From Acutalibacteraceae bacterium (GTDB taxonomy: Bacteria > Bacillota > Clostridia > Oscillospirales > Acutalibacteraceae), in NCBI GenBank assembly GCA_045656485.1, contig JAZORK010000080.1:1-54530 (forward strand): DNA of 54,530 bases, given 5' to 3'. This document shows, piece by piece, positions 1 to 54,530 of this stretch. A program made the position numbers and the translations under genes. Within the stretch, counting starts at the first letter, position 1; each line of letters starts with the position of its first letter. Under the pieces are notes generated by a model, which ran no database searches, was not told the DNA's origin, and saw only the letters and a program-made list of their open reading frames with translations.

Positions 1-393
1 GACCACTCACTTTTAAATAAAACCCTTATGGATGAAATTTTACATTTGAAGGAACGTGGATATATACCCATCATTGCGCATATTGAGCGTTACAGCAGAG
101 AAAAGGGATATAGAGCTTTTTTAAAATTTGTTAAAGAAAACAACATTTTAACTCAGGTAAACGCTACATCCTTTTTTAGCAAATATTACAATAGACCTTT
201 AAAAAAATTAATAAAAAATAACCTTGTAACATTTTTAGGGTCTGATGCACATTCTATCGAAGCCCGACCCATTTTAATAAAAACGGCGCTCGATAAAATC
301 GCCTTGCTTTACGGCGAAGCCACAAAACAAAAACTAATCGACAATTCTAATCAGTTGCTTTCACAAATAGCAAAAAAGGAACTTGAAGTATGA
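1..393 (+). CDS. PHP-fold protein-tyrosine phosphatase, CpsB/YwqE family (C-terminal part; 5' end lies outside the window)
   Basis: The frame is open from position 1. Motifs IIAHIERY and GSDAHS are typical of CpsB/YwqE Mn-dependent Tyr phosphatases. The stop overlaps the next start (ATGA). Confidence 0.7.
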   Translation, partial: DHSLLNKTLMDEILHLKERGYIPIIAHIERYSREKGYRAFLKFVKENNILTQVNATSFFSKYYNRPLKKLIKNNLVTFLGSDAHSIEARPILIKTALDKIALLYGEATKQKLIDNSNQLLSQIAKKELEV

Positions 394-1211
394 CATCAAA
401 AACCTTAAACATCAACACAAAAAACGGTGTTACCTATATCACATTTCCCAAACTTGAAAAGTTAGGATTAGTACATCATCTTTTTTCAACTCGTATTGGC
501 GGAGTGAGCAAAGGCAGATATGAAAGTATGCACCTAAGCTTTTTAAACGGGGATAAAAGAGAAAACGTTTTAGAAAACTACCGCCGACTATGTGCTTGCG
601 CAAACATTGATATTAACAATTTGGTTTTATCTGCCCAAACCCACACAAATAATGTGGAAATTGTTACCAAAGCCGACTGCGGCAAAGGCATTTTTAAAGA
701 AAGCTTTTGTGATGTAGATGGACTTATCACAAATGATTCGGGCGTGGCGCTTGTTACCCAATATGCCGACTGCACCCCATTAGTCTTTTGCGACCCCGTA
801 AAAAAGGTTGTTGCCACTTCGCACGCAGGCTGGCGTGGAACGGTTAAGGAAATCGGCAAGGTTACAATCGAAAAAATGGTAGCAAATTTTGGTTCGAACC
901 CAAAAGATATTATCGCAGGTATCGGTCCTTGTATAAATAAATGTTGTTACGAAGTAGACACCCCTGTTTTTGAAGAATTTAACAAGCTTAACTATCTTGA
1001 TTTAAGCAAAATCTTCACCCCAAAAGGCGAAGGGAAATTTATGCTTGATTTAGTAGAAGCCAATAAGCAAATTCTTCTTAATGCAGGTATTTTAGAAGAA
1101 AATTTAGATGTTTCGGATATATGCACCTGCTGTAATGCCGATACACTACATTCCCACCGTGCCACAAAGGGCGAACGCGGAAATTTAGGTCTTATAATTG
1201 AATTAATATAG
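390..1211 (+). CDS. pgeF: Peptidoglycan editing factor PgeF / YfiH (laccase-domain, DUF152) protein
   Basis: 273 aa. It has the HAGWRG motif and the C-terminal CTxC...HSxR pattern characteristic of YfiH/PgeF. Confidence 0.85.
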   Translation: MTSKTLNINTKNGVTYITFPKLEKLGLVHHLFSTRIGGVSKGRYESMHLSFLNGDKRENVLENYRRLCACANIDINNLVLSAQTHTNNVEIVTKADCGKGIFKESFCDVDGLITNDSGVALVTQYADCTPLVFCDPVKKVVATSHAGWRGTVKEIGKVTIEKMVANFGSNPKDIIAGIGPCINKCCYEVDTPVFEEFNKLNYLDLSKIFTPKGEGKFMLDLVEANKQILLNAGILEENLDVSDICTCCNADTLHSHRATKGERGNLGLIIELI

Positions 1212-1212
1212 C

Positions 1213-1249
1213 AAAAAATCAAGGAACAAATAAGTTCCTTGATTTTTTT
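1213..1249. terminator. Bidirectional rho-independent terminator between convergent genes
   Basis: ATCAAGGAAC (1218-1227) pairs with GTTCCTTGAT (1234-1243). An A-run and a T-run flank the stem. It overlaps the last codons of the minus-strand gene. Confidence 0.7.
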
Positions 1250-2046
1250 ATTATCTCTATTCCCACTACACATTTAACAAAGCTTGAGACCAAATAAACA
1301 AAATATAAAAGCCCATCCATACGGGTAAACAAATTACCAAAGGTGACCGTGCTACCCGCCGCCGAATAAGGGTATGGTAGTTGTGCTGCAAATGGAAACC
1401 CAAAAAGCAGTACCGAATTTAAAATACACACCCCGAACAACAAGCACCCCAAAGACAAACCAATTATATTTGCACCTTTTTTAACACCCTCAGCCCTTGC
1501 GAGTATAGGCAGTAAAACCGATGGCAATGTAATAGTTTTAAGGTATGGTAGCATTTGTTTAAAAACGGTATTGAAATTGGGTATTTCGTATATAAAAATA
1601 TTTTTTACATTAAAATCCTTTAAGGTTGCTAAAAAGAAAAGCAGTATTACCCCCAATACCCCCAAAAAGCAAAGTAAGGATAGCTTTAAAAGTAAACTCA
1701 CCTGCTTAAACGCCGCATAAATTAATATTACCGCAAAGGATAACACAATCAAAAAGGATGGTGTAGTCGGTAATAAATTGCTCTTTATAAATTTTACAAA
1801 GGTTATAAAAGCATCGCCTATGCAGTAAAAACTCAAAAGCACGAAAAATAGTGCCGTTAACTTATTTAAGGGGATTAAAAAGCCAATCACAGTAACTATA
1901 ACCGCAAAAACCGAACACAGCAAAAAGGATAAAAAATTATATTCATTCGCATTTTGGGATGGTGCGGTAATTACTCCATTACCCAAAACAAAAAGAGCTG
2001 ACAAGCAAACAAAATGCTTATTTAAAAAGTTATTTTCCGCTTTCAA
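1219..2046 (-). CDS. Spore germination protein, GerAB-type integral membrane (permease-like) subunit, short form
   Basis: 275-aa polytopic membrane protein, third gene of a GerA-type operon. The N-terminal pattern resembles spore permease subunits. It is shorter than the usual ~360 aa. Confidence 0.6.
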   Translation of the reverse strand: MKAENNFLNKHFVCLSALFVLGNGVITAPSQNANEYNFLSFLLCSVFAVIVTVIGFLIPLNKLTALFFVLLSFYCIGDAFITFVKFIKSNLLPTTPSFLIVLSFAVILIYAAFKQVSLLLKLSLLCFLGVLGVILLFFLATLKDFNVKNIFIYEIPNFNTVFKQMLPYLKTITLPSVLLPILARAEGVKKGANIIGLSLGCLLFGVCILNSVLLFGFPFAAQLPYPYSAAGSTVTFGNLFTRMDGLLYFVYLVSSFVKCVVGIEIIKKSRNLFVP

Positions 2047-2584
2047 AATAAAGTCCCCCTTCTTTAAGGGAAATTTGGGGTAAATCTGCCTTAAACCCAG
2101 AATTAATCAGTTCGAAAAATCGGTTTTTATATGGTTTGTTTTGTTTTATAAGACCCATAATATCATACCCCACACAAGCCGATGACATAGGTTTTGTTTT
2201 TAAAAGCTTGTCACAATTTTTAGTTTTCACAAAATATGCCGAAAGGGTTATTTCTTCTTTTAAAGCGTATTCGCAAATTTGCTTTAAATCATCACCCTTT
2301 ACATTTTCACCCACTACAATAACCCCACAATGCGACAACAAAAGCGGTTGGGTGCATTGGCGCTTTATTTCTACTACCGCTTTATTAATGGTAGCCCCCT
2401 CGCCCTTTAACACCTTAAGGCTTTGCGATGTGTTTTCGCTATTTATTATGACCGTTTCATATAAAACGGTGTAATTATTCTCCTTTTTATCGAACCCAAT
2501 GCTTGAAATTAAATATTCAGGTTTAGACTTTTGGCAACCGCACAAAAAAAGTAATAAAATTATTGCTAAAATACACTTTTTCAT
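2030..2584 (-). CDS. Spore germination lipoprotein, GerAC-type, N-terminal half only
   Basis: Lipoprotein signal with lipobox LFLCGC. The SSIGFDK start is typical of Ger C subunits. At 184 aa it is about half the usual ~370 aa. Confidence 0.6.
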   Translation of the reverse strand: MKKCILAIILLLFLCGCQKSKPEYLISSIGFDKKENNYTVLYETVIINSENTSQSLKVLKGEGATINKAVVEIKRQCTQPLLLSHCGVIVVGENVKGDDLKQICEYALKEEITLSAYFVKTKNCDKLLKTKPMSSACVGYDIMGLIKQNKPYKNRFFELINSGFKADLPQISLKEGGLYFESGK

Positions 2585-4086
2585 TCGTCTTCGTTTCCCT
2601 TTCGCACTAGATTATGGTTAAAAAAGGGGCGTTTTTTCATATTATTCCACGAAGCACGGAAAACGGTATCTTTAAGGCTTTGCAAATTAGCCCTTTTAAG
2701 CGATAAGGTATAATCCACCCCAAAGGAAGAAAGGGATAATATATAAACAGCCAAAAGCATAATCCCTGCAAAATATCCGTAAAGACCCAAGGTTGCCGAA
2801 AGCAAAACTAAGCCTATTCTTAAATAAAAGACGGCAGTTTTAAGGCGTGGAAGCATTAACCCCGCAATACCCGAAAGCGCCACCACAATTAAAATGGGTG
2901 AGCTTATAATTCGTGCTTCTACCGCCGCTTGACCTACCACCAAGCCACCTACAATGCTTAAAGCGTGGCCTAAATTTTGGCTCATTCTAATACCCGCTTC
3001 TTTTAAAATTTCAAAAACAAGTATCATAGCAAGACATTCGCCCAAAGGTGTGAACGGCACACCGCCTCGCAGCTGCATTACAGTTATAGCAAACTCGGTA
3101 GGTAGCAATTGGCGGTGTAAAGTAGATACCGCAATAAAGACCGCAGGTATGCTGATGCTAAGCGCAAAACAAAAATACCTAAGCAACCTTTCAGCCGAGC
3201 TTAAAAGAAAATTTTGATAATAATCTTCGTCCGACTGAAAATTTTCACAAAACAAATACGGCACAGTTGCAACCATAGGCGTTCCGTCCACCACAATAGC
3301 CACCCTACCCTCTAAAAGCCGTGCCGCAACAATATCGGGTCGCTCGGTAGTGCCACTGGTTTTAAAAAGTGAATATTTATTATCCTTTATTTGCTCGATT
3401 ATATAGTTGGTGTCTAAAATTCCATCAATATCAATTTTTTTAATCCTGCTTTTAACCTTTTCTACTTGTTTTTCGTTGGCTAACGTTCCTAAATAACAAA
3501 TAAAAACGGCAGTAGAAGTTCGTCTGCCAACACGAAGCATCTCTACACACAAATCAGGGGTTAAAAGTTTACGCCGTATCATTGCCAAATTAAGAAGCCC
3601 TGCTTCTTCAAACCCCTCACGTGGACCTTGTAAAATCCGTTCTTCCTGTGGCTCCATAATGCCACGGGTGCGAAAGCCTTTAACATCCATCATAAGCGCA
3701 TTTGGACTCTTGTCTATTAAAAGCACCGCTTCGCCGTATAAAATACCCTGCAAAAGCTCGGCTATATTATTTACCTTTTTAACGTCACGTGCAAAAAGCA
3801 TTTGCTTGCCTATAAAATCGGCAACACAACCGCCCATATTGGAAGTATCCACCGTTACAAGCGGTTTTATAATCGCTTCATTTATTTGCATTGAGTCGGT
3901 CATACCGTCCATATAAATAAGGGCGCATTTTATGGGTGTGCCGTTATTCGCTGCGATTTCCTTTACCCTAAAAATTACATCGTTTTTAAAAAGTTCTTTA
4001 AAAAAGCTTAAATCCTGCTTTAATTTTCCGCTTAAATAATTATCCTTATAATCATTAATTTGACCTGCCACTAAATCACCACACAT
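2581..4086 (-). CDS. Spore germination protein, GerA family A subunit (GerAA/SpoVAF-like)
   Basis: 501 aa with a soluble N-terminal domain plus a C-terminal membrane domain. Conserved GerA-family stretches are present (PQEERILQGPREGF, GRVAIVVDGTP). Confidence 0.85.
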   Translation of the reverse strand: MCGDLVAGQINDYKDNYLSGKLKQDLSFFKELFKNDVIFRVKEIAANNGTPIKCALIYMDGMTDSMQINEAIIKPLVTVDTSNMGGCVADFIGKQMLFARDVKKVNNIAELLQGILYGEAVLLIDKSPNALMMDVKGFRTRGIMEPQEERILQGPREGFEEAGLLNLAMIRRKLLTPDLCVEMLRVGRRTSTAVFICYLGTLANEKQVEKVKSRIKKIDIDGILDTNYIIEQIKDNKYSLFKTSGTTERPDIVAARLLEGRVAIVVDGTPMVATVPYLFCENFQSDEDYYQNFLLSSAERLLRYFCFALSISIPAVFIAVSTLHRQLLPTEFAITVMQLRGGVPFTPLGECLAMILVFEILKEAGIRMSQNLGHALSIVGGLVVGQAAVEARIISSPILIVVALSGIAGLMLPRLKTAVFYLRIGLVLLSATLGLYGYFAGIMLLAVYILSLSSFGVDYTLSLKRANLQSLKDTVFRASWNNMKKRPFFNHNLVRKGNEDE

Positions 4087-4136
4087 ATTTTAAATTAGTG
4101 TGTGTGAAAATCCTTCTATAATACACATCTTAATCA

Positions 4137-4164
4137 TTGAAAAAATTTTTTGCTATGTTATAAT
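4137..4164 (+). promoter_or_regulatory. Sigma-A type promoter for the 4197 gene
   Basis: TTGAAA (4137-4142), 16-nt spacer, TGtTATAAT extended -10 (4156-4164). Confidence 0.4.
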
Positions 4165-4196
4165 ATAATAAAATGAAGTAAAGGAGATATTAAATA

Positions 4197-5873
4197 ATGA
4201 AGAAAATACTTTCTATATTATTAGTTTTAGTATTTGTTTTTTCAAGTCTCACCCTTTCAGCCTCTGCAACCACTACAGACACTTCCACTTGTGAAAAGCA
4301 CGTAGAAGAAATTGTTGTTAAAAAAGCAAGTACAAAAAAGAATGGCAGTGTAAATTTAGTTTGCAAAAACTGTAAAGAAAACATTGTTTCATCCGAATTA
4401 CCTAAAATTGCAGGTGCTTTTCTTTCTACAGAGGTTTACACCTATAACGGAAAGGAAAGAAAACCCTCTGTAACAGTATTAGACGACCACGGCCTTATAT
4501 TAACCAAAAATAAAGACTACACCATTTCCTACCCATCCGGAAGAAAAAAGTGCGGTAAATACAAGGTTGTAGTAAAATTCAAGGGTAATTATACCGGCAC
4601 GAAAAATTTATATTTTAAAATCACATCCGCTAAAACCGAAATAAAATCGCTTACCGTAGAAAGCAAGACCTCATTAAAAGTTAAGTGGAAATCAGTTAAA
4701 AAAGGTGTAACCGGTTTTCAAATCCAGTGTAGTACATCAAGCAAATTTAAAGATGGTACCGTTGTAACCAAAAAGATAAAGGGCTACAAGAATACTTCTG
4801 CCACAATTAAAAAGTTAAAGAAAAGCAAAACATACTATGTGAGAATACGCTCATATAACACTACCAGTAAAAAAACAACCTATTCTGATTGGTCGGACAA
4901 GGTAAAAGTAAGCCTTAAAAAAGATAATTATAGTGTAAAAAAACTTTTAAATTCCGAAAAGCTTAACCCACAGAAAACAAATGATAAATACCTTGACAAA
5001 CTGGTAACAAAAACCTTTAAAAAAATACACAAGCCTGGTATGACAACCTACGAAAAGGTAAAGGCTTGTTATGATTATCTTGTTAAAAATATGACCTATA
5101 AAAGCTCCTTCCGCTTTAATCAAACAGCCGGCTATGTTTCATTTTACGATGGTTTAATTGTTGATAATGCATATCACGCCTTATCAACAAAAACAGGTGT
5201 TTGTGATGATTACAGCGCCGCTTTTGTTGTAATGTGCCGCAGAATCGGGTTAGAAGCATATGTTGTTGGTGGCTCGGTTTCTAAAAAAAGTGGCGGTCGC
5301 ACAGGTCATGCTTGGACCTATATTTTGTTAAACGGCGAAAAATATATATTTGACCCACAAATTCAAACTCATAATTTACATGTTCCATATCATTATTTCG
5401 GTAAAACTTACAGTCAAATGGGTAGCACATATAAATTAGTTGCCGGCGTTTACAACGAAAAAGATTTTGCAAATTTCAAATGCCTTAGTTCTAAAGTAAC
5501 AAAGCGAGATATATCTTGTAAAATCACCGCAACCGGTAAAGATAATTCGGTTTCTTATTCCGCCGACCAGGATGGCTACACTTTAACTGCCTATGCCGAT
5601 AATTATTTTGACCCACCCATTAAGGCATATGGCAACAACTTTGCAAAAATTAAGTTGAAATTATCTGGCGGCAGTGGTAAATATGAAATACTTTTAGTCG
5701 AAAGTAAATCCGAAAAAATCATATATGATAGTGTTTGCAAAAAATCATGCTATTGGGATATAGATTTATCAAAATTCAAATCTAAAACAAACACCTTTGA
5801 CCTGTATGTATTCGATTATAACGGCGATTATTCTACCTATTTAAAAATAGCAGGAATACAGCTCAAGCGATAG
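4197..5873 (+). CDS. Secreted transglutaminase-like cysteine protease-fold protein with Ig/FN3-like N-terminal repeats
   Basis: It has a signal peptide. The transglutaminase core is GVCDDYSAAFVVMCRRIG ... GHAWTYILLNGEKYIFDPQ (Cys-His-Asp arrangement). A strong RBS, AAGGAG, lies upstream. Confidence 0.7.
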   Translation: MKKILSILLVLVFVFSSLTLSASATTTDTSTCEKHVEEIVVKKASTKKNGSVNLVCKNCKENIVSSELPKIAGAFLSTEVYTYNGKERKPSVTVLDDHGLILTKNKDYTISYPSGRKKCGKYKVVVKFKGNYTGTKNLYFKITSAKTEIKSLTVESKTSLKVKWKSVKKGVTGFQIQCSTSSKFKDGTVVTKKIKGYKNTSATIKKLKKSKTYYVRIRSYNTTSKKTTYSDWSDKVKVSLKKDNYSVKKLLNSEKLNPQKTNDKYLDKLVTKTFKKIHKPGMTTYEKVKACYDYLVKNMTYKSSFRFNQTAGYVSFYDGLIVDNAYHALSTKTGVCDDYSAAFVVMCRRIGLEAYVVGGSVSKKSGGRTGHAWTYILLNGEKYIFDPQIQTHNLHVPYHYFGKTYSQMGSTYKLVAGVYNEKDFANFKCLSSKVTKRDISCKITATGKDNSVSYSADQDGYTLTAYADNYFDPPIKAYGNNFAKIKLKLSGGSGKYEILLVESKSEKIIYDSVCKKSCYWDIDLSKFKSKTNTFDLYVFDYNGDYSTYLKIAGIQLKR

Positions 5874-5894
5874 TCAACTAAATAAAAATTAAAC

Positions 5895-5939
5895 TAAAAA
5901 AAAACGGGGACCACTTCTTTATAAATGGTCTCCGTTTTA
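5895..5939. terminator. Bidirectional rho-independent terminator
   Basis: ACGGGGACCA (5904-5913) pairs with TGGTCTCCGT (5926-5935), with one G-U pair. An A-run and a T-run flank it. Confidence 0.7.
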
Positions 5940-5951
5940 GTAATTATATTG

Positions 5952-6788
5952 TCATTTGTTTTTATATTCTACATATTCTTCGAGGCACATCCCAAGGTCG
6001 TTTATTTCATAAGCTGCCTTTACACCCACAAAACGCCAGTGCCACGATTCGTAAATAACGCCTGTTTTTTCTTGCTTATCTTCAGCATAACGCATTATAA
6101 ATCCGTAATTCTTAGCATTTTCCTGCAACCATTTATAAGCCTTAGTTTCCTTGAATGAGTGATTAGCGCAGTTTATATCAAGCGCAAGGCCTGTATTGTG
6201 TTCACTTGTGCCCGGTCGTGCCACTATTGTTGCGGCAACGTCCTCTGCATTCTCTTTAGCTACACCGTTGTTTATTTGTTTTTGCACCTGTTTTTCAAAA
6301 AGCCACTTTTGTGTAGCGTAAGAACGGTAAGGCGACCAAACGCCAATATCAATACCATCTGCCCTTGCATCGTCAAGCATTTCTTGTAAATAGGGCCAAA
6401 TATCCTTATCTATTTGGGTAAGTGAGCCTTTAATATATTTTTTGGGAATTTCGGTTAAATTACCTTCGTAATCGTAATCTTCAGGTAATGGATTCCAACC
6501 GTTTACAAGGGTTAAATTTTCGAACTCAACATCCAAATCGTGCGGCATTTCTTGTGGGAGAGAAACTGTAACCTCACTCGAAGTTACGTCCTGCTCAGAA
6601 CTTTCCTCCTCGCTTGATTGCTCATCACTTTGGGTTATTTGCGAAGAGGAACTGTCGGTATTATTACTGTCTTTGCCCAATACCGAAACAAAATATATTC
6701 CCAACACCATAATCACAACTAAAACAATTACAGCAAGAATTAATCCCAAGGGGTTTTTTCTTTTATTATTTGCCATTTTAAACACCAC
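5952..6788 (-). CDS. VanY-type D-alanyl-D-alanine carboxypeptidase (peptidase M15B), membrane anchored
   Basis: N-terminal TM helix, a Ser/Glu-rich linker, and the Zn-binding motifs SEHNTGLALDI and ESWHWRFVG. The start is either GTG at 6788 or ATG at 6776. Confidence 0.8.
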   Translation of the reverse strand: MVFKMANNKRKNPLGLILAVIVLVVIMVLGIYFVSVLGKDSNNTDSSSSQITQSDEQSSEEESSEQDVTSSEVTVSLPQEMPHDLDVEFENLTLVNGWNPLPEDYDYEGNLTEIPKKYIKGSLTQIDKDIWPYLQEMLDDARADGIDIGVWSPYRSYATQKWLFEKQVQKQINNGVAKENAEDVAATIVARPGTSEHNTGLALDINCANHSFKETKAYKWLQENAKNYGFIMRYAEDKQEKTGVIYESWHWRFVGVKAAYEINDLGMCLEEYVEYKNK

Positions 6789-8593
6789 TAATCATCCAAT
6801 TTAAGCACTGCCATAAAGGCTTCTTGCGGCACTTCAACAGTACCTAAGCGGCGCATACGCTTTTTACCTTCTTTTTGCTTTTCAAGTAACTTTTTCTTAC
6901 GGGTAATGTCACCACCGTAGCACTTTGCAAGTACGTCTTTTCGCATAGCCTTTACAGTTTCTCGTGCAATAACCTTGCCCGAAACGGCAACCTGCACAGG
7001 CACTTCAAAAAGCTGTCTTGGAATATATTCCTTTAGCTTTTCGGCAATTTTACGAGCACGGGTATAAGAATTATCGGTATGAACAATGAAAGAAAGCGCA
7101 TCGACCATATCGCCTGCAAGTAAAACGTCAAGTTTCACAAGCTTAGATTTTTCATAACCCTTCATTTCGTAGTCGTAACTTGCATATCCACGTGTACGGG
7201 ATTTTAAAGCATCGAAAAAGTCGTAAACAATTTCGCCCATAGGCAAAATGTAGTGAATATCCACACGGTCACCCATATACTTCATATCGGTGTAAACACC
7301 ACGGCGTTCTTCACAAAGTTGCATAATTGTACCAACATATTCGCTTGGCGAATAGATGTGAACATCCGCCACAGGCTCTAACGCTTCGGCAATAATCGCA
7401 GGGTCGGGGTAGTTTGTGGGGTTGTCCACCGTGATAGTCTCACCACTGGTTAATGTAAACTTATATTCAACACTGGGGGCTGTGGTTACAAGGTCCAAAT
7501 TATATTCTCTTTCAAGTCTTTCTTGGATAATTTCCATGTGCAATAACCCCAAAAATCCGCAACGGAAACCAAAGCCTAAAGCGTTTGAAGTTTCAGGCTC
7601 GAAAAGAAGTGAAGCATCGTTAAGCTGCAATTTATCAAGCGCATCACGCAAATCGGGGTATTTTGCGCCGTCAGCAGGGTAAATACCACAGAATACCACA
7701 GGGTTTACCTTGCGGTAGCCTTCGAGTGCTTGCGGTGTAGGATTTTCAACTAAAGTGATAGTGTCACCCACACGAGCATCCGAAACGGTTTTAATAGAAG
7801 CCGCTAAATAGCCAACTTCACCTGCTTCTAAAACGTCGCAAGGCTCCATACACATAGCGCTTTTTCTACCGATTTCTACAGTATCAAAGGTAGCACCTGT
7901 CGCCATCATTTTGATAGTATCGCCCGATTTTAGCTTACCACTCATAACACGGAAGTAAACAATAACGCCCTTGTATGGGTCATAATAAGAGTCAAAAATA
8001 AGCGCCGAAAGTGGTGCTTCACGGTCACCCGTGGGGGCAGGAATTTCGGTAACGATTTTTTCAAGCACTTCTTCAATATTAACACCTGTTTTTGCCGAAA
8101 TTAAGGGTGCATTATCGGCAGGAATACCGATAACATCCTCAATTTCACCCTTAATACGCTCAGGGTCGGCAGAGGGAAGGTCTATTTTATTAATAACGGG
8201 TAAAATTTCAAGCCCGTGGTCAACCGCTAAATATGTGTTGGCAAGTGTTTGAGCTTCAATACCCTGCGAAGCATCAACAATAAGCACCGCACCCTCACAA
8301 GCCGCAAGTGAGCGTGAAACTTCATAGTTAAAGTCAACGTGACCGGGGGTATCTATTAAATTAAGCTCATACTGTTCGCCATCCTTGGCATTATAATAAA
8401 GGGTTACAGCGTGCGCCTTAATGGTAATGCCGCGTTCCCTTTCCAAATCCATACTGTCAAGAATTTGCTCCTCCATATCACGCTGTGCTACCGATTCGGT
8501 ATGTTCAAGCAAACGGTCAGCCAAAGTAGACTTGCCGTGGTCGATATGAGCTACAATACAAAAATTTCTTATTTTTTCAAGCGGAAATGACAC
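6788..8593 (-). CDS. lepA: Elongation factor 4 (LepA)
   Basis: 601 aa with the G-domain AHIDHGKST and DTPGHVDF and a LepA-specific C-terminus. GTG start with an AGGAGA RBS. Confidence 0.97.
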
Positions 8594-8682
8594 TTACATT
8601 TCTCCTAACTTTTAAAATTTAACCTATTATACCACATTATTTTTAAATTTACAATTTATTTATAACATTTATAGCAAATTTC

Positions 8683-8711
8683 TTGACAATGTAATATATA
8701 AGTGGTAAAAT
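8683..8711 (+). promoter_or_regulatory. Sigma-A promoter of the pyr operon
   Basis: TTGACA (8683-8688), 17-nt spacer, TAAAAT (8706-8711). Confidence 0.5.
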
Positions 8712-8726
8712 ATACGGAGTAAATTA

Positions 8727-8847
8727 AATCTTTAAACACGGTGCTGTGACGCCGGCAAGATTGTAATATGCATTTATACTGTATAACTCACGGGGTTGTA
8801 CTGCTTATTGTCATATTCACCTTGCCTTACGGCAGGGTGTTTTTTTT
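8727..8847 (+). promoter_or_regulatory. pyr operon 5' leader with alternative helices (attenuator)
   Basis: The 5' stem-loop is AAUCUU/AAGAUU (8727-8732 with 8757-8762) plus CGGUG/CGCCG. GGCAAG (8754-8759) can alternatively pair with CUUGCC (8821-8826), which is the left arm of the terminator. Confidence 0.55.
8818..8847 (+). terminator. Leader rho-independent terminator upstream of pyrC
   Basis: CACCTTGCC-TTAC-GGCAGGGTG (9 bp, one G-U) followed by T8, ending 18 nt before the pyrC ATG. Confidence 0.75.
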
Positions 8848-8864
8848 CGAAAGGCGGTAGTTTT

Positions 8865-10061
8865 ATGAATAGCATAATCGGTGCAAAAGTTTACAAAAAC
8901 GGTAAATTTGAATCTATTGACTTTTCGACTGATTTGGGCGGTGTTGTTGTCGCTTTTAATAATTGTTTTGTTTTCCCGGCTTTTTGTGACGTTCATGTTC
9001 ATTTAAGAGAGCCGGGTTTTTCATATAAAGAAACCATTAAAAGCGGTACTTTAGCTTGTGCTAGGGGCGGTTATACTGACGTTTGCTCAATGCCAAACCT
9101 CAACCCCGTACCCGACAGTGCCGAGCACCTACAAGCACAGCTTGATATTATTGAAAAGGATGCGGTTATAAACGTTCACCCTTACGCTTCGATAACAGTC
9201 GGTCAGCTGGGTGAAAAGCTATCCGACTTTGATAATTTAAAACACGCTTTTGCCTTTTCGGATGACGGCAGGGGCGTTCAGTCGGAAGAATTAATGCGTA
9301 AAGCAATGCTAAAAGCCAAAGAGCTTGGCAAAATAATCGTAGCCCACTGTGAAGATAATAGCCTTTTACACGGCGGATATATTCACGACGGCGAGTATGC
9401 TAAAAAACACAACCATAAAGGAATTTGCAGTGAGAGTGAATGGGGACCCATAAAACGTGATATTGCCTTAGCAAAAGAAACGGACTGCAAATACCACGTG
9501 TGTCACATATCGACTAAAGAAAGTGTCGAACTTATAAGACAAGCCAAAGCCGACGGTGTGGACATCACCTGCGAAACCGCACCCCACTACCTTGTGCTTA
9601 CCGATATGGACTTACAAGAAGACGGCAAATTTAAAATGAACCCACCGCTTAGAAGCGAGGAAGATAGGTTGGCACTTATTGAAGGCATTAAAGACGGCAC
9701 AATAGATATGATTGCCACCGACCACGCACCGCATAGTGCCGAAGAAAAAGCTAAGGGGCTCGAAAAAAGCGCTTTCGGTATAGTCGGTATAGAAACTGCC
9801 TTCTCGGTTATGTATACCTACCTTGTTAAAACGGGTATTATAAGTTTAGAAAAATTAATTGAAATTATGGCTATAAACCCACGCAGCCGCTTTGGTATTA
9901 AAGACAGTGGCTACACCGTATGGGATTTAGATAAAAAGTTTGTGGTTGACCCTAATGAATTTCTTTCAATGGGCAAAGCTACACCATTCGAAAATTACGA
10001 GCTTTACGGCGAATGTAAACTAACCGTGCTCGGCGACAGTATAAAATACATTAAGGAGTAA
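8865..10061 (+). CDS. pyrC: Dihydroorotase
   Basis: Amidohydrolase motifs DVHVHLREPG and DHAPH are present. I place the start at ATG 8865 (RBS AAAGGCGG) because the longer ORF from 8796 runs through the leader terminator. Confidence 0.93.
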   Translation: MNSIIGAKVYKNGKFESIDFSTDLGGVVVAFNNCFVFPAFCDVHVHLREPGFSYKETIKSGTLACARGGYTDVCSMPNLNPVPDSAEHLQAQLDIIEKDAVINVHPYASITVGQLGEKLSDFDNLKHAFAFSDDGRGVQSEELMRKAMLKAKELGKIIVAHCEDNSLLHGGYIHDGEYAKKHNHKGICSESEWGPIKRDIALAKETDCKYHVCHISTKESVELIRQAKADGVDITCETAPHYLVLTDMDLQEDGKFKMNPPLRSEEDRLALIEGIKDGTIDMIATDHAPHSAEEKAKGLEKSAFGIVGIETAFSVMYTYLVKTGIISLEKLIEIMAINPRSRFGIKDSGYTVWDLDKKFVVDPNEFLSMGKATPFENYELYGECKLTVLGDSIKYIKE

Positions 10062-10067
10062 TGAAAC

Positions 10068-13000
10068 ATGGCAAAGAGAACAGACTTAAAGAAAATTTTG
10101 ATTATTGGCTCAGGCCCTATCGTTATAGGTCAGGCAGCTGAGTTTGACTATGCAGGTACACAAGCTTGCTTGGCGCTTAAGGAAGAAGGCTATGAGGTTG
10201 TGCTTTGCAACTCTAACCCTGCTACAATTATGACCGATACTACCATTGCCGACAAGGTTTATATGGAACCTTTAACACTCGAATTTATAGCAAAGGTTAT
10301 CCGTTATGAAAGACCTGATGCTATTGTTCCCGGTATTGGCGGACAAACAGGTCTTAACCTTGCTATGCAGTTGGAAGAAAAAGGCATTTTAAAGGAATGC
10401 GGTGTTGAACTTTTAGGTACTAGTAGTGCTAGTATCGAACGTGCAGAAGACCGTGAAATGTTTAAAGAACTTTGCGAATCTATCGGCGAGCCTACCATTC
10501 CCTCACGCATTACCTACTCCTTAGAAGAAGCAAAAGAAGCCGCAAGTGAAATCGGCTACCCCGTAGTTTTACGCCCTGCATTTACCTTGGGCGGTACAGG
10601 TGGCGGCTTTGCTTATAACGAACAAGAGCTTATCGAAATCGGTCTTAACGCATTCAAGCTTTCCCCTGTTCATCAAGTTCTTATTGAAAAGAGCGTTAAA
10701 GGCTATAAGGAAATTGAGTTTGAAGTAATGCGTGACGGTAACGATAACGCCATTACCATTTGCGGTATGGAAAATATCGACCCCGTTGGTGTTCACACAG
10801 GTGACTCTATCGTTGTAGCTCCTATTATGACACTTAACGACCACGACCTTAAAATGCTTAACGATAGTGCTATTAAGCTTATTCGTGAGCTTAAAATTGA
10901 AGGCGGCTGTAACGTTCAGTTTGCACTCAACCCCGAAAGTAGCGAATACTACCTTATCGAAGTTAACCCCCGTGTATCACGTTCATCTGCATTGGCTTCA
11001 AAAGCAAGTGGTTACCCCATTGCACGTGTTACCGCTAAAATTGCCGTTGGTATGACATTGGACGAAATTGCCATTGCTAACACCACTGCCGCATTTGAAC
11101 CAAAACTCGACTACATCATCACAAAGCTTCCCCGCTTCCCATTTGATAAATTTAATACTGCTTCTAACATTTTAGGTACACAAATGAAGGCTACCGGTGA
11201 AGTTATGGGTATCGGCTCTACCTTAGAAGAAAGTATGCTTAAGGGTATCCGTTCACTCGAAATTGGTATTAACCACCTTTATCACCACAAGTTTGACAAT
11301 ATGACCGACGACGAGCTTCTCGATTATATTGCCGAATTCAGAGATGATAACCTTTTCGCTATCGCTGAGCTTTTATACCGTGGCGTAACAATTGAAAAAC
11401 TTCACGAAGTTACAAAAATTACCGCTTTCTTCCTTGAAGCTATTAAACGCATTATTGATATGGAAAAAAGCCTTAAAGAAAACCCCAATAACTTAGAAGT
11501 GCTTACCGCCGCTAAGAAGATGGGCTTCTCTGACAAATATGTTGCAAGAATGTGGGATTGCAAGGAAATTGACGTTTACAACTTCCGCCGTGAGCATAAG
11601 TTATACCCTGTTTATAAAATGGTTGATACCTGCCACACAAATGCATATATCCCCTACTTCTATTCTTCTTATCAAGGTGAAAATGCTTCTATCCTTACCG
11701 ACAAAAAGAAGATTGTAGTTTTAGGTGCAGGTCCTATCCGTATCGGTCAGGGTGTTGAGTTTGACTATTCAACCGTTCATGCCGTTACCACCATTAAAAA
11801 TTCGGGTTATGAAGCAATCATTATTAACAACAACCCCGAAACTGTTTCTACCGACTACACCACCGCTGATAAACTTTATTTTGAACCTTTAACTCCCGAA
11901 GATGTTATGAACATTATTGAGTTTGAACAGCCCGAAGGTGTTATCGCTTCTTTAGGTGGTCAGACTGCTATTAACTTGGCAGAACCTCTCAGAGACCGTG
12001 GTGTTAAGATTATCGGTACCGACTGCGACGCTATCGAACGTGCCGAAAACCGTGACAGCTTTGAAAAGATTTTGCGTGAGCTTAACATTCCCCAACCCCA
12101 AGGTAAAGCAGTTACCAAGATTGAAGACGGTATTGCTGCCGCTAAGGAAATCGGCTACCCTGTGCTTGTTCGCCCCTCATTCGTATTAGGCGGCCGTGCT
12201 ATGCAAATCGTTGCTGATGAAGAACAATTAAAGCACTACCTCAAAACCGCGGTTGAAATTGACGAAGACCGCCCCGTGCTTGTTGACAAATATATTCAAG
12301 GTAAAGAAGTTGAAGTTGACGCTATTTGCGACGGCAGAGACGTATTTATCCCCGGTATTATGGAACTTGTTGAACGCACAGGTGTTCACTCTGGTGACTC
12401 AATCAGCGTTTACCCCGCATTCAGCATTTCTAACAAAGTTAAGGGCACAATTTTACAATACGCTAAGAAATTAGGTCTTGGTATTGGTATCGTTGGTCTT
12501 TACAACATTCAGTTTATCGTTGATAAGGACGAAAACGTATTTATTATCGAAGTTAACCCCCGTTCTTCAAGAACTGTTCCCTTCCTTTCAAAATCTACAG
12601 GCTACAGCTTGGCTGACATTGCAACCGAAGTTATTTTAGGCAAATCCTTAAAAGAACAAGGCATTTTCGACATCTACCCACAAGAAAAAGACCGTTGGTA
12701 TGTAAAAGTTCCTGTATTCTCTTTCAATAAGATTCGTGGTCTTGACGCTTATCTCTCTCCCGAAATGAAGTCCACCGGTGAAGCAATCGGCTATGACGAT
12801 AAACTCAACCGTGCGCTTTCTAAGGCGTTACAGGCTTCGGGTATGCGTGTGCAAAACTATGGTACTGTATTTGTTACCATTAGCGATAAAGACAAGGAAG
12901 AAGCACTCCCCTTGGTTCGCCGTTTCTATAACTTAGGCTTTAATATTGAAGCAACCGTTGGTACTGCAAAGTTCCTTAAGGCAAACGGTATTAACACTCG

Positions 13001-13241
13001 TATTCTTAAAAAGATTGAAGAAGACCCCGACGAAATCCGTGATGCATTACGCCAAGGTCATATTGCTTACGTTATCAACACCCGTGATATCGAATCAAGC
13101 GGTACTGCAACCGATGGCTTCAAAATCAGAAGCTACGCTACCGAAAATAACGTAACAATCTTTACAGCGCTTGATACCGTACGTGTTCTTCTTGACGTAC
13201 TCGAAGAAACCACCCTTACAATCTCAACTATTGATGCATAA
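10068..13241 (+). CDS. carB: Carbamoyl-phosphate synthase large subunit
   Basis: 1057 aa with duplicated ATP-grasp halves (GSGPIVIGQAAEFDYAG and GAGPIRIGQGVEFDY) and a C-terminal MGS-like domain. Confidence 0.97.
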   Translation: MAKRTDLKKILIIGSGPIVIGQAAEFDYAGTQACLALKEEGYEVVLCNSNPATIMTDTTIADKVYMEPLTLEFIAKVIRYERPDAIVPGIGGQTGLNLAMQLEEKGILKECGVELLGTSSASIERAEDREMFKELCESIGEPTIPSRITYSLEEAKEAASEIGYPVVLRPAFTLGGTGGGFAYNEQELIEIGLNAFKLSPVHQVLIEKSVKGYKEIEFEVMRDGNDNAITICGMENIDPVGVHTGDSIVVAPIMTLNDHDLKMLNDSAIKLIRELKIEGGCNVQFALNPESSEYYLIEVNPRVSRSSALASKASGYPIARVTAKIAVGMTLDEIAIANTTAAFEPKLDYIITKLPRFPFDKFNTASNILGTQMKATGEVMGIGSTLEESMLKGIRSLEIGINHLYHHKFDNMTDDELLDYIAEFRDDNLFAIAELLYRGVTIEKLHEVTKITAFFLEAIKRIIDMEKSLKENPNNLEVLTAAKKMGFSDKYVARMWDCKEIDVYNFRREHKLYPVYKMVDTCHTNAYIPYFYSSYQGENASILTDKKKIVVLGAGPIRIGQGVEFDYSTVHAVTTIKNSGYEAIIINNNPETVSTDYTTADKLYFEPLTPEDVMNIIEFEQPEGVIASLGGQTAINLAEPLRDRGVKIIGTDCDAIERAENRDSFEKILRELNIPQPQGKAVTKIEDGIAAAKEIGYPVLVRPSFVLGGRAMQIVADEEQLKHYLKTAVEIDEDRPVLVDKYIQGKEVEVDAICDGRDVFIPGIMELVERTGVHSGDSISVYPAFSISNKVKGTILQYAKKLGLGIGIVGLYNIQFIVDKDENVFIIEVNPRSSRTVPFLSKSTGYSLADIATEVILGKSLKEQGIFDIYPQEKDRWYVKVPVFSFNKIRGLDAYLSPEMKSTGEAIGYDDKLNRALSKALQASGMRVQNYGTVFVTISDKDKEEALPLVRRFYNLGFNIEATVGTAKFLKANGINTRILKKIEEDPDEIRDALRQGHIAYVINTRDIESSGTATDGFKIRSYATENNVTIFTALDTVRVLLDVLEETTLTISTIDA

Positions 13242-13390
13242 AAACGCACTTTAAGTGCAAATGAAAAAATTAATAATTAATAATGAAAAATTTCGGTATC
13301 GGCGTTGCCGATGAATTAAATTCGTGCCGAAGGCGCACCTTAATTATTCATTATTCATTCTTCACTATTCATTTAATGTAGGTGATTATT

Positions 13391-14122
13391 ATGATGACTC
13401 AAGGAATTTATGAAATTCTTTACAACTTTGAAATTGCCCCAAATGTTTATAGTATGGTGCTTGCGGGCGATACATCCGCCCTTTTAGCACCGGGTCAATT
13501 TGTAAACATTAAGTTAGAAGGCAAGTATTTGCGCCGTCCTATCTCGGTTTGCGACTATAATGAAGAAACCATCACTTTGATTTACAAAGTGGTGGGCGAA
13601 GGCACCGAGCAAATGGCTAAAATGAAACAAGGCGAAAAGCTTGACGTTTTAGTAGGTCTTGGCAACGGCTTTAACCCCGAAAAGAGTGGTGAAAATCCAC
13701 TTTTAATCGGCGGTGGTGTTGGTATTCCGCCCCTTTACAACCTTTGCAAAGAACTAATTAAAATGGGCAAAAAACCCACTGTTATTTTAGGTTTTAACAC
13801 TAAGGCTGAAATCTTTTACGAAGACGCCTTTAAAAACCTTGGCGCCGAAGTAATTGTAACCACAATTGATGGCTCTTACGGTGTAAAAGGCTTTGTAACT
13901 AACGCTATGGACCGTGAATATTCCTACTTCTTCACTTGCGGACCGATGCCAATGTTTAAAGCAATCGAATCGGTTGCTAAAACCAGCGGTCAGTACAGCT
14001 TTGAAGAAAGAATGGGCTGTGGCTTTGGCGCATGTATGGGCTGTAGCTGTAAAACAAAGTACGGCAACAAACGTATTTGTAAGGACGGCCCCGTGCTTTA
14101 TAGGGAGGAAATCGTATGGTAG
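13391..14122 (+). CDS. pyrK: Dihydroorotate dehydrogenase B electron-transfer subunit
   Basis: FAD/NAD-binding ferredoxin-reductase fold with the C-terminal [2Fe-2S] motif CGFGACMGCSC...C. ATG at 13391 follows the RBS GGTGA. Confidence 0.9.
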   Translation: MMTQGIYEILYNFEIAPNVYSMVLAGDTSALLAPGQFVNIKLEGKYLRRPISVCDYNEETITLIYKVVGEGTEQMAKMKQGEKLDVLVGLGNGFNPEKSGENPLLIGGGVGIPPLYNLCKELIKMGKKPTVILGFNTKAEIFYEDAFKNLGAEVIVTTIDGSYGVKGFVTNAMDREYSYFFTCGPMPMFKAIESVAKTSGQYSFEERMGCGFGACMGCSCKTKYGNKRICKDGPVLYREEIVW

Positions 14123-15033
14123 ATACAAGCGTAGTTTTAAGCGGTATTAAAATGGATAACCCCATTATCCCCGCAAGCGGAACCTTTGGCTTCGGCTATG
14201 AATTTGCAAATATTTATGATATTAACTGCCTTGGCACGTTTTCTTTTAAAGGTACAACCCGTGATGAACGCTTCGGCAACCCCACACCCCGTATTGCCGA
14301 ATGTGCGGAAGGTATGCTCAATTCGGTAGGTCTTCAAAACCCGGGTGTTGAAAGGGTTATAACCGAAGAATTACCGAAGCTAAAAGAATGTTTCCACAAG
14401 CCTGTTATGGCAAATGTTAGCGGATTTTCTGTTGAAGATTATGCCTACACTTGCGAAAAGCTTGACGGTGAAGACCAAATAGGTTGGTTTGAAGTAAACA
14501 TCTCCTGCCCCAATGTTCACGGTGGCGGTTTGGCTTTTGGCACAAGCGCTAAAAACGCTGCCGAAGTTACAAAGGCGGTTAAAAAGGTCACCACAAAGCC
14601 CGTGTTTATAAAACTTTCCCCCAATGTTACCGACATTGTTGAAATTGCAAAGGCTTGTGAAAGCGAAGGCGCTGACGGTGTAAGCCTTATTAACACCCTT
14701 TTAGGTATGCGTATTGACCTTAAAACCAAAAAGCCGATTTTGGCTAACAAAATGGGTGGTTTCTCAGGCCCTGCAATTAAGCCCGTCGCACTTCGTATGA
14801 TATATCAGGTGTACGATGCCGTAAAAATTCCGTTTATCGGTATGGGCGGTGTTTCTACTGCTGAAGACGTTATTGAAATGATGCTTGCAGGCGCAACCGC
14901 TGTTCAAGTAGGTGCTGCAAACCTTGTAGACCCGCTTGCTTGCAAAAATATTATAGAAAATCTTCCACGTGTTATGGAAAAATACAGAATTAACAGTTTA
15001 ACTGAAATTATAGGAGGCGCTCATAATGGGTAA
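14116..15033 (+). CDS. pyrD: Dihydroorotate dehydrogenase B catalytic subunit
   Basis: 305-aa class 1B DHODH (NISCPN, GGVSTAEDV). It overlaps the pyrK stop. Confidence 0.95.
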   Translation: MVDTSVVLSGIKMDNPIIPASGTFGFGYEFANIYDINCLGTFSFKGTTRDERFGNPTPRIAECAEGMLNSVGLQNPGVERVITEELPKLKECFHKPVMANVSGFSVEDYAYTCEKLDGEDQIGWFEVNISCPNVHGGGLAFGTSAKNAAEVTKAVKKVTTKPVFIKLSPNVTDIVEIAKACESEGADGVSLINTLLGMRIDLKTKKPILANKMGGFSGPAIKPVALRMIYQVYDAVKIPFIGMGGVSTAEDVIEMMLAGATAVQVGAANLVDPLACKNIIENLPRVMEKYRINSLTEIIGGAHNG

Positions 15034-15724
15034 GGACGTAATTATCGCTTGCGATTTTGCAAGCAAGGAAGCAACACTCGAATTTTTAGACAAATTCACA
15101 GGCAAAAAACCTTTTGTAAAAATCGGTATGGAGCTTTTCTATGCAGAAGGCCCCGCAATCGTTAAGGAAATTAAAGACCGTGGTCACAAAATTTTCCTTG
15201 ATTTAAAACTTCACGATATTCCCAACACAGTTAAAAAGTCTATGGCGGTTTTATCTCGCTTGGACGTTGATATGACAAACCTCCACGCAGGTGGTACAGT
15301 TTCTATGATGGAAGCCGCACTCGAAGGCTTAACCCGTCCCGACGGCACAAGACCCTTGCTTATTGCTGTAACACAGCTTACCTCTACCGACCAAGAGCGT
15401 ATGGAAAAAGACTTGCTTATTAAAGAGCCTATCGACAAGGTTGTTATGCACTATGCTTCTAACGCAAAGGTTGCAGGTCTTGACGGTGTTGTTTGCTCAC
15501 CCTTAGAAGCAGGCAAGGTTCACGATACCTGCGGCGCAAACTTCTTAACAGTTACCCCTGGTGTACGCTTTGCTGACGGTGACATTGGCGACCAAAAGCG
15601 TGTTATGACACCTGCTGAAGCTAAGAAAATCGGTTCAGACTACATCGTAGTAGGCAGACCCATTACCGCAGCCGCTGACCCTGTAGCAGCTTACGAACGC
15701 TGCTGTGAAGAATTTATAGGATAG
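15026..15724 (+). CDS. pyrF: Orotidine 5'-phosphate decarboxylase
   Basis: 232 aa with the DLKLHDIPNT motif. Confidence 0.95.
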   Translation: MGKDVIIACDFASKEATLEFLDKFTGKKPFVKIGMELFYAEGPAIVKEIKDRGHKIFLDLKLHDIPNTVKKSMAVLSRLDVDMTNLHAGGTVSMMEAALEGLTRPDGTRPLLIAVTQLTSTDQERMEKDLLIKEPIDKVVMHYASNAKVAGLDGVVCSPLEAGKVHDTCGANFLTVTPGVRFADGDIGDQKRVMTPAEAKKIGSDYIVVGRPITAAADPVAAYERCCEEFIG

Positions 15725-15734
15725 GAGAATAAAA

Positions 15735-16391
15735 ATGGAAGCTTATAAAAGAGAGTTTATTGAATTTTTAGAAGGTGCAGGCGTTTTAAAGTTTGGTGAC
15801 TTTACTGCTAAATCAGGTAGAAAAATCCCCTATTTTATAAACGCAGGTGATATTAAAACAGGCGAACAAATTTGTAAACTTGGCGAATTTTACGCTAAGG
15901 CTTACTTTGAAAAAGTAGGCAACAAAAAAACTGTTCTTTACGGCCCTGCATACAAAGGTATTCCGATTGCAGTATCTGTTGCAGTAGCTTTAGCTAAAAA
16001 CGGCTTAGACGTTCCCTTCTTCTTTAACCGTAAGGAAGAAAAGGACCACGGCGAAGGCGGTGTGTTTGTAGGCTACAAACCCCAAGCAGGCGAAGAAATC
16101 GTTATAGTTGAAGACGTTATCACCGCTGGTACCGCTATTCGTGAAAGCATGGATATTCTTTCTAAAATCGAAGGCACCAAGGTTGCCGCTACATTTGTTA
16201 TGGTAGACCGCAAGGAAAAGGGCAAAACCGAAAAGAGCGCCATGGCTGAAGTTGGCGAAGAATTCGGCTTCCCTGTATATTCAGTAGTTGACGTTTACGA
16301 TATTATCGAATACCTTGAAGAAGACGAAAAGAATAAAGAAAACGTTGAAAGAATCAAGAATTATCTTGCTATCAACGGTGCTAAAGAATAA
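15735..16391 (+). CDS. pyrE: Orotate phosphoribosyltransferase
   Basis: 218 aa with the PRPP-binding loop [12 protein letters not shown]. Confidence 0.95.
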
Positions 16392-16408
16392 CCGAAAGGC
16401 AAGTTTTA

Positions 16409-17320
16409 ATGAGAAGTTTAATTGATATTGCAGAATTATCGTTAGAAGAAATTGACTCCCTTTTGGCTACTGCTAATGATATTATTGAAAATCCGCAAAA
16501 ATACAGCGAAAAGTGTAAGGGCAAAAAACTTGCTACACTGTTTTTCGAGCCTTCTACCCGTACTCGCTTGAGTTTTGAAGCCGCTATGTATGAACTCGGT
16601 GGTAATGTTTTAGGCTTTTCGGAAGCTCAAAGCAGTTCTGCCGCAAAGGGTGAAAGTATAGCTGATACTGCAAAAACTGTTTCCTGCTATGCCGATATTA
16701 TCGCTATGCGCCACCCCAAAGAAGGTGCTCCCCTTGTGGCTTCAATGAATGCAAGTATTCCTGTTATTAATGCGGGTGACGGCGGTCACAACCACCCCAC
16801 ACAAACCCTCGCAGACTTACTTACAATCAAGCGTGAAAAAGGCGGATTCGATAACCTTACAGTTGGTCTTTGCGGTGACTTAAAATTCGGTAGAACAGTA
16901 CATTCACTTATAAATGCACTTCGCCGTTATAAAGGTGTTAAGTTTGTGCTAATTTCTCCTAAAGAATTAACACTCCCCGACTATCTTAAGGAATCTTTAA
17001 AGGCTGATAATTTCGAATTCCTGGAAGCTACCGATTTAGAAACCGTTATGCCCGAGCTCGACATTCTTTATATGACCCGTGTTCAGCGTGAAAGATTTTT
17101 CAACGAAGAAGAATATTTACGTCTCAAGGACAGCTATATCTTAACACCATCAAAGCTTAAAAATGCTAAGGCAGATTTAAGCATTTTGCATCCGCTACCA
17201 CGTGTTAACGAGATTAGCGTTGGCGTTGATAATGACCCACGTGCTTGTTACTTTAAACAGGTGCTTTGTGGCAAATATATGCGAATGGCACTTATTTTAA
17301 TGCTTTTGGGGGTAGAATAA
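16409..17320 (+). CDS. pyrB: Aspartate carbamoyltransferase catalytic subunit
   Basis: 303 aa with the STRTR, HPTQ and HPLPR motifs. Confidence 0.95.
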
Positions 17321-17737
17321 ATGACTGTTGATGAAATAAAGAATGGCATTGTGCTTGACCACATTACCGCCGGTCGTGGTATGAAGATATACTCCCTTTT
17401 AAACCTTGGGGACCTCGGTTGCTCGGTAGCACTTATAAACAATGCCGAAAGCAGAAAAATGGGCAAAAAGGACATTATTAAAATTGATGCCGATATTGAA
17501 ATTAACACCGATATTTTGGGTTATATTGACCCCGATATTACGGTTAATATTATTAAAGACGGCAAAATGCAAGAAAAGAAACGCATTGCCCTGCCCGAAA
17601 AATTAACCAACGTAATCACCTGTAAAAATCCACGTTGTATAACTACCACTGAGCAGGAATTACCCCAAATCTTCAAACTAACCGATAAAGAAAACCGTGT
17701 TTACCGTTGCCTTTATTGCGAAAGCCAAGCTAAGTAA
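17321..17737 (+). CDS. pyrI: Aspartate carbamoyltransferase regulatory subunit
   Basis: 138 aa with the C-terminal Zn motif CxNPxC...CxYC. Confidence 0.93.
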   Translation: MTVDEIKNGIVLDHITAGRGMKIYSLLNLGDLGCSVALINNAESRKMGKKDIIKIDADIEINTDILGYIDPDITVNIIKDGKMQEKKRIALPEKLTNVITCKNPRCITTTEQELPQIFKLTDKENRVYRCLYCESQAK

Positions 17738-17762
17738 ATTTAAGATTTTAACTCAAACATCA

Positions 17763-17796
17763 ATCACCTCATATAATGATATGAGGTGATTTTTTT
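17763..17796 (+). terminator. pyr operon rho-independent terminator
   Basis: ATCACCTCATAT-AATG-ATATGAGGTGAT (12-bp perfect stem) followed by a T-run. Confidence 0.8.
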
Positions 17797-18298
17797 GGAC
17801 CAAAATTTAATAGAAAAATATAAAAACGAAATGCGAAAAATGTATAAATCGGTCAACACACCTGTAAGAGCCACCTTTGCCGAAACTCCGCCACCACCCC
17901 CAAAAACTAACTCTACCACAGGCGGTCTTTTAGGTATTGTAACTTCATTTCGCTCACTCTACCCTGTTAAAAATGCCAAAGTAACAATTTTTACAGGCAA
18001 TTATCCCGATATGCAGGTTATTGACACCGATTTAACCAACGAAAGCGGAAGAACTAAAATTTTCACTCTGCCCACACCCGAAAAGGCACTATCACTAGAA
18101 GAAGAAAACCAAACCATACCTTATGCCACCTACAATATGTTGGTTGAAGCCGACGGATATATTAAAAACATACACCTTAATATTCCTGTTTTCAGTACAG
18201 TAACTTCTTTACAGCAGTCTAATTTGCTTTTAGAAGAAACCGCAGGGCAAGACAAAAACCCACAGGTTTTTGATGAGTCCCAAAAATATGATTTGTAA
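17786..18298 (+). CDS. Carboxypeptidase-regulatory-like domain protein, resembling the N-terminal pre/pro region of clostridial SleC
   Basis: It has the pattern VKNAKVTIF...TDLTNESGRT...YNMLVEADGY. The start is uncertain: GTG 17786 lies inside the pyr terminator, and ATG 17831 or 17840 are alternatives. Confidence 0.5.
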   Translation: MIFLDQNLIEKYKNEMRKMYKSVNTPVRATFAETPPPPPKTNSTTGGLLGIVTSFRSLYPVKNAKVTIFTGNYPDMQVIDTDLTNESGRTKIFTLPTPEKALSLEEENQTIPYATYNMLVEADGYIKNIHLNIPVFSTVTSLQQSNLLLEETAGQDKNPQVFDESQKYDL

Positions 18299-18307
18299 GG
18301 TGATTGT

Positions 18308-19669
18308 ATGGCAGAAATTTTATCACCCATTATACCCGAAACTATAACAGTACATTTAGGGCCACCCGACTCGGCAGCCCAAAATGTAACTGTTCCCTTT
18401 ATCGATTATATTAAAAATGTAGCATCAAGTGAGATTTATCCCACTTGGCCCGAAAACGCTTTAAGAGCCAATATTTACGCTATAATCTCCTTTGCTTTAA
18501 ACCGTGTTTACACCGAATATTACCGTTCGCGTGGGTACGATTTTGATATTACTAACAGTACCGCTATAGACCAAGCCTTTGTGCCCGACCGTGAAATTTT
18601 CGAAAACATTGGATACATAGTAGACGATATTTTCAATGACTATATTGTCCGCCAAGGTAATGTTGAGCCCTTGTTTGCCGCCTTTTGCAACGGCACTACT
18701 TCAACTTGCGCAGGTCTTTCACAATGGGGGACGGTAAATCTCGCAAACGAAGGCAGAACCCCATTTTCAATTTTGCAAAACTACTATGGTAACGATATCG
18801 GCATTGTAAACGATGCGCCCGTCGGCTTTACTGATGAATCCTATCCGGGTGTTCCCTTGCGAGTGGGTGATGCCGGTAACAATGTGCAAATAATTCAAAC
18901 CCAGTTAAACCGAATAGCCCAAAACTACCCCGCTATACCTAAAATCAATGACCCTAACGGAATTTTCGGTATAGAAACCGAAGATGCCGTGCGAAAATTT
19001 CAAGAAATATTCAACCTTACTGTAAACGGAGAAGTTAATAAGGCTACTTGGTATAGAATTAAGCAATATTATAACGGAGTTAAAAGCCTAGCGGATTTAG
19101 TAAGCGAGGGTATATCATTAGAAGAAGCCACTATACCGTTTGAGACCCAAATTGCCGAGGGTGATAGTGGAATCCCCGTAAACACCCTGCAGTATTATTT
19201 AAGCATTATCGCCTATTTTAACGGTGCCTTAGAGCCCGTGCCAAGAAGCAGCTACTTCGGACCTGAAACGGTGGCGGCAGTTAAACGCTTTCAAGAATTT
19301 TACGGCCTTTCCCCCACAGGCATTGTAGATAACGAAACCTGGCAGACCATATCCCGCATTTATACCGAAACCGTAGCTTCACTACCCGCAGGGTACCAAG
19401 GCAGCAACGCCAAATTATACCCGGGATTTTTCTTAACAGAGGGTATGCGAAGTGAAAATGTTAAAGATTTACAAACCTATTTAAATTTAATTTCGCAAAA
19501 CATACCCGAAGTACCGTCTGTTTCGGTTACGGGCTTCTTCGGTGAGCAAACCGAAAACACCGTGCGAGAATTTCAGCGCCTTTTCGCGCTAGAAGTATCG
19601 GGTGCAGTCGGGCCTGTTACTTGGGCAACCATAGCTAACCAATACGATTTTTTTAATAACAGGACGTAA
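18308..19669 (+). CDS. SleC-like spore cortex-lytic enzyme (SpoIID/LytB-like catalytic region plus three peptidoglycan-binding repeats)
   Basis: The N-terminus ITVHLGPPDSAAQNVTVPFIDYIKNVASSEIYPTWPE matches my memory of clostridial SleC. There are three PG_binding_1-like repeats (GIFGxxTxxAVRxFQ). Confidence 0.7.
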   Translation: MAEILSPIIPETITVHLGPPDSAAQNVTVPFIDYIKNVASSEIYPTWPENALRANIYAIISFALNRVYTEYYRSRGYDFDITNSTAIDQAFVPDREIFENIGYIVDDIFNDYIVRQGNVEPLFAAFCNGTTSTCAGLSQWGTVNLANEGRTPFSILQNYYGNDIGIVNDAPVGFTDESYPGVPLRVGDAGNNVQIIQTQLNRIAQNYPAIPKINDPNGIFGIETEDAVRKFQEIFNLTVNGEVNKATWYRIKQYYNGVKSLADLVSEGISLEEATIPFETQIAEGDSGIPVNTLQYYLSIIAYFNGALEPVPRSSYFGPETVAAVKRFQEFYGLSPTGIVDNETWQTISRIYTETVASLPAGYQGSNAKLYPGFFLTEGMRSENVKDLQTYLNLISQNIPEVPSVSVTGFFGEQTENTVREFQRLFALEVSGAVGPVTWATIANQYDFFNNRT

Positions 19670-19737
19670 TTATCAGTTGCATTTTAAAAATAAAGAGTTA
19701 TAATAATATTATTAATTTAAAATTTAGGAGTTTTATT

Positions 19738-20571
19738 ATGGCAAACACAGGATGTTCGGGCAATTGCAGTTCTTGTTCGCAAAGCTGTTCCGACAGAAAA
19801 AACGAAAGTTTATTAGAGCCTTCGGGCGAATATAATAACATTAAACACGTTATCGGCGTTGTAAGCGGTAAGGGTGGTGTTGGTAAATCACTTGTTACCT
19901 CATCTTTAGCGGTACTTATGCACAAAATGGGCTATAAGGTTGGTATTCTTGACGCCGATATTACAGGTCCTTCAATCCCCAAAACCTTTGGTGTAAATTC
20001 AAGGGCAATGCAAAACGAAATAGGCATTCTCCCCGCCGAAAGCAAGGAAGGCATTAAAATAATGTCTATAAATCTTTTGCTTGACGATAAGGAATCCCCT
20101 GTTTTATGGCGTGGGCCTGTTATTGCGGGTGCTGTTAAGCAGTTTTGGCACGATGTTGTTTGGGGCGACCTTGACTACTTGTTTGTTGACTGCCCCCCAG
20201 GGACCGGCGATGTACCATTGACCGTTTTCCAAAGCCTTCCCCTTGACGGCATTGTTATTGTAACCTCACCGCAGGATTTGGTTTCAATGATAGTTAAAAA
20301 GGCTTATAATATGGCTGATATGATGAAAATTCCCGTGCTTGGTATTGTAGAAAATATGAGCTATGTTGTATGCCCCGAATGTGGCGAACAGTTTAGAATT
20401 TTCGGTTCCAGCACCGAAACTATTGCCGAAGAATTAGGCGTTGATTTGCTTGGCAAAATGCCTATTGATATTAGCCTTGCAAAAATGGTTGATAACGGCA
20501 ATTTTGAAATGTTTGATAACATTTACTTGTCCGACGCCGCAAAACAAATTGATAAAAACTTAAATAAATAA
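19738..20571 (+). CDS. Mrp/NBP35 (ApbC) family iron-sulfur cluster carrier ATPase
   Basis: Deviant Walker A GKGGVGKS, the CPxC motif (CPECG), and a Cys-rich N-terminal tail. Confidence 0.9.
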   Translation: MANTGCSGNCSSCSQSCSDRKNESLLEPSGEYNNIKHVIGVVSGKGGVGKSLVTSSLAVLMHKMGYKVGILDADITGPSIPKTFGVNSRAMQNEIGILPAESKEGIKIMSINLLLDDKESPVLWRGPVIAGAVKQFWHDVVWGDLDYLFVDCPPGTGDVPLTVFQSLPLDGIVIVTSPQDLVSMIVKKAYNMADMMKIPVLGIVENMSYVVCPECGEQFRIFGSSTETIAEELGVDLLGKMPIDISLAKMVDNGNFEMFDNIYLSDAAKQIDKNLNK

Positions 20572-20572
20572 T

Positions 20573-20604
20573 AAAATGAAGGGACTTTTCGTCCCTTCAT
20601 TTTT
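20573..20604. terminator. Bidirectional rho-independent terminator
   Basis: ATGAAGGGAC (20576-20585) pairs with GTCCCTTCAT (20591-20600), with flanking A- and T-runs. Confidence 0.75.
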
Positions 20605-21436
20605 ATTTTAACACACTCTCTATATTTTGATTTATTTCACACACCAAGGTATGCTCGGCGATTTGATGGTCTACCCCTGCATAAAAGCTGCTTGGCAGTC
20701 TTACCGCCATTGTCGAAGAAAAAACCTTAACACTCCCCTGCTTTATAAGCCTTAAAAATTCTAAAAACTCTAAATTTTTTTGCGAAAATTCACAAAAAAC
20801 CTCGCTTAAAGCCTTTATTTTAACCGGTCTTTTAAGGCTGGATAATTTAAAATTTATTTGGTTAAAGCCATTTGTAACCTCGGTTAAAAATTCTTTAGAA
20901 TAGCCGTTTATAGCGCTGTAAAATGCATTATTACCCATAAGCAAGGATGGATGCATTGCACCGATTATACTCCAAAAATACATTTGGTTATAAAAGCAGT
21001 TTATGTTGCGGTTATAAAAGGGTGCAAAGTTAACTGTTATTAGCAAGTTTTCGGGCAAATTTTTAACCCCTAAAACCGCATTTACGTAACGTCCTTCGTA
21101 TATGTAATGAAACACCGTTTGCTGTAAAACGGGGTACCCTGCAAAGCCTTCAAACTTCATTCTTTCCAGCAAACAAACAAAGGCTTGATTTAATTTTAAA
21201 AAACTATTATAAACCGAGTTTGTAAGTTCATTTTCTTTTAAAATCTTACTTATTTTTACAAATTCATCATAAAACACACGAAGGCGGTCTTTAAATTCGG
21301 CTTGTAAAACAGCTGTAGTACCACCCGTAAGCTTTAAAAGTGATGCAATATGCCCTATGCTATTCTCACACCAAAAAATCAAAGTTTTCTTTAAAAGTTC
21401 GGGCGAGTTGACGTTGCTGCAATTTATAAAATTCAT
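20603..21436 (-). CDS. Hypothetical helical protein (possibly DUF2935-like)
   Basis: I place the start at ATG 21436, preceded by GGGGTGA. Two repeats of an FW....H-type helical motif are present. The family assignment is from memory only. Confidence 0.45.
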   Translation of the reverse strand: MNFINCSNVNSPELLKKTLIFWCENSIGHIASLLKLTGGTTAVLQAEFKDRLRVFYDEFVKISKILKENELTNSVYNSFLKLNQAFVCLLERMKFEGFAGYPVLQQTVFHYIYEGRYVNAVLGVKNLPENLLITVNFAPFYNRNINCFYNQMYFWSIIGAMHPSLLMGNNAFYSAINGYSKEFLTEVTNGFNQINFKLSSLKRPVKIKALSEVFCEFSQKNLEFLEFLRLIKQGSVKVFSSTMAVRLPSSFYAGVDHQIAEHTLVCEINQNIESVLK

Positions 21437-21562
21437 AAAATCACCCCATATCAATGTGATTTTATGCGAAACTAAAACAAAATATAACTTTACTGTTAAT
21501 TTGCTTGTCATTATATAAAAGATTTAGTATAATAGCCTTTAGTATGTTTAAAAGGTGAGGAA

Positions 21563-22762
21563 ATGAAAAAATATTTATCCATTGTATTAATTTTGTGCAT
21601 AATCTTAGGTTGTTCGGGTTGCGCCGATATTAAATCCGATTTTAATAGCTCACAAACCTTATCGCCAAACTCGCAGGATGTTAACGCAAGACCCGATAGC
21701 ACTTCTTCAGAAGAATCTTCCATTACTTCAAATATAACTTCTTCCACCATATCGAGTGAAGCTTCTTCAATAATTTCAAGCGAGAACACACCTACTATGA
21801 GCAAAGAAGAGGTTGCAACCAATCCCGCAAATAAGGGCAAAACCTTTGATATTTTATTATCCTTTGCAGGTGACGTTATGCTTGCAAATTCCGACACGAC
21901 AACCTACAAAGGCAGCTTTACCGAATATACCGATAATAATCCACCCGAATATTTCTTAAAAGCGGTGCAATCGGTTTTCGCTAAGGATGACTTTACAATA
22001 GTAAACCTTGAAAATGTTTTAACCGATGAAGAACTTGAAAAAAGCGAAAAAGACCATAGCCCTGCTTACTGGTTTAAAAGCCCTACCGCTAATACAAAAA
22101 TACTAACCGAAAGCAGTGTCGAAGGGGTTTCGCTTGCGAATAACCACGTGTACGACTATGGCTACAAAGGTTACAAGCACACCACCGATGCTGTAAAGGC
22201 GTCAGGTCTTAATTACGGCAATTTTGAAAAGATAATGTACTGCGAAAAGGAAGGCTTTAAAATTGCGGTTATTTGCTACGGTTTGTGGCGTGCTAATGGG
22301 GTTCCTGCCATTAAAAATTTAATTAAAAAGGCATCTAAAAATTCCGATTATCAAATTGTTTTCTTCCACGGCGGCAAAGAACGTATTTATGCACCTGAAG
22401 AATGGAAAATAGAAGCTTGCCACCAGCTTGTAGATGCAGGTGCTGACCTTATAATAGGCAACCATCCACACGTGCTTCAACCAAGAGAGGTTTATAAAGA
22501 TACCGAAATTGTTTATTCGCTTGGCAATTTCCTTTTCGGCGGTAATAAAAAGCCGGGCAAAAACACCATTATTTACCAAATGAAATTAACTATTAATGCA
22601 AAAACCTTGAAGCTTAAAGCCCAAAAATCTAAAATTATACCCTGCTACGTTTACGATGGCAACTGGAATAATTATCAGCCCTGCCTTATAAAAGACAAAG
22701 CCGAAAAGAAACAGGTTTTAGATTTTATGAACGGCAAAGTAAATTCACCTTATTTAAGCTAA
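21563..22762 (+). CDS. CapA/PGA_cap family metallophosphatase-fold lipoprotein
   Basis: Lipobox LGCSGC and a Ser-rich linker, then FAGDVML...SLANNH...GNHPHV...SLGNFLFGG, typical of the CapA family. Confidence 0.8.
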   Translation: MKKYLSIVLILCIILGCSGCADIKSDFNSSQTLSPNSQDVNARPDSTSSEESSITSNITSSTISSEASSIISSENTPTMSKEEVATNPANKGKTFDILLSFAGDVMLANSDTTTYKGSFTEYTDNNPPEYFLKAVQSVFAKDDFTIVNLENVLTDEELEKSEKDHSPAYWFKSPTANTKILTESSVEGVSLANNHVYDYGYKGYKHTTDAVKASGLNYGNFEKIMYCEKEGFKIAVICYGLWRANGVPAIKNLIKKASKNSDYQIVFFHGGKERIYAPEEWKIEACHQLVDAGADLIIGNHPHVLQPREVYKDTEIVYSLGNFLFGGNKKPGKNTIIYQMKLTINAKTLKLKAQKSKIIPCYVYDGNWNNYQPCLIKDKAEKKQVLDFMNGKVNSPYLS

Positions 22763-22768
22763 AAAACA

Positions 22769-22797
22769 TTGATATTCTAAATAATTTTAAGTATAAT
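22769..22797 (+). promoter_or_regulatory. Sigma-A promoter for murD
   Basis: TTGATA (22769-22774), 17-nt spacer, TATAAT (22792-22797). Confidence 0.45.
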
Positions 22798-22839
22798 ATA
22801 AAGATAAGATAAAAACTTTCAAAAACGGGGGCGTCTATA

Positions 22840-24219
22840 ATGGATTGCGTACAATTTTTCGAACAAATAAAGGGTAAAAAAATTGCAATGTGCGGTATTG
22901 GTGTTAGCAATACCCCACTTATTATGGACTTTTTGAAAAAAGGCGCAAAGGTTTATGCCTGCGACCGCAGAAGCCGTGAAATGCTAGGTGAAATTGCCGA
23001 CGCTCTCGAAAATGCGGGCGCTATTCTTCGCTTGGGGGACGACTACCTAAACAATTTAGAGGTGGATATGATTTTCCGCACCCCAGGTATGAATTTTCAC
23101 CTGCCCGAATTAGACTCCGCCCGTAAAAAAGGCATTGCCGTTACGAGCGAGATGGAAGTATTTTTCGATTTATGCCCCGCTACCATTTTTGCTGTAACCG
23201 GCTCTGACGGTAAGACCACCACAACCACCCTTATTGCTAAAATGCTCGAAGCCGAAGGCAAGCGTGTTTTTGTGGGCGGTAATATAGGCAAACCCCTACT
23301 TCCCGAAATTGAAAATATCACAAAAGATGACTTTGTAGTGGTTGAGCTTTCGTCCTTCCAATTGATTTCTATGCGTAAGAGCCCCGATATTGCGGTGGTT
23401 ACCAATGTTGCACCCAATCATTTGGATGTACACAAGGATATGGACGAATATGTTGAAGCAAAGAAAAACGTTATTCTTCACCAAAACGCCTTTTCACGCA
23501 CCGTGCTTAATGCCGATAACGAAATTACAAATAGCTTTAAGCCGTATGTACGTGGTCAGTCACTATCCTTTAGTATGGAAACTCCCCTTAAAAACGGCGC
23601 TTGGCTTGATGAAAACGGCGTTATTCACATATCCTACCGTGGTATTGATGCGCCCATTATGTCAAGGGATGAAATTGCAATTCTAGGCGACCACAACGTT
23701 GAAAATTACCTTACCGCCATTACTGCCGTTTGGGGTTATGTTGGTGCTGATTCTATTAAAAAGGTTGCTCGTGAATTTAAGGGCGTTGAACACCGTATTG
23801 AATTCGTACGCGAAGTTAACGGCGTTAAATATTATAACGACTCTATCGCTTCAAGCCCTACAAGAACTATTGCAGGACTTAAAGCCTTCCCACAAAAAGT
23901 TTGGCTTATTGCAGGCGGATATGACAAGCATATCCCTTACGAACCTATGGTGCCTTATGTGCTCGACAAAGTTGAAAAATTGCTCCTTTGCGGTGCTACC
24001 GCCGAAAAGATTAAAAAGGCTGTTCTAAGCGATAAAAACTATAACGGCAAACCCGAAATTATTGATGTTGAAGATATTGCCGCCGCTGTAGATTATGCTA
24101 ACAAAAACACCAAAAACGGTGATATTGTCACCCTTTCGCCCGCTTCGGCAAGTTTTGATAAATTCCCCAACTTTGTCGCCCGTGGCAACTATTTTAAGGA
24201 GTTAGTAAACAAACTATAA
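22840..24219 (+). CDS. murD: UDP-N-acetylmuramoylalanine--D-glutamate ligase
   Basis: 459-aa Mur ligase with the P-loop GSDGKTTT and a MurD-type N-terminal Rossmann domain. Confidence 0.93.
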   Translation: MDCVQFFEQIKGKKIAMCGIGVSNTPLIMDFLKKGAKVYACDRRSREMLGEIADALENAGAILRLGDDYLNNLEVDMIFRTPGMNFHLPELDSARKKGIAVTSEMEVFFDLCPATIFAVTGSDGKTTTTTLIAKMLEAEGKRVFVGGNIGKPLLPEIENITKDDFVVVELSSFQLISMRKSPDIAVVTNVAPNHLDVHKDMDEYVEAKKNVILHQNAFSRTVLNADNEITNSFKPYVRGQSLSFSMETPLKNGAWLDENGVIHISYRGIDAPIMSRDEIAILGDHNVENYLTAITAVWGYVGADSIKKVAREFKGVEHRIEFVREVNGVKYYNDSIASSPTRTIAGLKAFPQKVWLIAGGYDKHIPYEPMVPYVLDKVEKLLLCGATAEKIKKAVLSDKNYNGKPEIIDVEDIAAAVDYANKNTKNGDIVTLSPASASFDKFPNFVARGNYFKELVNKL

Positions 24220-25232
24220 TGGAAATTAAGGATTTACTTTTTAAATTATCTTCACTTGATGGCATTGGCAATATTACCGATGCGCAAACAGAAGTTAGTA
24301 ATATTTTATCAAAATACTGTGAAACTCAAGAAACCCCCGACCATAGCGTAGTAGGTTTTTTAAAGGGCAAAAGCGACTATACAATTATGCTTGATGCCCA
24401 TATAGATCAAGTGGGTTTTGTAGTTACCAATGTTGATGATAACGGCTTTTTAACCGTTGCAACAGCAGGTGGTATTGATATTCGTGCATTGCCTTCACCC
24501 ACTGTTACCGTTCACGGTAAGGAAAAAATCAAGGCTGTATTTTGTGCTACACCACCACATCTTTCACAGGGCGAAAAGGAATATACCGACATTGCCGATA
24601 TTAAATTAGACACCGCTTTGGGCGAAAAAGCTAAGGACATTGTATCGGTTGGCGATTATGTAACCTTTACGACTGAACCTTTTGAATTAAATGATAACCT
24701 TGTTTGCGGTCGTTCTTTTGATGACCGTGCGGGTGCAGTTTGTTTGCTTGAAACCGCACGCCGTTTAAGTAAAGTTGAACTTCCCGTAAATGTTGCTTTC
24801 TGTTTTTCAACCGCCGAAGAATTAGGCTGTCGTGGGGCTCGTACTGCCACATTTAAGCTAGACCCCAACGAAGCGGTTGCTATTGATGTAACCTTTGGCG
24901 ACGGACCCGATATTTCGGGTGATGAATCTTGCAAATTAGGTGGCGGTGCTGCTATTGGCATCTCCCCCGCGCTTGACAAGGCTTTAAGTCAAAAGCTTAC
25001 CACAGTTGCTAAAGAAAACAATATCCCTTATGTGTTAGAAATTATGGGTGAACGCACAGGCACTAATGCCGATGTTATTGGCATTACACGTAACGGTGTT
25101 AAAGCAGTTACCCTTTCTGTACCACTTCGCAATATGCATTCGGATGTTGAAATTTTACACACTTCCGACATTACCGCCGTTTGCGACTTGTTAGAAAAAT
25201 ACATCCTTTCGGGAGGTGTTTTTAGTGCTTGA
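24219..25232 (+). CDS. M42 family metallopeptidase (YsdC/FrvX/CelM-like aminopeptidase)
   Basis: 337 aa with the motifs LDAHIDQVGF, DDRAG and EELGCRGA. Confidence 0.85.
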   Translation: MEIKDLLFKLSSLDGIGNITDAQTEVSNILSKYCETQETPDHSVVGFLKGKSDYTIMLDAHIDQVGFVVTNVDDNGFLTVATAGGIDIRALPSPTVTVHGKEKIKAVFCATPPHLSQGEKEYTDIADIKLDTALGEKAKDIVSVGDYVTFTTEPFELNDNLVCGRSFDDRAGAVCLLETARRLSKVELPVNVAFCFSTAEELGCRGARTATFKLDPNEAVAIDVTFGDGPDISGDESCKLGGGAAIGISPALDKALSQKLTTVAKENNIPYVLEIMGERTGTNADVIGITRNGVKAVTLSVPLRNMHSDVEILHTSDITAVCDLLEKYILSGGVFSA

Positions 25233-26235
25233 TTTGTTAAAACAATTATGTTTAATTGACGCTACCGCAGGTGACGAAGGCAGTGTTAGGGATTTTATAA
25301 TAAACGAGATTAAAGATTTTTGCGAATATAAAATTGATAATTTAGGCAACATTATTTGCTTTAAAAAAGGCAAAAACAGCCCCTTGAAAAAAGTTATGCT
25401 GGATGCCCATATGGACGAAGTTGGGCTTATTATAACATCGGTTACCGATGGTGGATTTTTAAAATTTTCTACCGTTGGGGGTATTGATGTTTCTGCCCTT
25501 ATGTTCCGTAAAGTTAAAATAAACGGCAAAATAAACGGTGTTATAAGTGGCAAACCTTTCCACTTGTTATCAGTCGACAGCCGTAAAAAGTTGCCTTCCG
25601 ACAGCGACCTTTACATTGATATAGGCGCTAAAGATAAGGCGGATGCACTCGACAAAATTAGCCTTGGCGACCGTGCGGTAATTACAAGTGAATTTGAAAT
25701 TTTAGGTGGAAATGTAAAATCTAAAGCACTTGACGACCGCATTGGCTGTGCTACCCTTATTTCACTTTTAAAGGAAGATGCCGACTACGATTTTTACGCC
25801 ACCTTTACCACAGGTGAAGAAATCGGCCTTAGGGGTGCAAAGGTTGCAACCTTTGCCGTTAATCCCGATAGTGCAATTGTGCTTGAAGGCACACCCGCCG
25901 CCGATATTGCCGATGTTCCCTATGAAAAAAGCGTTTGTAATTTAGGGTCCGGTGTTGCGGTATCTTTTATGGACAGGTCCACCGTTTATGATAAGGAATA
26001 CTATACCGCCGCACTCGGTAGCGGTATTAAATGCCAAGTAAAACGTGCCGTTGCAGGTGGTAATAATTCGGGCAGTGTGCATTTATCACGTGAGGGTGTG
26101 CGTACTATCGCCCTTTCGGTGCCTTGCCGATATATTCACACCGCAAATAGTATTGCCAACCTAAGCGATATTGAAAGCCAAAAGGATTTAGCTAAATATA
26201 TGCTTTTGGGTATTTGTAACGGTAATATTAAATGA
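25225..26235 (+). CDS. M42 family metallopeptidase, tandem paralogue
   Basis: Motifs LDAHMDEVGL, DDRIGC and EEIGLRGA. GTG at 25225 sits 8 nt after the RBS GGGAGG. Confidence 0.85.
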   Translation: MLDLLKQLCLIDATAGDEGSVRDFIINEIKDFCEYKIDNLGNIICFKKGKNSPLKKVMLDAHMDEVGLIITSVTDGGFLKFSTVGGIDVSALMFRKVKINGKINGVISGKPFHLLSVDSRKKLPSDSDLYIDIGAKDKADALDKISLGDRAVITSEFEILGGNVKSKALDDRIGCATLISLLKEDADYDFYATFTTGEEIGLRGAKVATFAVNPDSAIVLEGTPAADIADVPYEKSVCNLGSGVAVSFMDRSTVYDKEYYTAALGSGIKCQVKRAVAGGNNSGSVHLSREGVRTIALSVPCRYIHTANSIANLSDIESQKDLAKYMLLGICNGNIK

Positions 26236-26921
26236 TTACCTTAACTAATAACATTCCCGCAGCCGAACTTTCGGCCGAAAGTATAAAAATCAATTGTCTT
26301 TTTGATTCTTACAAAAATGACGATAGTGTTCTTTTTTGGGTGCAGGACGAAGGAAAAGCGGTTATTTCTATGACCGACGGTAATATGATTATTCATAACA
26401 AATCCGCCGATTTAGAAGAGCTTAAAACCTTTGTTGATGTTTTAAACCCTGCTTGTATTTTTAGTGATATGGAAACACTAAAAGGCATAGACAGAACTCC
26501 GCCCGAAAATATAAACATTATGCACCGCAAGACAAACATTACGGGCGAAACGGCTGGCGATACCCTTTCAAGCAAAGAAATTTACGATTTGCTTGACGTT
26601 AAGGGGCTTTCTCTCCCCGAATACCCCTATTTTGCGGTAGATTATTGCAAAAGGCTAAACCACGGCTTTGCAAATTATTTTGCTATTAAAAGCAAATGTG
26701 CTATAATTACATTTAACACAGGCGAATTTGCTATTATTAACGGTCTTGCAAGCCACCAAAAAGGCTATGGCAGTATTGCTTTAAAAGCCGCCTTGCAAAA
26801 AAATTACGGTAAAGAATTTTTGGTGTGTTGCAGGGATAGTGTAATGGAATTTTATAGAAAAAACGGATTTGAAAAATTATATAACGCAGGTTATTGGGTG
26901 AAAACAAATGAATATAAATAA
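26232..26921 (+). CDS. Hypothetical protein with a GNAT-like C-terminal region
   Basis: 229 aa. The C-terminus QKGYGSIALKAAL...EFYRKNGFE resembles an acetyl-CoA-binding GNAT motif. Overlapping stop/start codons link it to both neighbours. Confidence 0.45.
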   Translation: MITLTNNIPAAELSAESIKINCLFDSYKNDDSVLFWVQDEGKAVISMTDGNMIIHNKSADLEELKTFVDVLNPACIFSDMETLKGIDRTPPENINIMHRKTNITGETAGDTLSSKEIYDLLDVKGLSLPEYPYFAVDYCKRLNHGFANYFAIKSKCAIITFNTGEFAIINGLASHQKGYGSIALKAALQKNYGKEFLVCCRDSVMEFYRKNGFEKLYNAGYWVKTNEYK

Positions 26922-28182
26922 CTTTTTTAATATAGATGAAAAACTTTTAGAACTTGACAAAACCGCTTTAGAAAAATGCCAAGAGCAGTTTTCTAAAATT
27001 GATAGCGTTACCGAATATAATCAATTAAAGGTTTTAAAGGCTTTTATAGATAACGGAGTAAGTGAATCTTATTTTACAGGCTCCACAGGCTACGGTTATG
27101 ACGACCGTGGCCGTGAGATTTTAGAAAAAGTGATGGCAGACTGTATGGGTGCTGAAGATTCCTTAATGCGCCACAACTTTGTATCGGGCACACACACTTT
27201 AACGGTTGCCCTTTTTGGCATTTTGCGACCTAATGATAAGGTATTAGTACTTACCGGCAGACCTTACGACACCATTACAGGCGTTTTTGGTATTGACGAA
27301 AAAACCGACGGCTCGCTTGCCGATTTCGGTGTAGAATACCATCAGGTCGACTTAAAAAACGACGGCACACCCGACTTAGAAGAAATTAAAAACCGCCTTA
27401 AAAAAGACGATTTCAAAATGGCGTATATACAGCGTTCACGTGGCTATTCTACAAGACCTACCCTTACAATAGACGATATTGAAGTGCTTTGCAAAATTGT
27501 TAAAGAAACTTCACCCAACACCGTTATTATGGTTGATAACTGCTACGGTGAATTTGTTGAAACTAAAGAACCGACTGAAGTTGGCGCAGATATCATTGCA
27601 GGCTCGCTTATTAAAAACCCGGGCGGCGGTATTGCCCCCACAGGCGGTTATATTGCAGGTAGAAAAGATTTAATTGAAAAATGCTCATACCGCCTAACAT
27701 GTGCAGGTGTCGGCAAGGAAGTAGGCGCCACACTCGGTCACTCAAGAGAATTGTACTTAGGCTTATTCTCGGCTCCCCACGTTGTTGGCGAAGCCCTTAA
27801 AACCGCTGTTTATACATCTGCTTTATATGAAAGCTTAGGCTTTGCGGTTTCCCCCACCGTAGGCGAAAAACGCGGGGATATTATTCAGTGCATAACCCTT
27901 AACACCGCCGATAATTTAGTGGCATTTTGTCAAGGTATGCAAAGCGGTGCCCCTGTGGATTCATTTGTTGTGCCTGAGCCTTGGGATATGCCCGGCTACA
28001 CCGACCCCGTTATAATGGCGGCAGGTGCCTTTACCCTTGGCGCTTCTATTGAACTTTCGGCCGACGGACCTTTACGTCCACCCTATGCCGCGTGGATGCA
28101 AGGTGGACTCAACTTCCACAGTGCACATGCAGGCGTTCTATTGGCCGCACAAAAAATGCTTGAAAAGACTAGAGGAAACTAA
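26908..28182 (+). CDS. YnbB / aluminium-resistance family PLP-dependent protein (methionine gamma-lyase-like)
   Basis: 424 aa with the conserved YQRSRGYS-type segment (IQRSRGYSTRP) and SLIKNPGGG. Confidence 0.8.
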   Translation: MNINNFFNIDEKLLELDKTALEKCQEQFSKIDSVTEYNQLKVLKAFIDNGVSESYFTGSTGYGYDDRGREILEKVMADCMGAEDSLMRHNFVSGTHTLTVALFGILRPNDKVLVLTGRPYDTITGVFGIDEKTDGSLADFGVEYHQVDLKNDGTPDLEEIKNRLKKDDFKMAYIQRSRGYSTRPTLTIDDIEVLCKIVKETSPNTVIMVDNCYGEFVETKEPTEVGADIIAGSLIKNPGGGIAPTGGYIAGRKDLIEKCSYRLTCAGVGKEVGATLGHSRELYLGLFSAPHVVGEALKTAVYTSALYESLGFAVSPTVGEKRGDIIQCITLNTADNLVAFCQGMQSGAPVDSFVVPEPWDMPGYTDPVIMAAGAFTLGASIELSADGPLRPPYAAWMQGGLNFHSAHAGVLLAAQKMLEKTRGN

Positions 28183-28184
28183 AA

Positions 28185-28853
28185 ATGAAACAAATTTTTG
28201 AAGGCGAAGTTTATGAAATTTTGCCCCTTTCTAACGGAATAATTTTTTCCTACTGTAAAGAAGCGAACGATTCCGAAGTTACCGTTTCTTATAAAATGAT
28301 TTCATTTGATAACGGCCGAATTACCGACGTTGCTAAAAACATTTATCTTTTAACAAAGTTCGGCAACAACTATAAAGAAATTGTAAAACATTGTGATAAC
28401 TATATTACCGTAAAATCTATTATTTTACCCAGCGGAAAGGTCTTTTTACTTTTATCGGACGGCACCGCAAAACTAATTGACACCGATTTTTCGGTTATTT
28501 GGCAGGGCAGTTTTAACTACCGTTCATTTGCGGCATCCGATATTGTTATTCACAAAAATTCAATTTGGGCAACCTTCCCCGACTGTAACGTTTTACTTCG
28601 CTATAACCTTAATACAATGCGTGAAGAATTACGCATTGGCGGAAACAAGTCACCCTTTGACAAGCCAAAAAGTATGTTCTTAGAGGGTAACAGCGTAACA
28701 GTTTGCAACAAAGGCTCAAAAAAACTTACACAAGTTAACCTTGAAAGCTACGTGTGTTTAGAGGATGAAACCTTCACGGAAGAAGTTTTACAATATCTTA
28801 AAACCGATATTTACCGCTTTGTTATTTTAAAATCAGGTTTATATATGATATAA
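28185..28853 (+). CDS. Hypothetical protein
   Basis: 222-aa ORF with coding-like composition, 2 nt after ynbB. I recognise no motif. Confidence 0.5.
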   Translation: MKQIFEGEVYEILPLSNGIIFSYCKEANDSEVTVSYKMISFDNGRITDVAKNIYLLTKFGNNYKEIVKHCDNYITVKSIILPSGKVFLLLSDGTAKLIDTDFSVIWQGSFNYRSFAASDIVIHKNSIWATFPDCNVLLRYNLNTMREELRIGGNKSPFDKPKSMFLEGNSVTVCNKGSKKLTQVNLESYVCLEDETFTEEVLQYLKTDIYRFVILKSGLYMI

Positions 28854-28884
28854 AAAAATCGGCACCTACTGTGCCGATTTTTTT
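28852..28884. terminator. Bidirectional rho-independent terminator
   Basis: ATCGGCAC (28858-28865) pairs with GTGCCGAT (28871-28878), flanked by A7 and T7. Confidence 0.75.
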
Positions 28885-29405
28885 GTTATTCTTTTCCTTA
28901 TTACCCTTGAAATATAAAACGCCAAAACAGCAAAGATAATATCCTTTAAAAACACAGGGGCATACATTATAACGGCCGTCCACAAGGGATTTTGTGTAAT
29001 AAATGAAAAATATAAAATACCTATAACATACATTACAAGCATACCGCAAAGGCTTAAAACAATTTTTAGTAAATCGGACTTAAACCTTTGGGAAAAAGCG
29101 CACAAAAACACAAAAATAGGAAATGCTAATATAAAACCACCTGCGGGACCTGTTATATGGTGTAAACCGCCACAAAACCCTGAAAAAACAGGCGCACCAA
29201 CCGCACCTAAAAGAATGTAACTTACAATCGAAAAGAGCGAATACTTAACTGACAGGGTATATCCGCAAAGAGCAATAGCAAAAGTTTGAAGTGTTATTGG
29301 AAATTCGTGTGTGGTGGGTGGTATTTGTGCTAAAACTGCTATTAAAGCCGTGAAAAGTGCTGCCAAAACTGCCGACAACGTTTCTTCTCTTTGTGATTTA
29401 GCCAT
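28866..29405 (-). CDS. bioY: Biotin transporter S-component BioY
   Basis: 179-aa membrane protein. The N-terminal pattern ...LFTALIAVLAQI...PITLQTFAIALCG is typical of BioY. Confidence 0.85.
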   Translation of the reverse strand: MAKSQREETLSAVLAALFTALIAVLAQIPPTTHEFPITLQTFAIALCGYTLSVKYSLFSIVSYILLGAVGAPVFSGFCGGLHHITGPAGGFILAFPIFVFLCAFSQRFKSDLLKIVLSLCGMLVMYVIGILYFSFITQNPLWTAVIMYAPVFLKDIIFAVLAFYISRVIRKRITKKSAQ

Positions 29406-29485
29406 ATAATTTCCACCTGCCTTAAAAAATATTTATTATTATATCAAATTTGCCTTTTTATTTCAACAAAATTAGAGTATTTTAA

Positions 29486-29514
29486 TTGAAATGCCATCAA
29501 TTTTATGCTATAAT
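29486..29514 (+). promoter_or_regulatory. Sigma-A promoter for pepD
   Basis: TTGAAA (29486-29491), 17-nt spacer, TATAAT (29509-29514). Confidence 0.5.
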
Positions 29515-29545
29515 TGGCTTTGTATTTTGCACAAAGGAGATTTTC

Positions 29546-30997
29546 ATGCTAGATTTAAACTCTTACAATCTTTCAAAAACCGAAAGTTTGGTTTTTGAGC
29601 ATTTTGAAGAATTATCTGCCATACCACGTGGGTCGGGTAATATGCAAAAAATTGCCGACTATTGTGTGGACTTTGCCAAAAAATTCGACCTTAAATACAT
29701 TCGCGATGAATTTAACAATGTGGTTATTTTCAAACCCGCCACCAAAGGCTATGAAAATGCCGAACCCATTATTTTACAAGGTCATTTAGATATTGTTTGC
29801 CAGAAAACGCAAGACCGCCAAATCGACTTTTTGACCGATAGCCTTAAAATTTTCCGTGACGGTGATTTTATTAAAGCCGACGGCACAACACTCGGCGGTG
29901 ACAACGGCATTGCAGTAGCATTTATTCTTGCAATTTTGTCTTCCGACCTTCCGCATCCGGCTATTGAAGCGGTGCTAACCACCGATGAAGAAATCGGACT
30001 TATCGGTGCTACAGGGCTTAATAAATCCATCCTTAAAGCCCGTAAAATGATAAACATTGACTCGGAAGAAGACGATGTTTTAACCGTTTCGTGTGCGGGT
30101 GGCGGCGACGTTATTTTAAAACTTCCCCTAAAATACCAAAACAGAAACGGCACAAAAATCACTATACGTATTGGCGGTCTTTTGGGTGGTCATTCAGGTG
30201 TTGAAATCCACAAGGGCCGAACAAACGCTAATATGCTTTTAGGCAAGCTTTTAGGTTATCTTAATACTAATTCTAATTTCGAAATTTTAAGTGTTTCGGG
30301 CGGTACAAAGGCTAACGCCATTCCCAACGCTTCCACCGCCACTATTTGCTGTGAAAACAGTGAAAATTTATTGCTTTGGATTGATAATTTCAAAACACTT
30401 TATTTAGATGATATAAAGAAAAACGAACCCGACGCTTTTATCAGCGTAAATGAAGGTGAAAAAGGCGATTACGACTGCCTTGATACCGCTTCCAAAACAA
30501 GAGTTATTAACCTTTTAACCAAAACACCCGATGGTGTTGTTAAAATGAGTGAAGAAATTGAAGGCTTAGTTGAAACATCGCTTAATATGGGCGTTTTATC
30601 CACCGAAAATGATGTTACAACCGCTATTTTAGCCCTTAGAAGTAACAAGCAAGCTTCGCTTGAAAATTTAACCGAACAAATTTTAAACATCGGCAAAACG
30701 TTAGAAGCCAAGTCCGAGACCGACGGTTTTTATCCGCCATGGGAATATAACCCAAATTCCCCCTTGCGTGAACTTTACAAAAAGTGTTATTACGAGCAAA
30801 ACGGCAAGGAAATTAAGGTAGAAGCCATTCACGCAGGGCTTGAATGTGCAGTTTTTTCGGCTAATATGCAAAACCTTGACTGCATTTCGGTAGGTCCTAA
30901 CCTTTTTGATGTTCACACAGTAAACGAAAAATTAAGTATTTCTTCTACTATTAGCACCTTTAATTTACTCTTAAAGGTTTTAGAAAAAAGTAATTAA
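29546..30997 (+). CDS. pepD: Aminoacyl-histidine (Xaa-His) dipeptidase, peptidase M20C
   Basis: Motifs ILQGHLDIV, GGDNGIAVA and TTDEEIGLIGA. ATG at 29546 follows the RBS AAAGGAG. The longer ORF would include the promoter. Confidence 0.9.
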   Translation: MLDLNSYNLSKTESLVFEHFEELSAIPRGSGNMQKIADYCVDFAKKFDLKYIRDEFNNVVIFKPATKGYENAEPIILQGHLDIVCQKTQDRQIDFLTDSLKIFRDGDFIKADGTTLGGDNGIAVAFILAILSSDLPHPAIEAVLTTDEEIGLIGATGLNKSILKARKMINIDSEEDDVLTVSCAGGGDVILKLPLKYQNRNGTKITIRIGGLLGGHSGVEIHKGRTNANMLLGKLLGYLNTNSNFEILSVSGGTKANAIPNASTATICCENSENLLLWIDNFKTLYLDDIKKNEPDAFISVNEGEKGDYDCLDTASKTRVINLLTKTPDGVVKMSEEIEGLVETSLNMGVLSTENDVTTAILALRSNKQASLENLTEQILNIGKTLEAKSETDGFYPPWEYNPNSPLRELYKKCYYEQNGKEIKVEAIHAGLECAVFSANMQNLDCISVGPNLFDVHTVNEKLSISSTISTFNLLLKVLEKSN

Positions 30998-31016
30998 AAA
31001 TTGATTGGAGTTATTT

Positions 31017-32930
31017 ATGGAAAACAAAAATGAATTTAAACCTTATATTCCTGCAAATAAAATTACTCCCGAAATTACCGTAACCTCGATAATTATGGGT
31101 GTTTTACTTGCGGTTGTATTCGGCGCAGCAAATGCTTATTTGGGTCTTCGTGTTGGTATGACCGTTTCGGCATCTATCCCTGCGGCAGTTATTTCAATGG
31201 GCGTTATCCGCATAATTTTACGCCGTAATTCTATTTTGGAAAACAACCTTGTTCAAACCATCGGCTCTGCAGGTGAATCCTTAGCGGCAGGCGCTATTTT
31301 TACCCTTCCCGCTTTGTTCTTGTGGGCAGCAGATGAAAACTACAATATAGACAAGCCCGACCTTCTTGAAATCACTTTAATTGCACTTATCGGCGGTCTT
31401 TTAGGCGTATTCTTTATGGTTCCTTTACGCAATGCTTTAATTGTTAAAGAACACGGCACTCTCCCCTATCCCGAAGGTAAAGCCTGTGCTGAAGTTTTAC
31501 TCGCAGGTGAAAAAGGCGGCTCAAGTGCTTCTACCGTTTTTGCAGGTATGGGCTTTGCCGCATTGTTTAAGTTTATTATTGACGGACTTAAAATAGTTTC
31601 AGGCGAAGTTTCGGGCAGAATAAAAGGCTTTGCAGGTGAAATCGGCACCCAAATTTACCCCGCTGTAATGAGCGTTGGTTACATTTGCGGTCCTCGTATT
31701 TCTTCTTATATGTTTGCAGGCGGTGTTTTAAGCTGGCTTGTTCTTATTCCGCTTATCGTGTTGTTCGGCGAAAACAGCATTCTTTACCCCAGCGTTGATG
31801 CTACAATAGGTCAACTTTATGAAAGCGGCGGTGCTTCTGCGATTTGGGGTTCTTACATTCGCTATATCGGTGCAGGTGCATTGGCGGCAGGCGGTATTAT
31901 AAGCCTTGTTAAATCGCTACCCCTTATTATCAAAACCTTTAGCGGTGCTCTAAAAAGTATGTCCGACGCAGGTGCAGTTTCAAATGAACGCACCGCAAAA
32001 GATATAAACATCAAGGTTGTAATCATTGCTATCCTTGTTTTAACACTTCTTATCTGGCTTATCCCTGCTATTCCTGTAAACCCCATTGGTGCCATCATAA
32101 TTGTTGTATTCGGTTTCTTCTTTGCTACCGTTTCTTCACGAATGGTAGGTCTTGTTGGTAGCAGTAACAACCCCGTTTCAGGTATGGCTATCGCTACCGT
32201 TTTAATTGCAACACTTATTCTTAAATTTACAGGCAGTACCGGTATTAAGGGTATGGTTAGTGCCATTGCAATTGGCTCTATTATTTGTATTGTTTCGGCT
32301 ATTGCGGGCGATACCTCGCAAGATCTTAAAACCGGCTATCTTTTAGGTGCAACACCCAAAAAGCAACAATACGGTGAAATTATAGGGGTTGTATCGGCAG
32401 CTCTCGCTATCGGTGGAACCTTGTACCTACTTGATGAAGCTTGGGGCTTTGGCGGAAACGAATTAGCAGCACCTCAGGCAACCCTTATGAAGCTTATTAT
32501 TGAAGGCGTTATGGGCGGTAATTTGCCTTGGGCGCTTGTATTTACAGGTGTGTTTATTGCAGTTGTAGTTGAACTTATCGGCATCCCTGTTCTTCCCTTT
32601 GCTATTGGTGTATATTTACCTGTTCAGCTTAACGCTTGTATTATGGTAGGCGGTATTGTTCGTTTGGTTGTTGAAAAATTAAGTAAAAATAAACAAACAC
32701 ACGAAGAAATCGTAAACGATGGTATTTTATTCTCATCGGGTATGATAGCAGGTGAAGGTCTTGTTGGTATCGTTTTAGCAATATTTGCCATCTTCGGTTT
32801 AGACAAGGTTATCAACCTTTCAGGTTTTATTTCTCCCTTGGTTTCACAAATCGGCGGTCTTGTGTTGTTTGGCATAATTATTCTTTTACTTTTAAAATTC
32901 ACCATTTTCAAAAAACGTGAAACAAAATGA
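31017..32930 (+). CDS. OPT family oligopeptide transporter
   Basis: About 637 aa with roughly 16 TM segments. The N-terminus ITPEITVTSIIMGVLLAVVFGAANAYLGLRVGMTVSASIPAAV is typical of bacterial OPT transporters. Confidence 0.9.
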   Translation: MENKNEFKPYIPANKITPEITVTSIIMGVLLAVVFGAANAYLGLRVGMTVSASIPAAVISMGVIRIILRRNSILENNLVQTIGSAGESLAAGAIFTLPALFLWAADENYNIDKPDLLEITLIALIGGLLGVFFMVPLRNALIVKEHGTLPYPEGKACAEVLLAGEKGGSSASTVFAGMGFAALFKFIIDGLKIVSGEVSGRIKGFAGEIGTQIYPAVMSVGYICGPRISSYMFAGGVLSWLVLIPLIVLFGENSILYPSVDATIGQLYESGGASAIWGSYIRYIGAGALAAGGIISLVKSLPLIIKTFSGALKSMSDAGAVSNERTAKDINIKVVIIAILVLTLLIWLIPAIPVNPIGAIIIVVFGFFFATVSSRMVGLVGSSNNPVSGMAIATVLIATLILKFTGSTGIKGMVSAIAIGSIICIVSAIAGDTSQDLKTGYLLGATPKKQQYGEIIGVVSAALAIGGTLYLLDEAWGFGGNELAAPQATLMKLIIEGVMGGNLPWALVFTGVFIAVVVELIGIPVLPFAIGVYLPVQLNACIMVGGIVRLVVEKLSKNKQTHEEIVNDGILFSSGMIAGEGLVGIVLAIFAIFGLDKVINLSGFISPLVSQIGGLVLFGIIILLLLKFTIFKKRETK

Positions 32931-33259
32931 AAAAAGAAAATTTTTTAGAAAAAATACCCTCCCGTAAGGAAGGTATTAATTGGACCACCGATGACAAAAA
33001 AATTGTTACGCTTGAAATTGAAAACAAAGGCATATTTAACCGCATAGCACAAAAGCTCTTTAAAAAGCCAAAAATAAGCTTCATTCATCTTGACGAAATG
33101 GGCAGTTTTATTTGGCCATTGCTTGATGGTAATTCAAATATTTTGAGCATTGGTGAAAAGGTTAAAGAACACTTTGGCGAAGCGGCAGAGCCTCTTTATC
33201 CCCGCCTTTCAAAATATTTTGGTATTCTTGAAAGTTACGGCTTTGTTAATATAAAGTAG
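32927..33259 (+). CDS. PqqD-family (RRE-like) small protein
   Basis: 110 aa. The segment LDEMGSFIWPLLDGNSNILSIGEKVKEHF...YFGILESYGFV fits the PqqD winged-helix pattern. Its start overlaps the OPT stop (ATGA). Confidence 0.7.
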   Translation: MKKENFLEKIPSRKEGINWTTDDKKIVTLEIENKGIFNRIAQKLFKKPKISFIHLDEMGSFIWPLLDGNSNILSIGEKVKEHFGEAAEPLYPRLSKYFGILESYGFVNIK

Positions 33260-33268
33260 TAATTTCCA

Positions 33269-33297
33269 TTGACAAACAAATAAAATAAACTTATAAT
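33269..33297 (+). promoter_or_regulatory. Sigma-A promoter for the FAD-protein gene
   Basis: TTGACA (33269-33274), 17-nt spacer, TATAAT (33292-33297). Confidence 0.5.
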
Positions 33298-33308
33298 AAA
33301 TAAGCAGT

Positions 33309-33345
33309 AGGGACTGTATTTTCTAAATAGGGAAATGCAGTCCTT
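33309..33345 (+). promoter_or_regulatory. Leader hairpin in the 5' UTR
   Basis: 13-bp stem AGGGACUGUAUUU/AAAUGCAGUCCUU (two G-U pairs), 11-nt loop, followed by a weak U-tract GUUUGUGU. Confidence 0.35.
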
Positions 33346-33368
33346 GTTTGTGTAAAATTTAAGAAAGA

Positions 33369-34763
33369 ATGATTAATATGTCACAAATTAAAATGTATGA
33401 TGTTGCAATTATAGGCGGCGGTATAGGTGGTCTTATGGCGGCATACCGCCTTAAAGAAAACGCACCCGAAACTAAAATAGTTATTACCGAACGTGGTGAA
33501 AGGCTTGAAAAACGCCATTGTCCCGTTGGGCGTGACAAAACCTGTGTTCACTGTAAAACCTGTAGTATTACAAGCGGTTTTGCGGGAGCAGGCGCTTTTT
33601 CGGACGGTAAATTTAACCTTGGCACCGCTTACGGCGGAACTTTAGGTGAAGAACTAGGTGACACCCTTGCCAATAAATACATTGACGAGGTTGACAAAAT
33701 TCTAGATAAATACTGTACCTCAGGCAAGGTACGCGTTTATAAATCTAATGAAGACTTAAAGCTTAAATGCTTACAAAACAACCTTCGTTTGCTTGATATG
33801 AACGTTAAGCACTTAGGTACCGACAAAAACTTCTTAACAATGAAAAATCTTATCGCCGCTTTAGAGGAACAAGGCGTAGATTTACTTGATTTTTACGATT
33901 GCGAAGCAATTGAAAAATGCGATAACGGCTACCAGCTAAGTTACACAAACGGCGAAAAACTTTATGCCCAAAAGGTAATTATTGCCACAGGCAGAAGCGG
34001 TGCTAACTTTGTTGCCGATATTTGCCGTAGTTTTGGTATAAAAATGAGCTCTAACCATATCGACATCGGTGTTCGTGTTGAAATGAAGGACGTTATTTGG
34101 AAAGAATTTTCCGACAAAATTTACGAGCCGAAAATTCTTTACAAAACCAAAACCTTTGAAGACCGTTGCAGAATGTTCTGCTTTAATAAGGGCGGTCTTG
34201 TATCGGCCGAAAACAACCACGGCATAATAACCGCCAACGGTCACTCCTATGCCGAGGATGAGAAGCGCACCGAAAACTGCAACTTTGCAATTCTTTCGTC
34301 AATCCGCTTTACCGAGCCTTTTAACCAACCCACCGAATATGCTGAAAGTATCTCTCGCCTTGCTAATATGATTGGTAAAGGCAGCGTTATTGTGCAACGC
34401 TTTGGTGACCTTATACGAGGACGCCGCACCAACGACCACCGTTTAGGTCAAAACACCGTTGAGCCTACCTTAAAAGCCACCGCAGGCGATATTTCGCTCG
34501 TACTTCCCCACCGAATTTTAACCAACATTATTGAAACTATCTATGCGCTTGATAAGGTAGCCCCGGGTACTGCTAACGATGATACCTTGCTTTACGGCTG
34601 TGAAAGTAAGTATTATTCAATCCGTCCCCACTTTATGAATAACAACTTTGAGCTTACTGATAACATCTTTATTATCGGTGACGGCAGTGGTATTTGTCGT
34701 GGTCTTTCACAGTCGGGTGCTATGGGCATCTACGTTGCTGATTGTATAACTGAAAATTTGTAA
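33369..34763 (+). CDS. FAD-dependent protein of the uncharacterised NAD(FAD)-utilising dehydrogenase family (COG2509-like)
   Basis: Dinucleotide fold DVAIIGGGIGG, a Cys cluster HCPVGRDKTCVHCKTC, and a C-terminal GDGSG motif. Confidence 0.8.
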   Translation: MINMSQIKMYDVAIIGGGIGGLMAAYRLKENAPETKIVITERGERLEKRHCPVGRDKTCVHCKTCSITSGFAGAGAFSDGKFNLGTAYGGTLGEELGDTLANKYIDEVDKILDKYCTSGKVRVYKSNEDLKLKCLQNNLRLLDMNVKHLGTDKNFLTMKNLIAALEEQGVDLLDFYDCEAIEKCDNGYQLSYTNGEKLYAQKVIIATGRSGANFVADICRSFGIKMSSNHIDIGVRVEMKDVIWKEFSDKIYEPKILYKTKTFEDRCRMFCFNKGGLVSAENNHGIITANGHSYAEDEKRTENCNFAILSSIRFTEPFNQPTEYAESISRLANMIGKGSVIVQRFGDLIRGRRTNDHRLGQNTVEPTLKATAGDISLVLPHRILTNIIETIYALDKVAPGTANDDTLLYGCESKYYSIRPHFMNNNFELTDNIFIIGDGSGICRGLSQSGAMGIYVADCITENL

Positions 34764-34770
34764 AATAAAA

Positions 34771-34810
34771 AAGATATAATGTCATAATTTGTTTGACATT
34801 ATATCTTTTC
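34771..34810 (+). terminator. Rho-independent terminator that contains the -35 box of the xpt promoter
   Basis: 14-bp perfect stem AAGATATAATGTCA (34771-34784) / TGACATTATATCTT (34794-34807). TTGACA (34793-34798) plus a 17-nt spacer leads to TAGAAT (34816-34821). Confidence 0.7.
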
Positions 34811-34871
34811 TATTGTAGAATATACATATACTATTATTTATTTATTATCATTTTTTTGGGAGTGTTTGCGA

Positions 34872-35450
34872 ATGAAAGGGTTGGAAGAAAAAATTTTAAA
34901 AGAAGGCACCGTTCTTCCTGGTAATATTTTGAAGGTAACCTCTTTTTTAAATCACCGTATCGACGTTGATTTTATGATGGAAATAGGTAAAGAAATTGCG
35001 AGACTATTTAAAAATGAAAAAATAGATAAAATCCTTACTATTGAAACTTCGGGTATTGCTGTTGCTATGGCGGCTGCTGCCGAAATGCACGTGCCTGTGG
35101 TATTTGCTAAAAAGCATAAAAGCGCAAACCTTTCGGGTGACTTATATTCAACCGTTGTTCACTCTTTTACCCACGGCACCGATTATACCGTGGTTGTTAG
35201 TAAGGAATTTTTAAGTGCAGGCGAAAACGTACTTATTATTGACGACTTCTTAGCAAACGGCAAGGCGCTTTTAGGTCTTATTGATATTTTAAACCAAGCA
35301 AAAGCCAAAACTGTGGGTTGTTGCACAGTTATTGAAAAAGGCTTCCAAGGCGGGGGCGATGCTTTAAGAGAGCAAGGCATCCGTGTAGAATCACTTGCTA
35401 TAATTGATTCTATGGACGACTGCTCGGTTACTTTCCGTGAATGTAATTAA
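34872..35450 (+). CDS. xpt: Xanthine phosphoribosyltransferase
   Basis: About 192 aa with the PRPP loop VLIIDDFLANGKA and an Xpt-type N-terminus LEEKILKEG...L. ATG at 34872 follows GGGAG. Confidence 0.9.
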   Translation: MKGLEEKILKEGTVLPGNILKVTSFLNHRIDVDFMMEIGKEIARLFKNEKIDKILTIETSGIAVAMAAAAEMHVPVVFAKKHKSANLSGDLYSTVVHSFTHGTDYTVVVSKEFLSAGENVLIIDDFLANGKALLGLIDILNQAKAKTVGCCTVIEKGFQGGGDALREQGIRVESLAIIDSMDDCSVTFRECN

Positions 35451-35481
35451 ATTTACATAAAATTTTAAGGAGGAATCCAAA

Positions 35482-36681
35482 ATGAAAAAACTTTTAGCAC
35501 TTCTTTTGGCGGTATTAATGGTTGCTACTGTATTCGCAGGCTGCGGCGCTAATTCCGACGAACCAAAATCCGACTTGAAGGTAGGCTTTATCTTCCTTCA
35601 CGACGAGCAATCCACCTACGACAAAAACTTTATGGACGCTGCAAAGGCTGCTTGTAAAGAAATGGGCGTAGAGTAAGCTCAAAAGACTCAAATCCCCGAA
35701 TCCAAAGACTGCTATGATGCTGCTGTTGAACTTATCGAAGTTGACGGTTGTGACATCATCTTTGCTGATAGCTTCGGTCACGAGTCATTCCTTATCGACG
35801 CTGCTAAAAAGTACCCCGATGTTCAGTTCTGCCATGCAACTGGTACTCAGGCACACACCGCAGGCGTTGAAAACTTCCACAATGCATTTGCTTCTATCTA
35901 CGAAGGTCGTTACCTTGCAGGTGTTGCTGCAGGCTTAAAGCTTAACGAAATGATCGATGCAGGCAAGATCACTGCTGACAAGGCTAAAATGGGTTATGTT
36001 GGTGCTTTCACCTTTGCTGAAGTTATTTCAGGTTACACCTCTTTCTACCTTGGCGCTAAATCTGTATGCCCCACAGTAACCATGGACGTTAAGTTCACAG
36101 GTTCTTGGTATGATGAACAAAAAGAAAAAGAAGCTGCTCAAGCTCTTATCAACGGCGGTTGCGTACTTATCAGCCAACACGCTGACTCTATGGGCGCTCC
36201 CACAGCTTGCGAAACTGCTGGTGTTCCCAACGTTTCTTACAACGGTTCTACCGTAGCTGCTTGCCCCAACACCTTTATTGTATCTTCCAGAATTGACTGG
36301 GCTCCCTACTTCAAGTATATGATTGACTGTGTAAACAAGGGCGAAAAGATTGCTACCGACTGGACAGGCACTATCGAAACCGAATCTGTTGTTCTTACCG
36401 AAGTTAACGAAAAAGCAGCTGCTAAAGATACCGCTGCTAAAATTGCTGACGTTAAGGCTAAGTTACTTGACGGTTCTGTAAAGGTATTTGATACTGCTAA
36501 CTTCACCGTAGGCGGCAAAAAGCTCGAAACCTACAAGGCTGACGTTGATACCGACGCTGCATTTGAAAAAGATACCGAAGTTATCGAAGACGGTGTATTC
36601 TATGAATCTAAGCATCGTTCAGCTCCTTACTTCGATCTTGAAATCGACGGCATCACACTTCTTGATAGAAACTACGGTTGA
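35482..36681 (+). pseudogene. BMP-family (PnrA/TmpC/Med-like) nucleoside-binding lipoprotein interrupted by one in-frame TAA at 35674-35676
   Basis: Lipobox VFAGC. My translation of frame 1 runs continuously from 35482 to 36681 except for a single TAA: ...KEMGVE*AQKTQIPESKDCYDAAV...ADSFGHE...FCHATG.... Confidence 0.8.
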
Positions 36682-36693
36682 TAAATAAAAACA

Positions 36694-36764
36694 GTTTAAG
36701 GCGAGGGCACTCTCTCGCCTTAAACTAATTTTGAAGAAAAGGCTATAGGCTATAACCTTTTCTT
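36694..36764 (+). promoter_or_regulatory. Two intercistronic hairpins between the binding-protein gene and the ATPase gene
   Basis: GTTTAAGGCGAG/CTCGCCTTAAAC (12 bp; 36694-36725) followed by TAATTTT, then AAGAAAAGG/CCTTTTCTT (36734-36764). This is a partial terminator or mRNA stabiliser of the kind usual for ABC operons. Confidence 0.5.
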
Positions 36765-36790
36765 GAGAATTATTTGAACGGAGGTTTAAT

Positions 36791-38329
36791 GTGGCTAAAC
36801 AACCTGCTATAGAACTAAAAAACATAACAAAGGTATTCGGCAAAGTAGTCGCCAATAAAAACGTTAATCTTACTGCCTACCGTGGTGAGATTTTGTCAAT
36901 TCTTGGCGAAAACGGCAGTGGTAAAACCACCCTTATGAATATGATTTCGGGCATTTATTTCCCCGATGAAGGTCAAATCTTCATCGATGAAAAGGAAGCC
37001 GTTATCGCATCCCCTAAGGATGCATTTTCCTACAAAATCGGTATGATTCATCAACACTTTAAGCTTGTTGATGTTTTCACCGCTGCTGAAAATATTGTAT
37101 TAGGTCTTGATGACGGCAAATACAACCTTAAAGCATCTACCGAAAAAATTAAACAAATTAGCGAACAATATGGCTTTGAGCTTGACTGCGATAAAAAGAT
37201 TTATACAATGTCAGTTTCCGAAAAGCAAACTGTTGAAATTATAAAGGTGCTTTATCGTGGGGCGGATATTCTAATACTGGACGAGCCTACCGCCGTTTTA
37301 ACCCCGCAAGAAACCGAAAAGCTATTCGCTGTGCTTCGCCGTATGCGTGATGACGGTAAATGTATTATAATCATCACCCACAAATTGCACGAAGTTTTAT
37401 CATTGTCTGATAGAGTGGCAGTGCTACGAAAAGGCGAATACGTTGGCACAGTAGAAACTGCTACCACCAACGAATCCGAGCTTACCGAAATGATGGTTGG
37501 CAAAAAATTCTCTCTTAACATTGAACGAAGCGAACCCCAAAACGTTGAAGATCGCCTTATCGTAAAGGGACTTGACTGTGTAAACCGTGAGGGTGTTAAG
37601 GTGCTTGATGATATTTCCTTCACTGCACGCTCGGGTGAAATTTTGGGTATTGCAGGTATTGCAGGTTCAGGTCAGCGTGAACTTTTAGAGGCTATTGCAG
37701 GTCTTCAATTAGTACAAGAGGGCGAAATTTCCTACAACAACCCCAAAACACACGAGATTGAAAACCTTCGTAATAAAACACCTATGCAAATAAGGGAACT
37801 TGGTGTACGCCTTTCCTTCGTGCCCGAAGACCGCTTAGGTATGGGTCTTGTGGGCAATATGGATATTGTTGATAATATGATGCTCCGCAGTTATCGCAAG
37901 GGCAAATCTTTCTTCTTAGAGCGTAAAAAGCCTTCCGACTTGGCCCAGCGTATTATCGAAGACCTTGAGGTTGTCACCCCGGGTGCCAACACCCCTGTAA
38001 GACGTCTTTCAGGCGGTAACGTTCAAAAGGTACTTGTTGGCCGCGAAATTGCCGCTTCCCCCACCGTGCTTATGGCAGCATACCCTGTAAGAGGTCTTGA
38101 CATCAACTCATCTTACACCATTTATAACCTACTTAATGAGCAAAAGAAGAAAGGCGTTGCGATTATCTTTGTTGGCGAAGATTTGGACGTGCTTATTGAA
38201 CTTTGCGATAGAATTTTAGTTATCGGTTCGGGCAAAATTACAGGCATTGTTGATGGCCGAACCACCACGAAGGAAGAAATTGGTCTTCTCATGACCAAAT
38301 CCACAAAGGAGGAGGGTAACAATGGCTAA
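36791..38329 (+). CDS. ABC transporter ATP-binding protein with duplicated ATPase domains (nucleoside/sugar type)
   Basis: 512 aa with Walker A GENGSGKTT, two ABC signatures, and Walker B ILILDEPT. GTG start after GGAGG. Confidence 0.92.
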   Translation: MAKQPAIELKNITKVFGKVVANKNVNLTAYRGEILSILGENGSGKTTLMNMISGIYFPDEGQIFIDEKEAVIASPKDAFSYKIGMIHQHFKLVDVFTAAENIVLGLDDGKYNLKASTEKIKQISEQYGFELDCDKKIYTMSVSEKQTVEIIKVLYRGADILILDEPTAVLTPQETEKLFAVLRRMRDDGKCIIIITHKLHEVLSLSDRVAVLRKGEYVGTVETATTNESELTEMMVGKKFSLNIERSEPQNVEDRLIVKGLDCVNREGVKVLDDISFTARSGEILGIAGIAGSGQRELLEAIAGLQLVQEGEISYNNPKTHEIENLRNKTPMQIRELGVRLSFVPEDRLGMGLVGNMDIVDNMMLRSYRKGKSFFLERKKPSDLAQRIIEDLEVVTPGANTPVRRLSGGNVQKVLVGREIAASPTVLMAAYPVRGLDINSSYTIYNLLNEQKKKGVAIIFVGEDLDVLIELCDRILVIGSGKITGIVDGRTTTKEEIGLLMTKSTKEEGNNG

Positions 38330-39431
38330 ATTGCAAACAAAAACCACACGTGAGCCACTTTTTCACGTTGTTAAGCGTGACGATTTACCTTGGCAAAAGG
38401 CTTGGCTTATTCGTGCGGTTACTATCATAATTTCATTTTTGCTTGTTGGCGTTTTTTGTGTTTTAGTTACAGGCCAAAGCTTTGGCGAATCTTACGAGAT
38501 TATGTTCGCAGGCGTTTTTGGTCGCCTTTTTGAAGGCCACTTTACCATGCTTTGGAAATATTTGCAAGAAATCGCAATTTTATTAGCCTTAGCATTAGCC
38601 CTTACCCCCGCTTTTAAAATGAAGTTTTGGAACTGCGGTGCCGAAGGTCAGGCACTTATGGGTGGTCTTGCTTCAATTATTTGTATGATTGAACTTGGCG
38701 ATACACTACCTTACCCAATTCTTATTGCAGTAATTGCTCTTACAAGTATTATTGCCGGTGCTATTTGGGGTGTTATTCCAGCTATATTTAAGGCTTGGTT
38801 TAACACAAACGAAACTTTGTTTACCCTTATGATGAACTATATCGCAACCCAAATTATTGCTTATTACGTTTACATTAAGGGCGGCGGCTCTAACGTTATT
38901 AACCCCGTTTCTGCAGGTAACTTCCCCTCGGTTGCAGGTAATGATTATTTTGTAAATATCGTAATTGTAGCAGTTATTACCATTGCTATGTATATCTACC
39001 TTAAATACAGTAAGCAAGGCTATGAAATCTCGGTTGTGGGCGAAAGCCAAAACACCGCTAGATACATTGGTATCAACGTTAAAAAGGTAATTATCAGAAC
39101 AATGCTAATTTCGGGTGCTTTGTGCGGCGTTACAGGTATGCTTTTAGTTGCAGGTAAGGACCACAGCATCAACATTAACAGCGTTGGCGGTCAAGGCTTT
39201 ACAGCTATATTAATGTCTTGGCTCGGTCAATTTAACCCCTTTATTATGGTAATTATGACCGCAATAGTAATCTTCTTGAGGCTAGGTGTTGCAAAGGTTG
39301 CTGACACAGCACTTCTTAACTCGTCATTTGCTGAAATTATGATAGGTATTGTTATTTTAATGCTTGTTGGTTGTGAATTCTTTATTCACTACTCTATTAA
39401 ATTTAAACACAAAAAGGAGGGCACAAAATAA
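38322..39431 (+). CDS. ABC transporter permease (BMP/nucleoside system)
   Basis: 369-aa polytopic membrane protein. It overlaps the ATPase stop. Confidence 0.9.
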   Translation: MAKLQTKTTREPLFHVVKRDDLPWQKAWLIRAVTIIISFLLVGVFCVLVTGQSFGESYEIMFAGVFGRLFEGHFTMLWKYLQEIAILLALALALTPAFKMKFWNCGAEGQALMGGLASIICMIELGDTLPYPILIAVIALTSIIAGAIWGVIPAIFKAWFNTNETLFTLMMNYIATQIIAYYVYIKGGGSNVINPVSAGNFPSVAGNDYFVNIVIVAVITIAMYIYLKYSKQGYEISVVGESQNTARYIGINVKKVIIRTMLISGALCGVTGMLLVAGKDHSININSVGGQGFTAILMSWLGQFNPFIMVIMTAIVIFLRLGVAKVADTALLNSSFAEIMIGIVILMLVGCEFFIHYSIKFKHKKEGTK

Positions 39432-40420
39432 TGATTATTCAGTTTATTTGCCGTGCTATTCTCCTTGGTGTGCCGCTTTTATACGGCTCTACTGGTGAAA
39501 TTGTTACCGAAAAATCAGGCCACTTAAACCTTGGTATCCCTGGTATTATGTACGTTGGTGCTATAAGCGGTGTAGTAGGCTCATTCCTTTATGAAAATTC
39601 TTGCGGCAACGATATTGCCAATATGAACCCACTTCTTGCTATACTTATTCCCTTACTTTGCGCTATCGTGGGTGCAACACTTATGGGTCTTATTTACAGC
39701 TTTTTAACCGTTACACTCCACGCAAACCAAAACGTAACAGGTTTGGCGCTTACCACCCTTGGCATTGGTCTTGGTAACTTCCTTGGCGCTTCGCTTATCA
39801 ACATTACCGAAAGCGAACTTCCCTCTATTGCCCTTACTAAAACAAGCTCCTTCTTCTCGGCAAAGCTCCCCTTTGCTGATGATTTAGGTTGGTTTGGTGA
39901 GCTTTTCTTATCACACGACTTTTTGACATATTTGGCAATTGCAATTGCTATTATAACTTCCTTCGTGCTCAACCGCACACGTGTAGGTCTTAACCTTCGT
40001 GCAGTTGGTGAAAACCCTGCTACAGCCGATGCTGCCGGTATTAACGTTACACGTTATAAATACGTTGCAACCTGTATTGGTAGCGCTATTGCAGGTCTTG
40101 GTGGTTTGCAGTACGTTATGGCGTATGCCAGCGGTGTTTGGTCAAACAACGCCTTTGGCGACCGTGGTTGGATGGCTATTGCCCTTGTTATCTTCGCACT
40201 TTGGAAACCATCAATTGCTATTCTCGGCTCATTCCTTTTCGGTGCACTTTGTAATGCTAATAACTACATTCAAGGTCTTGGCACCGAAACACAAGAACTA
40301 TTTAAAATGTTACCTTACATCGTAACAATCATCGTTCTTATTATTACAAGCATGCGTAAAAAGAGAGAACATCAACCCCCACAAAGCTTAGGTCTTTCCT
40401 ACTTCCGTGAAGAAAGATAA
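39431..40420 (+). CDS. ABC transporter permease (BMP/nucleoside system)
   Basis: 329-aa polytopic membrane protein. Its start abuts the previous stop (TAATG). Confidence 0.9.
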   Translation: MIIQFICRAILLGVPLLYGSTGEIVTEKSGHLNLGIPGIMYVGAISGVVGSFLYENSCGNDIANMNPLLAILIPLLCAIVGATLMGLIYSFLTVTLHANQNVTGLALTTLGIGLGNFLGASLINITESELPSIALTKTSSFFSAKLPFADDLGWFGELFLSHDFLTYLAIAIAIITSFVLNRTRVGLNLRAVGENPATADAAGINVTRYKYVATCIGSAIAGLGGLQYVMAYASGVWSNNAFGDRGWMAIALVIFALWKPSIAILGSFLFGALCNANNYIQGLGTETQELFKMLPYIVTIIVLIITSMRKKREHQPPQSLGLSYFREER

Positions 40421-40426
40421 AATATA

Positions 40427-40458
40427 CAAAAAACTCCTGCCAAAGCAGGAGTTTTTTT
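40427..40458. terminator. Bidirectional rho-independent terminator
   Basis: AAACTCCTGC-CAAA-GCAGGAGTTT flanked by an A-run and a T-run. Confidence 0.8.
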
Positions 40459-40467
40459 AATTTGGAA

Positions 40468-41367
40468 TTATTCAATTTCTATATTAATATCGCCGGTGGT
40501 AACCTTAATTTCACACTTACCGCCCGTGGTGGTTTGTGGAACACTAATATCACCCGTAGTGGCTTTTGTTACAAAAATCTTATCGGTTAGCAAACTACCC
40601 TTAACATCGCCTGTGGTTGCTTTAAGGTATAATTCCCCTGCATCACAACTGTCAAGAGTTATATCACCTGTGCTTCTTTTAACAAAAAGTTTTTCTTTCA
40701 CAATAACATTACTTAACCTAATATCACCCGTTGTGCCGTTCGACACCAAATTATCGCACTTAATATTACTTAATTTTATTACGCCTGTCGAGAGTGAAAG
40801 GTCGATTTGCTTTGCCGAAACATCGTTTAACTGCATATCACCCGTAGTGGTTTTTAAATTAACGTCATTAGTTATAGTAGCCGAAAAATCAATATCACCC
40901 GTGCTTATTGAAATTTGAGCGTTGCCGAATTTAAAATCCTTTGCCACCTTTACGTCGCCTGTGGTAGCCTTTACTGTTAAATCACCATATTCACCCTTAG
41001 GCATATAAACCGTAATTTTAGGTGTATTAAAATTAATGCCGATAAACCAATTTTTTATCTTGTCTTGAAGTTCAATTGTAAGAGTATCATTAACTACACT
41101 CACCGAATGGGTTGCATTTTTATATGCATAACATTCGACTGTGGTTTTTTTATTTTCGCTCGGTAAAAATTCAATATCCGCTGTATCGGTATCAAGAAGT
41201 ATATTCTTAAAATCTTCGGTTATTTCGTAAGACTTTGTAACATATTCTACCGTGGATAATCTTCTAAAATTCCATCCAAACATCGTCATCACTCCCACAA
41301 AAAGTATAGCACCGATCACTATTAAAGAAACGGCCACAATAATCCACGCTAAAGTTTTTCTAGACAT
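40468..41367 (-). CDS. DUF4097-type (LiaF/LiaG C-terminal-like 'putative adhesin') beta-helix repeat protein with an N-terminal TM anchor
   Basis: About ten degenerate repeats centred on (T/S)TGD(I/V). ATG at 41367 lies 8 nt after AAGGAG. Confidence 0.75.
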   Translation of the reverse strand: MSRKTLAWIIVAVSLIVIGAILFVGVMTMFGWNFRRLSTVEYVTKSYEITEDFKNILLDTDTADIEFLPSENKKTTVECYAYKNATHSVSVVNDTLTIELQDKIKNWFIGINFNTPKITVYMPKGEYGDLTVKATTGDVKVAKDFKFGNAQISISTGDIDFSATITNDVNLKTTTGDMQLNDVSAKQIDLSLSTGVIKLSNIKCDNLVSNGTTGDIRLSNVIVKEKLFVKRSTGDITLDSCDAGELYLKATTGDVKGSLLTDKIFVTKATTGDISVPQTTTGGKCEIKVTTGDINIEIE

Positions 41368-41965
41368 TACAATCACTCCTTTTAGCTATTCGATTTTTAA
41401 GAGATTTAATAATCTGATTTAAGAAAAGTATAACACCCTTTGTCGCAAGTTTGCAAAGCAAGAACAAAAGAATAGCAATTCCAAAACAAACAAGTGCTGC
41501 GCCAATCAAAAATAATCCCGATAGTACACTTTTACTGCTGATTAGCACACCACCAGCTACAATGCCGCCAAAGCCACAAGCCAAAACCGCCACAAAGGAA
41601 GCCCAAAAGCTTATAACAACCGCCCATAATGCCACATAAAACGATATTATCACCGCGAACAATGATACGCCCAAGGAAATCCAAATCGGCGAGCCTAATA
41701 CTAATAGCACAATCTCCAATGCGCTAATTCTTCTATTGCATTTAACCTTTTCTTTAACAAGCTTTGTTATAGGAGTATCGGCTATAATCGCTTCGGCGAT
41801 TTTTTCTACCGAACCCACCGCAGCTACTGCATCTTCTTCGGAAAGTCCATCTTCCATACGGTCATCTATCATTTCGCTGTAAAAGCTAATTTGTTCTTCT
41901 ATTTCGGCTTTTGGCAGACCACAAAGCCCATTTTCAAGATTTTTCAGAAAATCAATCTTAGTCAT
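41360..41965 (-). CDS. DUF1700-type membrane protein
   Basis: The N-terminus TKIDFLKNLENGLCGLPKAEIEEQISFYSEMIDD is typical of DUF1700. Three or four C-terminal TM helices follow. Confidence 0.7.
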   Translation of the reverse strand: MTKIDFLKNLENGLCGLPKAEIEEQISFYSEMIDDRMEDGLSEEDAVAAVGSVEKIAEAIIADTPITKLVKEKVKCNRRISALEIVLLVLGSPIWISLGVSLFAVIISFYVALWAVVISFWASFVAVLACGFGGIVAGGVLISSKSVLSGLFLIGAALVCFGIAILLFLLCKLATKGVILFLNQIIKSLKNRIAKRSDCNV

Positions 41966-42278
41966 TAGCGTCATCCCCCTTTGTCACAAACTTATATATC
42001 GCTAAAATTTCTTCCCAGTCGTTTTTAAAATCTTCGATTCTAGCGAGTCCCAAATCGGTAATATGGTAATATTTGCGTAATCTTCCGCCGTGCTCAGCCG
42101 TGCTGACCGTTAGCATATTCGCCGTTTCTAAACGCTTTAAAATTGTATAAAGTGTCGATTCCGACAGTTCAATATACGGCTTCATATCTTTGATAATCTT
42201 GTATCCATAGGATGCCTCGTCCTTAATGGCTGATAGCACACACACATCCAAAAGCCCACGCTTTAATTGAATATCCAT
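41958..42278 (-). CDS. PadR family transcriptional regulator
   Basis: 106-aa winged helix with the pattern ASYGYKIIKDM...SESTLYTILKRLE...YYHIT. Confidence 0.9.
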   Translation of the reverse strand: MDIQLKRGLLDVCVLSAIKDEASYGYKIIKDMKPYIELSESTLYTILKRLETANMLTVSTAEHGGRLRKYYHITDLGLARIEDFKNDWEEILAIYKFVTKGDDAND

Positions 42279-42302
42279 ACCATACCTCCTTTTACATAAT
42301 AC

Positions 42303-42331
42303 ATCGTAACACGAAGTATATGTTTTGTCAA
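42303..42331 (-). promoter_or_regulatory. Sigma-A promoter of the PadR operon, overlapped by an imperfect palindrome (possible PadR operator)
   Basis: On the minus strand: TTGACA (42331-42326), 17-nt spacer, TACGAT (42308-42303). ACATATAC...GTATTATGT spans the -10 region. Confidence 0.45.
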
Positions 42332-42358
42332 GAGGATTTTAAAATTTTATAGATACAT

Positions 42359-42385
42359 AAAAAAGGCTCCCTCGTTGAGGGAGCC
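42359..42385 (-). terminator. Rho-independent terminator after the DUF1893 gene
   Basis: GGCTCCCTC-GTT-GAGGGAGCC (9-bp perfect stem) followed by a U-run on the minus strand. Confidence 0.8.
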
Positions 42386-42405
42386 AAAATTATACATATT
42401 AACTT

Positions 42406-42831
42406 TTAACCACTTTTCAAATTTTCAAGTGTTTGTTTTATCTTTATAAATGCTTTTTGTGAATCGGTAATGCCGTTTACCGCCGTTTCAATAGGGCACT
42501 TACCGTCACCCTTGCGGTTAATAATAAAGGGAACTAAATTTTCATAAAAAACACAAATTCCGTTTTGCTTTAAAAGGTCATAGGCGGATTCGCTTATCAC
42601 ATTTGCCCATACCGATTTTACCTTTAGTAAAATATACAAATGCGCCACACCTATGCCGACTGTTTTATCAGCGGCGGAAAAGCCTTCAAAACATTTACCC
42701 GATTCTAAAAAATCTATTAAAGGCTTTACACCCCTTAAAGTCGAGTGGTATTCTTCCCCACCACTACACAACACACAGGTATAGCCATTTTTTATTAAAA
42801 TATCTTTTGCAATTTGAGTATTTTTTTGCAT
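42406..42831 (-). CDS. DUF1893 (TM1506-like) domain protein
   Basis: 141 aa. The pattern GYTCVL...STLRGVKPL...ADKVVG.G.A...CP is recalled from the DUF1893 family. It starts 8 nt after the upstream CDS. Confidence 0.65.
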   Translation of the reverse strand: MQKNTQIAKDILIKNGYTCVLCSGGEEYHSTLRGVKPLIDFLESGKCFEGFSAADKTVGIGVAHLYILLKVKSVWANVISESAYDLLKQNGICVFYENLVPFIINRKGDGKCPIETAVNGITDSQKAFIKIKQTLENLKSG

Positions 42832-42838
42832 AGTCGTA

Positions 42839-43936
42839 TCACAATTTCGCTATTTTTTCAAGCTGCTCTTTTATTTGAATATTTTGCGGACAAATTTTTT
42901 CACACTTGCCGCATTTAATGCAGTCGCTCGCTGTTCCCTTATCGGTTGGGAAGGTAGCTTTTGCTTCGTCACCTGTAATTTGCGCCGAAAGAACTTTATT
43001 ATAAGCCGAAAAAAGTGTTGGAATAGGAATATTTTTAGGTCAAACTTCGGTGCAGTAAGCACACGCAGTACAAGGGATTTGACTAACTTGGCGTATAATT
43101 TCACGCACACGGTCACATGCTTCAAATTCCCTTTGGGTAAAGGATACAAATGGGTCAAAAGTATTTAGGTTATCCATCATCATATCCATACTACCCATGC
43201 CCGAAAGCACCATAAACACATTAGGGTAGCTTGCGGCATAACGCAAAGCATAGGAAGCATAACTGCCGCCCTTTAATTCATCAAGCACCTGTGCTGCCTT
43301 ATCGGGCAGGTTTACAAGTGCGCCGCCCTTTACAGGCTCCATAACAATAACCTTTTTACCGTGCTTTACCGCCACATCATAACAGGCTTTGCTTTGCACG
43401 CTGGGGTCGTCGTAATCAAGGTAGTTGATTTGCAACTGCACAACTTCTATAAAGGGCTGTTCAGTAAGAATCATATCCAAAATATCGGCAGTATCGTGAA
43501 AAGACATTGCAATATGCTTAATTTTACCCTGCTCTTTGAGTTTTTTTACAATCTCAAAGGTATTACATTCCTTGTGCTTGGGGTAAGATTTTCGGGTTAA
43601 ACAATGGAAAAGATAAAAATCAAAATATTCCACACCACAAAGCTTTAACTGACTTTCAAAGAGGGGAACAATATCCTCTTCTTTTTCAAAATACCAGTCA
43701 GACAATTTGTTAGCCAAAATAAAATCTTCACGTTTATATCTGGCGCTTAAACAGTCACGTATAGCGGTTTCACTTTTACCACCAATATATCCGTGGGCGG
43801 TGTCAAAATAATTAAACCCTGCGGCTATAAATGAATCTATCATACGGTTAAATTCGGCATAATCTACATTTTCGCCATCCATTTTAAGACGCATACAACC
43901 AAAGCCAAAATTTTTCTTAATTTCAGGAAAAGACAT
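42839..43936 (-). CDS. Aldo/keto reductase fused to a 2x[4Fe-4S] ferredoxin domain, with an in-frame TGA (43040-43042) at the 4th Cys position of the first cluster motif
   Basis: The AKR core occupies ORF 43040-43936. My hand translation continues in the same frame after the TGA: CTACAYCTEV[TGA]PKNIPIPTLFSAYNKVLSAQITGDEAKATFPTDKGTASDCIKCGKCEKICPQNIQIKEQLEKIAKL*. Confidence 0.7.
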
Positions 43937-43993
43937 ATTAAAATCCTCCTTTATTTTTATAACAATTTTATCATATATATATTACCTTTGCAA

Positions 43994-44027
43994 GAAAAAA
44001 GATGCCCTACTAAAAAGCAGAGCATCT
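43994..44027 (-). terminator. Rho-independent terminator after gltS
   Basis: In minus-strand RNA, AGAUGCUCU/AGGGCAUCU (9 bp, one G-U) followed by U6. Confidence 0.75.
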
Positions 44028-44040
44028 AAAATTCAAAAGA

Positions 44041-45486
44041 TTATGTTTCGTCGGTCCAAACAGGGACAAATGTGTTTTTATACTTCTTTTTGAATATTTT
44101 TCGGCGGAACAAATACACCGTATAAGCAAACCACAAAACAAAGAAAATAGCGCAGGCGATCAAAGCGTGTGTTGTAGAGTTTGCCGCAAAGCTTAACAAA
44201 AACAGAAGGGGTGCAATCATTACCATTGCAGGAAAATTAGAAAGAATATACAAGCTTGAAGTCGGGGTGCGAAGACCAGGGTCGATTTCCTTCATTAAAA
44301 TCATACCGTTAGATGCAGTACCCGTCATAGTGCCGTAACACATTAAGAAAAGCTCGTGTTCAAAGCCTTTAAAACATTCTTTAGAAACCAAACGAATATA
44401 TATGTAGGTAACTACAGCACCAACCACACTTAAAATCACAACAGGTAAAATGTAATTTTTAATGTCGTTAATTTCAATAGCAGCAACGCCGGCAACAATC
44501 ATTAGGTCAAACGAAAAGCCTGAAACACGATCCATTTGATAGTTGTTAATATAATCACGGCTCATTATATTGCTTTTGCGAAGCCTTTTTACCACAAATT
44601 TAATAAGCATAGCCGCAAGTGAAGCCCAAAGGAAGTTAAAGCCCCAAGCAATGCTGTTTGTAAACTTAGAAAGAATACCCAACAAATACATAAGTCCAAA
44701 AGAAAGTGCATAAGCCAAGGCAACAAAGCCCATTTGCAGGGTGAATTTGTCTACCGATTCGTTATCGGGAATTTCAAATCCGTTAGGATTACTTTGGTCA
44801 ACGATTTCGCCGTCGGGTCTAGCTTTACGAACCTGCAAAGCGCCACGCTTTTTATAAATATTGATATACAAAATACCAAATACCGATGCCACAACAAAAC
44901 CGATAGAAGCCAACGACAAACCAAAACTGCCGTTACCTGCAAACTGTGCCGCAGGAGTATTTGTAAAGTTGATGTCCCAACTAAGTGCGTTACCGGGACC
45001 TTGACCGTAAGCCAAGGGAAGAATTAAACCACAAATATATGAAATAACCTTTTTGCCGTAACGTGTAAGAGCAAAAAGAATAAGTGTTATGCCAAGACCC
45101 ACAAAGGCTTGCAGCATGTAGCAACCGCCCTGCAAAGCACCAAATTCTATAACCTGTGTGCCGTTGGTTTTGTGGGTGCTTTTTTCGGTTTTAAGGCTCA
45201 TAGCCGCAAAGCCAATAGCCAAGCAATGATAGGTAATAACCTGCATAAGACGGTTATCAACAAGAACTAAACCGAATTGCTTTGTAATAAAATTAACGAG
45301 CAACAATAATCCACCGCCCAAAAGTGCCGACGGAATCAAGCATTTGCGCAATAGTGGAATAGTTCTTCTAAGAATATTACCTAACATTAAAAACATTAAC
45401 AGTAATCCAAGCTGAACCAAAAACGCCCAAACCGCATTATAGTTGGCCATGGTAAAATCCCAACTAGCTGTATAATCCATAGACAA
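44041..45486 (-). CDS. gltS: Sodium/glutamate symporter (GltS/ESS family)
   Basis: 481 aa with about 12 TM segments. The N-terminal pattern and overall architecture resemble GltS. Confidence 0.75.
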   Translation of the reverse strand: MSMDYTASWDFTMANYNAVWAFLVQLGLLLMFLMLGNILRRTIPLLRKCLIPSALLGGGLLLLVNFITKQFGLVLVDNRLMQVITYHCLAIGFAAMSLKTEKSTHKTNGTQVIEFGALQGGCYMLQAFVGLGITLILFALTRYGKKVISYICGLILPLAYGQGPGNALSWDINFTNTPAAQFAGNGSFGLSLASIGFVVASVFGILYINIYKKRGALQVRKARPDGEIVDQSNPNGFEIPDNESVDKFTLQMGFVALAYALSFGLMYLLGILSKFTNSIAWGFNFLWASLAAMLIKFVVKRLRKSNIMSRDYINNYQMDRVSGFSFDLMIVAGVAAIEINDIKNYILPVVILSVVGAVVTYIYIRLVSKECFKGFEHELFLMCYGTMTGTASNGMILMKEIDPGLRTPTSSLYILSNFPAMVMIAPLLFLLSFAANSTTHALIACAIFFVLWFAYTVYLFRRKIFKKKYKNTFVPVWTDET

Positions 45487-45691
45487 ATACCTTCTTTATA
45501 AAAAAGATTATGTATGTTTACGTAAATTTAATTACACATATACCTAAAAATTATATCACAAATTACAAATTCCTGCAATATTTATTATTTTTTTACAAAT
45601 TGAGATATAAAAACGGACTTTATGCAAATTACACTCCACTATATAACAAGGTTTGTGCATACAAAATATTCCTTAAAATTTAAAATATTTT

Positions 45692-45745
45692 AAAAAAGAA
45701 AAAGCCCCGTTAGGAATGCAGAAATTACTACGTTCCTAACGGGGT
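45692..45745 (-). terminator. Rho-independent terminator after fucO
   Basis: 13-bp stem ACCCCGUUAGGAA/UUCCUAACGGGGC followed by UUUUUCUUUUUU on the minus strand. Confidence 0.8.
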
Positions 45746-45791
45746 CTTCGCAACTTTATTTAATCTGATATTCAATCAAAAATATATAAAA

Positions 45792-46940
45792 TTACATTAA
45801 CTTAAGATAAAGTTCTTTAATTTCTTCAACGCTTGTATCGCGGGGGTTACCAGGACGGCAAGCATCGTCAAATGCGGATTGTGAAAGGAAGTCAACGTCT
45901 TCAGCCTTAACAATTTCCTTAAGGTCAGCAGGGATGCCAACGTCGATTGACAATTGCTTAACAGCTTCGATAGCAGCCTTTCTTGCATCTTCAAGGCTCA
46001 TAGCATCTACGCCTTCAACGCCCATAACTTTAGCGATTTCTCTGTACTTTTCGCCGGTTTCGGGAGCGTTGTATTCCATAACGGTAGGAAGAATGATAGC
46101 ATTTGCAACACCGTGAGGAGTATCATACAAAGCGCCGAGGGGGTGAGCCATAGAGTGCACGATACCAAGACCTACGTTACTAAAGCCCATACCTGCGATG
46201 TATTGACCGAGAGCCATACCTTCGCGGCCAGCGTCGGTGTTTTCAACAGCGCCACGGAGAGATTTAGCAATAAGTTCAATAGCTTTTAAGTGGAACATAT
46301 CGCTCATTTCCCAAGCGCCCTTAGTAATGTAACCTTCAATAGCGTGGGTTAAAGCGTCCATACCGGTAGCAGCGGTAAGCGACTTCGGCATAGAAGCCAT
46401 CATATCGGGGTCAACGATAGCAACAACGGGAATATCGTGAACGTCTACGCAAACCATCTTGCGATTGTTTTCAGCATCAGTGATAACGTAGTTAATTGTA
46501 ACTTCAGCAGCAGTACCAGCGGTGGTAGCAACAGCGATGATAGGAGTGCAAGGATTCTTTGTGGGAGCAACGCCTTCTAATGAACGAACGTCAGCGAATT
46601 CGGGGTTGGTGATGATAATACCAATTGCCTTAGCAGTATCCATAGAAGAACCGCCGCCGATAGCCACGATACAGTCAGCACCGCTTGCCTTGAAAGCAGC
46701 AACACCGTTTTGAACGTTTTCAATTGTGGGGTTGGGCTTAATATCGCTGAAAATTTCATAAGCGATGTTAGCGTTATCAAGAATATCGGTTACCTTTTTG
46801 GTAACTTCAAACTTGATAAGATCAGGGTCGGAGCAAACGAAAGCCTTTTTAAAGCCTCGAGCCGTGATTTCGGTAGCGATTGCGTTAATCGCACCTTTGC
46901 CGTGGTAGCTGGTTTCATTGAGTACAAATCTGTTTGCCAT
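45792..46940 (-). CDS. fucO: Iron-containing alcohol dehydrogenase, lactaldehyde reductase (1,2-propanediol oxidoreductase) type
   Basis: 382 aa, collinear with E. coli FucO as I recall it (MANR..LNET, GGGS..D.AKAIG, TTAGTAAEVTINYVITD, GVANAI). Confidence 0.88.
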   Translation of the reverse strand: MANRFVLNETSYHGKGAINAIATEITARGFKKAFVCSDPDLIKFEVTKKVTDILDNANIAYEIFSDIKPNPTIENVQNGVAAFKASGADCIVAIGGGSSMDTAKAIGIIITNPEFADVRSLEGVAPTKNPCTPIIAVATTAGTAAEVTINYVITDAENNRKMVCVDVHDIPVVAIVDPDMMASMPKSLTAATGMDALTHAIEGYITKGAWEMSDMFHLKAIELIAKSLRGAVENTDAGREGMALGQYIAGMGFSNVGLGIVHSMAHPLGALYDTPHGVANAIILPTVMEYNAPETGEKYREIAKVMGVEGVDAMSLEDARKAAIEAVKQLSIDVGIPADLKEIVKAEDVDFLSQSAFDDACRPGNPRDTSVEEIKELYLKLM

Positions 46941-46958
46941 AATGAAAAACTCCTTTTA

Positions 46959-48371
46959 TTATATATTTTCAATTTTAATTAAAGACGTATTACCTGAGGT
47001 ACCACTTGTGTCGCCGCCTGTGATAATAATTTTATCACCCTTTTCAAGGGAAAGTTCCTGCTCGGCAATTTTCTTTGCGGTATAAAACAAAACGTCCGTT
47101 GAGCTGAAACGTTCACACATTGCAGGGATAACGCCCCAAGAAAGAGCAAGTCTTCTCCAAGTTCGTTCATCGGTTGTAAGACCAAGAATAGGAACAGGAG
47201 AACGGAAACGGGATACCATTCGAGCAGTCATACCCGAAAGCGAACAAGCAACGATTGCTTTGGCGTTAAGGTCAATTGCCATTCCGCAGGTAGAATGAGA
47301 GATAGCATCCACCGAATCTCTGATTTCAAAAGCTGCATTATGGAAGCGCTTATTATAGTGGATATTACTTTCGGTAGTTTCGGCAATTTCAGCCATTGTT
47401 TTTACCGATTCAATAGGATATTTGCCTGCGGCGGTTTCGCCCGAAAGCATAATAGCACTTGTGCCGTCATAAACCGCATTAGCAACGTCGGATATTTCGG
47501 CTCTGGTAGGACGAGGGTTAGAAATCATAGATTCAAGCATTTCGGTTGCGGTAATAACCCTTTTACCAAGCAAGCGGCACTTTGTTATCAACTTTTTCTG
47601 AATTGCAGGCAACATTTTGAAGGGTATCTCAACACCCATATCTCCACGGGCAATCATAATACCGTCGCACTCTTCGCAAATTTCTTCGATATTATCAAAA
47701 CCCGACTGATTTTCAATTTTAGCAATAAGCTCAATATCGTCGGCATTAAGCTCTTTAAGATATTCGTGAACGTCAATAAGGTCTTGCTTGTTTGATACAA
47801 AGGAACAAGCGATATAATCCACATCATTCTGAACGCCGAAAGCAATGTCTTTCTTGTCTTGTTCGGAAAGGTATTCTTGTTTCATTACTTTACCAGGAAA
47901 GCTCATACTCTTTCGATCCGAAAGCTCGCCGCCAACTACAACGGTGGATTCAATGTTTGCTCCGTCAATATTTACAACCTCAAATGTTAAAAGACCATTG
48001 TTAAGCAAAATGGTGTCGCCCACAGAAAGTTCGCTCGGCAAATTCTTATAACTTACCGAAACCTTGGTTTCATCACCTTCAACTTCGTCGGTGGTGAAGG
48101 TGAATTTATCTCCATCATTTAAGGTGATTTTATGATTGCGGAAGGTTTTAATTCTATATTCGGGGCCTTTGGTATCAAGCATAATAGCAATGGGCATTTT
48201 AAGGTCGGAACGAACCTTTTTAACAAGGTCAATTCTTCTCTGATGATCTTCGTGAGTATTGTGAGAAAAATTAAGTCTTGCCACGTTCATACCGGCTTTG
48301 CAAAGACCGGTTATTATTTCTTCAGTCTCACTTGCAGGACCTATTGTGCAAACAATTTTTGTTTTACGCAT
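46959..48371 (-). CDS. pyk: Pyruvate kinase
   Basis: 470 aa: MRKTKIVCTIGPAS, MNVARLNFSHN, MIARGDMGVEIP. Confidence 0.95.
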   Translation of the reverse strand: MRKTKIVCTIGPASETEEIITGLCKAGMNVARLNFSHNTHEDHQRRIDLVKKVRSDLKMPIAIMLDTKGPEYRIKTFRNHKITLNDGDKFTFTTDEVEGDETKVSVSYKNLPSELSVGDTILLNNGLLTFEVVNIDGANIESTVVVGGELSDRKSMSFPGKVMKQEYLSEQDKKDIAFGVQNDVDYIACSFVSNKQDLIDVHEYLKELNADDIELIAKIENQSGFDNIEEICEECDGIMIARGDMGVEIPFKMLPAIQKKLITKCRLLGKRVITATEMLESMISNPRPTRAEISDVANAVYDGTSAIMLSGETAAGKYPIESVKTMAEIAETTESNIHYNKRFHNAAFEIRDSVDAISHSTCGMAIDLNAKAIVACSLSGMTARMVSRFRSPVPILGLTTDERTWRRLALSWGVIPAMCERFSSTDVLFYTAKKIAEQELSLEKGDKIIITGGDTSGTSGNTSLIKIENI

Positions 48372-48382
48372 ATTTAACCTCC

Positions 48383-48435
48383 AAAAAAAGTGCCTACTCT
48401 TTACACGAAAACATAAAAACGCAAAGAGCAGGCAT
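48383..48435 (-). terminator. Strong rho-independent terminator closing the hydrogenase operon, directly abutting the pyk RBS
   Basis: In minus-strand RNA, UGCCUGCUCUUU/AAAGAGUAGGCA (12 bp) followed by U7 and then immediately GGAGG (48382-48378) and the pyk ATG (48371). Confidence 0.8.
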
Positions 48436-48445
48436 AAACAAAAAA

Positions 48446-49873
48446 CTATTTTAAAATAGCAACAGCATCGCCGATAGTCTTTTCTAAAGCCTCTCTGCCA
48501 TACTTATCTACCTCGGATTTGTTTTTCTCACCGTGGGTCAGGCAACCTGCACCACCGATACAACCTCCGACACAAGCCATACCTTCAATGAAGTTGGCAT
48601 CGAGCACATTTTTGCTCTTTTTAAGCAGTGCCATACGGCATTCTTCGATACCGTCGCAAGCCACAGCCTTTAAGTCAAAATCAATACTTTGTTCTTTAAG
48701 ACCCTGCGCAACAGCATCAGAAAGACCACCGCTGCGAGCAAAAATTCTGCCGAAATAAGAAGCGTTATCAAGCACATCTTCACTGAGAGTTGTAATATCA
48801 ATGTCCTTGCTATCATAGAGGGCTTGCAGTTCTTCAAAAGTCATAACCGCATCAACATACGGTTTTACACTTTCAAGCTGTGCTTCTGCCTTTTTAGCAG
48901 TACACGGACCTATAAATACAACCTTGGCAGTTTTATCGGTACTCTTGATATACTTTGCTAATGCTGCCATTGGTGAAAGGTTATGTGATACTAAAGGCAA
49001 TAAATCGGGAAAAGCCGATTTAATATACTGCACAAAAGCAGGACAGCAAGAACTCGTTAAAAATCCCTTTTCAGCAAGTTCCTTCGATTCGGATTGTGCC
49101 ACCATATCAGCACCGAGTGCCGCTTCAATAACGGTAAAGAAGCCAAGTTCCTTAAGACCGGTGATAACCTGACCTAACTTTGCATAGGTAAACTGACTTG
49201 AAATAGAAGGTGCTACAATTGCATATACCTTATACTTAGTATTATACTCGCTTTTTTTAATAAGGTCAATAACATTCAGTATATAAGACTTATCCATAAT
49301 AGCGCCAAAAGGACATTGATAAACGCAAGCACCGCACTGAATACATTTGTTGTTATCAATAGCAGCGGCATTATCATCATTGATTGAAATTGCCTTTACC
49401 TTGCAAGCAATTTGACATGGGCGCTTACGGTTGATAATTGCTGAATATGGGCAAACCTTTGCACACTGACCGCATTCTACACACTTTGATTTATCAATAT
49501 GTGCTACGTGGTTATGGTCAAATGAAATAGCCCCTCTTCTACAAACGTCTTCGCAACGGTGTGCTAAACAGCCGCGGCAAGAGTCAGTTACTTCATAACC
49601 GGCGGCAGGACATTCATCACAAGCAATATCAATAACCTCGATAACATTAGGGTTATCTGTATCGCCACCCATAGCAATCTTAACACGCTCGCCTAAAATC
49701 GCACGCTCTTTATAAACACAACAACGCATTGTGGAAGTTTTGCCAGGCACGATCATTTTGGGGATTTCAATAATATTTTGAAGGAGAGTATCATTCCAAG
49801 CCTCGCGTGCCACTTCACGCAATACCTTATATTTCAGGTGTTGTACTTTAGTATCAAATTTTCTTACTCCCAT
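48446..49873 (-). CDS. [FeFe]-hydrogenase (group B-like, with several N-terminal Fe-S cluster motifs)
   Basis: H-cluster motifs TSSCCPAF, GPCTAKKAEA and EGMACVGGCIGGAG, plus two CxxCxxCxxxCP ferredoxin motifs and additional Cys clusters. Confidence 0.85.
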   Translation of the reverse strand: MGVRKFDTKVQHLKYKVLREVAREAWNDTLLQNIIEIPKMIVPGKTSTMRCCVYKERAILGERVKIAMGGDTDNPNVIEVIDIACDECPAAGYEVTDSCRGCLAHRCEDVCRRGAISFDHNHVAHIDKSKCVECGQCAKVCPYSAIINRKRPCQIACKVKAISINDDNAAAIDNNKCIQCGACVYQCPFGAIMDKSYILNVIDLIKKSEYNTKYKVYAIVAPSISSQFTYAKLGQVITGLKELGFFTVIEAALGADMVAQSESKELAEKGFLTSSCCPAFVQYIKSAFPDLLPLVSHNLSPMAALAKYIKSTDKTAKVVFIGPCTAKKAEAQLESVKPYVDAVMTFEELQALYDSKDIDITTLSEDVLDNASYFGRIFARSGGLSDAVAQGLKEQSIDFDLKAVACDGIEECRMALLKKSKNVLDANFIEGMACVGGCIGGAGCLTHGEKNKSEVDKYGREALEKTIGDAVAILK

Positions 49874-49885
49874 ATCAATTTCTCC

Positions 49886-51058
49886 TTAAAAATAACTCAC
49901 TTTTATTTTCTTGCCCATTTTTTTGAGGCACTTAGACAGTTCCTCAACCAAATTCATTTTAATATTAAAGTTTATCGGCAAATCGGGGTTTTGATGAGCA
50001 GGATTTACCGCTCTGCCTACATAGAAATTAATGTCAGTCGCTTCCTCAAATAGCAAACGGCAGATAAGAGAAGCACCGTCATGCTTAAAGCTCCAATGCT
50101 CATAATGCTTGTTTTCACCAAGATAATCCCTTGCATATTCAAGCACTTTGTTTACGGTAATAACACCTTCGGTAACAAGATCTACACCTTCAATTTCGGC
50201 AATTGGGGGCACATCACTCATTTCAAAATTAAGGCTTGCTTTAAGAGGCTTGCGCAAAAATTTTGCCGCAATAGAAGATGTTGTTCCACCACAAATAATG
50301 TGTTTGCCTTCCTTTGAGAAGAAGAGCGACATCATACGGTCGGCATCGTCACGATTTGAAGGTGGCCCGAATAGCATATTCATCGGTTCTCTTTTTCTGA
50401 TACGAACAACGCAAGCAGTTGCATCATCACCTGGTTTCTGACCGTAAAGCTTATCGCATTCGTCTACAAGCATTGTAGATAATGTTTTGGCTGTATATCC
50501 TGCGTGAGAAAGTGCTTCCATAAAGCCGGCAATATCTTCACGCTTCCAACCGAAGTTATAAGCCGTGCCGATACCTGCATGAGGACAACCGTCACTCATA
50601 GCAACAAAAATATCATTCTCCTGCAATTTGATAACCGATTTGTAAATCTTTTTACCGCCGATATGCATTTCTGTTTTGGGGTAATCCCAAACCTTTTCAT
50701 CACGGATAACAATAGCATGAGGATTGTCGTATTGTATAAGCTCAGCTACCTGATTGTTTTTAAGATGGATAATAGTAAAGGTAGAGTACGCAACCCCACG
50801 AACCGAACAAACAGGTAATGTTGCAGCGATAGTTTCAACACATTCTTCAAGACTTAAACCCTCTGCCAACATTGTTGAAATGATTTTTGAGGTAAGGGTT
50901 GAAAGAATACTCGCTTTAACACCACTTCCAAGTCCGTCCGACAGCACAATAACTGTAGAATCATCACTAGGTTCCACAATGTCTACATGGTCGCCGCAAA
51001 GCTGCTCGCCGTAATGATTTATACTTTTGTATCCTATATCAGCACATAAATCATTCAT
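49886..51058 (-). CDS. PP2C/SpoIIE-family serine phosphatase with a ~150-aa C-terminal domain of unknown function
   Basis: The N-terminal half CGDHVDIV...LSDGLGSGVKASILS...MSDG is SpoIIE/PP2C-like. Its start overlaps the hydS stop by 8 nt. Confidence 0.85.
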   Translation of the reverse strand: MNDLCADIGYKSINHYGEQLCGDHVDIVEPSDDSTVIVLSDGLGSGVKASILSTLTSKIISTMLAEGLSLEECVETIAATLPVCSVRGVAYSTFTIIHLKNNQVAELIQYDNPHAIVIRDEKVWDYPKTEMHIGGKKIYKSVIKLQENDIFVAMSDGCPHAGIGTAYNFGWKREDIAGFMEALSHAGYTAKTLSTMLVDECDKLYGQKPGDDATACVVRIRKREPMNMLFGPPSNRDDADRMMSLFFSKEGKHIICGGTTSSIAAKFLRKPLKASLNFEMSDVPPIAEIEGVDLVTEGVITVNKVLEYARDYLGENKHYEHWSFKHDGASLICRLLFEEATDINFYVGRAVNPAHQNPDLPINFNIKMNLVEELSKCLKKMGKKIKVSYF

Positions 51059-52730
51059 CTTGGATAGACTCCTTTAATTTGGCGAGTGCAATTTTGGTTT
51101 CCGCTGCGGTTTCACCGAGGAGGGATGCGATTTCCTGAACGATACGCATCTGTTTGTCAACAACCTTATCGGCAACCTCTATGGTCTGTCGGCTTATATT
51201 TTCTTTCTTTTCACGCTCATTTTGCTCATCGGTAATATCACGCATAATAGCAATAAGAAGGTGTGAATCCTTATCATAAACTACCGACTGCTCAACAAAG
51301 CGTTTATATTCAGCGAGATACACTCGCTCATCACGTACATCACGGCCTGTTCTTAAAACATTCATAAAAACAGTAGGATCAAGAATACGGATAACCTGAT
51401 CGCCAAGAATATCATTAGCGGAACGGATATTCATAAGTTTTCTTGCGGCAGTATTGATTTGCTGAACCTCAAGATTTTCATTAAGCACAATAAGTCCATT
51501 TGGAGAATTGTTAACAATGGTATCGGAAAAGCTTTCAGCCTTATCCTTAAGGAAGGGCAGACACATGGAAATCTCCGCCTTGCCCTGACAAATAGCGATT
51601 GCTTTTTCACGGCAGGTATTATATCCGCAAGAACCACAATTAAGTTCCTGAGAAGGCTTAAATTTACCCATTTGACGAAGTATATTTTGGATTTCCATAT
51701 CTGAAGGCATTTGAGAGCGTTGTTCAATAAACTCAAAGCTCTTTTTAAGCTCAACAGCCTTAAACTGAGATACCTCAAAATCCTTTGTTCCTGCATATTC
51801 AGAAATAGCAATATAATCCTTAACAGCAGAAGAACGATGGTATTTTTCCATAACAGGACCGCCTACACAGCTACCAATACAAGCGGACATTTCGATAAAG
51901 CATTTATGAACCTTACCGTTTATAATATCTTTAATAGCAGCAATACAATTGTCAACACCATCAAGCGCAAGATAAGTATAGCCAGGTGTATTCTGCGCCA
52001 TTGTTTTAAGAACACCGCCGGTTGTCGGGAAGAAACGTGCACGTGAACAAACATCGTTGTCGACTTCCTGTTCTAATTCAATTTTTTCCGCATTCAACCA
52101 TTCTGTAAGTTCTTCAAAGGTAAGCACAGCATCCACAATGCCGTCGTAGTGCTCAGCTTCATCCTTTTTAGCAACGCAAGGGCCGATAAATACGGTCTTT
52201 GCATTGGGATATCTATTTTTAATATCCTTGCAATGCGCCTGCATTGGTGATACAACATCAGCCAAATATTCAAGCGCTGCAGGATAATGTTTCTGAATCA
52301 ATAGGTTAATAGAATGACAACAGGAAGAGATAATAACATCTCTTTCATCCTCTTGGAGCATTCTTTCATATTCTGTTTTAACAATAGTGGCTCCGATAGC
52401 GGTTTCCTCAACATCATAAAAGCCCAACTTCTTTAAAGCTCTGCGCATAGCGTTGATACCAACACCTTCATAGTTTGCAATAAAAGAAGGGGCTAGACTT
52501 ACAATTACAGGATCTCCGCTTTGAAGAAGAACCTTTACTTTTTCGGTTTCGTCAACAATCTCCTTAGCATTCTGAGGACATACAACGAAGCATTGGCCAC
52601 AGAGAATACATTCATTGCCAATAATATGTGCCTGGTTTCCCGAAAAGCGAATAGCTTTAACGGGACAATGGCGAATACATTTATAACAGTTTTTACAGTT
52701 TGATTTTTTAAGAGTCAAACAATTTGGCAT
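51051..52730 (-). CDS. hydS: Sensory-type [FeFe]-hydrogenase (HydS/HfsB-like, group C) with a C-terminal PAS domain
   Basis: N-terminal 2x CxxCxxCxxxCP. Variant H-cluster motifs SSCCHS, GPCVAKKDEAE and EMSACIGSCVGGP. An extra CGSCGYNTC...C cluster precedes a PAS-like region and a C-terminal coiled coil. Confidence 0.85.
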   Translation of the reverse strand: MPNCLTLKKSNCKNCYKCIRHCPVKAIRFSGNQAHIIGNECILCGQCFVVCPQNAKEIVDETEKVKVLLQSGDPVIVSLAPSFIANYEGVGINAMRRALKKLGFYDVEETAIGATIVKTEYERMLQEDERDVIISSCCHSINLLIQKHYPAALEYLADVVSPMQAHCKDIKNRYPNAKTVFIGPCVAKKDEAEHYDGIVDAVLTFEELTEWLNAEKIELEQEVDNDVCSRARFFPTTGGVLKTMAQNTPGYTYLALDGVDNCIAAIKDIINGKVHKCFIEMSACIGSCVGGPVMEKYHRSSAVKDYIAISEYAGTKDFEVSQFKAVELKKSFEFIEQRSQMPSDMEIQNILRQMGKFKPSQELNCGSCGYNTCREKAIAICQGKAEISMCLPFLKDKAESFSDTIVNNSPNGLIVLNENLEVQQINTAARKLMNIRSANDILGDQVIRILDPTVFMNVLRTGRDVRDERVYLAEYKRFVEQSVVYDKDSHLLIAIMRDITDEQNEREKKENISRQTIEVADKVVDKQMRIVQEIASLLGETAAETKIALAKLKESIQDE

Positions 52731-52736
52731 ATCCCG

Positions 52737-52991
52737 TTACTCCCTTTCGATTTTACTTAGCACATTATCTTGGAAAAATTCTTTAAAATTCTCCCTTGTA
52801 ATGCCGACATGAATGTCATCATCAACCTGTACCGTAACACCGACACGATTACACTTGCCGATACAAAAACTACCGGCAAGTGTAACTTGATTTTCAAGAT
52901 GATATTCATTAACGGCTTTTTGCAGAAGTTCTACAATTTCGGGCGAACCCTTAAGGTGACAAGAACTACCCACACAAACCTGAATAATCAT
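52737..52991 (-). CDS. Thioredoxin-like [2Fe-2S] ferredoxin (NuoE/HndA-like small protein)
   Basis: 84 aa with the Cys pattern CVGSSCHLKG ... FCIGKCNRVG. Confidence 0.8.
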   Translation of the reverse strand: MIIQVCVGSSCHLKGSPEIVELLQKAVNEYHLENQVTLAGSFCIGKCNRVGVTVQVDDDIHVGITRENFKEFFQDNVLSKIERE

Positions 52992-52996
52992 ATTAT

Positions 52997-53236
52997 TTAT
53001 ACCTTCGCTTTAATATTCTTTTCAAAAAAGTCTTGCACATCTTCAGGGGTTACGGAATGGAATGCGTCATCTACGGTAACACACACACCCTGCTGACATT
53101 TACCCATACAGAAAGTGCCGCCGAGTTCCACCTTATCACCGAGATTATTTTCAGCAATAAGGTACTGAAGCTGTTCTACTACCTGACGTGAACCTTTAAT
53201 ATGACATGAACTACCTATACAAACTGTAACTTTCAT
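52997..53236 (-). CDS. Thioredoxin-like [2Fe-2S] ferredoxin, tandem paralogue
   Basis: 79 aa with the Cys pattern CIGSSCHIKG ... FCMGKCQQG. Confidence 0.8.
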   Translation of the reverse strand: MKVTVCIGSSCHIKGSRQVVEQLQYLIAENNLGDKVELGGTFCMGKCQQGVCVTVDDAFHSVTPEDVQDFFEKNIKAKV

Positions 53237-53258
53237 TATGTTTTCCTCCCGATTATCC

Positions 53259-54008
53259 TTATTCGTAATCTACAACGTTTACCCAAGAGAGCAAGAATTC
53301 GCGCTCTTTTTCATTGCCCTTAACCGACTGAGAAGCGGCTACAATGGGCATCCACTTTTGAACGTACTGCTTTGCAGTATTACTTTTTTTGCAGAACAAA
53401 TCGAGATACTTTTTAGCACCGTCGATATTGCCATTCAACCAAAAGAGCAAGTAGGTACGAGCCGCATCAGCAGAAGCATTACCCTGTGTTGCGTGAGACC
53501 AGTCGATAATGTAAGGTGTACCGTCTTCGGTGATGATAATGTTTGAAGGGTTAAAGTCGCCGTGGCAAACCTTATTATGCTTAGGCATACCTTCAAGGCG
53601 AGTATGCAAATCATAACGGGTAGTAGCGTCAAGCTCTGTGGAAGCAATTTTAACACTCATTTTATCCTTAAGTTTGTTAAGTAACGGAGATTTCTTATCG
53701 TGAACTGAGAGCTGCAAGTCAACGAGCAATTCGATATATTCATCCTTTTTCTCAGCATTTTCTTCCATAAGCTGAGCTAATGTTTTGCCCTTGATATACT
53801 CAGATACGATTGCCCATTTACCGTCAACCATGGTAACTTCCAAAACTTTTGGAATATTAAGACCGGTTTCTTCGATTCTTGCTTGATTTAATGCTTCGTT
53901 CAAAACATCGGCTTTAGAATAATCAGCGTTAAAAACCTTAACGCATCTATCACCATCACGGTAGATAGTTTTATTATTTCTTACTGCGATAACTCTATCA
54001 AGTTTCAT
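53259..54008 (-). CDS. Small protein kinase-fold protein (APH/Bud32/eukaryotic-like Ser/Thr kinase type)
   Basis: 249 aa with a VKVF Lys, the catalytic loop CHGDFNPSNIII, and the metal-binding IIDWSHA. No sensor or TM domain. RBS AAGGAGG. Confidence 0.75.
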   Translation of the reverse strand: MKLDRVIAVRNNKTIYRDGDRCVKVFNADYSKADVLNEALNQARIEETGLNIPKVLEVTMVDGKWAIVSEYIKGKTLAQLMEENAEKKDEYIELLVDLQLSVHDKKSPLLNKLKDKMSVKIASTELDATTRYDLHTRLEGMPKHNKVCHGDFNPSNIIITEDGTPYIIDWSHATQGNASADAARTYLLFWLNGNIDGAKKYLDLFCKKSNTAKQYVQKWMPIVAASQSVKGNEKEREFLLSWVNVVDYE

Positions 54009-54022
54009 CTTTATTTCCTCCT

Positions 54023-54299
54023 TAGGGTGACAAGAGTTAAATTTGTCACGCCTGACAAATAATAATTTTATGTTTTTTCTTGCCTCATCATTTGTAATAC
54101 AATAGTATTACTGCATTCTTCGGCTTCGCCCTACCAAAAAATTATTGATTTGGCAGGTCGGAGAATTTCTCTCTGACACCTTTTTTGAAAGGCGCAGCGT
54201 GAAATTTATAGTAAGGCTATTTGCCTTACAAGAATGAACGCAAGAAAGGCGGAAAAGGTGTCGAGTGAAATCGTAACCGATTCAACTCTTGTCACCCTA
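54023..54299 (-). repeat. 277-bp unit bounded by perfect 16-bp terminal inverted repeats, highly structured as RNA (candidate cis-regulatory RNA or MITE)
   Basis: TAGGGTGACAAGAGTT (54023-54038) and AACTCTTGTCACCCTA (54284-54299). At least five internal helices are found by eye (see findings). Confidence 0.6.
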
Positions 54300-54530
54300 T
54301 GCCTTCTTACCCTTGCGGTAGGTAACTTTTACATCGTCAACCTTAGCGGTAGCCGCAACATCAGCTGCGGTGGGCTTCTTGGTTTCTACGAAGTGCTTGC
54401 CGTAGTAAGCATTGAGATACATTTGCTTAATTTCGCTCATAAGCGGATAACGGGGGTTAGCGCCTGTGCATTGGTCGTCAAATGCTTGTTCAACCATTTC
54501 ATCAATGTTTTCAAGGAATGCATTTTCATC
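54297..54530 (-). CDS. adhE: Bifunctional aldehyde/alcohol dehydrogenase AdhE, C-terminal end (5' part lies outside the window)
   Basis: AFDDQCTGANPRYPLMSEIKQMYLNAYYG matches the AdhE C-terminus (E. coli: AFDDQCTGANPRYPLISELKQ). The frame is open to the window edge. Confidence 0.9.
   Translation of the reverse strand, partial: DENAFLENIDEMVEQAFDDQCTGANPRYPLMSEIKQMYLNAYYGKHFVETKKPTAADVAATAKVDDVKVTYRKGKKA

Follow-up and report, generated by a model that had tools for sequence, protein, structure and literature searches.

A cluster with the gene order rex-adhE-phosphotransferase-Fd-Fd-hydS-SpoIIE-hydA2 on pRUMAL01 of Ruminococcus albus 7 is said to have been described by Zheng et al. in 2014. 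The same arrangement is given by Greening et al. (2019; PMC6776011); the cluster is thought to sense H2, steering fermentation between ethanol and H2, and its transcripts fall 90- to 111-fold when a partner organism removes the H2 (PMC6776011; PMC10838669). In the hfs system of Thermoanaerobacterium saccharolyticum, deletion of hfsB raises both hydrogenase activity and ethanol yield, an effect that requires hfsC and hfsD, and this deletion alone alters adhE expression and product yields; deletion of hfsC resembles deletion of hfsD, with hfsD mRNA only slightly lower, and rex expression tracks ethanol yield (PMC5707799). Expression of hfsD alone reproduces the hfsB-deletion phenotype, and these results together fit a scheme in which HfsB inhibits HfsC and HfsC activates HfsD. 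HydDB defines its hydrogenase class C3 as phosphatase-linked, and as putative.

The locus analysed here lies at one end of a 54,530 nt stretch of DNA (the window) and is orthologous, with a shared gene order and protein identities of 61-85%, to the hydS-hydA2 cluster of R. albus 7. A preliminary description had presented it as an H2-sensor-like operon with an undescribed signalling output. The observation is confirmed and the interpretation partly supported: the system itself is known (the R. albus cluster, PMC6776011; HydDB C3), and the missing output is a gap that the literature already acknowledges. This type of cluster is already known from R. albus; what comparison with relatives adds concerns the family of the phosphatase C-terminal domain (C-domain), modules in which that domain stands alone, the merger of two arms and the LysR and Rex genes upstream, and it hints where the signalling output may lie.

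Organization of the cluster

The cluster runs from 54008 to 48446 on the minus strand, as do all features given with coordinates below, and consists of six co-directional, tightly packed ORFs encoding a kinase-fold protein, two ferredoxins (Fd1 and Fd2), HydS, a phosphatase and a second hydrogenase. Gaps of 22, 5, 6 and 12 nt separate the genes, except those for HydS and the phosphatase, which share 8 nt, in agreement with the 5-22 nt spacing and overlap noted previously. The conservation of gene neighbourhood, proposed earlier as a check, is borne out: dozens of species-representative genomes show the identical order, and the cluster is therefore no chance arrangement. The last gene (48446..49873) encodes a 475 aa ferredoxin-type [FeFe] hydrogenase, the HydA2/HfsD orthologue, that passes the TIGR04105 model for group B1 monomeric enzymes (570 bits, cut-off 450), and a group B hydrogenase gene lies downstream of the phosphatase gene in 62 of 66 loci. 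It is followed by a terminator-like hairpin (48383..48434; a 15-bp stem then U7, fold energy -21 kcal/mol, z = -6.6) that is probably the 3' end of the operon.

The upstream neighbour is the 3' end of adhE (54297..54530), encoding a bifunctional aldehyde/alcohol dehydrogenase and truncated by the window edge; over the last 77 residues the protein shares 82% identity with the 900 aa AdhE of the close relative L001. The operon had been placed directly downstream of adhE, which is correct as to the neighbour but not as to the distance, the intergenic region (54009..54296) being 288 nt long, compared with 15-40 nt in most relatives and only 20 nt in L001. This spacer carries a species-specific insert of about 270 nt, flanked by the inverted repeat GGGTGACAAGAGTT, whose 3' arm adjoins the ribosome-binding site of the kinase gene. 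The insert is predicted to fold stably as RNA (-104 kcal/mol, z = -9.6) and has no match in Rfam, and the sole further copy found is in L004. No LysR or Rex gene lies within the window, which stops inside adhE, and no enrichment of Rex boxes was found in it.

The sensor hydrogenase and its phosphatase

HydS (51051..52730; 559 aa) is a HydS/HfsB-type PAS [FeFe] hydrogenase and putative H2 sensor, with two Fer4 domains, Fe_hyd_lg_C, a PF04060 four-cysteine cluster and a PAS domain. The PAS match falls slightly under the Pfam cut-off (21.5 versus 22.6 bits) but is clear in homologues and in an alignment to a PAS-only protein, and the C-terminal helix QEIAxLLGETxAETK is invariant across phyla and also present in the PAS-only homologue. 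The motifs SSCCHS, GPC and MSAC reported for HydS, and MAC for the downstream hydrogenase, are all present; the glycine of GPC, which had been taken as a mark of the sensor, is no such mark, since the downstream enzyme has it too (FIGPCTAKK). The earlier placement of HydS in group C agrees with its M2f architecture and with the Met-to-Gly and Met-to-Ser substitutions published for the Thermotoga maritima enzyme, TmHydS, and the protein fits HydDB group C3. It retains the proton-relay cysteine, which is kept by only about 17% of sensory enzymes (PMC10055695).

The HfsC-like phosphatase (49886..51058; 390 aa) consists of a PP2C domain of the SpoIIE/RsbU type (50399..51058) and a C-domain of about 170 aa (49886..50398). 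The SpoIIE match (PF07228) is confined to residues 32-220, Foldseek matches the PP2C domain to SpoIIE (5mqh, E = 2.5e-15), and the metal-binding residues D23, D41, D156 and D211/D212 are invariant among 41 sequences, which suggests that the domain is catalytically intact. The 8-nt overlap with the HydS gene (tblastn offset -5) is found in every close locus showing both genes. In Anaerotruncus, Synergistaceae, Clostridium, Monoglobus and the Bacillota MAG L088 the two genes either overlap or are separated by 10 nt. Translation of the sensor and phosphatase genes is coupled. L090 combines the same phosphatase with a ferredoxin and a PAS-only protein sharing the HydS C-terminal helix.

The C-domain had been left unassigned in the preliminary description, and rightly so: it has no family model in Pfam and no Foldseek match at E <= 0.001 in PDB or BFVD. 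It is a widespread family of its own, comprising 1,074 clusters at 50% identity, with a Rossmann-like alpha/beta fold (AF2 pLDDT 90) and the motifs GPP, CGG(T/S)(T/S), IPP, G(I/V)DLVTEG, DGAS, NPAH and GK, and L094-L097 encode it as a protein on its own. The AF2 model of the whole phosphatase (pTM 0.90) has the C-domain packed rigidly against PP2C without a low-confidence linker, which argues against its being the substrate of its own PP2C within one chain.

We propose that a slow H-cluster in HydS would bind H2, with Fd2 serving HydS as electron partner, and that the C-terminal cluster, the PAS domain and the invariant C-terminal helix could relay the state of HydS to the PP2C phosphatase; the two proteins may correspond to a PAS-linker-PP2C phosphatase, of which RsbP is an example, divided between two chains. 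The step through the C-terminal cluster is doubtful, because in the group D enzyme TamHydS that cluster is not reduced by H2 (PMC13104023). A different reading, which we regard as unlikely, is that the cluster is a catalytic, self-regulating Hfs-type hydrogenase unit in which electrons are handled by HydS, the group B enzyme and both ferredoxins, while post-translational switching of the hydrogenase by the phosphatase, joined by the kinase in loci that have one, makes a transcriptional output unnecessary. The retained proton-relay cysteine would suit such a unit, as would the redox enzyme always being encoded directly after the phosphatase in one operon (the group B hydrogenase here, HydCBA in L088 and L090), the several lineages with no regulator gene nearby and the little-changed hfsD mRNA in the hfsC mutant that mimics an hfsD deletion. 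Against it, the transcripts of the whole R. albus cluster change about 100-fold, the characterised HydS enzymes are slow, LysR and Rex accompany the cluster in most relatives, and LysR-kinase-Fd-Cdomain modules exist entirely without a hydrogenase.

The kinase, the two arms and the regulators

The 249 aa kinase-fold protein (53259..54008) matches the APH family (PF01636) at 54.8 bits (cut-off 23.2) and also gives RIO/Bud32-like matches, and its best PDB sequence match is choline kinase. It has neither a glycine-rich loop nor an activation segment, and its catalytic residues (K24, E38, H149, D151, N156 and D169) are conserved among 52 orthologues (39-92% identity). It is thus predicted to be an atypical phosphotransferase of APH/RIO/Bud32-like type, a fold equally compatible with a small-molecule kinase. 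Fd1 (52997..53236; 79 aa) and Fd2 (52737..52991; 84 aa) are thioredoxin-like [2Fe-2S] ferredoxins that both match PF01257 and have the motif CX4C...CX3C. Fd1 is 49-65% identical to the ferredoxins encoded after the kinase in LysR-kinase-Fd-Cdomain modules and 38-43% to those of HydS modules, and Fd2 is closest (40-44%) to ferredoxins preceding HydS in Monoglobus, L086 and L088, although its margin over the other type is small.

The kinase had been regarded as paired with the phosphatase, but the pairing is not constant: 18 of 65 close loci lack the kinase, as do Monoglobus and each of the six distant HydS- or PAS-phosphatase loci. The kinase is lineage-restricted, and it cannot be a general antagonist of the phosphatase since most lineages with the HydS-phosphatase core lack it. 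Three lineages carry LysR-kinase-Fd-Cdomain modules without HydS, PP2C or hydrogenase, in which the kinases, like the LysR proteins, are orthologous, and among the loci compared 32 have both kinase and LysR, 16 neither, seven the kinase only and two LysR only (Fisher p = 4.5e-7, uncorrected for shared ancestry). By these comparisons the kinase belongs with Fd1, the LysR regulator and the stand-alone copy of the C-domain. Because the C-domain also stands alone in those modules, the window cluster resembles two arms merged into one: kinase-Fd1, which elsewhere accompanies a free-standing C-domain protein and lies behind a dedicated LysR and often Rex, and Fd2-HydS-PP2C::Cdomain, which is the universal core.

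It is distinctly improbable, in our view, that the kinase is a small-molecule phosphotransferase forming with Fd1 and the C-domain a small enzymatic or cofactor-handling pathway with no protein-phosphorylation switch. The APH and choline kinase matches and the missing loop and segment are what this would predict, and a glycine-rich loop and conserved polar motifs occur in the C-domain, whose fold weakly resembles nucleotide- or flavin-binding Rossmann-like proteins (UbiX, MGS, SLOG); but the main architecture fuses the C-domain to an intact protein phosphatase, and the kinase's tight linkage to a transcription regulator and its RIO/Bud32-like matches also point the other way.

Of the 54 loci that show 2 kb or more of upstream DNA, 38 have a dedicated LysR and/or Rex gene directly upstream, as does R. 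albus, and adhE precedes the cluster in 25 of the 49 related loci with room for it, and in R. albus. The preliminary statement that there is no DNA-binding protein thus stands inside the window and is at least partly an effect of its edge. L001 and L002, the closest relatives with upstream DNA visible, have a homoserine transsuccinylase gene upstream and no LysR or Rex. That Rex, perhaps with LysR, does the H2-dependent regulation by sensing the NADH/NAD+ ratio, with HydS, phosphatase and kinase as co-regulated passengers having a local role such as redox-chain fine-tuning or maturation, strikes us as very unlikely. It is consistent with this reading that rex heads the R. albus unit, that in 18 of 54 relatives it is found 20-60 nt ahead of the cluster and that its expression tracks ethanol yield in T. 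saccharolyticum, but the effects of hfsB deletion alone, the many loci having the sensor core without rex and the lack of Rex-box enrichment in the window argue against it.

We lean, with some confidence, towards a two-arm redox-signalling cluster behind adhE, with a C3 putative H2 sensor and a group B ferredoxin hydrogenase, working as proposed. The phosphatase and the ferredoxin-linked atypical kinase would set the phosphorylation of a target, for which the best candidates are the shared C-domain or a protein docked by it; the output would be transcription of adhE...hydA2 through the associated LysR and/or Rex, and T. saccharolyticum genetics suggests post-transcriptional hydrogenase activation as a possible further output. 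The transcript response and mutant genetics were shown only in other organisms, and we infer all other steps.

Comparison with known systems

The likeness to R. albus HydS-HydA2 pointed out earlier proves to be collinearity with pRUMAL01, including the spacing, the 8-nt HydS/phosphatase overlap and identical HydS motifs, with identities of 77% for the kinase, 85% for Fd1, 61% for Fd2, 71% for HydS, 81% for the phosphatase and 78% for HydA2. The R. albus unit has LysR-Rex ahead of adhE, with rex as its first gene, whereas the window stops inside adhE and shows neither; of the two, only the window has the 270-nt structured insert, pyruvate kinase and Fe-ADH come after its terminator, and its host is an uncultured Acutalibacteraceae-like bacterium from gut or rumen. 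The suggested resemblance to hfsABCD of T. saccharolyticum and T. thermosaccharolyticum agrees with the published description, with which the comparison was made: the order HfsB (PAS hydrogenase), HfsC (serine phosphatase) and HfsD (ferredoxin-linked, HydA2-like) is the same and the system is tied to adhE by regulation, but hfsABCD as described lacks a kinase gene and does not adjoin adhE.

TmHydS (group C, M2f) shares with the window HydS the two N-terminal [4Fe-4S] clusters, the H-domain, the C-terminal four-cysteine cluster and the PAS domain, and both have Gly at CpI M353 and Ser at CpI M497; at the proton-relay position (CpI C299) TmHydS has Ala and the window protein Cys. The partner-switching phosphatases RsbP, RsbU and SpoIIE have the PP2C fold and metal site in common with the window phosphatase, together with a PAS sensor and helical segment immediately before the phosphatase and an opposing kinase encoded nearby. 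In the window, however, sensor and phosphatase are separate polypeptides, a STAS substrate, a HATPase_c kinase and a sigma factor are all absent, the kinase fold is APH/RIO-like and the phosphatase carries a new C-terminal domain. The [NiFe] HoxBC-HoxJ-HoxA system of Cupriavidus necator (formerly Ralstonia eutropha) follows the same logic, a slow hydrogenase serving as an H2 sensor that controls hydrogenase genes via phosphorylation, although its proteins are unrelated to those of the window and it uses a histidine kinase / response regulator relay.

Organization and conservation of the hydrogenase cluster

The six co-directional genes that the preliminary description placed at 48446-54008 are present as stated, all on the minus strand. 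The first encodes a kinase-fold protein (53259-54008, 249 aa) and is followed by genes for two thioredoxin-like ferredoxins, Fd1 (52997-53236) and Fd2 (52737-52991), for the PAS-containing hydrogenase HydS (51051-52730; two Fer4 domains, Fe_hyd_lg_C, PF04060 and PAS), for an HfsC-like phosphatase (49886-51058; the SpoIIE model PF07228 covers residues 32-220 only) and for a second hydrogenase (48446-49873; TIGR04105, the group B1 monomeric model). The intergenic gaps are 22, 5, 6 and 12 nt, and the HydS and phosphatase genes overlap by 8 nt. A terminator-like hairpin on the same strand (48383-48434; 15-bp stem, U7, -21 kcal/mol, z = -6.6) is likely to mark the 3' end of the cluster, and the pyruvate kinase and Fe-ADH genes downstream, also on the minus strand, end at a second strong hairpin of this kind (45692-45749). 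Both terminators were recognized by reading and folding the sequence; a consensus terminator scan, which allows loops of up to 8 nt, misses them because their loops are longer. A HAAS/DUF4097 pair and an aldo/keto reductase (40468-41974 and 43040-43936) are apparently unconnected with the cluster, and a symporter-like membrane protein is encoded at 44041-45486.

The spacer between adhE and the kinase gene (54009-54296, minus strand) is 288 nt long, whereas the close relative L001 has 20 nt here and most others 15-40 nt. Within it lies an insert of ~270 nt between the arms of a perfect inverted repeat, GGGTGACAAGAGTT; the arm upstream overlaps the adhE stop codon, and the one downstream adjoins the kinase ribosome-binding site. 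Folded as RNA the insert gives -104 kcal/mol (z = -9.6) and includes the palindrome TTTGTCAGGCGTGACAAA; a search of 44000-54530 against Rfam at E <= 1 returned no match. Further copies, as expected of a MITE, were found neither elsewhere in the window nor in JGI metagenome contigs, and the only one among 87 loci is in a MAG contig of the same species (L004, 1545-1845, 97% identity). Possible readings of the insert are a MITE-like insertion and a structured RNA uncoupling adhE from the sensor genes.

When the window proteins were mapped onto 80 close loci from GTDB species representatives (phosphatase at least 80% identical), most of them rumen or gut Acutalibacteraceae/Oscillospiraceae MAGs, the 8-nt HydS/phosphatase overlap was seen in every locus showing both genes. 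The group B hydrogenase lies downstream in 62 of 66 loci, the kinase is found in 47 of 65 and adhE in 25 of 49. Conservation within the cluster is highest for the phosphatase (median identity 83% in these loci), and kinase identity ranges from 38 to 92%. The proposed neighbourhood comparison across Clostridia thus shows the collinear Fd-HydS-phosphatase-group B hydrogenase order recurring in relatives.

Exact look-ups of phosphatase homologues at 33-55% identity, together with PLSDB, show that the universal core consists of a small thioredoxin-like ferredoxin, HydS and the phosphatase, without the kinase. This core is divergent from hydCBA in Anaerotruncus, near hydAB in Clostridium pascui and by itself in Synergistaceae; it is followed by hydCBA in a co-directional, close-packed array in a Bacillota MAG (L088) and by a group B hydrogenase in Monoglobus, and locus L089 has the order Rex-LysR-FeADH-HydS-phosphatase. 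In a CODH/ACS-type cluster (L090, 4687-14647) the phosphatase comes after a thioredoxin-like ferredoxin (98 aa) and a PAS-only protein (173 aa), which suggests that the PAS-phosphatase module serves sensors beyond the H-cluster, perhaps of CO or redox state. The surroundings encode CODH (Prismane), HydC/HydB-like proteins and ACS. HPr-Ser-P is a PP2C substrate in some Firmicutes, and for this reason we mention a single case, in Monoglobus pectinilyticus (L092), of a convergent HPr gene (10083-10340) ~130 nt past a Fd-HydS-phosphatase-hydrogenase-Fd unit.

The putative sensor, its partner proteins and the phosphatase C-domain

By its sequence HydS fits a putative sensory [FeFe] hydrogenase of group C (M2f; HydDB C3, phosphatase-linked). 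Its H-cluster domain scores 170 bits against PF02906, the motifs SSCCHS, GPC and MSAC previously attributed to it are all found, and the ligating cysteines of SSCCHS, GPC and MSACIGSC are all there. The Gly and Ser residues proposed as sensor substitutions, at the positions of CpI M353 and M497, are the same as G177 and S267 of Thermotoga maritima HydS, but the downstream hydrogenase also carries GPC (FIGPCTAKK), with Gly at the M353 position; Gly at this position is therefore not sensor-specific and not diagnostic alone. That second enzyme matches TIGR04105 (NCBIfam group B1) over its full length at 569.6 bits (cut-off 450) and has the MAC motif noted earlier, with TSSCCP; its Ruminococcus albus orthologue has been termed group A1 (PMC6776011), as against B1 for the window enzyme.

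Near the C-terminus of HydS is a 4-Cys [4Fe-4S] motif (PF04060, 37 bits), followed by a PAS domain whose match of 21.5 bits is just below the Pfam cut-off of 22.6; the assignment is backed by significant PAS matches in orthologues and by alignment with the PAS-only homologue of L090, which corresponds to HydS residues 405-559. HydDB describes class C3 as 'phosphatase-linked (putative), undetermined role', and the Ser/Thr phosphatase whose co-transcription marks the class corresponds here to the overlapping PP2C gene. No close sequence homologue of HydS was found in the PDB. The last ~25 residues of the protein (QEIAxLLGETxAETK) are invariant in eight sequences from different phyla, while the PAS part of the same sequences is only ~25-35% identical, and this C-terminal helix would thus be the best candidate for the phosphatase contact.

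The kinase-fold protein matches APH (PF01636), with RIO1/Bud32-like matches across the catalytic loop, and conserves K24, H149, D151, N156 and D169 (the catalytic Lys, the HxDxxxxN loop and the metal-binding Asp). The RIO1, Bud32, APH and choline-kinase models are all weak matches, and there is no activation segment, so that the sequence suits a protein substrate and a small-molecule substrate alike. Both ferredoxins match PF01257 and have a CX4C...CX3C motif.

The PP2C domain of the phosphatase (PF07228, 57 bits; Foldseek match to SpoIIE 5mqh, E = 2.5e-15) has metal-binding aspartates D23, D41, D156 and D211/D212 that are invariant in 41 diverse sequences. The AF2 model has two confidently predicted domains (pLDDT 90, pTM 0.90). 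Since the PP2C fold begins at residue 4 in it, the phosphatase itself lacks an N-terminal regulatory segment. A Rossmann-like alpha/beta domain, the C-domain (pLDDT 90 when modelled by itself), makes up the C-terminal 170 residues and has the conserved motifs GPP, (V/I)CGG(T/S)(T/S), IPP, G(I/V)DLVTEG, DGAS, VGxAxNPAH and GK. A search of 1.84 billion representatives, from which the diversity of the family was taken (two other homologue searches yielded only proteins at least 84% identical), gave 1,074 clusters, in which almost every full-length member has 383-404 aa and the same architecture.

That the C-domain could not be assigned, as reported earlier, is borne out by HMM, sequence and fold searches. 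Pfam gave no family for 26 members, a sequence search of the PDB gave only SIS-type proteins at E > 0.3, and Foldseek against the PDB and BFVD gave no fold match at E <= 0.001. The best weak fold likenesses are to MGS, UbiX, the CODH/ACS N-terminal domain and SLOG/Rossmann nucleotide-binding proteins (TM < 0.41). A gene for an MGS-like protein lies immediately 5' of the kinase gene in one compared locus (L041, 6528-6890), and hhalign gave no support for a relationship between the C-domain and a neighbouring MGS-like protein. One source names one phosphatase homologue 'TusB/DsrH', a label that the fold search does not support.

Classical partner switching (RsbU/V/W, SpoIIE/AA/AB) has a STAS substrate, a HATPase_c anti-sigma kinase and a sigma factor. 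No STAS protein ranks among the 50 best structural matches to the C-domain, and STAS, HATPase_c and sigma factor domains are absent from the six cluster proteins and from the neighbours read, in agreement with the lack of a STAS/anti-sigma partner in the preliminary description.

Regulators and two proposed arms of the cluster

The lack of a DNA-binding protein, also remarked on earlier, holds within the window, where tblastn detected no Rex or LysR homologue and the Rex-box consensus is not enriched (16 matches, 14.4 expected), but not in most of its relatives. In many close loci an ORF of ~207 aa located 20-60 nt upstream of the cluster is Rex (PF06971 and PF02629) and one of ~305 aa farther upstream is a LysR-family regulator, and of the 54 loci whose upstream DNA can be seen, 38 have one or both. 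Because the window stops within adhE, its own upstream region is out of view, and truncation at this edge accounts at least in part for the missing DNA-binding partner. In the nearest relatives whose upstream DNA is visible, that place is taken by a homoserine transsuccinylase gene. Further genes of redox or overflow metabolism border the cluster in relatives: in L026, which has neither Rex nor LysR, a Pfam-confirmed L-lactate dehydrogenase gene (6713-7660) is divergent upstream of the cluster, and three more such loci (L023, L024 and L028) have ORFs matching it in size and position.

The C-domain is also encoded as a stand-alone protein of ~160 aa (159-167 aa in L094-L097). These are genuine proteins: their clusters have multiple members of uniform length, and all motifs are retained at ~40% identity. 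We read three independent contexts, with the orders LysR-kinase-Fd-Cdomain (L094, 4060-6489), LysR-FeADH-Rex-kinase-Fd-Cdomain (L095 and L096, 2003-6480) and LysR-kinase-Fd-Cdomain followed by NfnAB-like genes (L097, 4060-6504). The genes overlap or almost touch, and HydS, PP2C domains and hydrogenases are absent from all of these modules. The module kinases are orthologous to that of the window (39-55% identity, catalytic residues invariant) and the module LysR proteins to that of the R. albus cluster (41-67% identity). Fd1 is closest to the ferredoxins of these kinase modules (49-65% identity) and Fd2 groups with those of HydS modules, with a separation less sharp than for Fd1. Among the close loci kinase and LysR occur together in 32 and are both lacking in 16, with kinase only in seven and LysR only in two (Fisher p = 4.5e-7, kinship ignored).

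The stand-alone modules, the ferredoxin grouping and this co-occurrence suggest that in the six-gene cluster a kinase-Fd1 arm has merged with an Fd2-HydS-phosphatase arm, the C-domain reading as the element common to both and LysR, with or without Rex, as the associated DNA-binding protein. The kinase/phosphatase pair proposed at the outset is encoded as described, but would be better seen as two modules joined via the shared C-domain. More generally, the observations of the preliminary description are confirmed and its interpretation is partly supported.

In such a merged cluster HydS would sense H2 and, through its PAS domain and invariant helix, control the PP2C to which it is translationally coupled; the PP2C may be opposed by the atypical kinase together with Fd1. 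The target could be the C-domain itself or a protein docked by it, the former, as substrate of the PP2C in its own chain, being disfavoured by the rigid packing of the two domains in the AF2 model. The output would pass through LysR/Rex and possibly straight to the hydrogenase. Among the loci read the kinase is absent outside Ruminococcus/Acutalibacteraceae-type clusters and the stand-alone modules, which counts against a general role for it. A rather improbable extension is that the C-domain is a signalling hub, either a STAS-like phospho-switch or a ferredoxin-docking redox or ligand sensor, set by the H2-controlled PP2C and the ferredoxin-linked atypical kinase in a non-canonical, partner-switching-like circuit, and controlling the dedicated LysR of the adhE and hydrogenase genes.

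H2 sensing bears on how fermenting anaerobes switch between making ethanol and making acetate plus H2, and thereby on interspecies hydrogen transfer, rumen methane and the engineering of ethanol strains. The route downstream of HydS/HfsB has been an open question since 2009-2014 and is still so in papers of 2026. The dedicated LysR regulator, the conserved unannotated domain common to the phosphatase and kinase arms, and the invariant Thr-rich C-terminal helix of the sensor are candidates that could be taken up in R. albus, which is culturable, or in Thermoanaerobacterium, which is genetically tractable.

Correspondence with the R. albus and hfs systems

A tblastn search of PLSDB matched the phosphatase at 81% identity to plasmid pRUMAL01 of R. 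albus 7, where the order is LysR, 160 nt, Rex, 16 nt, adhE, 15 nt, phosphotransferase (249 aa), Fd, Fd and HydS, followed after an 8-nt overlap by the SpoIIE phosphatase and, 16 nt farther on, by HydA2. Identities to the window proteins are 77% (kinase), 85% (Fd1), 61% (Fd2), 71% (HydS), 81% (phosphatase) and 78% (HydA2). The three motifs of the window protein also occur in R. albus HydS, a group C enzyme according to the HydDB authors (PMC6776011). To judge from gene order and identity, the window cluster matches the R. albus 'eight-gene cluster', the transcripts of which fall 111-fold in co-culture with an H2 consumer (PMC6776011; PMC10838669). For H2-linked co-expression with adhE the window itself gives the adjacency of adhE, and the transcript data are the published R. 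albus RNA-seq.

The likeness drawn earlier to hfsABCD of Thermoanaerobacterium and to R. albus HydS-HydA2 is sustained by this collinearity and by the published description of hfsB as a PAS hydrogenase, hfsC as a serine phosphatase and hfsD as HydA2-like, to which the window genes correspond. In Thermoanaerobacterium saccharolyticum the genetics fit inhibition of HfsC by HfsB and activation of HfsD by HfsC, partly post-transcriptionally (PMC5707799). The signalling output was initially put forward as undescribed, and this gap is real, a 2026 paper (PMC13104023) still treating the signalling by putative sensory hydrogenases of groups C and D as unresolved, but the system itself is known: collinearity with R. 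albus, the hfs description and HydDB class C3 place the cluster in a known, partly characterized system. The window is thus one more orthologue of it, and what exceeds prior knowledge is the comparative results.

Follow-up and report, generated by a model that had tools for sequence, protein, structure and literature searches.

The spacer between adhE and a downstream sensor operon in an Acutalibacteraceae bacterium is taken up by a 273-bp foldback element which, judged by comparison with related genomes, is an insertion that relatives lack. The insertion, its anatomy, its confinement to a single locus and the contrast between its rate of change and that of its neighbours were observed directly. 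We propose, with confidence a little above even, that the element is an exapted, single-copy, transposon-like foldback rod that has been inherited vertically, kept under selection and come to act in the adhE-HydS mRNA.

Anatomy of the unit at the adhE stop codon

The window (the whole stretch of DNA analysed, 54,530 nucleotides) ends inside an adhE gene whose orthologues in relatives are Aldedh+Fe-ADH genes of 890-900 aa, with the sensor operon following it on the minus strand. In PMC5707799 (citing Zheng et al. 2014), the context of kinase, PAS [FeFe] hydrogenase and PP2C is proposed to sense H2 and to control ethanol formation. No intrinsic terminator lies on the sense strand in 54009-54299, as the first-pass annotation of this DNA had said; together with the 15-26-nt spacers of relatives, this is consistent with co-transcription of adhE and the sensor operon. 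The features of the region are:

54297-54530, minus strand: 3' end of adhE (77 codons, ADH_Fe_C), cut by the window end
54297-54299, minus strand: adhE stop TAG, confirmed
54298-54299, no strand: TA at the adhE end (bases 1 and 2 of the stop, now TAG; TAA here in relatives), candidate copy 1 of the target-site duplication
54025-54297, minus strand: inserted foldback element, GGGTGAC...GTCACCC, 273 bp
54284-54297, minus strand: terminal inverted repeat, adhE-proximal arm, sense GGGTGACAAGAGTT, continuing imperfectly to 54272
54211-54229, minus strand: hairpin GUAAGGC-AAAUA-GCCUUAC of the 5' half (complementarity and fold)
54106-54223, minus strand: central branched domain, 118 bp, missing from the L014 copy (alignments of copies)
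54185-54212, plus strand: promoter-like TTGAAA-16-TATAGT, antisense, probably non-functional
54094-54111, minus strand: hairpin GUAAUAC-UAUU-GUAUUAC of the 3' half, paralogue of the 54211-54229 hairpin (complementarity, fold and half-unit alignment)
54041-54060, minus strand: perfect 8-4-8 palindrome AUUUGUCA-GGCG-UGACAAAU, adjoining the kinase-side arm (complementarity)
54025-54038, minus strand: terminal inverted repeat, kinase-proximal arm, continuing imperfectly to 54050
54023-54024, no strand: TA at the kinase end, candidate copy 2 of the target-site duplication, with AGGAGG next on the sense strand
54006-54020, minus strand: Shine-Dalgarno (SD) sequence AAGGAGG (54014-54020) and ATG (54006-54008) of the APH/RIO-type kinase, outside the element and accessible in predicted folds
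49886-54008, minus strand: downstream sensor operon of five genes, in the same order as in relatives
53259-54008, minus strand: APH/RIO-type kinase gene
52997-53236 and 52737-52991, minus strand: two 2Fe-2S thioredoxin-like ferredoxins
51051-52730, minus strand: HydS-type [FeFe] hydrogenase with PAS domain
49886-51058, minus strand: PP2C/SpoIIE phosphatase

A perfect 16-nt inverted repeat had been described as delimiting the entire adhE-kinase spacer, and its coordinates and sequences were confirmed: 54023-54038 (TAGGGTGACAAGAGTT) and 54284-54299 are exact reverse complements of each other. The repeat continues imperfectly to 28 nt with 86% complementarity, and the three arm matches were reached in none of 100 shuffles of the window. 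A long-range inverted repeat of this quality is unique in the 54.5-kb window, the others being local hairpins of terminator type. The terminal inverted repeat (TIR) can thus be counted as 14 nt perfect, as 16 nt when the palindromic TA is included, or as 26-28 nt imperfect. Alignments of the element to its own reverse complement and of its half-units resolve the 273 bp into two inverted homologous halves of ~138 nt each, 59-62% complementary, so that the whole unit is an imperfect palindrome from end to end. The paralogous hairpins of the two halves have kept their stem through GG:CC to UA:UA changes. The hexamer TGACAA/TTGTCA is present four times in the spacer, as had been claimed, and the 8-4-8 palindrome lies 35 nt upstream of the kinase ATG. 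Open reading frames inside the window's element are only 20-30 aa long. A small peptide starting from the GTG at 54295 was considered and rejected, the frame being 29, 75 and 29 aa in the three genomes that carry the element, with differing C-termini; the 75-aa version, from the genome designated L013, is interrupted in the window and is without a homologue, no candidate being found among 5.8 billion proteins.

The core of a further proposal, a TA-flanked insertion with a clean empty site, was borne out by relatives with 87-92% identical kinases, in which adhE ends in GCR-TAA and the kinase ATG follows 15-26 nt on. Empty sites with such short spacers are found in L001-L011, L015, L026-L029 and L031, representing at least ~11 lineages. 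The window has 273 bp and a duplicated TA in place of the short spacer, and removal of the element with one TA restores the relatives' architecture (reconstituted site GCATAAGGAGG); through the insertion the adhE stop has changed from TAA to TAG. The duplication amounts to two bases only, one copy of which is fixed by the stop codon, and it is indistinguishable from a TIR that simply ends in TA. The element has several of the features by which MITEs are recognised: TIRs, a length of 273 bp (below ~500 bp) with no transposase gene, and TA flanks with empty sites. From this anatomy alone we infer an origin by transposition.

Three genomes carry the element, all at the same adhE|kinase site and all in the same orientation: the window, L013 (full length) and L014. 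The 118-bp central deletion of L014 fuses the two paralogous hairpins (GTAAGGC / GTAATAC). In the tree (WIN,(L015,(L013,L014))), with 99-100% bootstrap, L015 carries the nearest empty site; because this empty site is nested within the element-bearing clade, one loss or recombination event is assumed. The L015 sequence (GCATAATTCAGGAGGG) is not exactly the predicted one, differing from the exact product of a precise excision, and its TAATT start is like that of the outgroup L001. The loss of 118 bp in L014 and of the whole element in L015 speaks against essentiality.

Single-locus distribution and rate of change

The first-pass annotation had also offered a MITE as an alternative reading and had named further copies as the test. 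That test failed: exact-end scans placed the element at one locus only, in two genomes besides the window. A scan of 185,579 species genomes with the exact 20-mer ends returned only L013 and L014, both at adhE|kinase, the collection scans requiring exact 16-20-mers and the genomes being MAGs. Exact-end scans of the JGI metagenomes and IMG/VR yielded lone arms only, with no partner arm; the matches in viral L016 and L017 and eight metagenome matches were set aside as chance, being lone 17-24-nt arms in unrelated genes or in a CRISPR spacer. Plasmids and phages gave no match by blastn with the whole element and one 46-nt arm, and a search for the kinase in IMG/VR gave none. The window and 281 kb of related loci contain no further copy, and nhmmer with a half-unit profile recovered the three known copies alone there. 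The k141 contig of L013 reads straight across the element. By exact match, the window's kinase and second ferredoxin have no record, and the first ferredoxin occurs solely on an 834-bp contig that stops short of the spacer. Nor was a parent found: paired TIRs at IS-like spacing and an IS630-type partner with matching ends were absent from every collection searched, and none of the 48 window ORFs encodes a transposase or recombinase. The TA flanks are consistent with the IS630/Tc1-mariner type; since short targets that contain TA are duplicated by some IS5-group elements as well, the family cannot be assigned from TA by itself. As to the Correia and ERIC families, the element matches nothing in Rfam or in the plasmid and phage collections, and the host phylum differs too.

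The copies of the element in the window and L013 share 96.3% identity, while the flanking genes are ~84% identical overall and ~60% at third codon positions; across the genomes the respective ranges are 96-98% for the element and 60-78% for flanking third positions. The ratios of element distance to third-position distance are 0.065, 0.061 and 0.075 in the three pairs (Fisher P = 6e-27, 2e-18 and 9e-10). The element therefore changes at ~6-7% of the synonymous rate, some 15 times more slowly than the silent sites of the adjoining genes, and its distances scale with host divergence in all three pairs. It is the most conserved block across 6 kb of synteny, whereas non-coding DNA past the last shared gene is unalignable. 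The edge of conservation is sharp: 4 of the 8 bases between SD and ATG differ between the window and L013, and flank identity falls to background within at most 25 nt towards adhE and ~11 nt towards the kinase. Import of the element by homologous recombination was rejected on the background-level identity of the flanks right beside it. The suspicion, raised from the letters alone, that the spacer is functional thus gains support, as the element has diverged far less than neutral DNA, and its ~15-fold slower change than silent sites nearby makes it probable that it has been put to use. The sequence comparisons favour a single old insertion that purifying selection has maintained and that one nested lineage has lost.

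The same sharp edge at the element ends and the high identity could be produced by recent selfish spread, in which the window, L013 and L014 would each have acquired the element lately, L015 would never have had it and no host function would be served; the route would be targeted insertion at the TA of the adhE stop/RBS junction or gene conversion over very short tracts. We regard this reading as unlikely, though it accounts for the patchy occurrence, including an empty site inside the clade, for the resemblance of that site to the outgroup L001, for the L014 deletion derivative, which is typical of decaying MITEs, and for the want of a structure-preserving pattern in the substitutions (see below). 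It needs two or three independent strikes on the same TA and none elsewhere, and exact-end scans showed no other site in the complete L013 and L014 MAGs or in the 185,579 species genomes. Ordinary homologous-recombination tracts are excluded by the background-level flanks, no enzyme that might drive the spread is encoded among the 48 window ORFs, and the scaling of element distances with host synonymous distances is not predicted by independent recent arrivals. We infer selection rather than recent spread.

Fold of the unit and its possible modes of action

The 277-nt unit folds at -103 kcal/mol, compared with -56 +/- 4.9 in dinucleotide shuffles (z = -9.6), and its opposite strand is equally stable (z = -10.0). 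Six helices had been drawn by eye, and all are present as complementary segments; four of the six are used in the window's minimum-free-energy (MFE) fold, namely GUAAGGC/GCCUUAC, CUGCCAAA/UUUGGUAG, GUAAUAC/GUAUUAC and UUUGUCA/UGACAAA, while the other two, the 10-bp GACACCUUUU/AAAAGGUGUC helix and GAAUCG/CGAUUU, lie outside it as alternatives. The closing helix is predicted to have 20 contiguous pairs, and 27 of 28 in the three-copy consensus. The 159 nt that remain in L014 still form a single rod (z = -8.0). On both strands, U-rich tracts come before the large helices and A-rich tracts after them.

With three known copies and 12 variable columns in all, the substitution record is short. Compensatory changes were found in 0 of 88 pairs (only 3 sequences and 12 variable columns). 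Two of the 12 substitutions fall in paired columns, with 64% of columns paired, and a naive test looked significant; simulation of the RNAalifold bias left a weak avoidance of paired columns (P = 0.12), and single-sequence folds gave P = 0.03-0.05. The avoidance of stems is not counted as evidence, since the simulation that reproduces the bias gave P = 0.12. No positive signature of RNA-structure selection was seen in the element. G.U and A.C appositions number 13 and 15, showing no strand bias; this, with the equal folding of both strands, leaves room for a role at the DNA level.

A riboswitch-like expression platform had been proposed on the grounds that the arm next to the RBS can pair in two exclusive ways. 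It is not supported as stated, and Rfam, pairing energetics and SD access all speak against it. The spacer gives only a spurious snoRNA match inside adhE at E <= 10, and the whole window has no match at the gathering score. The closing helix, of at least 20 bp, outweighs the 7-bp alternative in both MFE and centroid folds. The suggested masking of the RBS also fails at equilibrium: opening the SD-AUG region costs 1.1-2.5 kcal/mol, compared with 0.8-4.0 in the empty-site relatives, and the SD is unpaired in the MFE fold. A riboregulator responding to a ligand or signal, in which the RBS-side arm would toggle between a 16-bp long-range and a 7-bp local helix and so gate kinase translation, could claim that both pairings are possible and that the unit is highly conserved and strongly structured. 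We hold it to be very improbable: the long helix is overwhelmingly favoured, the SD lies in neither helix and is as accessible with the element as without it, no Rfam family appears even at E <= 10, and the architecture is that of an inverted duplication, not the asymmetric fold of an aptamer. The central domain, the sole candidate aptamer, is moreover dispensable in L014, and most relatives are without such an element.

Equivalence of the strands, with no G.U bias, and strong conservation of primary sequence without compensatory changes would also suit a cis-regulatory module acting as DNA, with a regulator bound to the GTGACAAG / TTGTCA-N4-TGACAA motifs at both ends and controlling how the sensor operon or adhE is transcribed. 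The foldback symmetry would then be no more than a trace of transposon origin. The four hexamers, the perfect palindrome and an excess of GTGACAAG in the window (4 occurrences, 0.8 expected) point the same way. This module is nevertheless decidedly unlikely. The sense strand of the element has no sigma-70-like promoter, and the one promoter-like site lies on the antisense strand and is not conserved, its -10 reading TGCAGT in L013 and the region being deleted in L014. The 8-4-8 palindrome motif is not enriched elsewhere in the window and is absent upstream of its other genes, and operators normally keep short motifs, not 273 contiguous bases. The Rex box consensus is of the type TTGTGAA-N4-TTCACAA; a Rex box or other operator was rejected as a candidate, the palindrome's spacing not fitting it and enrichment elsewhere being absent.

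The antisense promoter-like site bears also on an inverton, with the 16-nt repeats as recombinase sites and a flip of the 245-bp interior aiming TTGAAA-16-TATAGT at the kinase operon. Repeat length and segment size fit known invertons, and the site does point away from the kinase operon. Yet the orientation is the same in 3 of 3 genomes, the promoter is broken or gone in the other two copies, the window ORFs include no recombinase, and inversion of an interior that is itself palindromic would alter little, which makes an inverton extremely improbable.

The data presented above leave the exapted rod as the reading that we prefer, and the following model is proposed for it. A single insertion into the TA of the adhE TAA stop would have occurred in the ancestry of a small clade of Acutalibacteraceae from gut or rumen, turning the stop to TAG and moving the kinase RBS 275 nt downstream. 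The element would then have persisted as a single-copy orphan under vertical inheritance and strong purifying selection, except that at least one nested lineage (L015) lost it and L014 trimmed it to a 159-nt rod. It is probably transcribed within the adhE-kinase-HydS mRNA, given that the sense strand has no terminator and the operon is tight in relatives. The RNA is predicted to fold as a self-contained rod whose 20-27-bp closing helix links the adhE stop to the base of the kinase Shine-Dalgarno sequence and leaves the latter free. Such a rod might serve as a double-stranded determinant of processing or stability, an RNase III site by analogy with Correia elements, and might thereby uncouple an abundant adhE message from low-abundance kinase, ferredoxins, HydS and PP2C. 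RNase III cleaves Correia elements at their TIRs, and ERIC at the 3' ends of genes alters mRNA decay (PMC10969869, PMC2649163); it is by this analogy that action at the RNA level and nuclease processing would be expected here. We would go further only speculatively and consider it quite unlikely that the domesticated relic is a structured cis-regulatory RNA of a new class, or a combined RNA/DNA module, specific to the adhE/HydS junction, and that it sets or switches the ratio of ethanol-forming enzyme to H2-sensor proteins in ruminant gut Clostridia; the element would then be more than an RNase III target, under selection as strong as that on protein-coding positions.

Relation to known systems and significance

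Correia elements (CREE or NEMIS) are 100-155 bp long, number about a hundred or more per genome and are confined to Neisseria. They resemble the present unit in being small and non-coding, with TIRs and duplicated TA flanks, and in lying between genes of one transcription unit. The CREE is co-transcribed as a hairpin whose TIR helix serves as a substrate for RNase III and alters what becomes of flanking mRNA (PMC2649163, PMC10969869), and a long hairpin is predicted here. Unlike CREE, the element described here is 273 bp long, a foldback over its whole length, single-copy and found in Clostridia, with no sequence similarity; the likeness is a functional comparison only, and RNase III cleavage would apply here by analogy.

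ERIC (or IRU) of Enterobacteria and Vibrios, like the present unit, is an imperfect palindrome just past stop codons in transcribed regions. It is reportedly unusually conserved between species (Wilson and Sharp are said to have noted this in 2006), which poses the same question of selection versus spread. ERIC affects the decay of upstream mRNA (PMC10969869). Unlike the element here, it is 127 bp long, has 30-700 copies per genome (PMC10969869), belongs to Gammaproteobacteria and is unrelated in sequence. MITEs of the IS630/Tc1-mariner type (RUP, Nezha) share the TA duplication, the TIRs, the non-coding nature and the clean empty sites in relatives; the present unit differs from them in having neither an IS630-type partner nor a second copy in the collections searched. 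The gene context is like that of the HydS/hfs H2-sensing operons beside adhE in Ruminococcus albus and Thermoanaerobacterium, with kinase, PAS [FeFe] hydrogenase and PP2C. Descriptions of these systems include no intervening structured element, whereas here, in few lineages only, the 273-bp rod stands between adhE and the sensor genes.

If selection is the true explanation, the unit would be a clean natural case of exaptation of a bacterial transposon-like insertion, offering one copy, a datable insertion and empty-site relatives as controls, with a rate of change as low as that at amino-acid-determining positions. If recent site-specific spread is true instead, the element would be an unusual example of an insertion targeted to a stop codon/RBS junction. 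Under either reading the lesson is that a structured spacer resembling a riboswitch can be a foldback insertion, and that the empty sites of relatives quickly tell. The element lies between adhE and the proposed H2-sensing module of kinase, HydS and phosphatase, a module believed to govern the choice between making ethanol and making H2 in fermenters of the rumen and gut, and the carrier and empty-site lineages provide a ready comparison for the tuning of operon stoichiometry.

Insertion of the element next to a sensor operon

The spacer between adhE and the kinase gene is 288 nt long and contains a perfect 16-nt inverted repeat (54023-54038 and 54284-54299), as the first-pass annotation had reported; the repeat continues imperfectly to 28 nt, and no other long-range repeat of comparable quality occurs within the window. 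Between two TA dinucleotides lies a 273-bp foldback (GGGTGAC...GTCACCC, minus strand, 54025-54297; the element), which together with both TAs forms a 277-nt unit. The surrounding genes are as follows.

Genes around the element
Stop codon TAG at 54297-54299, minus strand: adhE 3' end, last 77 codons, at the window end
53259-54008, minus strand: APH/RIO-type kinase, first gene of the operon downstream of adhE
48446-49873, minus strand: second [FeFe] hydrogenase, no PAS domain, downstream of the PP2C gene
46959-48371, minus strand: pyruvate kinase, downstream of the PP2C gene
45792-46940, minus strand: stand-alone Fe-alcohol dehydrogenase, downstream of the PP2C gene

In this minus-strand operon the kinase gene is followed by those for two 2Fe-2S thioredoxin-like ferredoxins, a HydS-type [FeFe] hydrogenase with a PAS domain and a PP2C/SpoIIE phosphatase. 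In Ruminococcus albus and Thermoanaerobacterium, this genomic context has been proposed to function in H2 sensing and in controlling how much ethanol is formed (PMC5707799), and the hydrogenase, pyruvate kinase and Fe-alcohol dehydrogenase genes at 45792-49873 identify the neighborhood as a fermentation/redox gene cluster. At one comparison locus (L030), a Rex-like repressor gene (Put_DNA-bind_N + CoA_binding, 812-1500) replaces adhE directly upstream of the kinase, which ties the sensor operon to redox regulation by another route. Two other relatives, L027 (3001-5250) and L028, have adhE and the kinase gene without the ferredoxin, HydS and PP2C genes, in place of which unrelated opposite-strand genes (PadR, DUF6120) are found; the sensor operon appears truncated in this lineage.

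Close homologues of the kinase number in the thousands in uncultured Acutalibacteraceae and “Clostridia bacterium” MAGs, and the kinase locus was fetched for eleven cluster representatives to compare adhE-kinase junctions. Empty sites were found at L001-L011, L015, L026-L029 and L031, where adhE ends in ...GCR TAA and a spacer of 15-26 nt, containing nothing but a Shine-Dalgarno (SD) sequence, leads to the kinase ATG. Removal of GGGTGAC...GTCACCC and one TA from the window leaves GCA TAA GGAGGAAATAAAG ATG, the same architecture, so that the empty site predicted in the first-pass annotation is borne out. The element is an insertion that converted the adhE stop codon from TAA to TAG.

Copy number, conservation and descent

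An exact scan for the 20-mer of the arm in one genome per species (185,579 species) gave matches in two genomes only, each at the adhE-kinase junction: Acutalibacteraceae MAG SGB_7948 (L013), with the full element, and Clostridia MAG RGIG9001 from water deer (L014), whose copy lacks 118 bp from its center and has a single mismatch in an arm. Nothing similar was seen in the remaining 54 kb of the window, plasmid and phage collections gave no match, and a half-unit profile found no copies beyond those known in 281 kb of related DNA. Scans of JGI metagenomes (18-mer) and IMG/VR (16-mer) returned lone arm-length matches only, none with a partner arm, lying within unrelated ORFs or a CRISPR spacer. 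Assembly of L013 (MEGAHIT, k = 141) gave a contig that crosses the 273-bp unit without a break, which argues against further near-identical copies in that sample. None of the 48 window ORFs encodes a transposase or recombinase. The proposal of a TA-targeting MITE thus stands as to origin by insertion and empty sites and fails as to copy number: the element occupies a single locus in three genomes and was not repetitive in these searches, the large ones being exact-word scans and the genomes being MAGs.

Several partial resemblances were recorded. An 18-mer match at L020:9100-9200 falls within a CRISPR array (repeat GTCGCTCCCCCCGTGGGAGCGTGGATTGAAAT), one 34-nt spacer of which has 17-19 nt of the terminal repeat; it is most likely due to chance, since only half of the spacer matches. 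A 27-nt stretch at L027:5489-5515, TCATCATTTGTAATACTTTAGTAATAC, shares 24 of its 27 bases with the hairpin region of the 3' half, probably also by chance, in AT-rich intergenic DNA with no terminal repeat near. Inside the second ferredoxin gene of the window (52952-52967), the 16-mer TAAGGTGACAAGAACT has three mismatches to the terminal repeat and shares a GTGACAAG core, which occurs four times in the window (0.8 expected).

Between the window and L013, flanking genes are ~84% identical overall and ~60% at third codon positions, and non-coding DNA past the last shared gene is unalignable; the element, at 96.3% identity, is the most conserved block of the 6-kb synteny. The conservation boundary is sharp at the element ends: four of the eight bases between SD and ATG differ on the kinase side, and on the adhE side identity falls to background by ~25 nt. 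Two of the differences (window 54145-54156, L013:1692-1703) each alter two neighboring bases and look like products of template switching (quasi-palindrome mutation), not of separate point substitutions. CA to TG, within a hairpin loop, amounts to an inversion of TCAA to TTGA; AT to GC gives L013 four additional base pairs.

Ratio of element distance to third-position distance
Window and L013: 0.065 (Fisher P 6e-27)
Window and L014: 0.061 (Fisher P 2e-18)
L013 and L014: 0.075 (Fisher P 9e-10)

In all three pairs element divergence is proportional to host divergence, at ~1/15 of the synonymous rate, the pattern expected of vertical descent with purifying selection. Such scaling is not expected of three separate recent acquisitions, which would also have had to strike the same TA every time and use no other site. 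The flanks, at background identity, exclude import by homologous recombination. In the tree (window,(L015,(L013,L014))), with bootstrap support of 99-100% from 1,628 sites, the empty-site L015 is nested among carriers, and one loss or replacement therefore has to be assumed under vertical descent; the L015 junction differs from the exact product of precise excision.

Fold and regulatory readings

The 277-nt unit has a fold energy of -103 kcal/mol, against -56 +/- 4.9 in dinucleotide shuffles (z = -9.6). The opposite strand folds equally strongly (z = -10.0) because the entire unit is an imperfect palindrome of two inverted homologous halves, ~138 nt each and 59-62% complementary. Each half bears one small hairpin, GUAAGGC/GCCUUAC and GUAAUAC/GUAUUAC, the difference being a double compensatory change. 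All helices proposed earlier were found as complementary segments, confirming a structured, inverted-repeat-bounded spacer. Two further strong intergenic palindromes, unrelated to the element in sequence, lie at 34758-34820 (27-nt arms, 89% complementarity) and 45705-45744 (20+20 nt, abutting) and are probably terminators. No terminator was found on the sense strand of the element. Across the entire 54.5-kb window, Rfam returned no family at gathering score, even near the pyrimidine-biosynthesis cluster (~8.8-17.3 kb), a plausible place for a leader RNA.

The first-pass annotation had also suggested a riboswitch-like switch between the arm helix and a 7-bp alternative pairing, a reading that the fold leaves unsupported. 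The SD (54014-54020) adjoins the closing helix from outside, is unpaired in the MFE fold and costs 1.1-2.5 kcal/mol to open, inside the span seen in empty-site relatives (0.8-4.0); the closing helix dwarfs the 7-bp alternative; and L014 does without the central domain, its remaining 159 nt still forming one rod (z = -8.0). A promoter-like site on the antisense strand (54185-54212) is retained neither in L013, where it is destroyed, nor in L014, where it is deleted, and all copies share one orientation, making an inverton unlikely.

Tests for structure selection drew on three copies with twelve variable columns. No compensatory change occurs among 88 consensus pairs; two of the twelve variable columns are paired (P = 0.12 in a simulation reproducing the bias of RNAalifold, ~0.03-0.05 with single-sequence folds); and G.U and A.C appositions number 13 and 15, with no strand preference. 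These copies and columns give no positive evidence of RNA-structure selection, and this, with the lack of strand preference, makes a role at the DNA level possible.

A model for the element at the adhE stop codon

These data show a transposon-like foldback at the adhE stop codon that is confined to a single locus, strongly conserved and without a sense-strand terminator, and that leaves the SD free. We propose that the element is co-transcribed within an adhE-kinase-HydS mRNA, where its RNA would fold as a self-contained rod with a closing helix of 20-27 bp. Comparable hairpin rods are cleaved by RNase III in Correia elements and change mRNA decay in ERIC elements (PMC2649163, PMC10969869). 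By analogy, processing at the rod would uncouple an adhE message that is stable and abundant from sensor genes expressed at a low level. The element is most likely an exapted MITE-like hairpin, noteworthy as an orphan, single-copy foldback whose evolutionary rate is as low as that of protein-determining positions.
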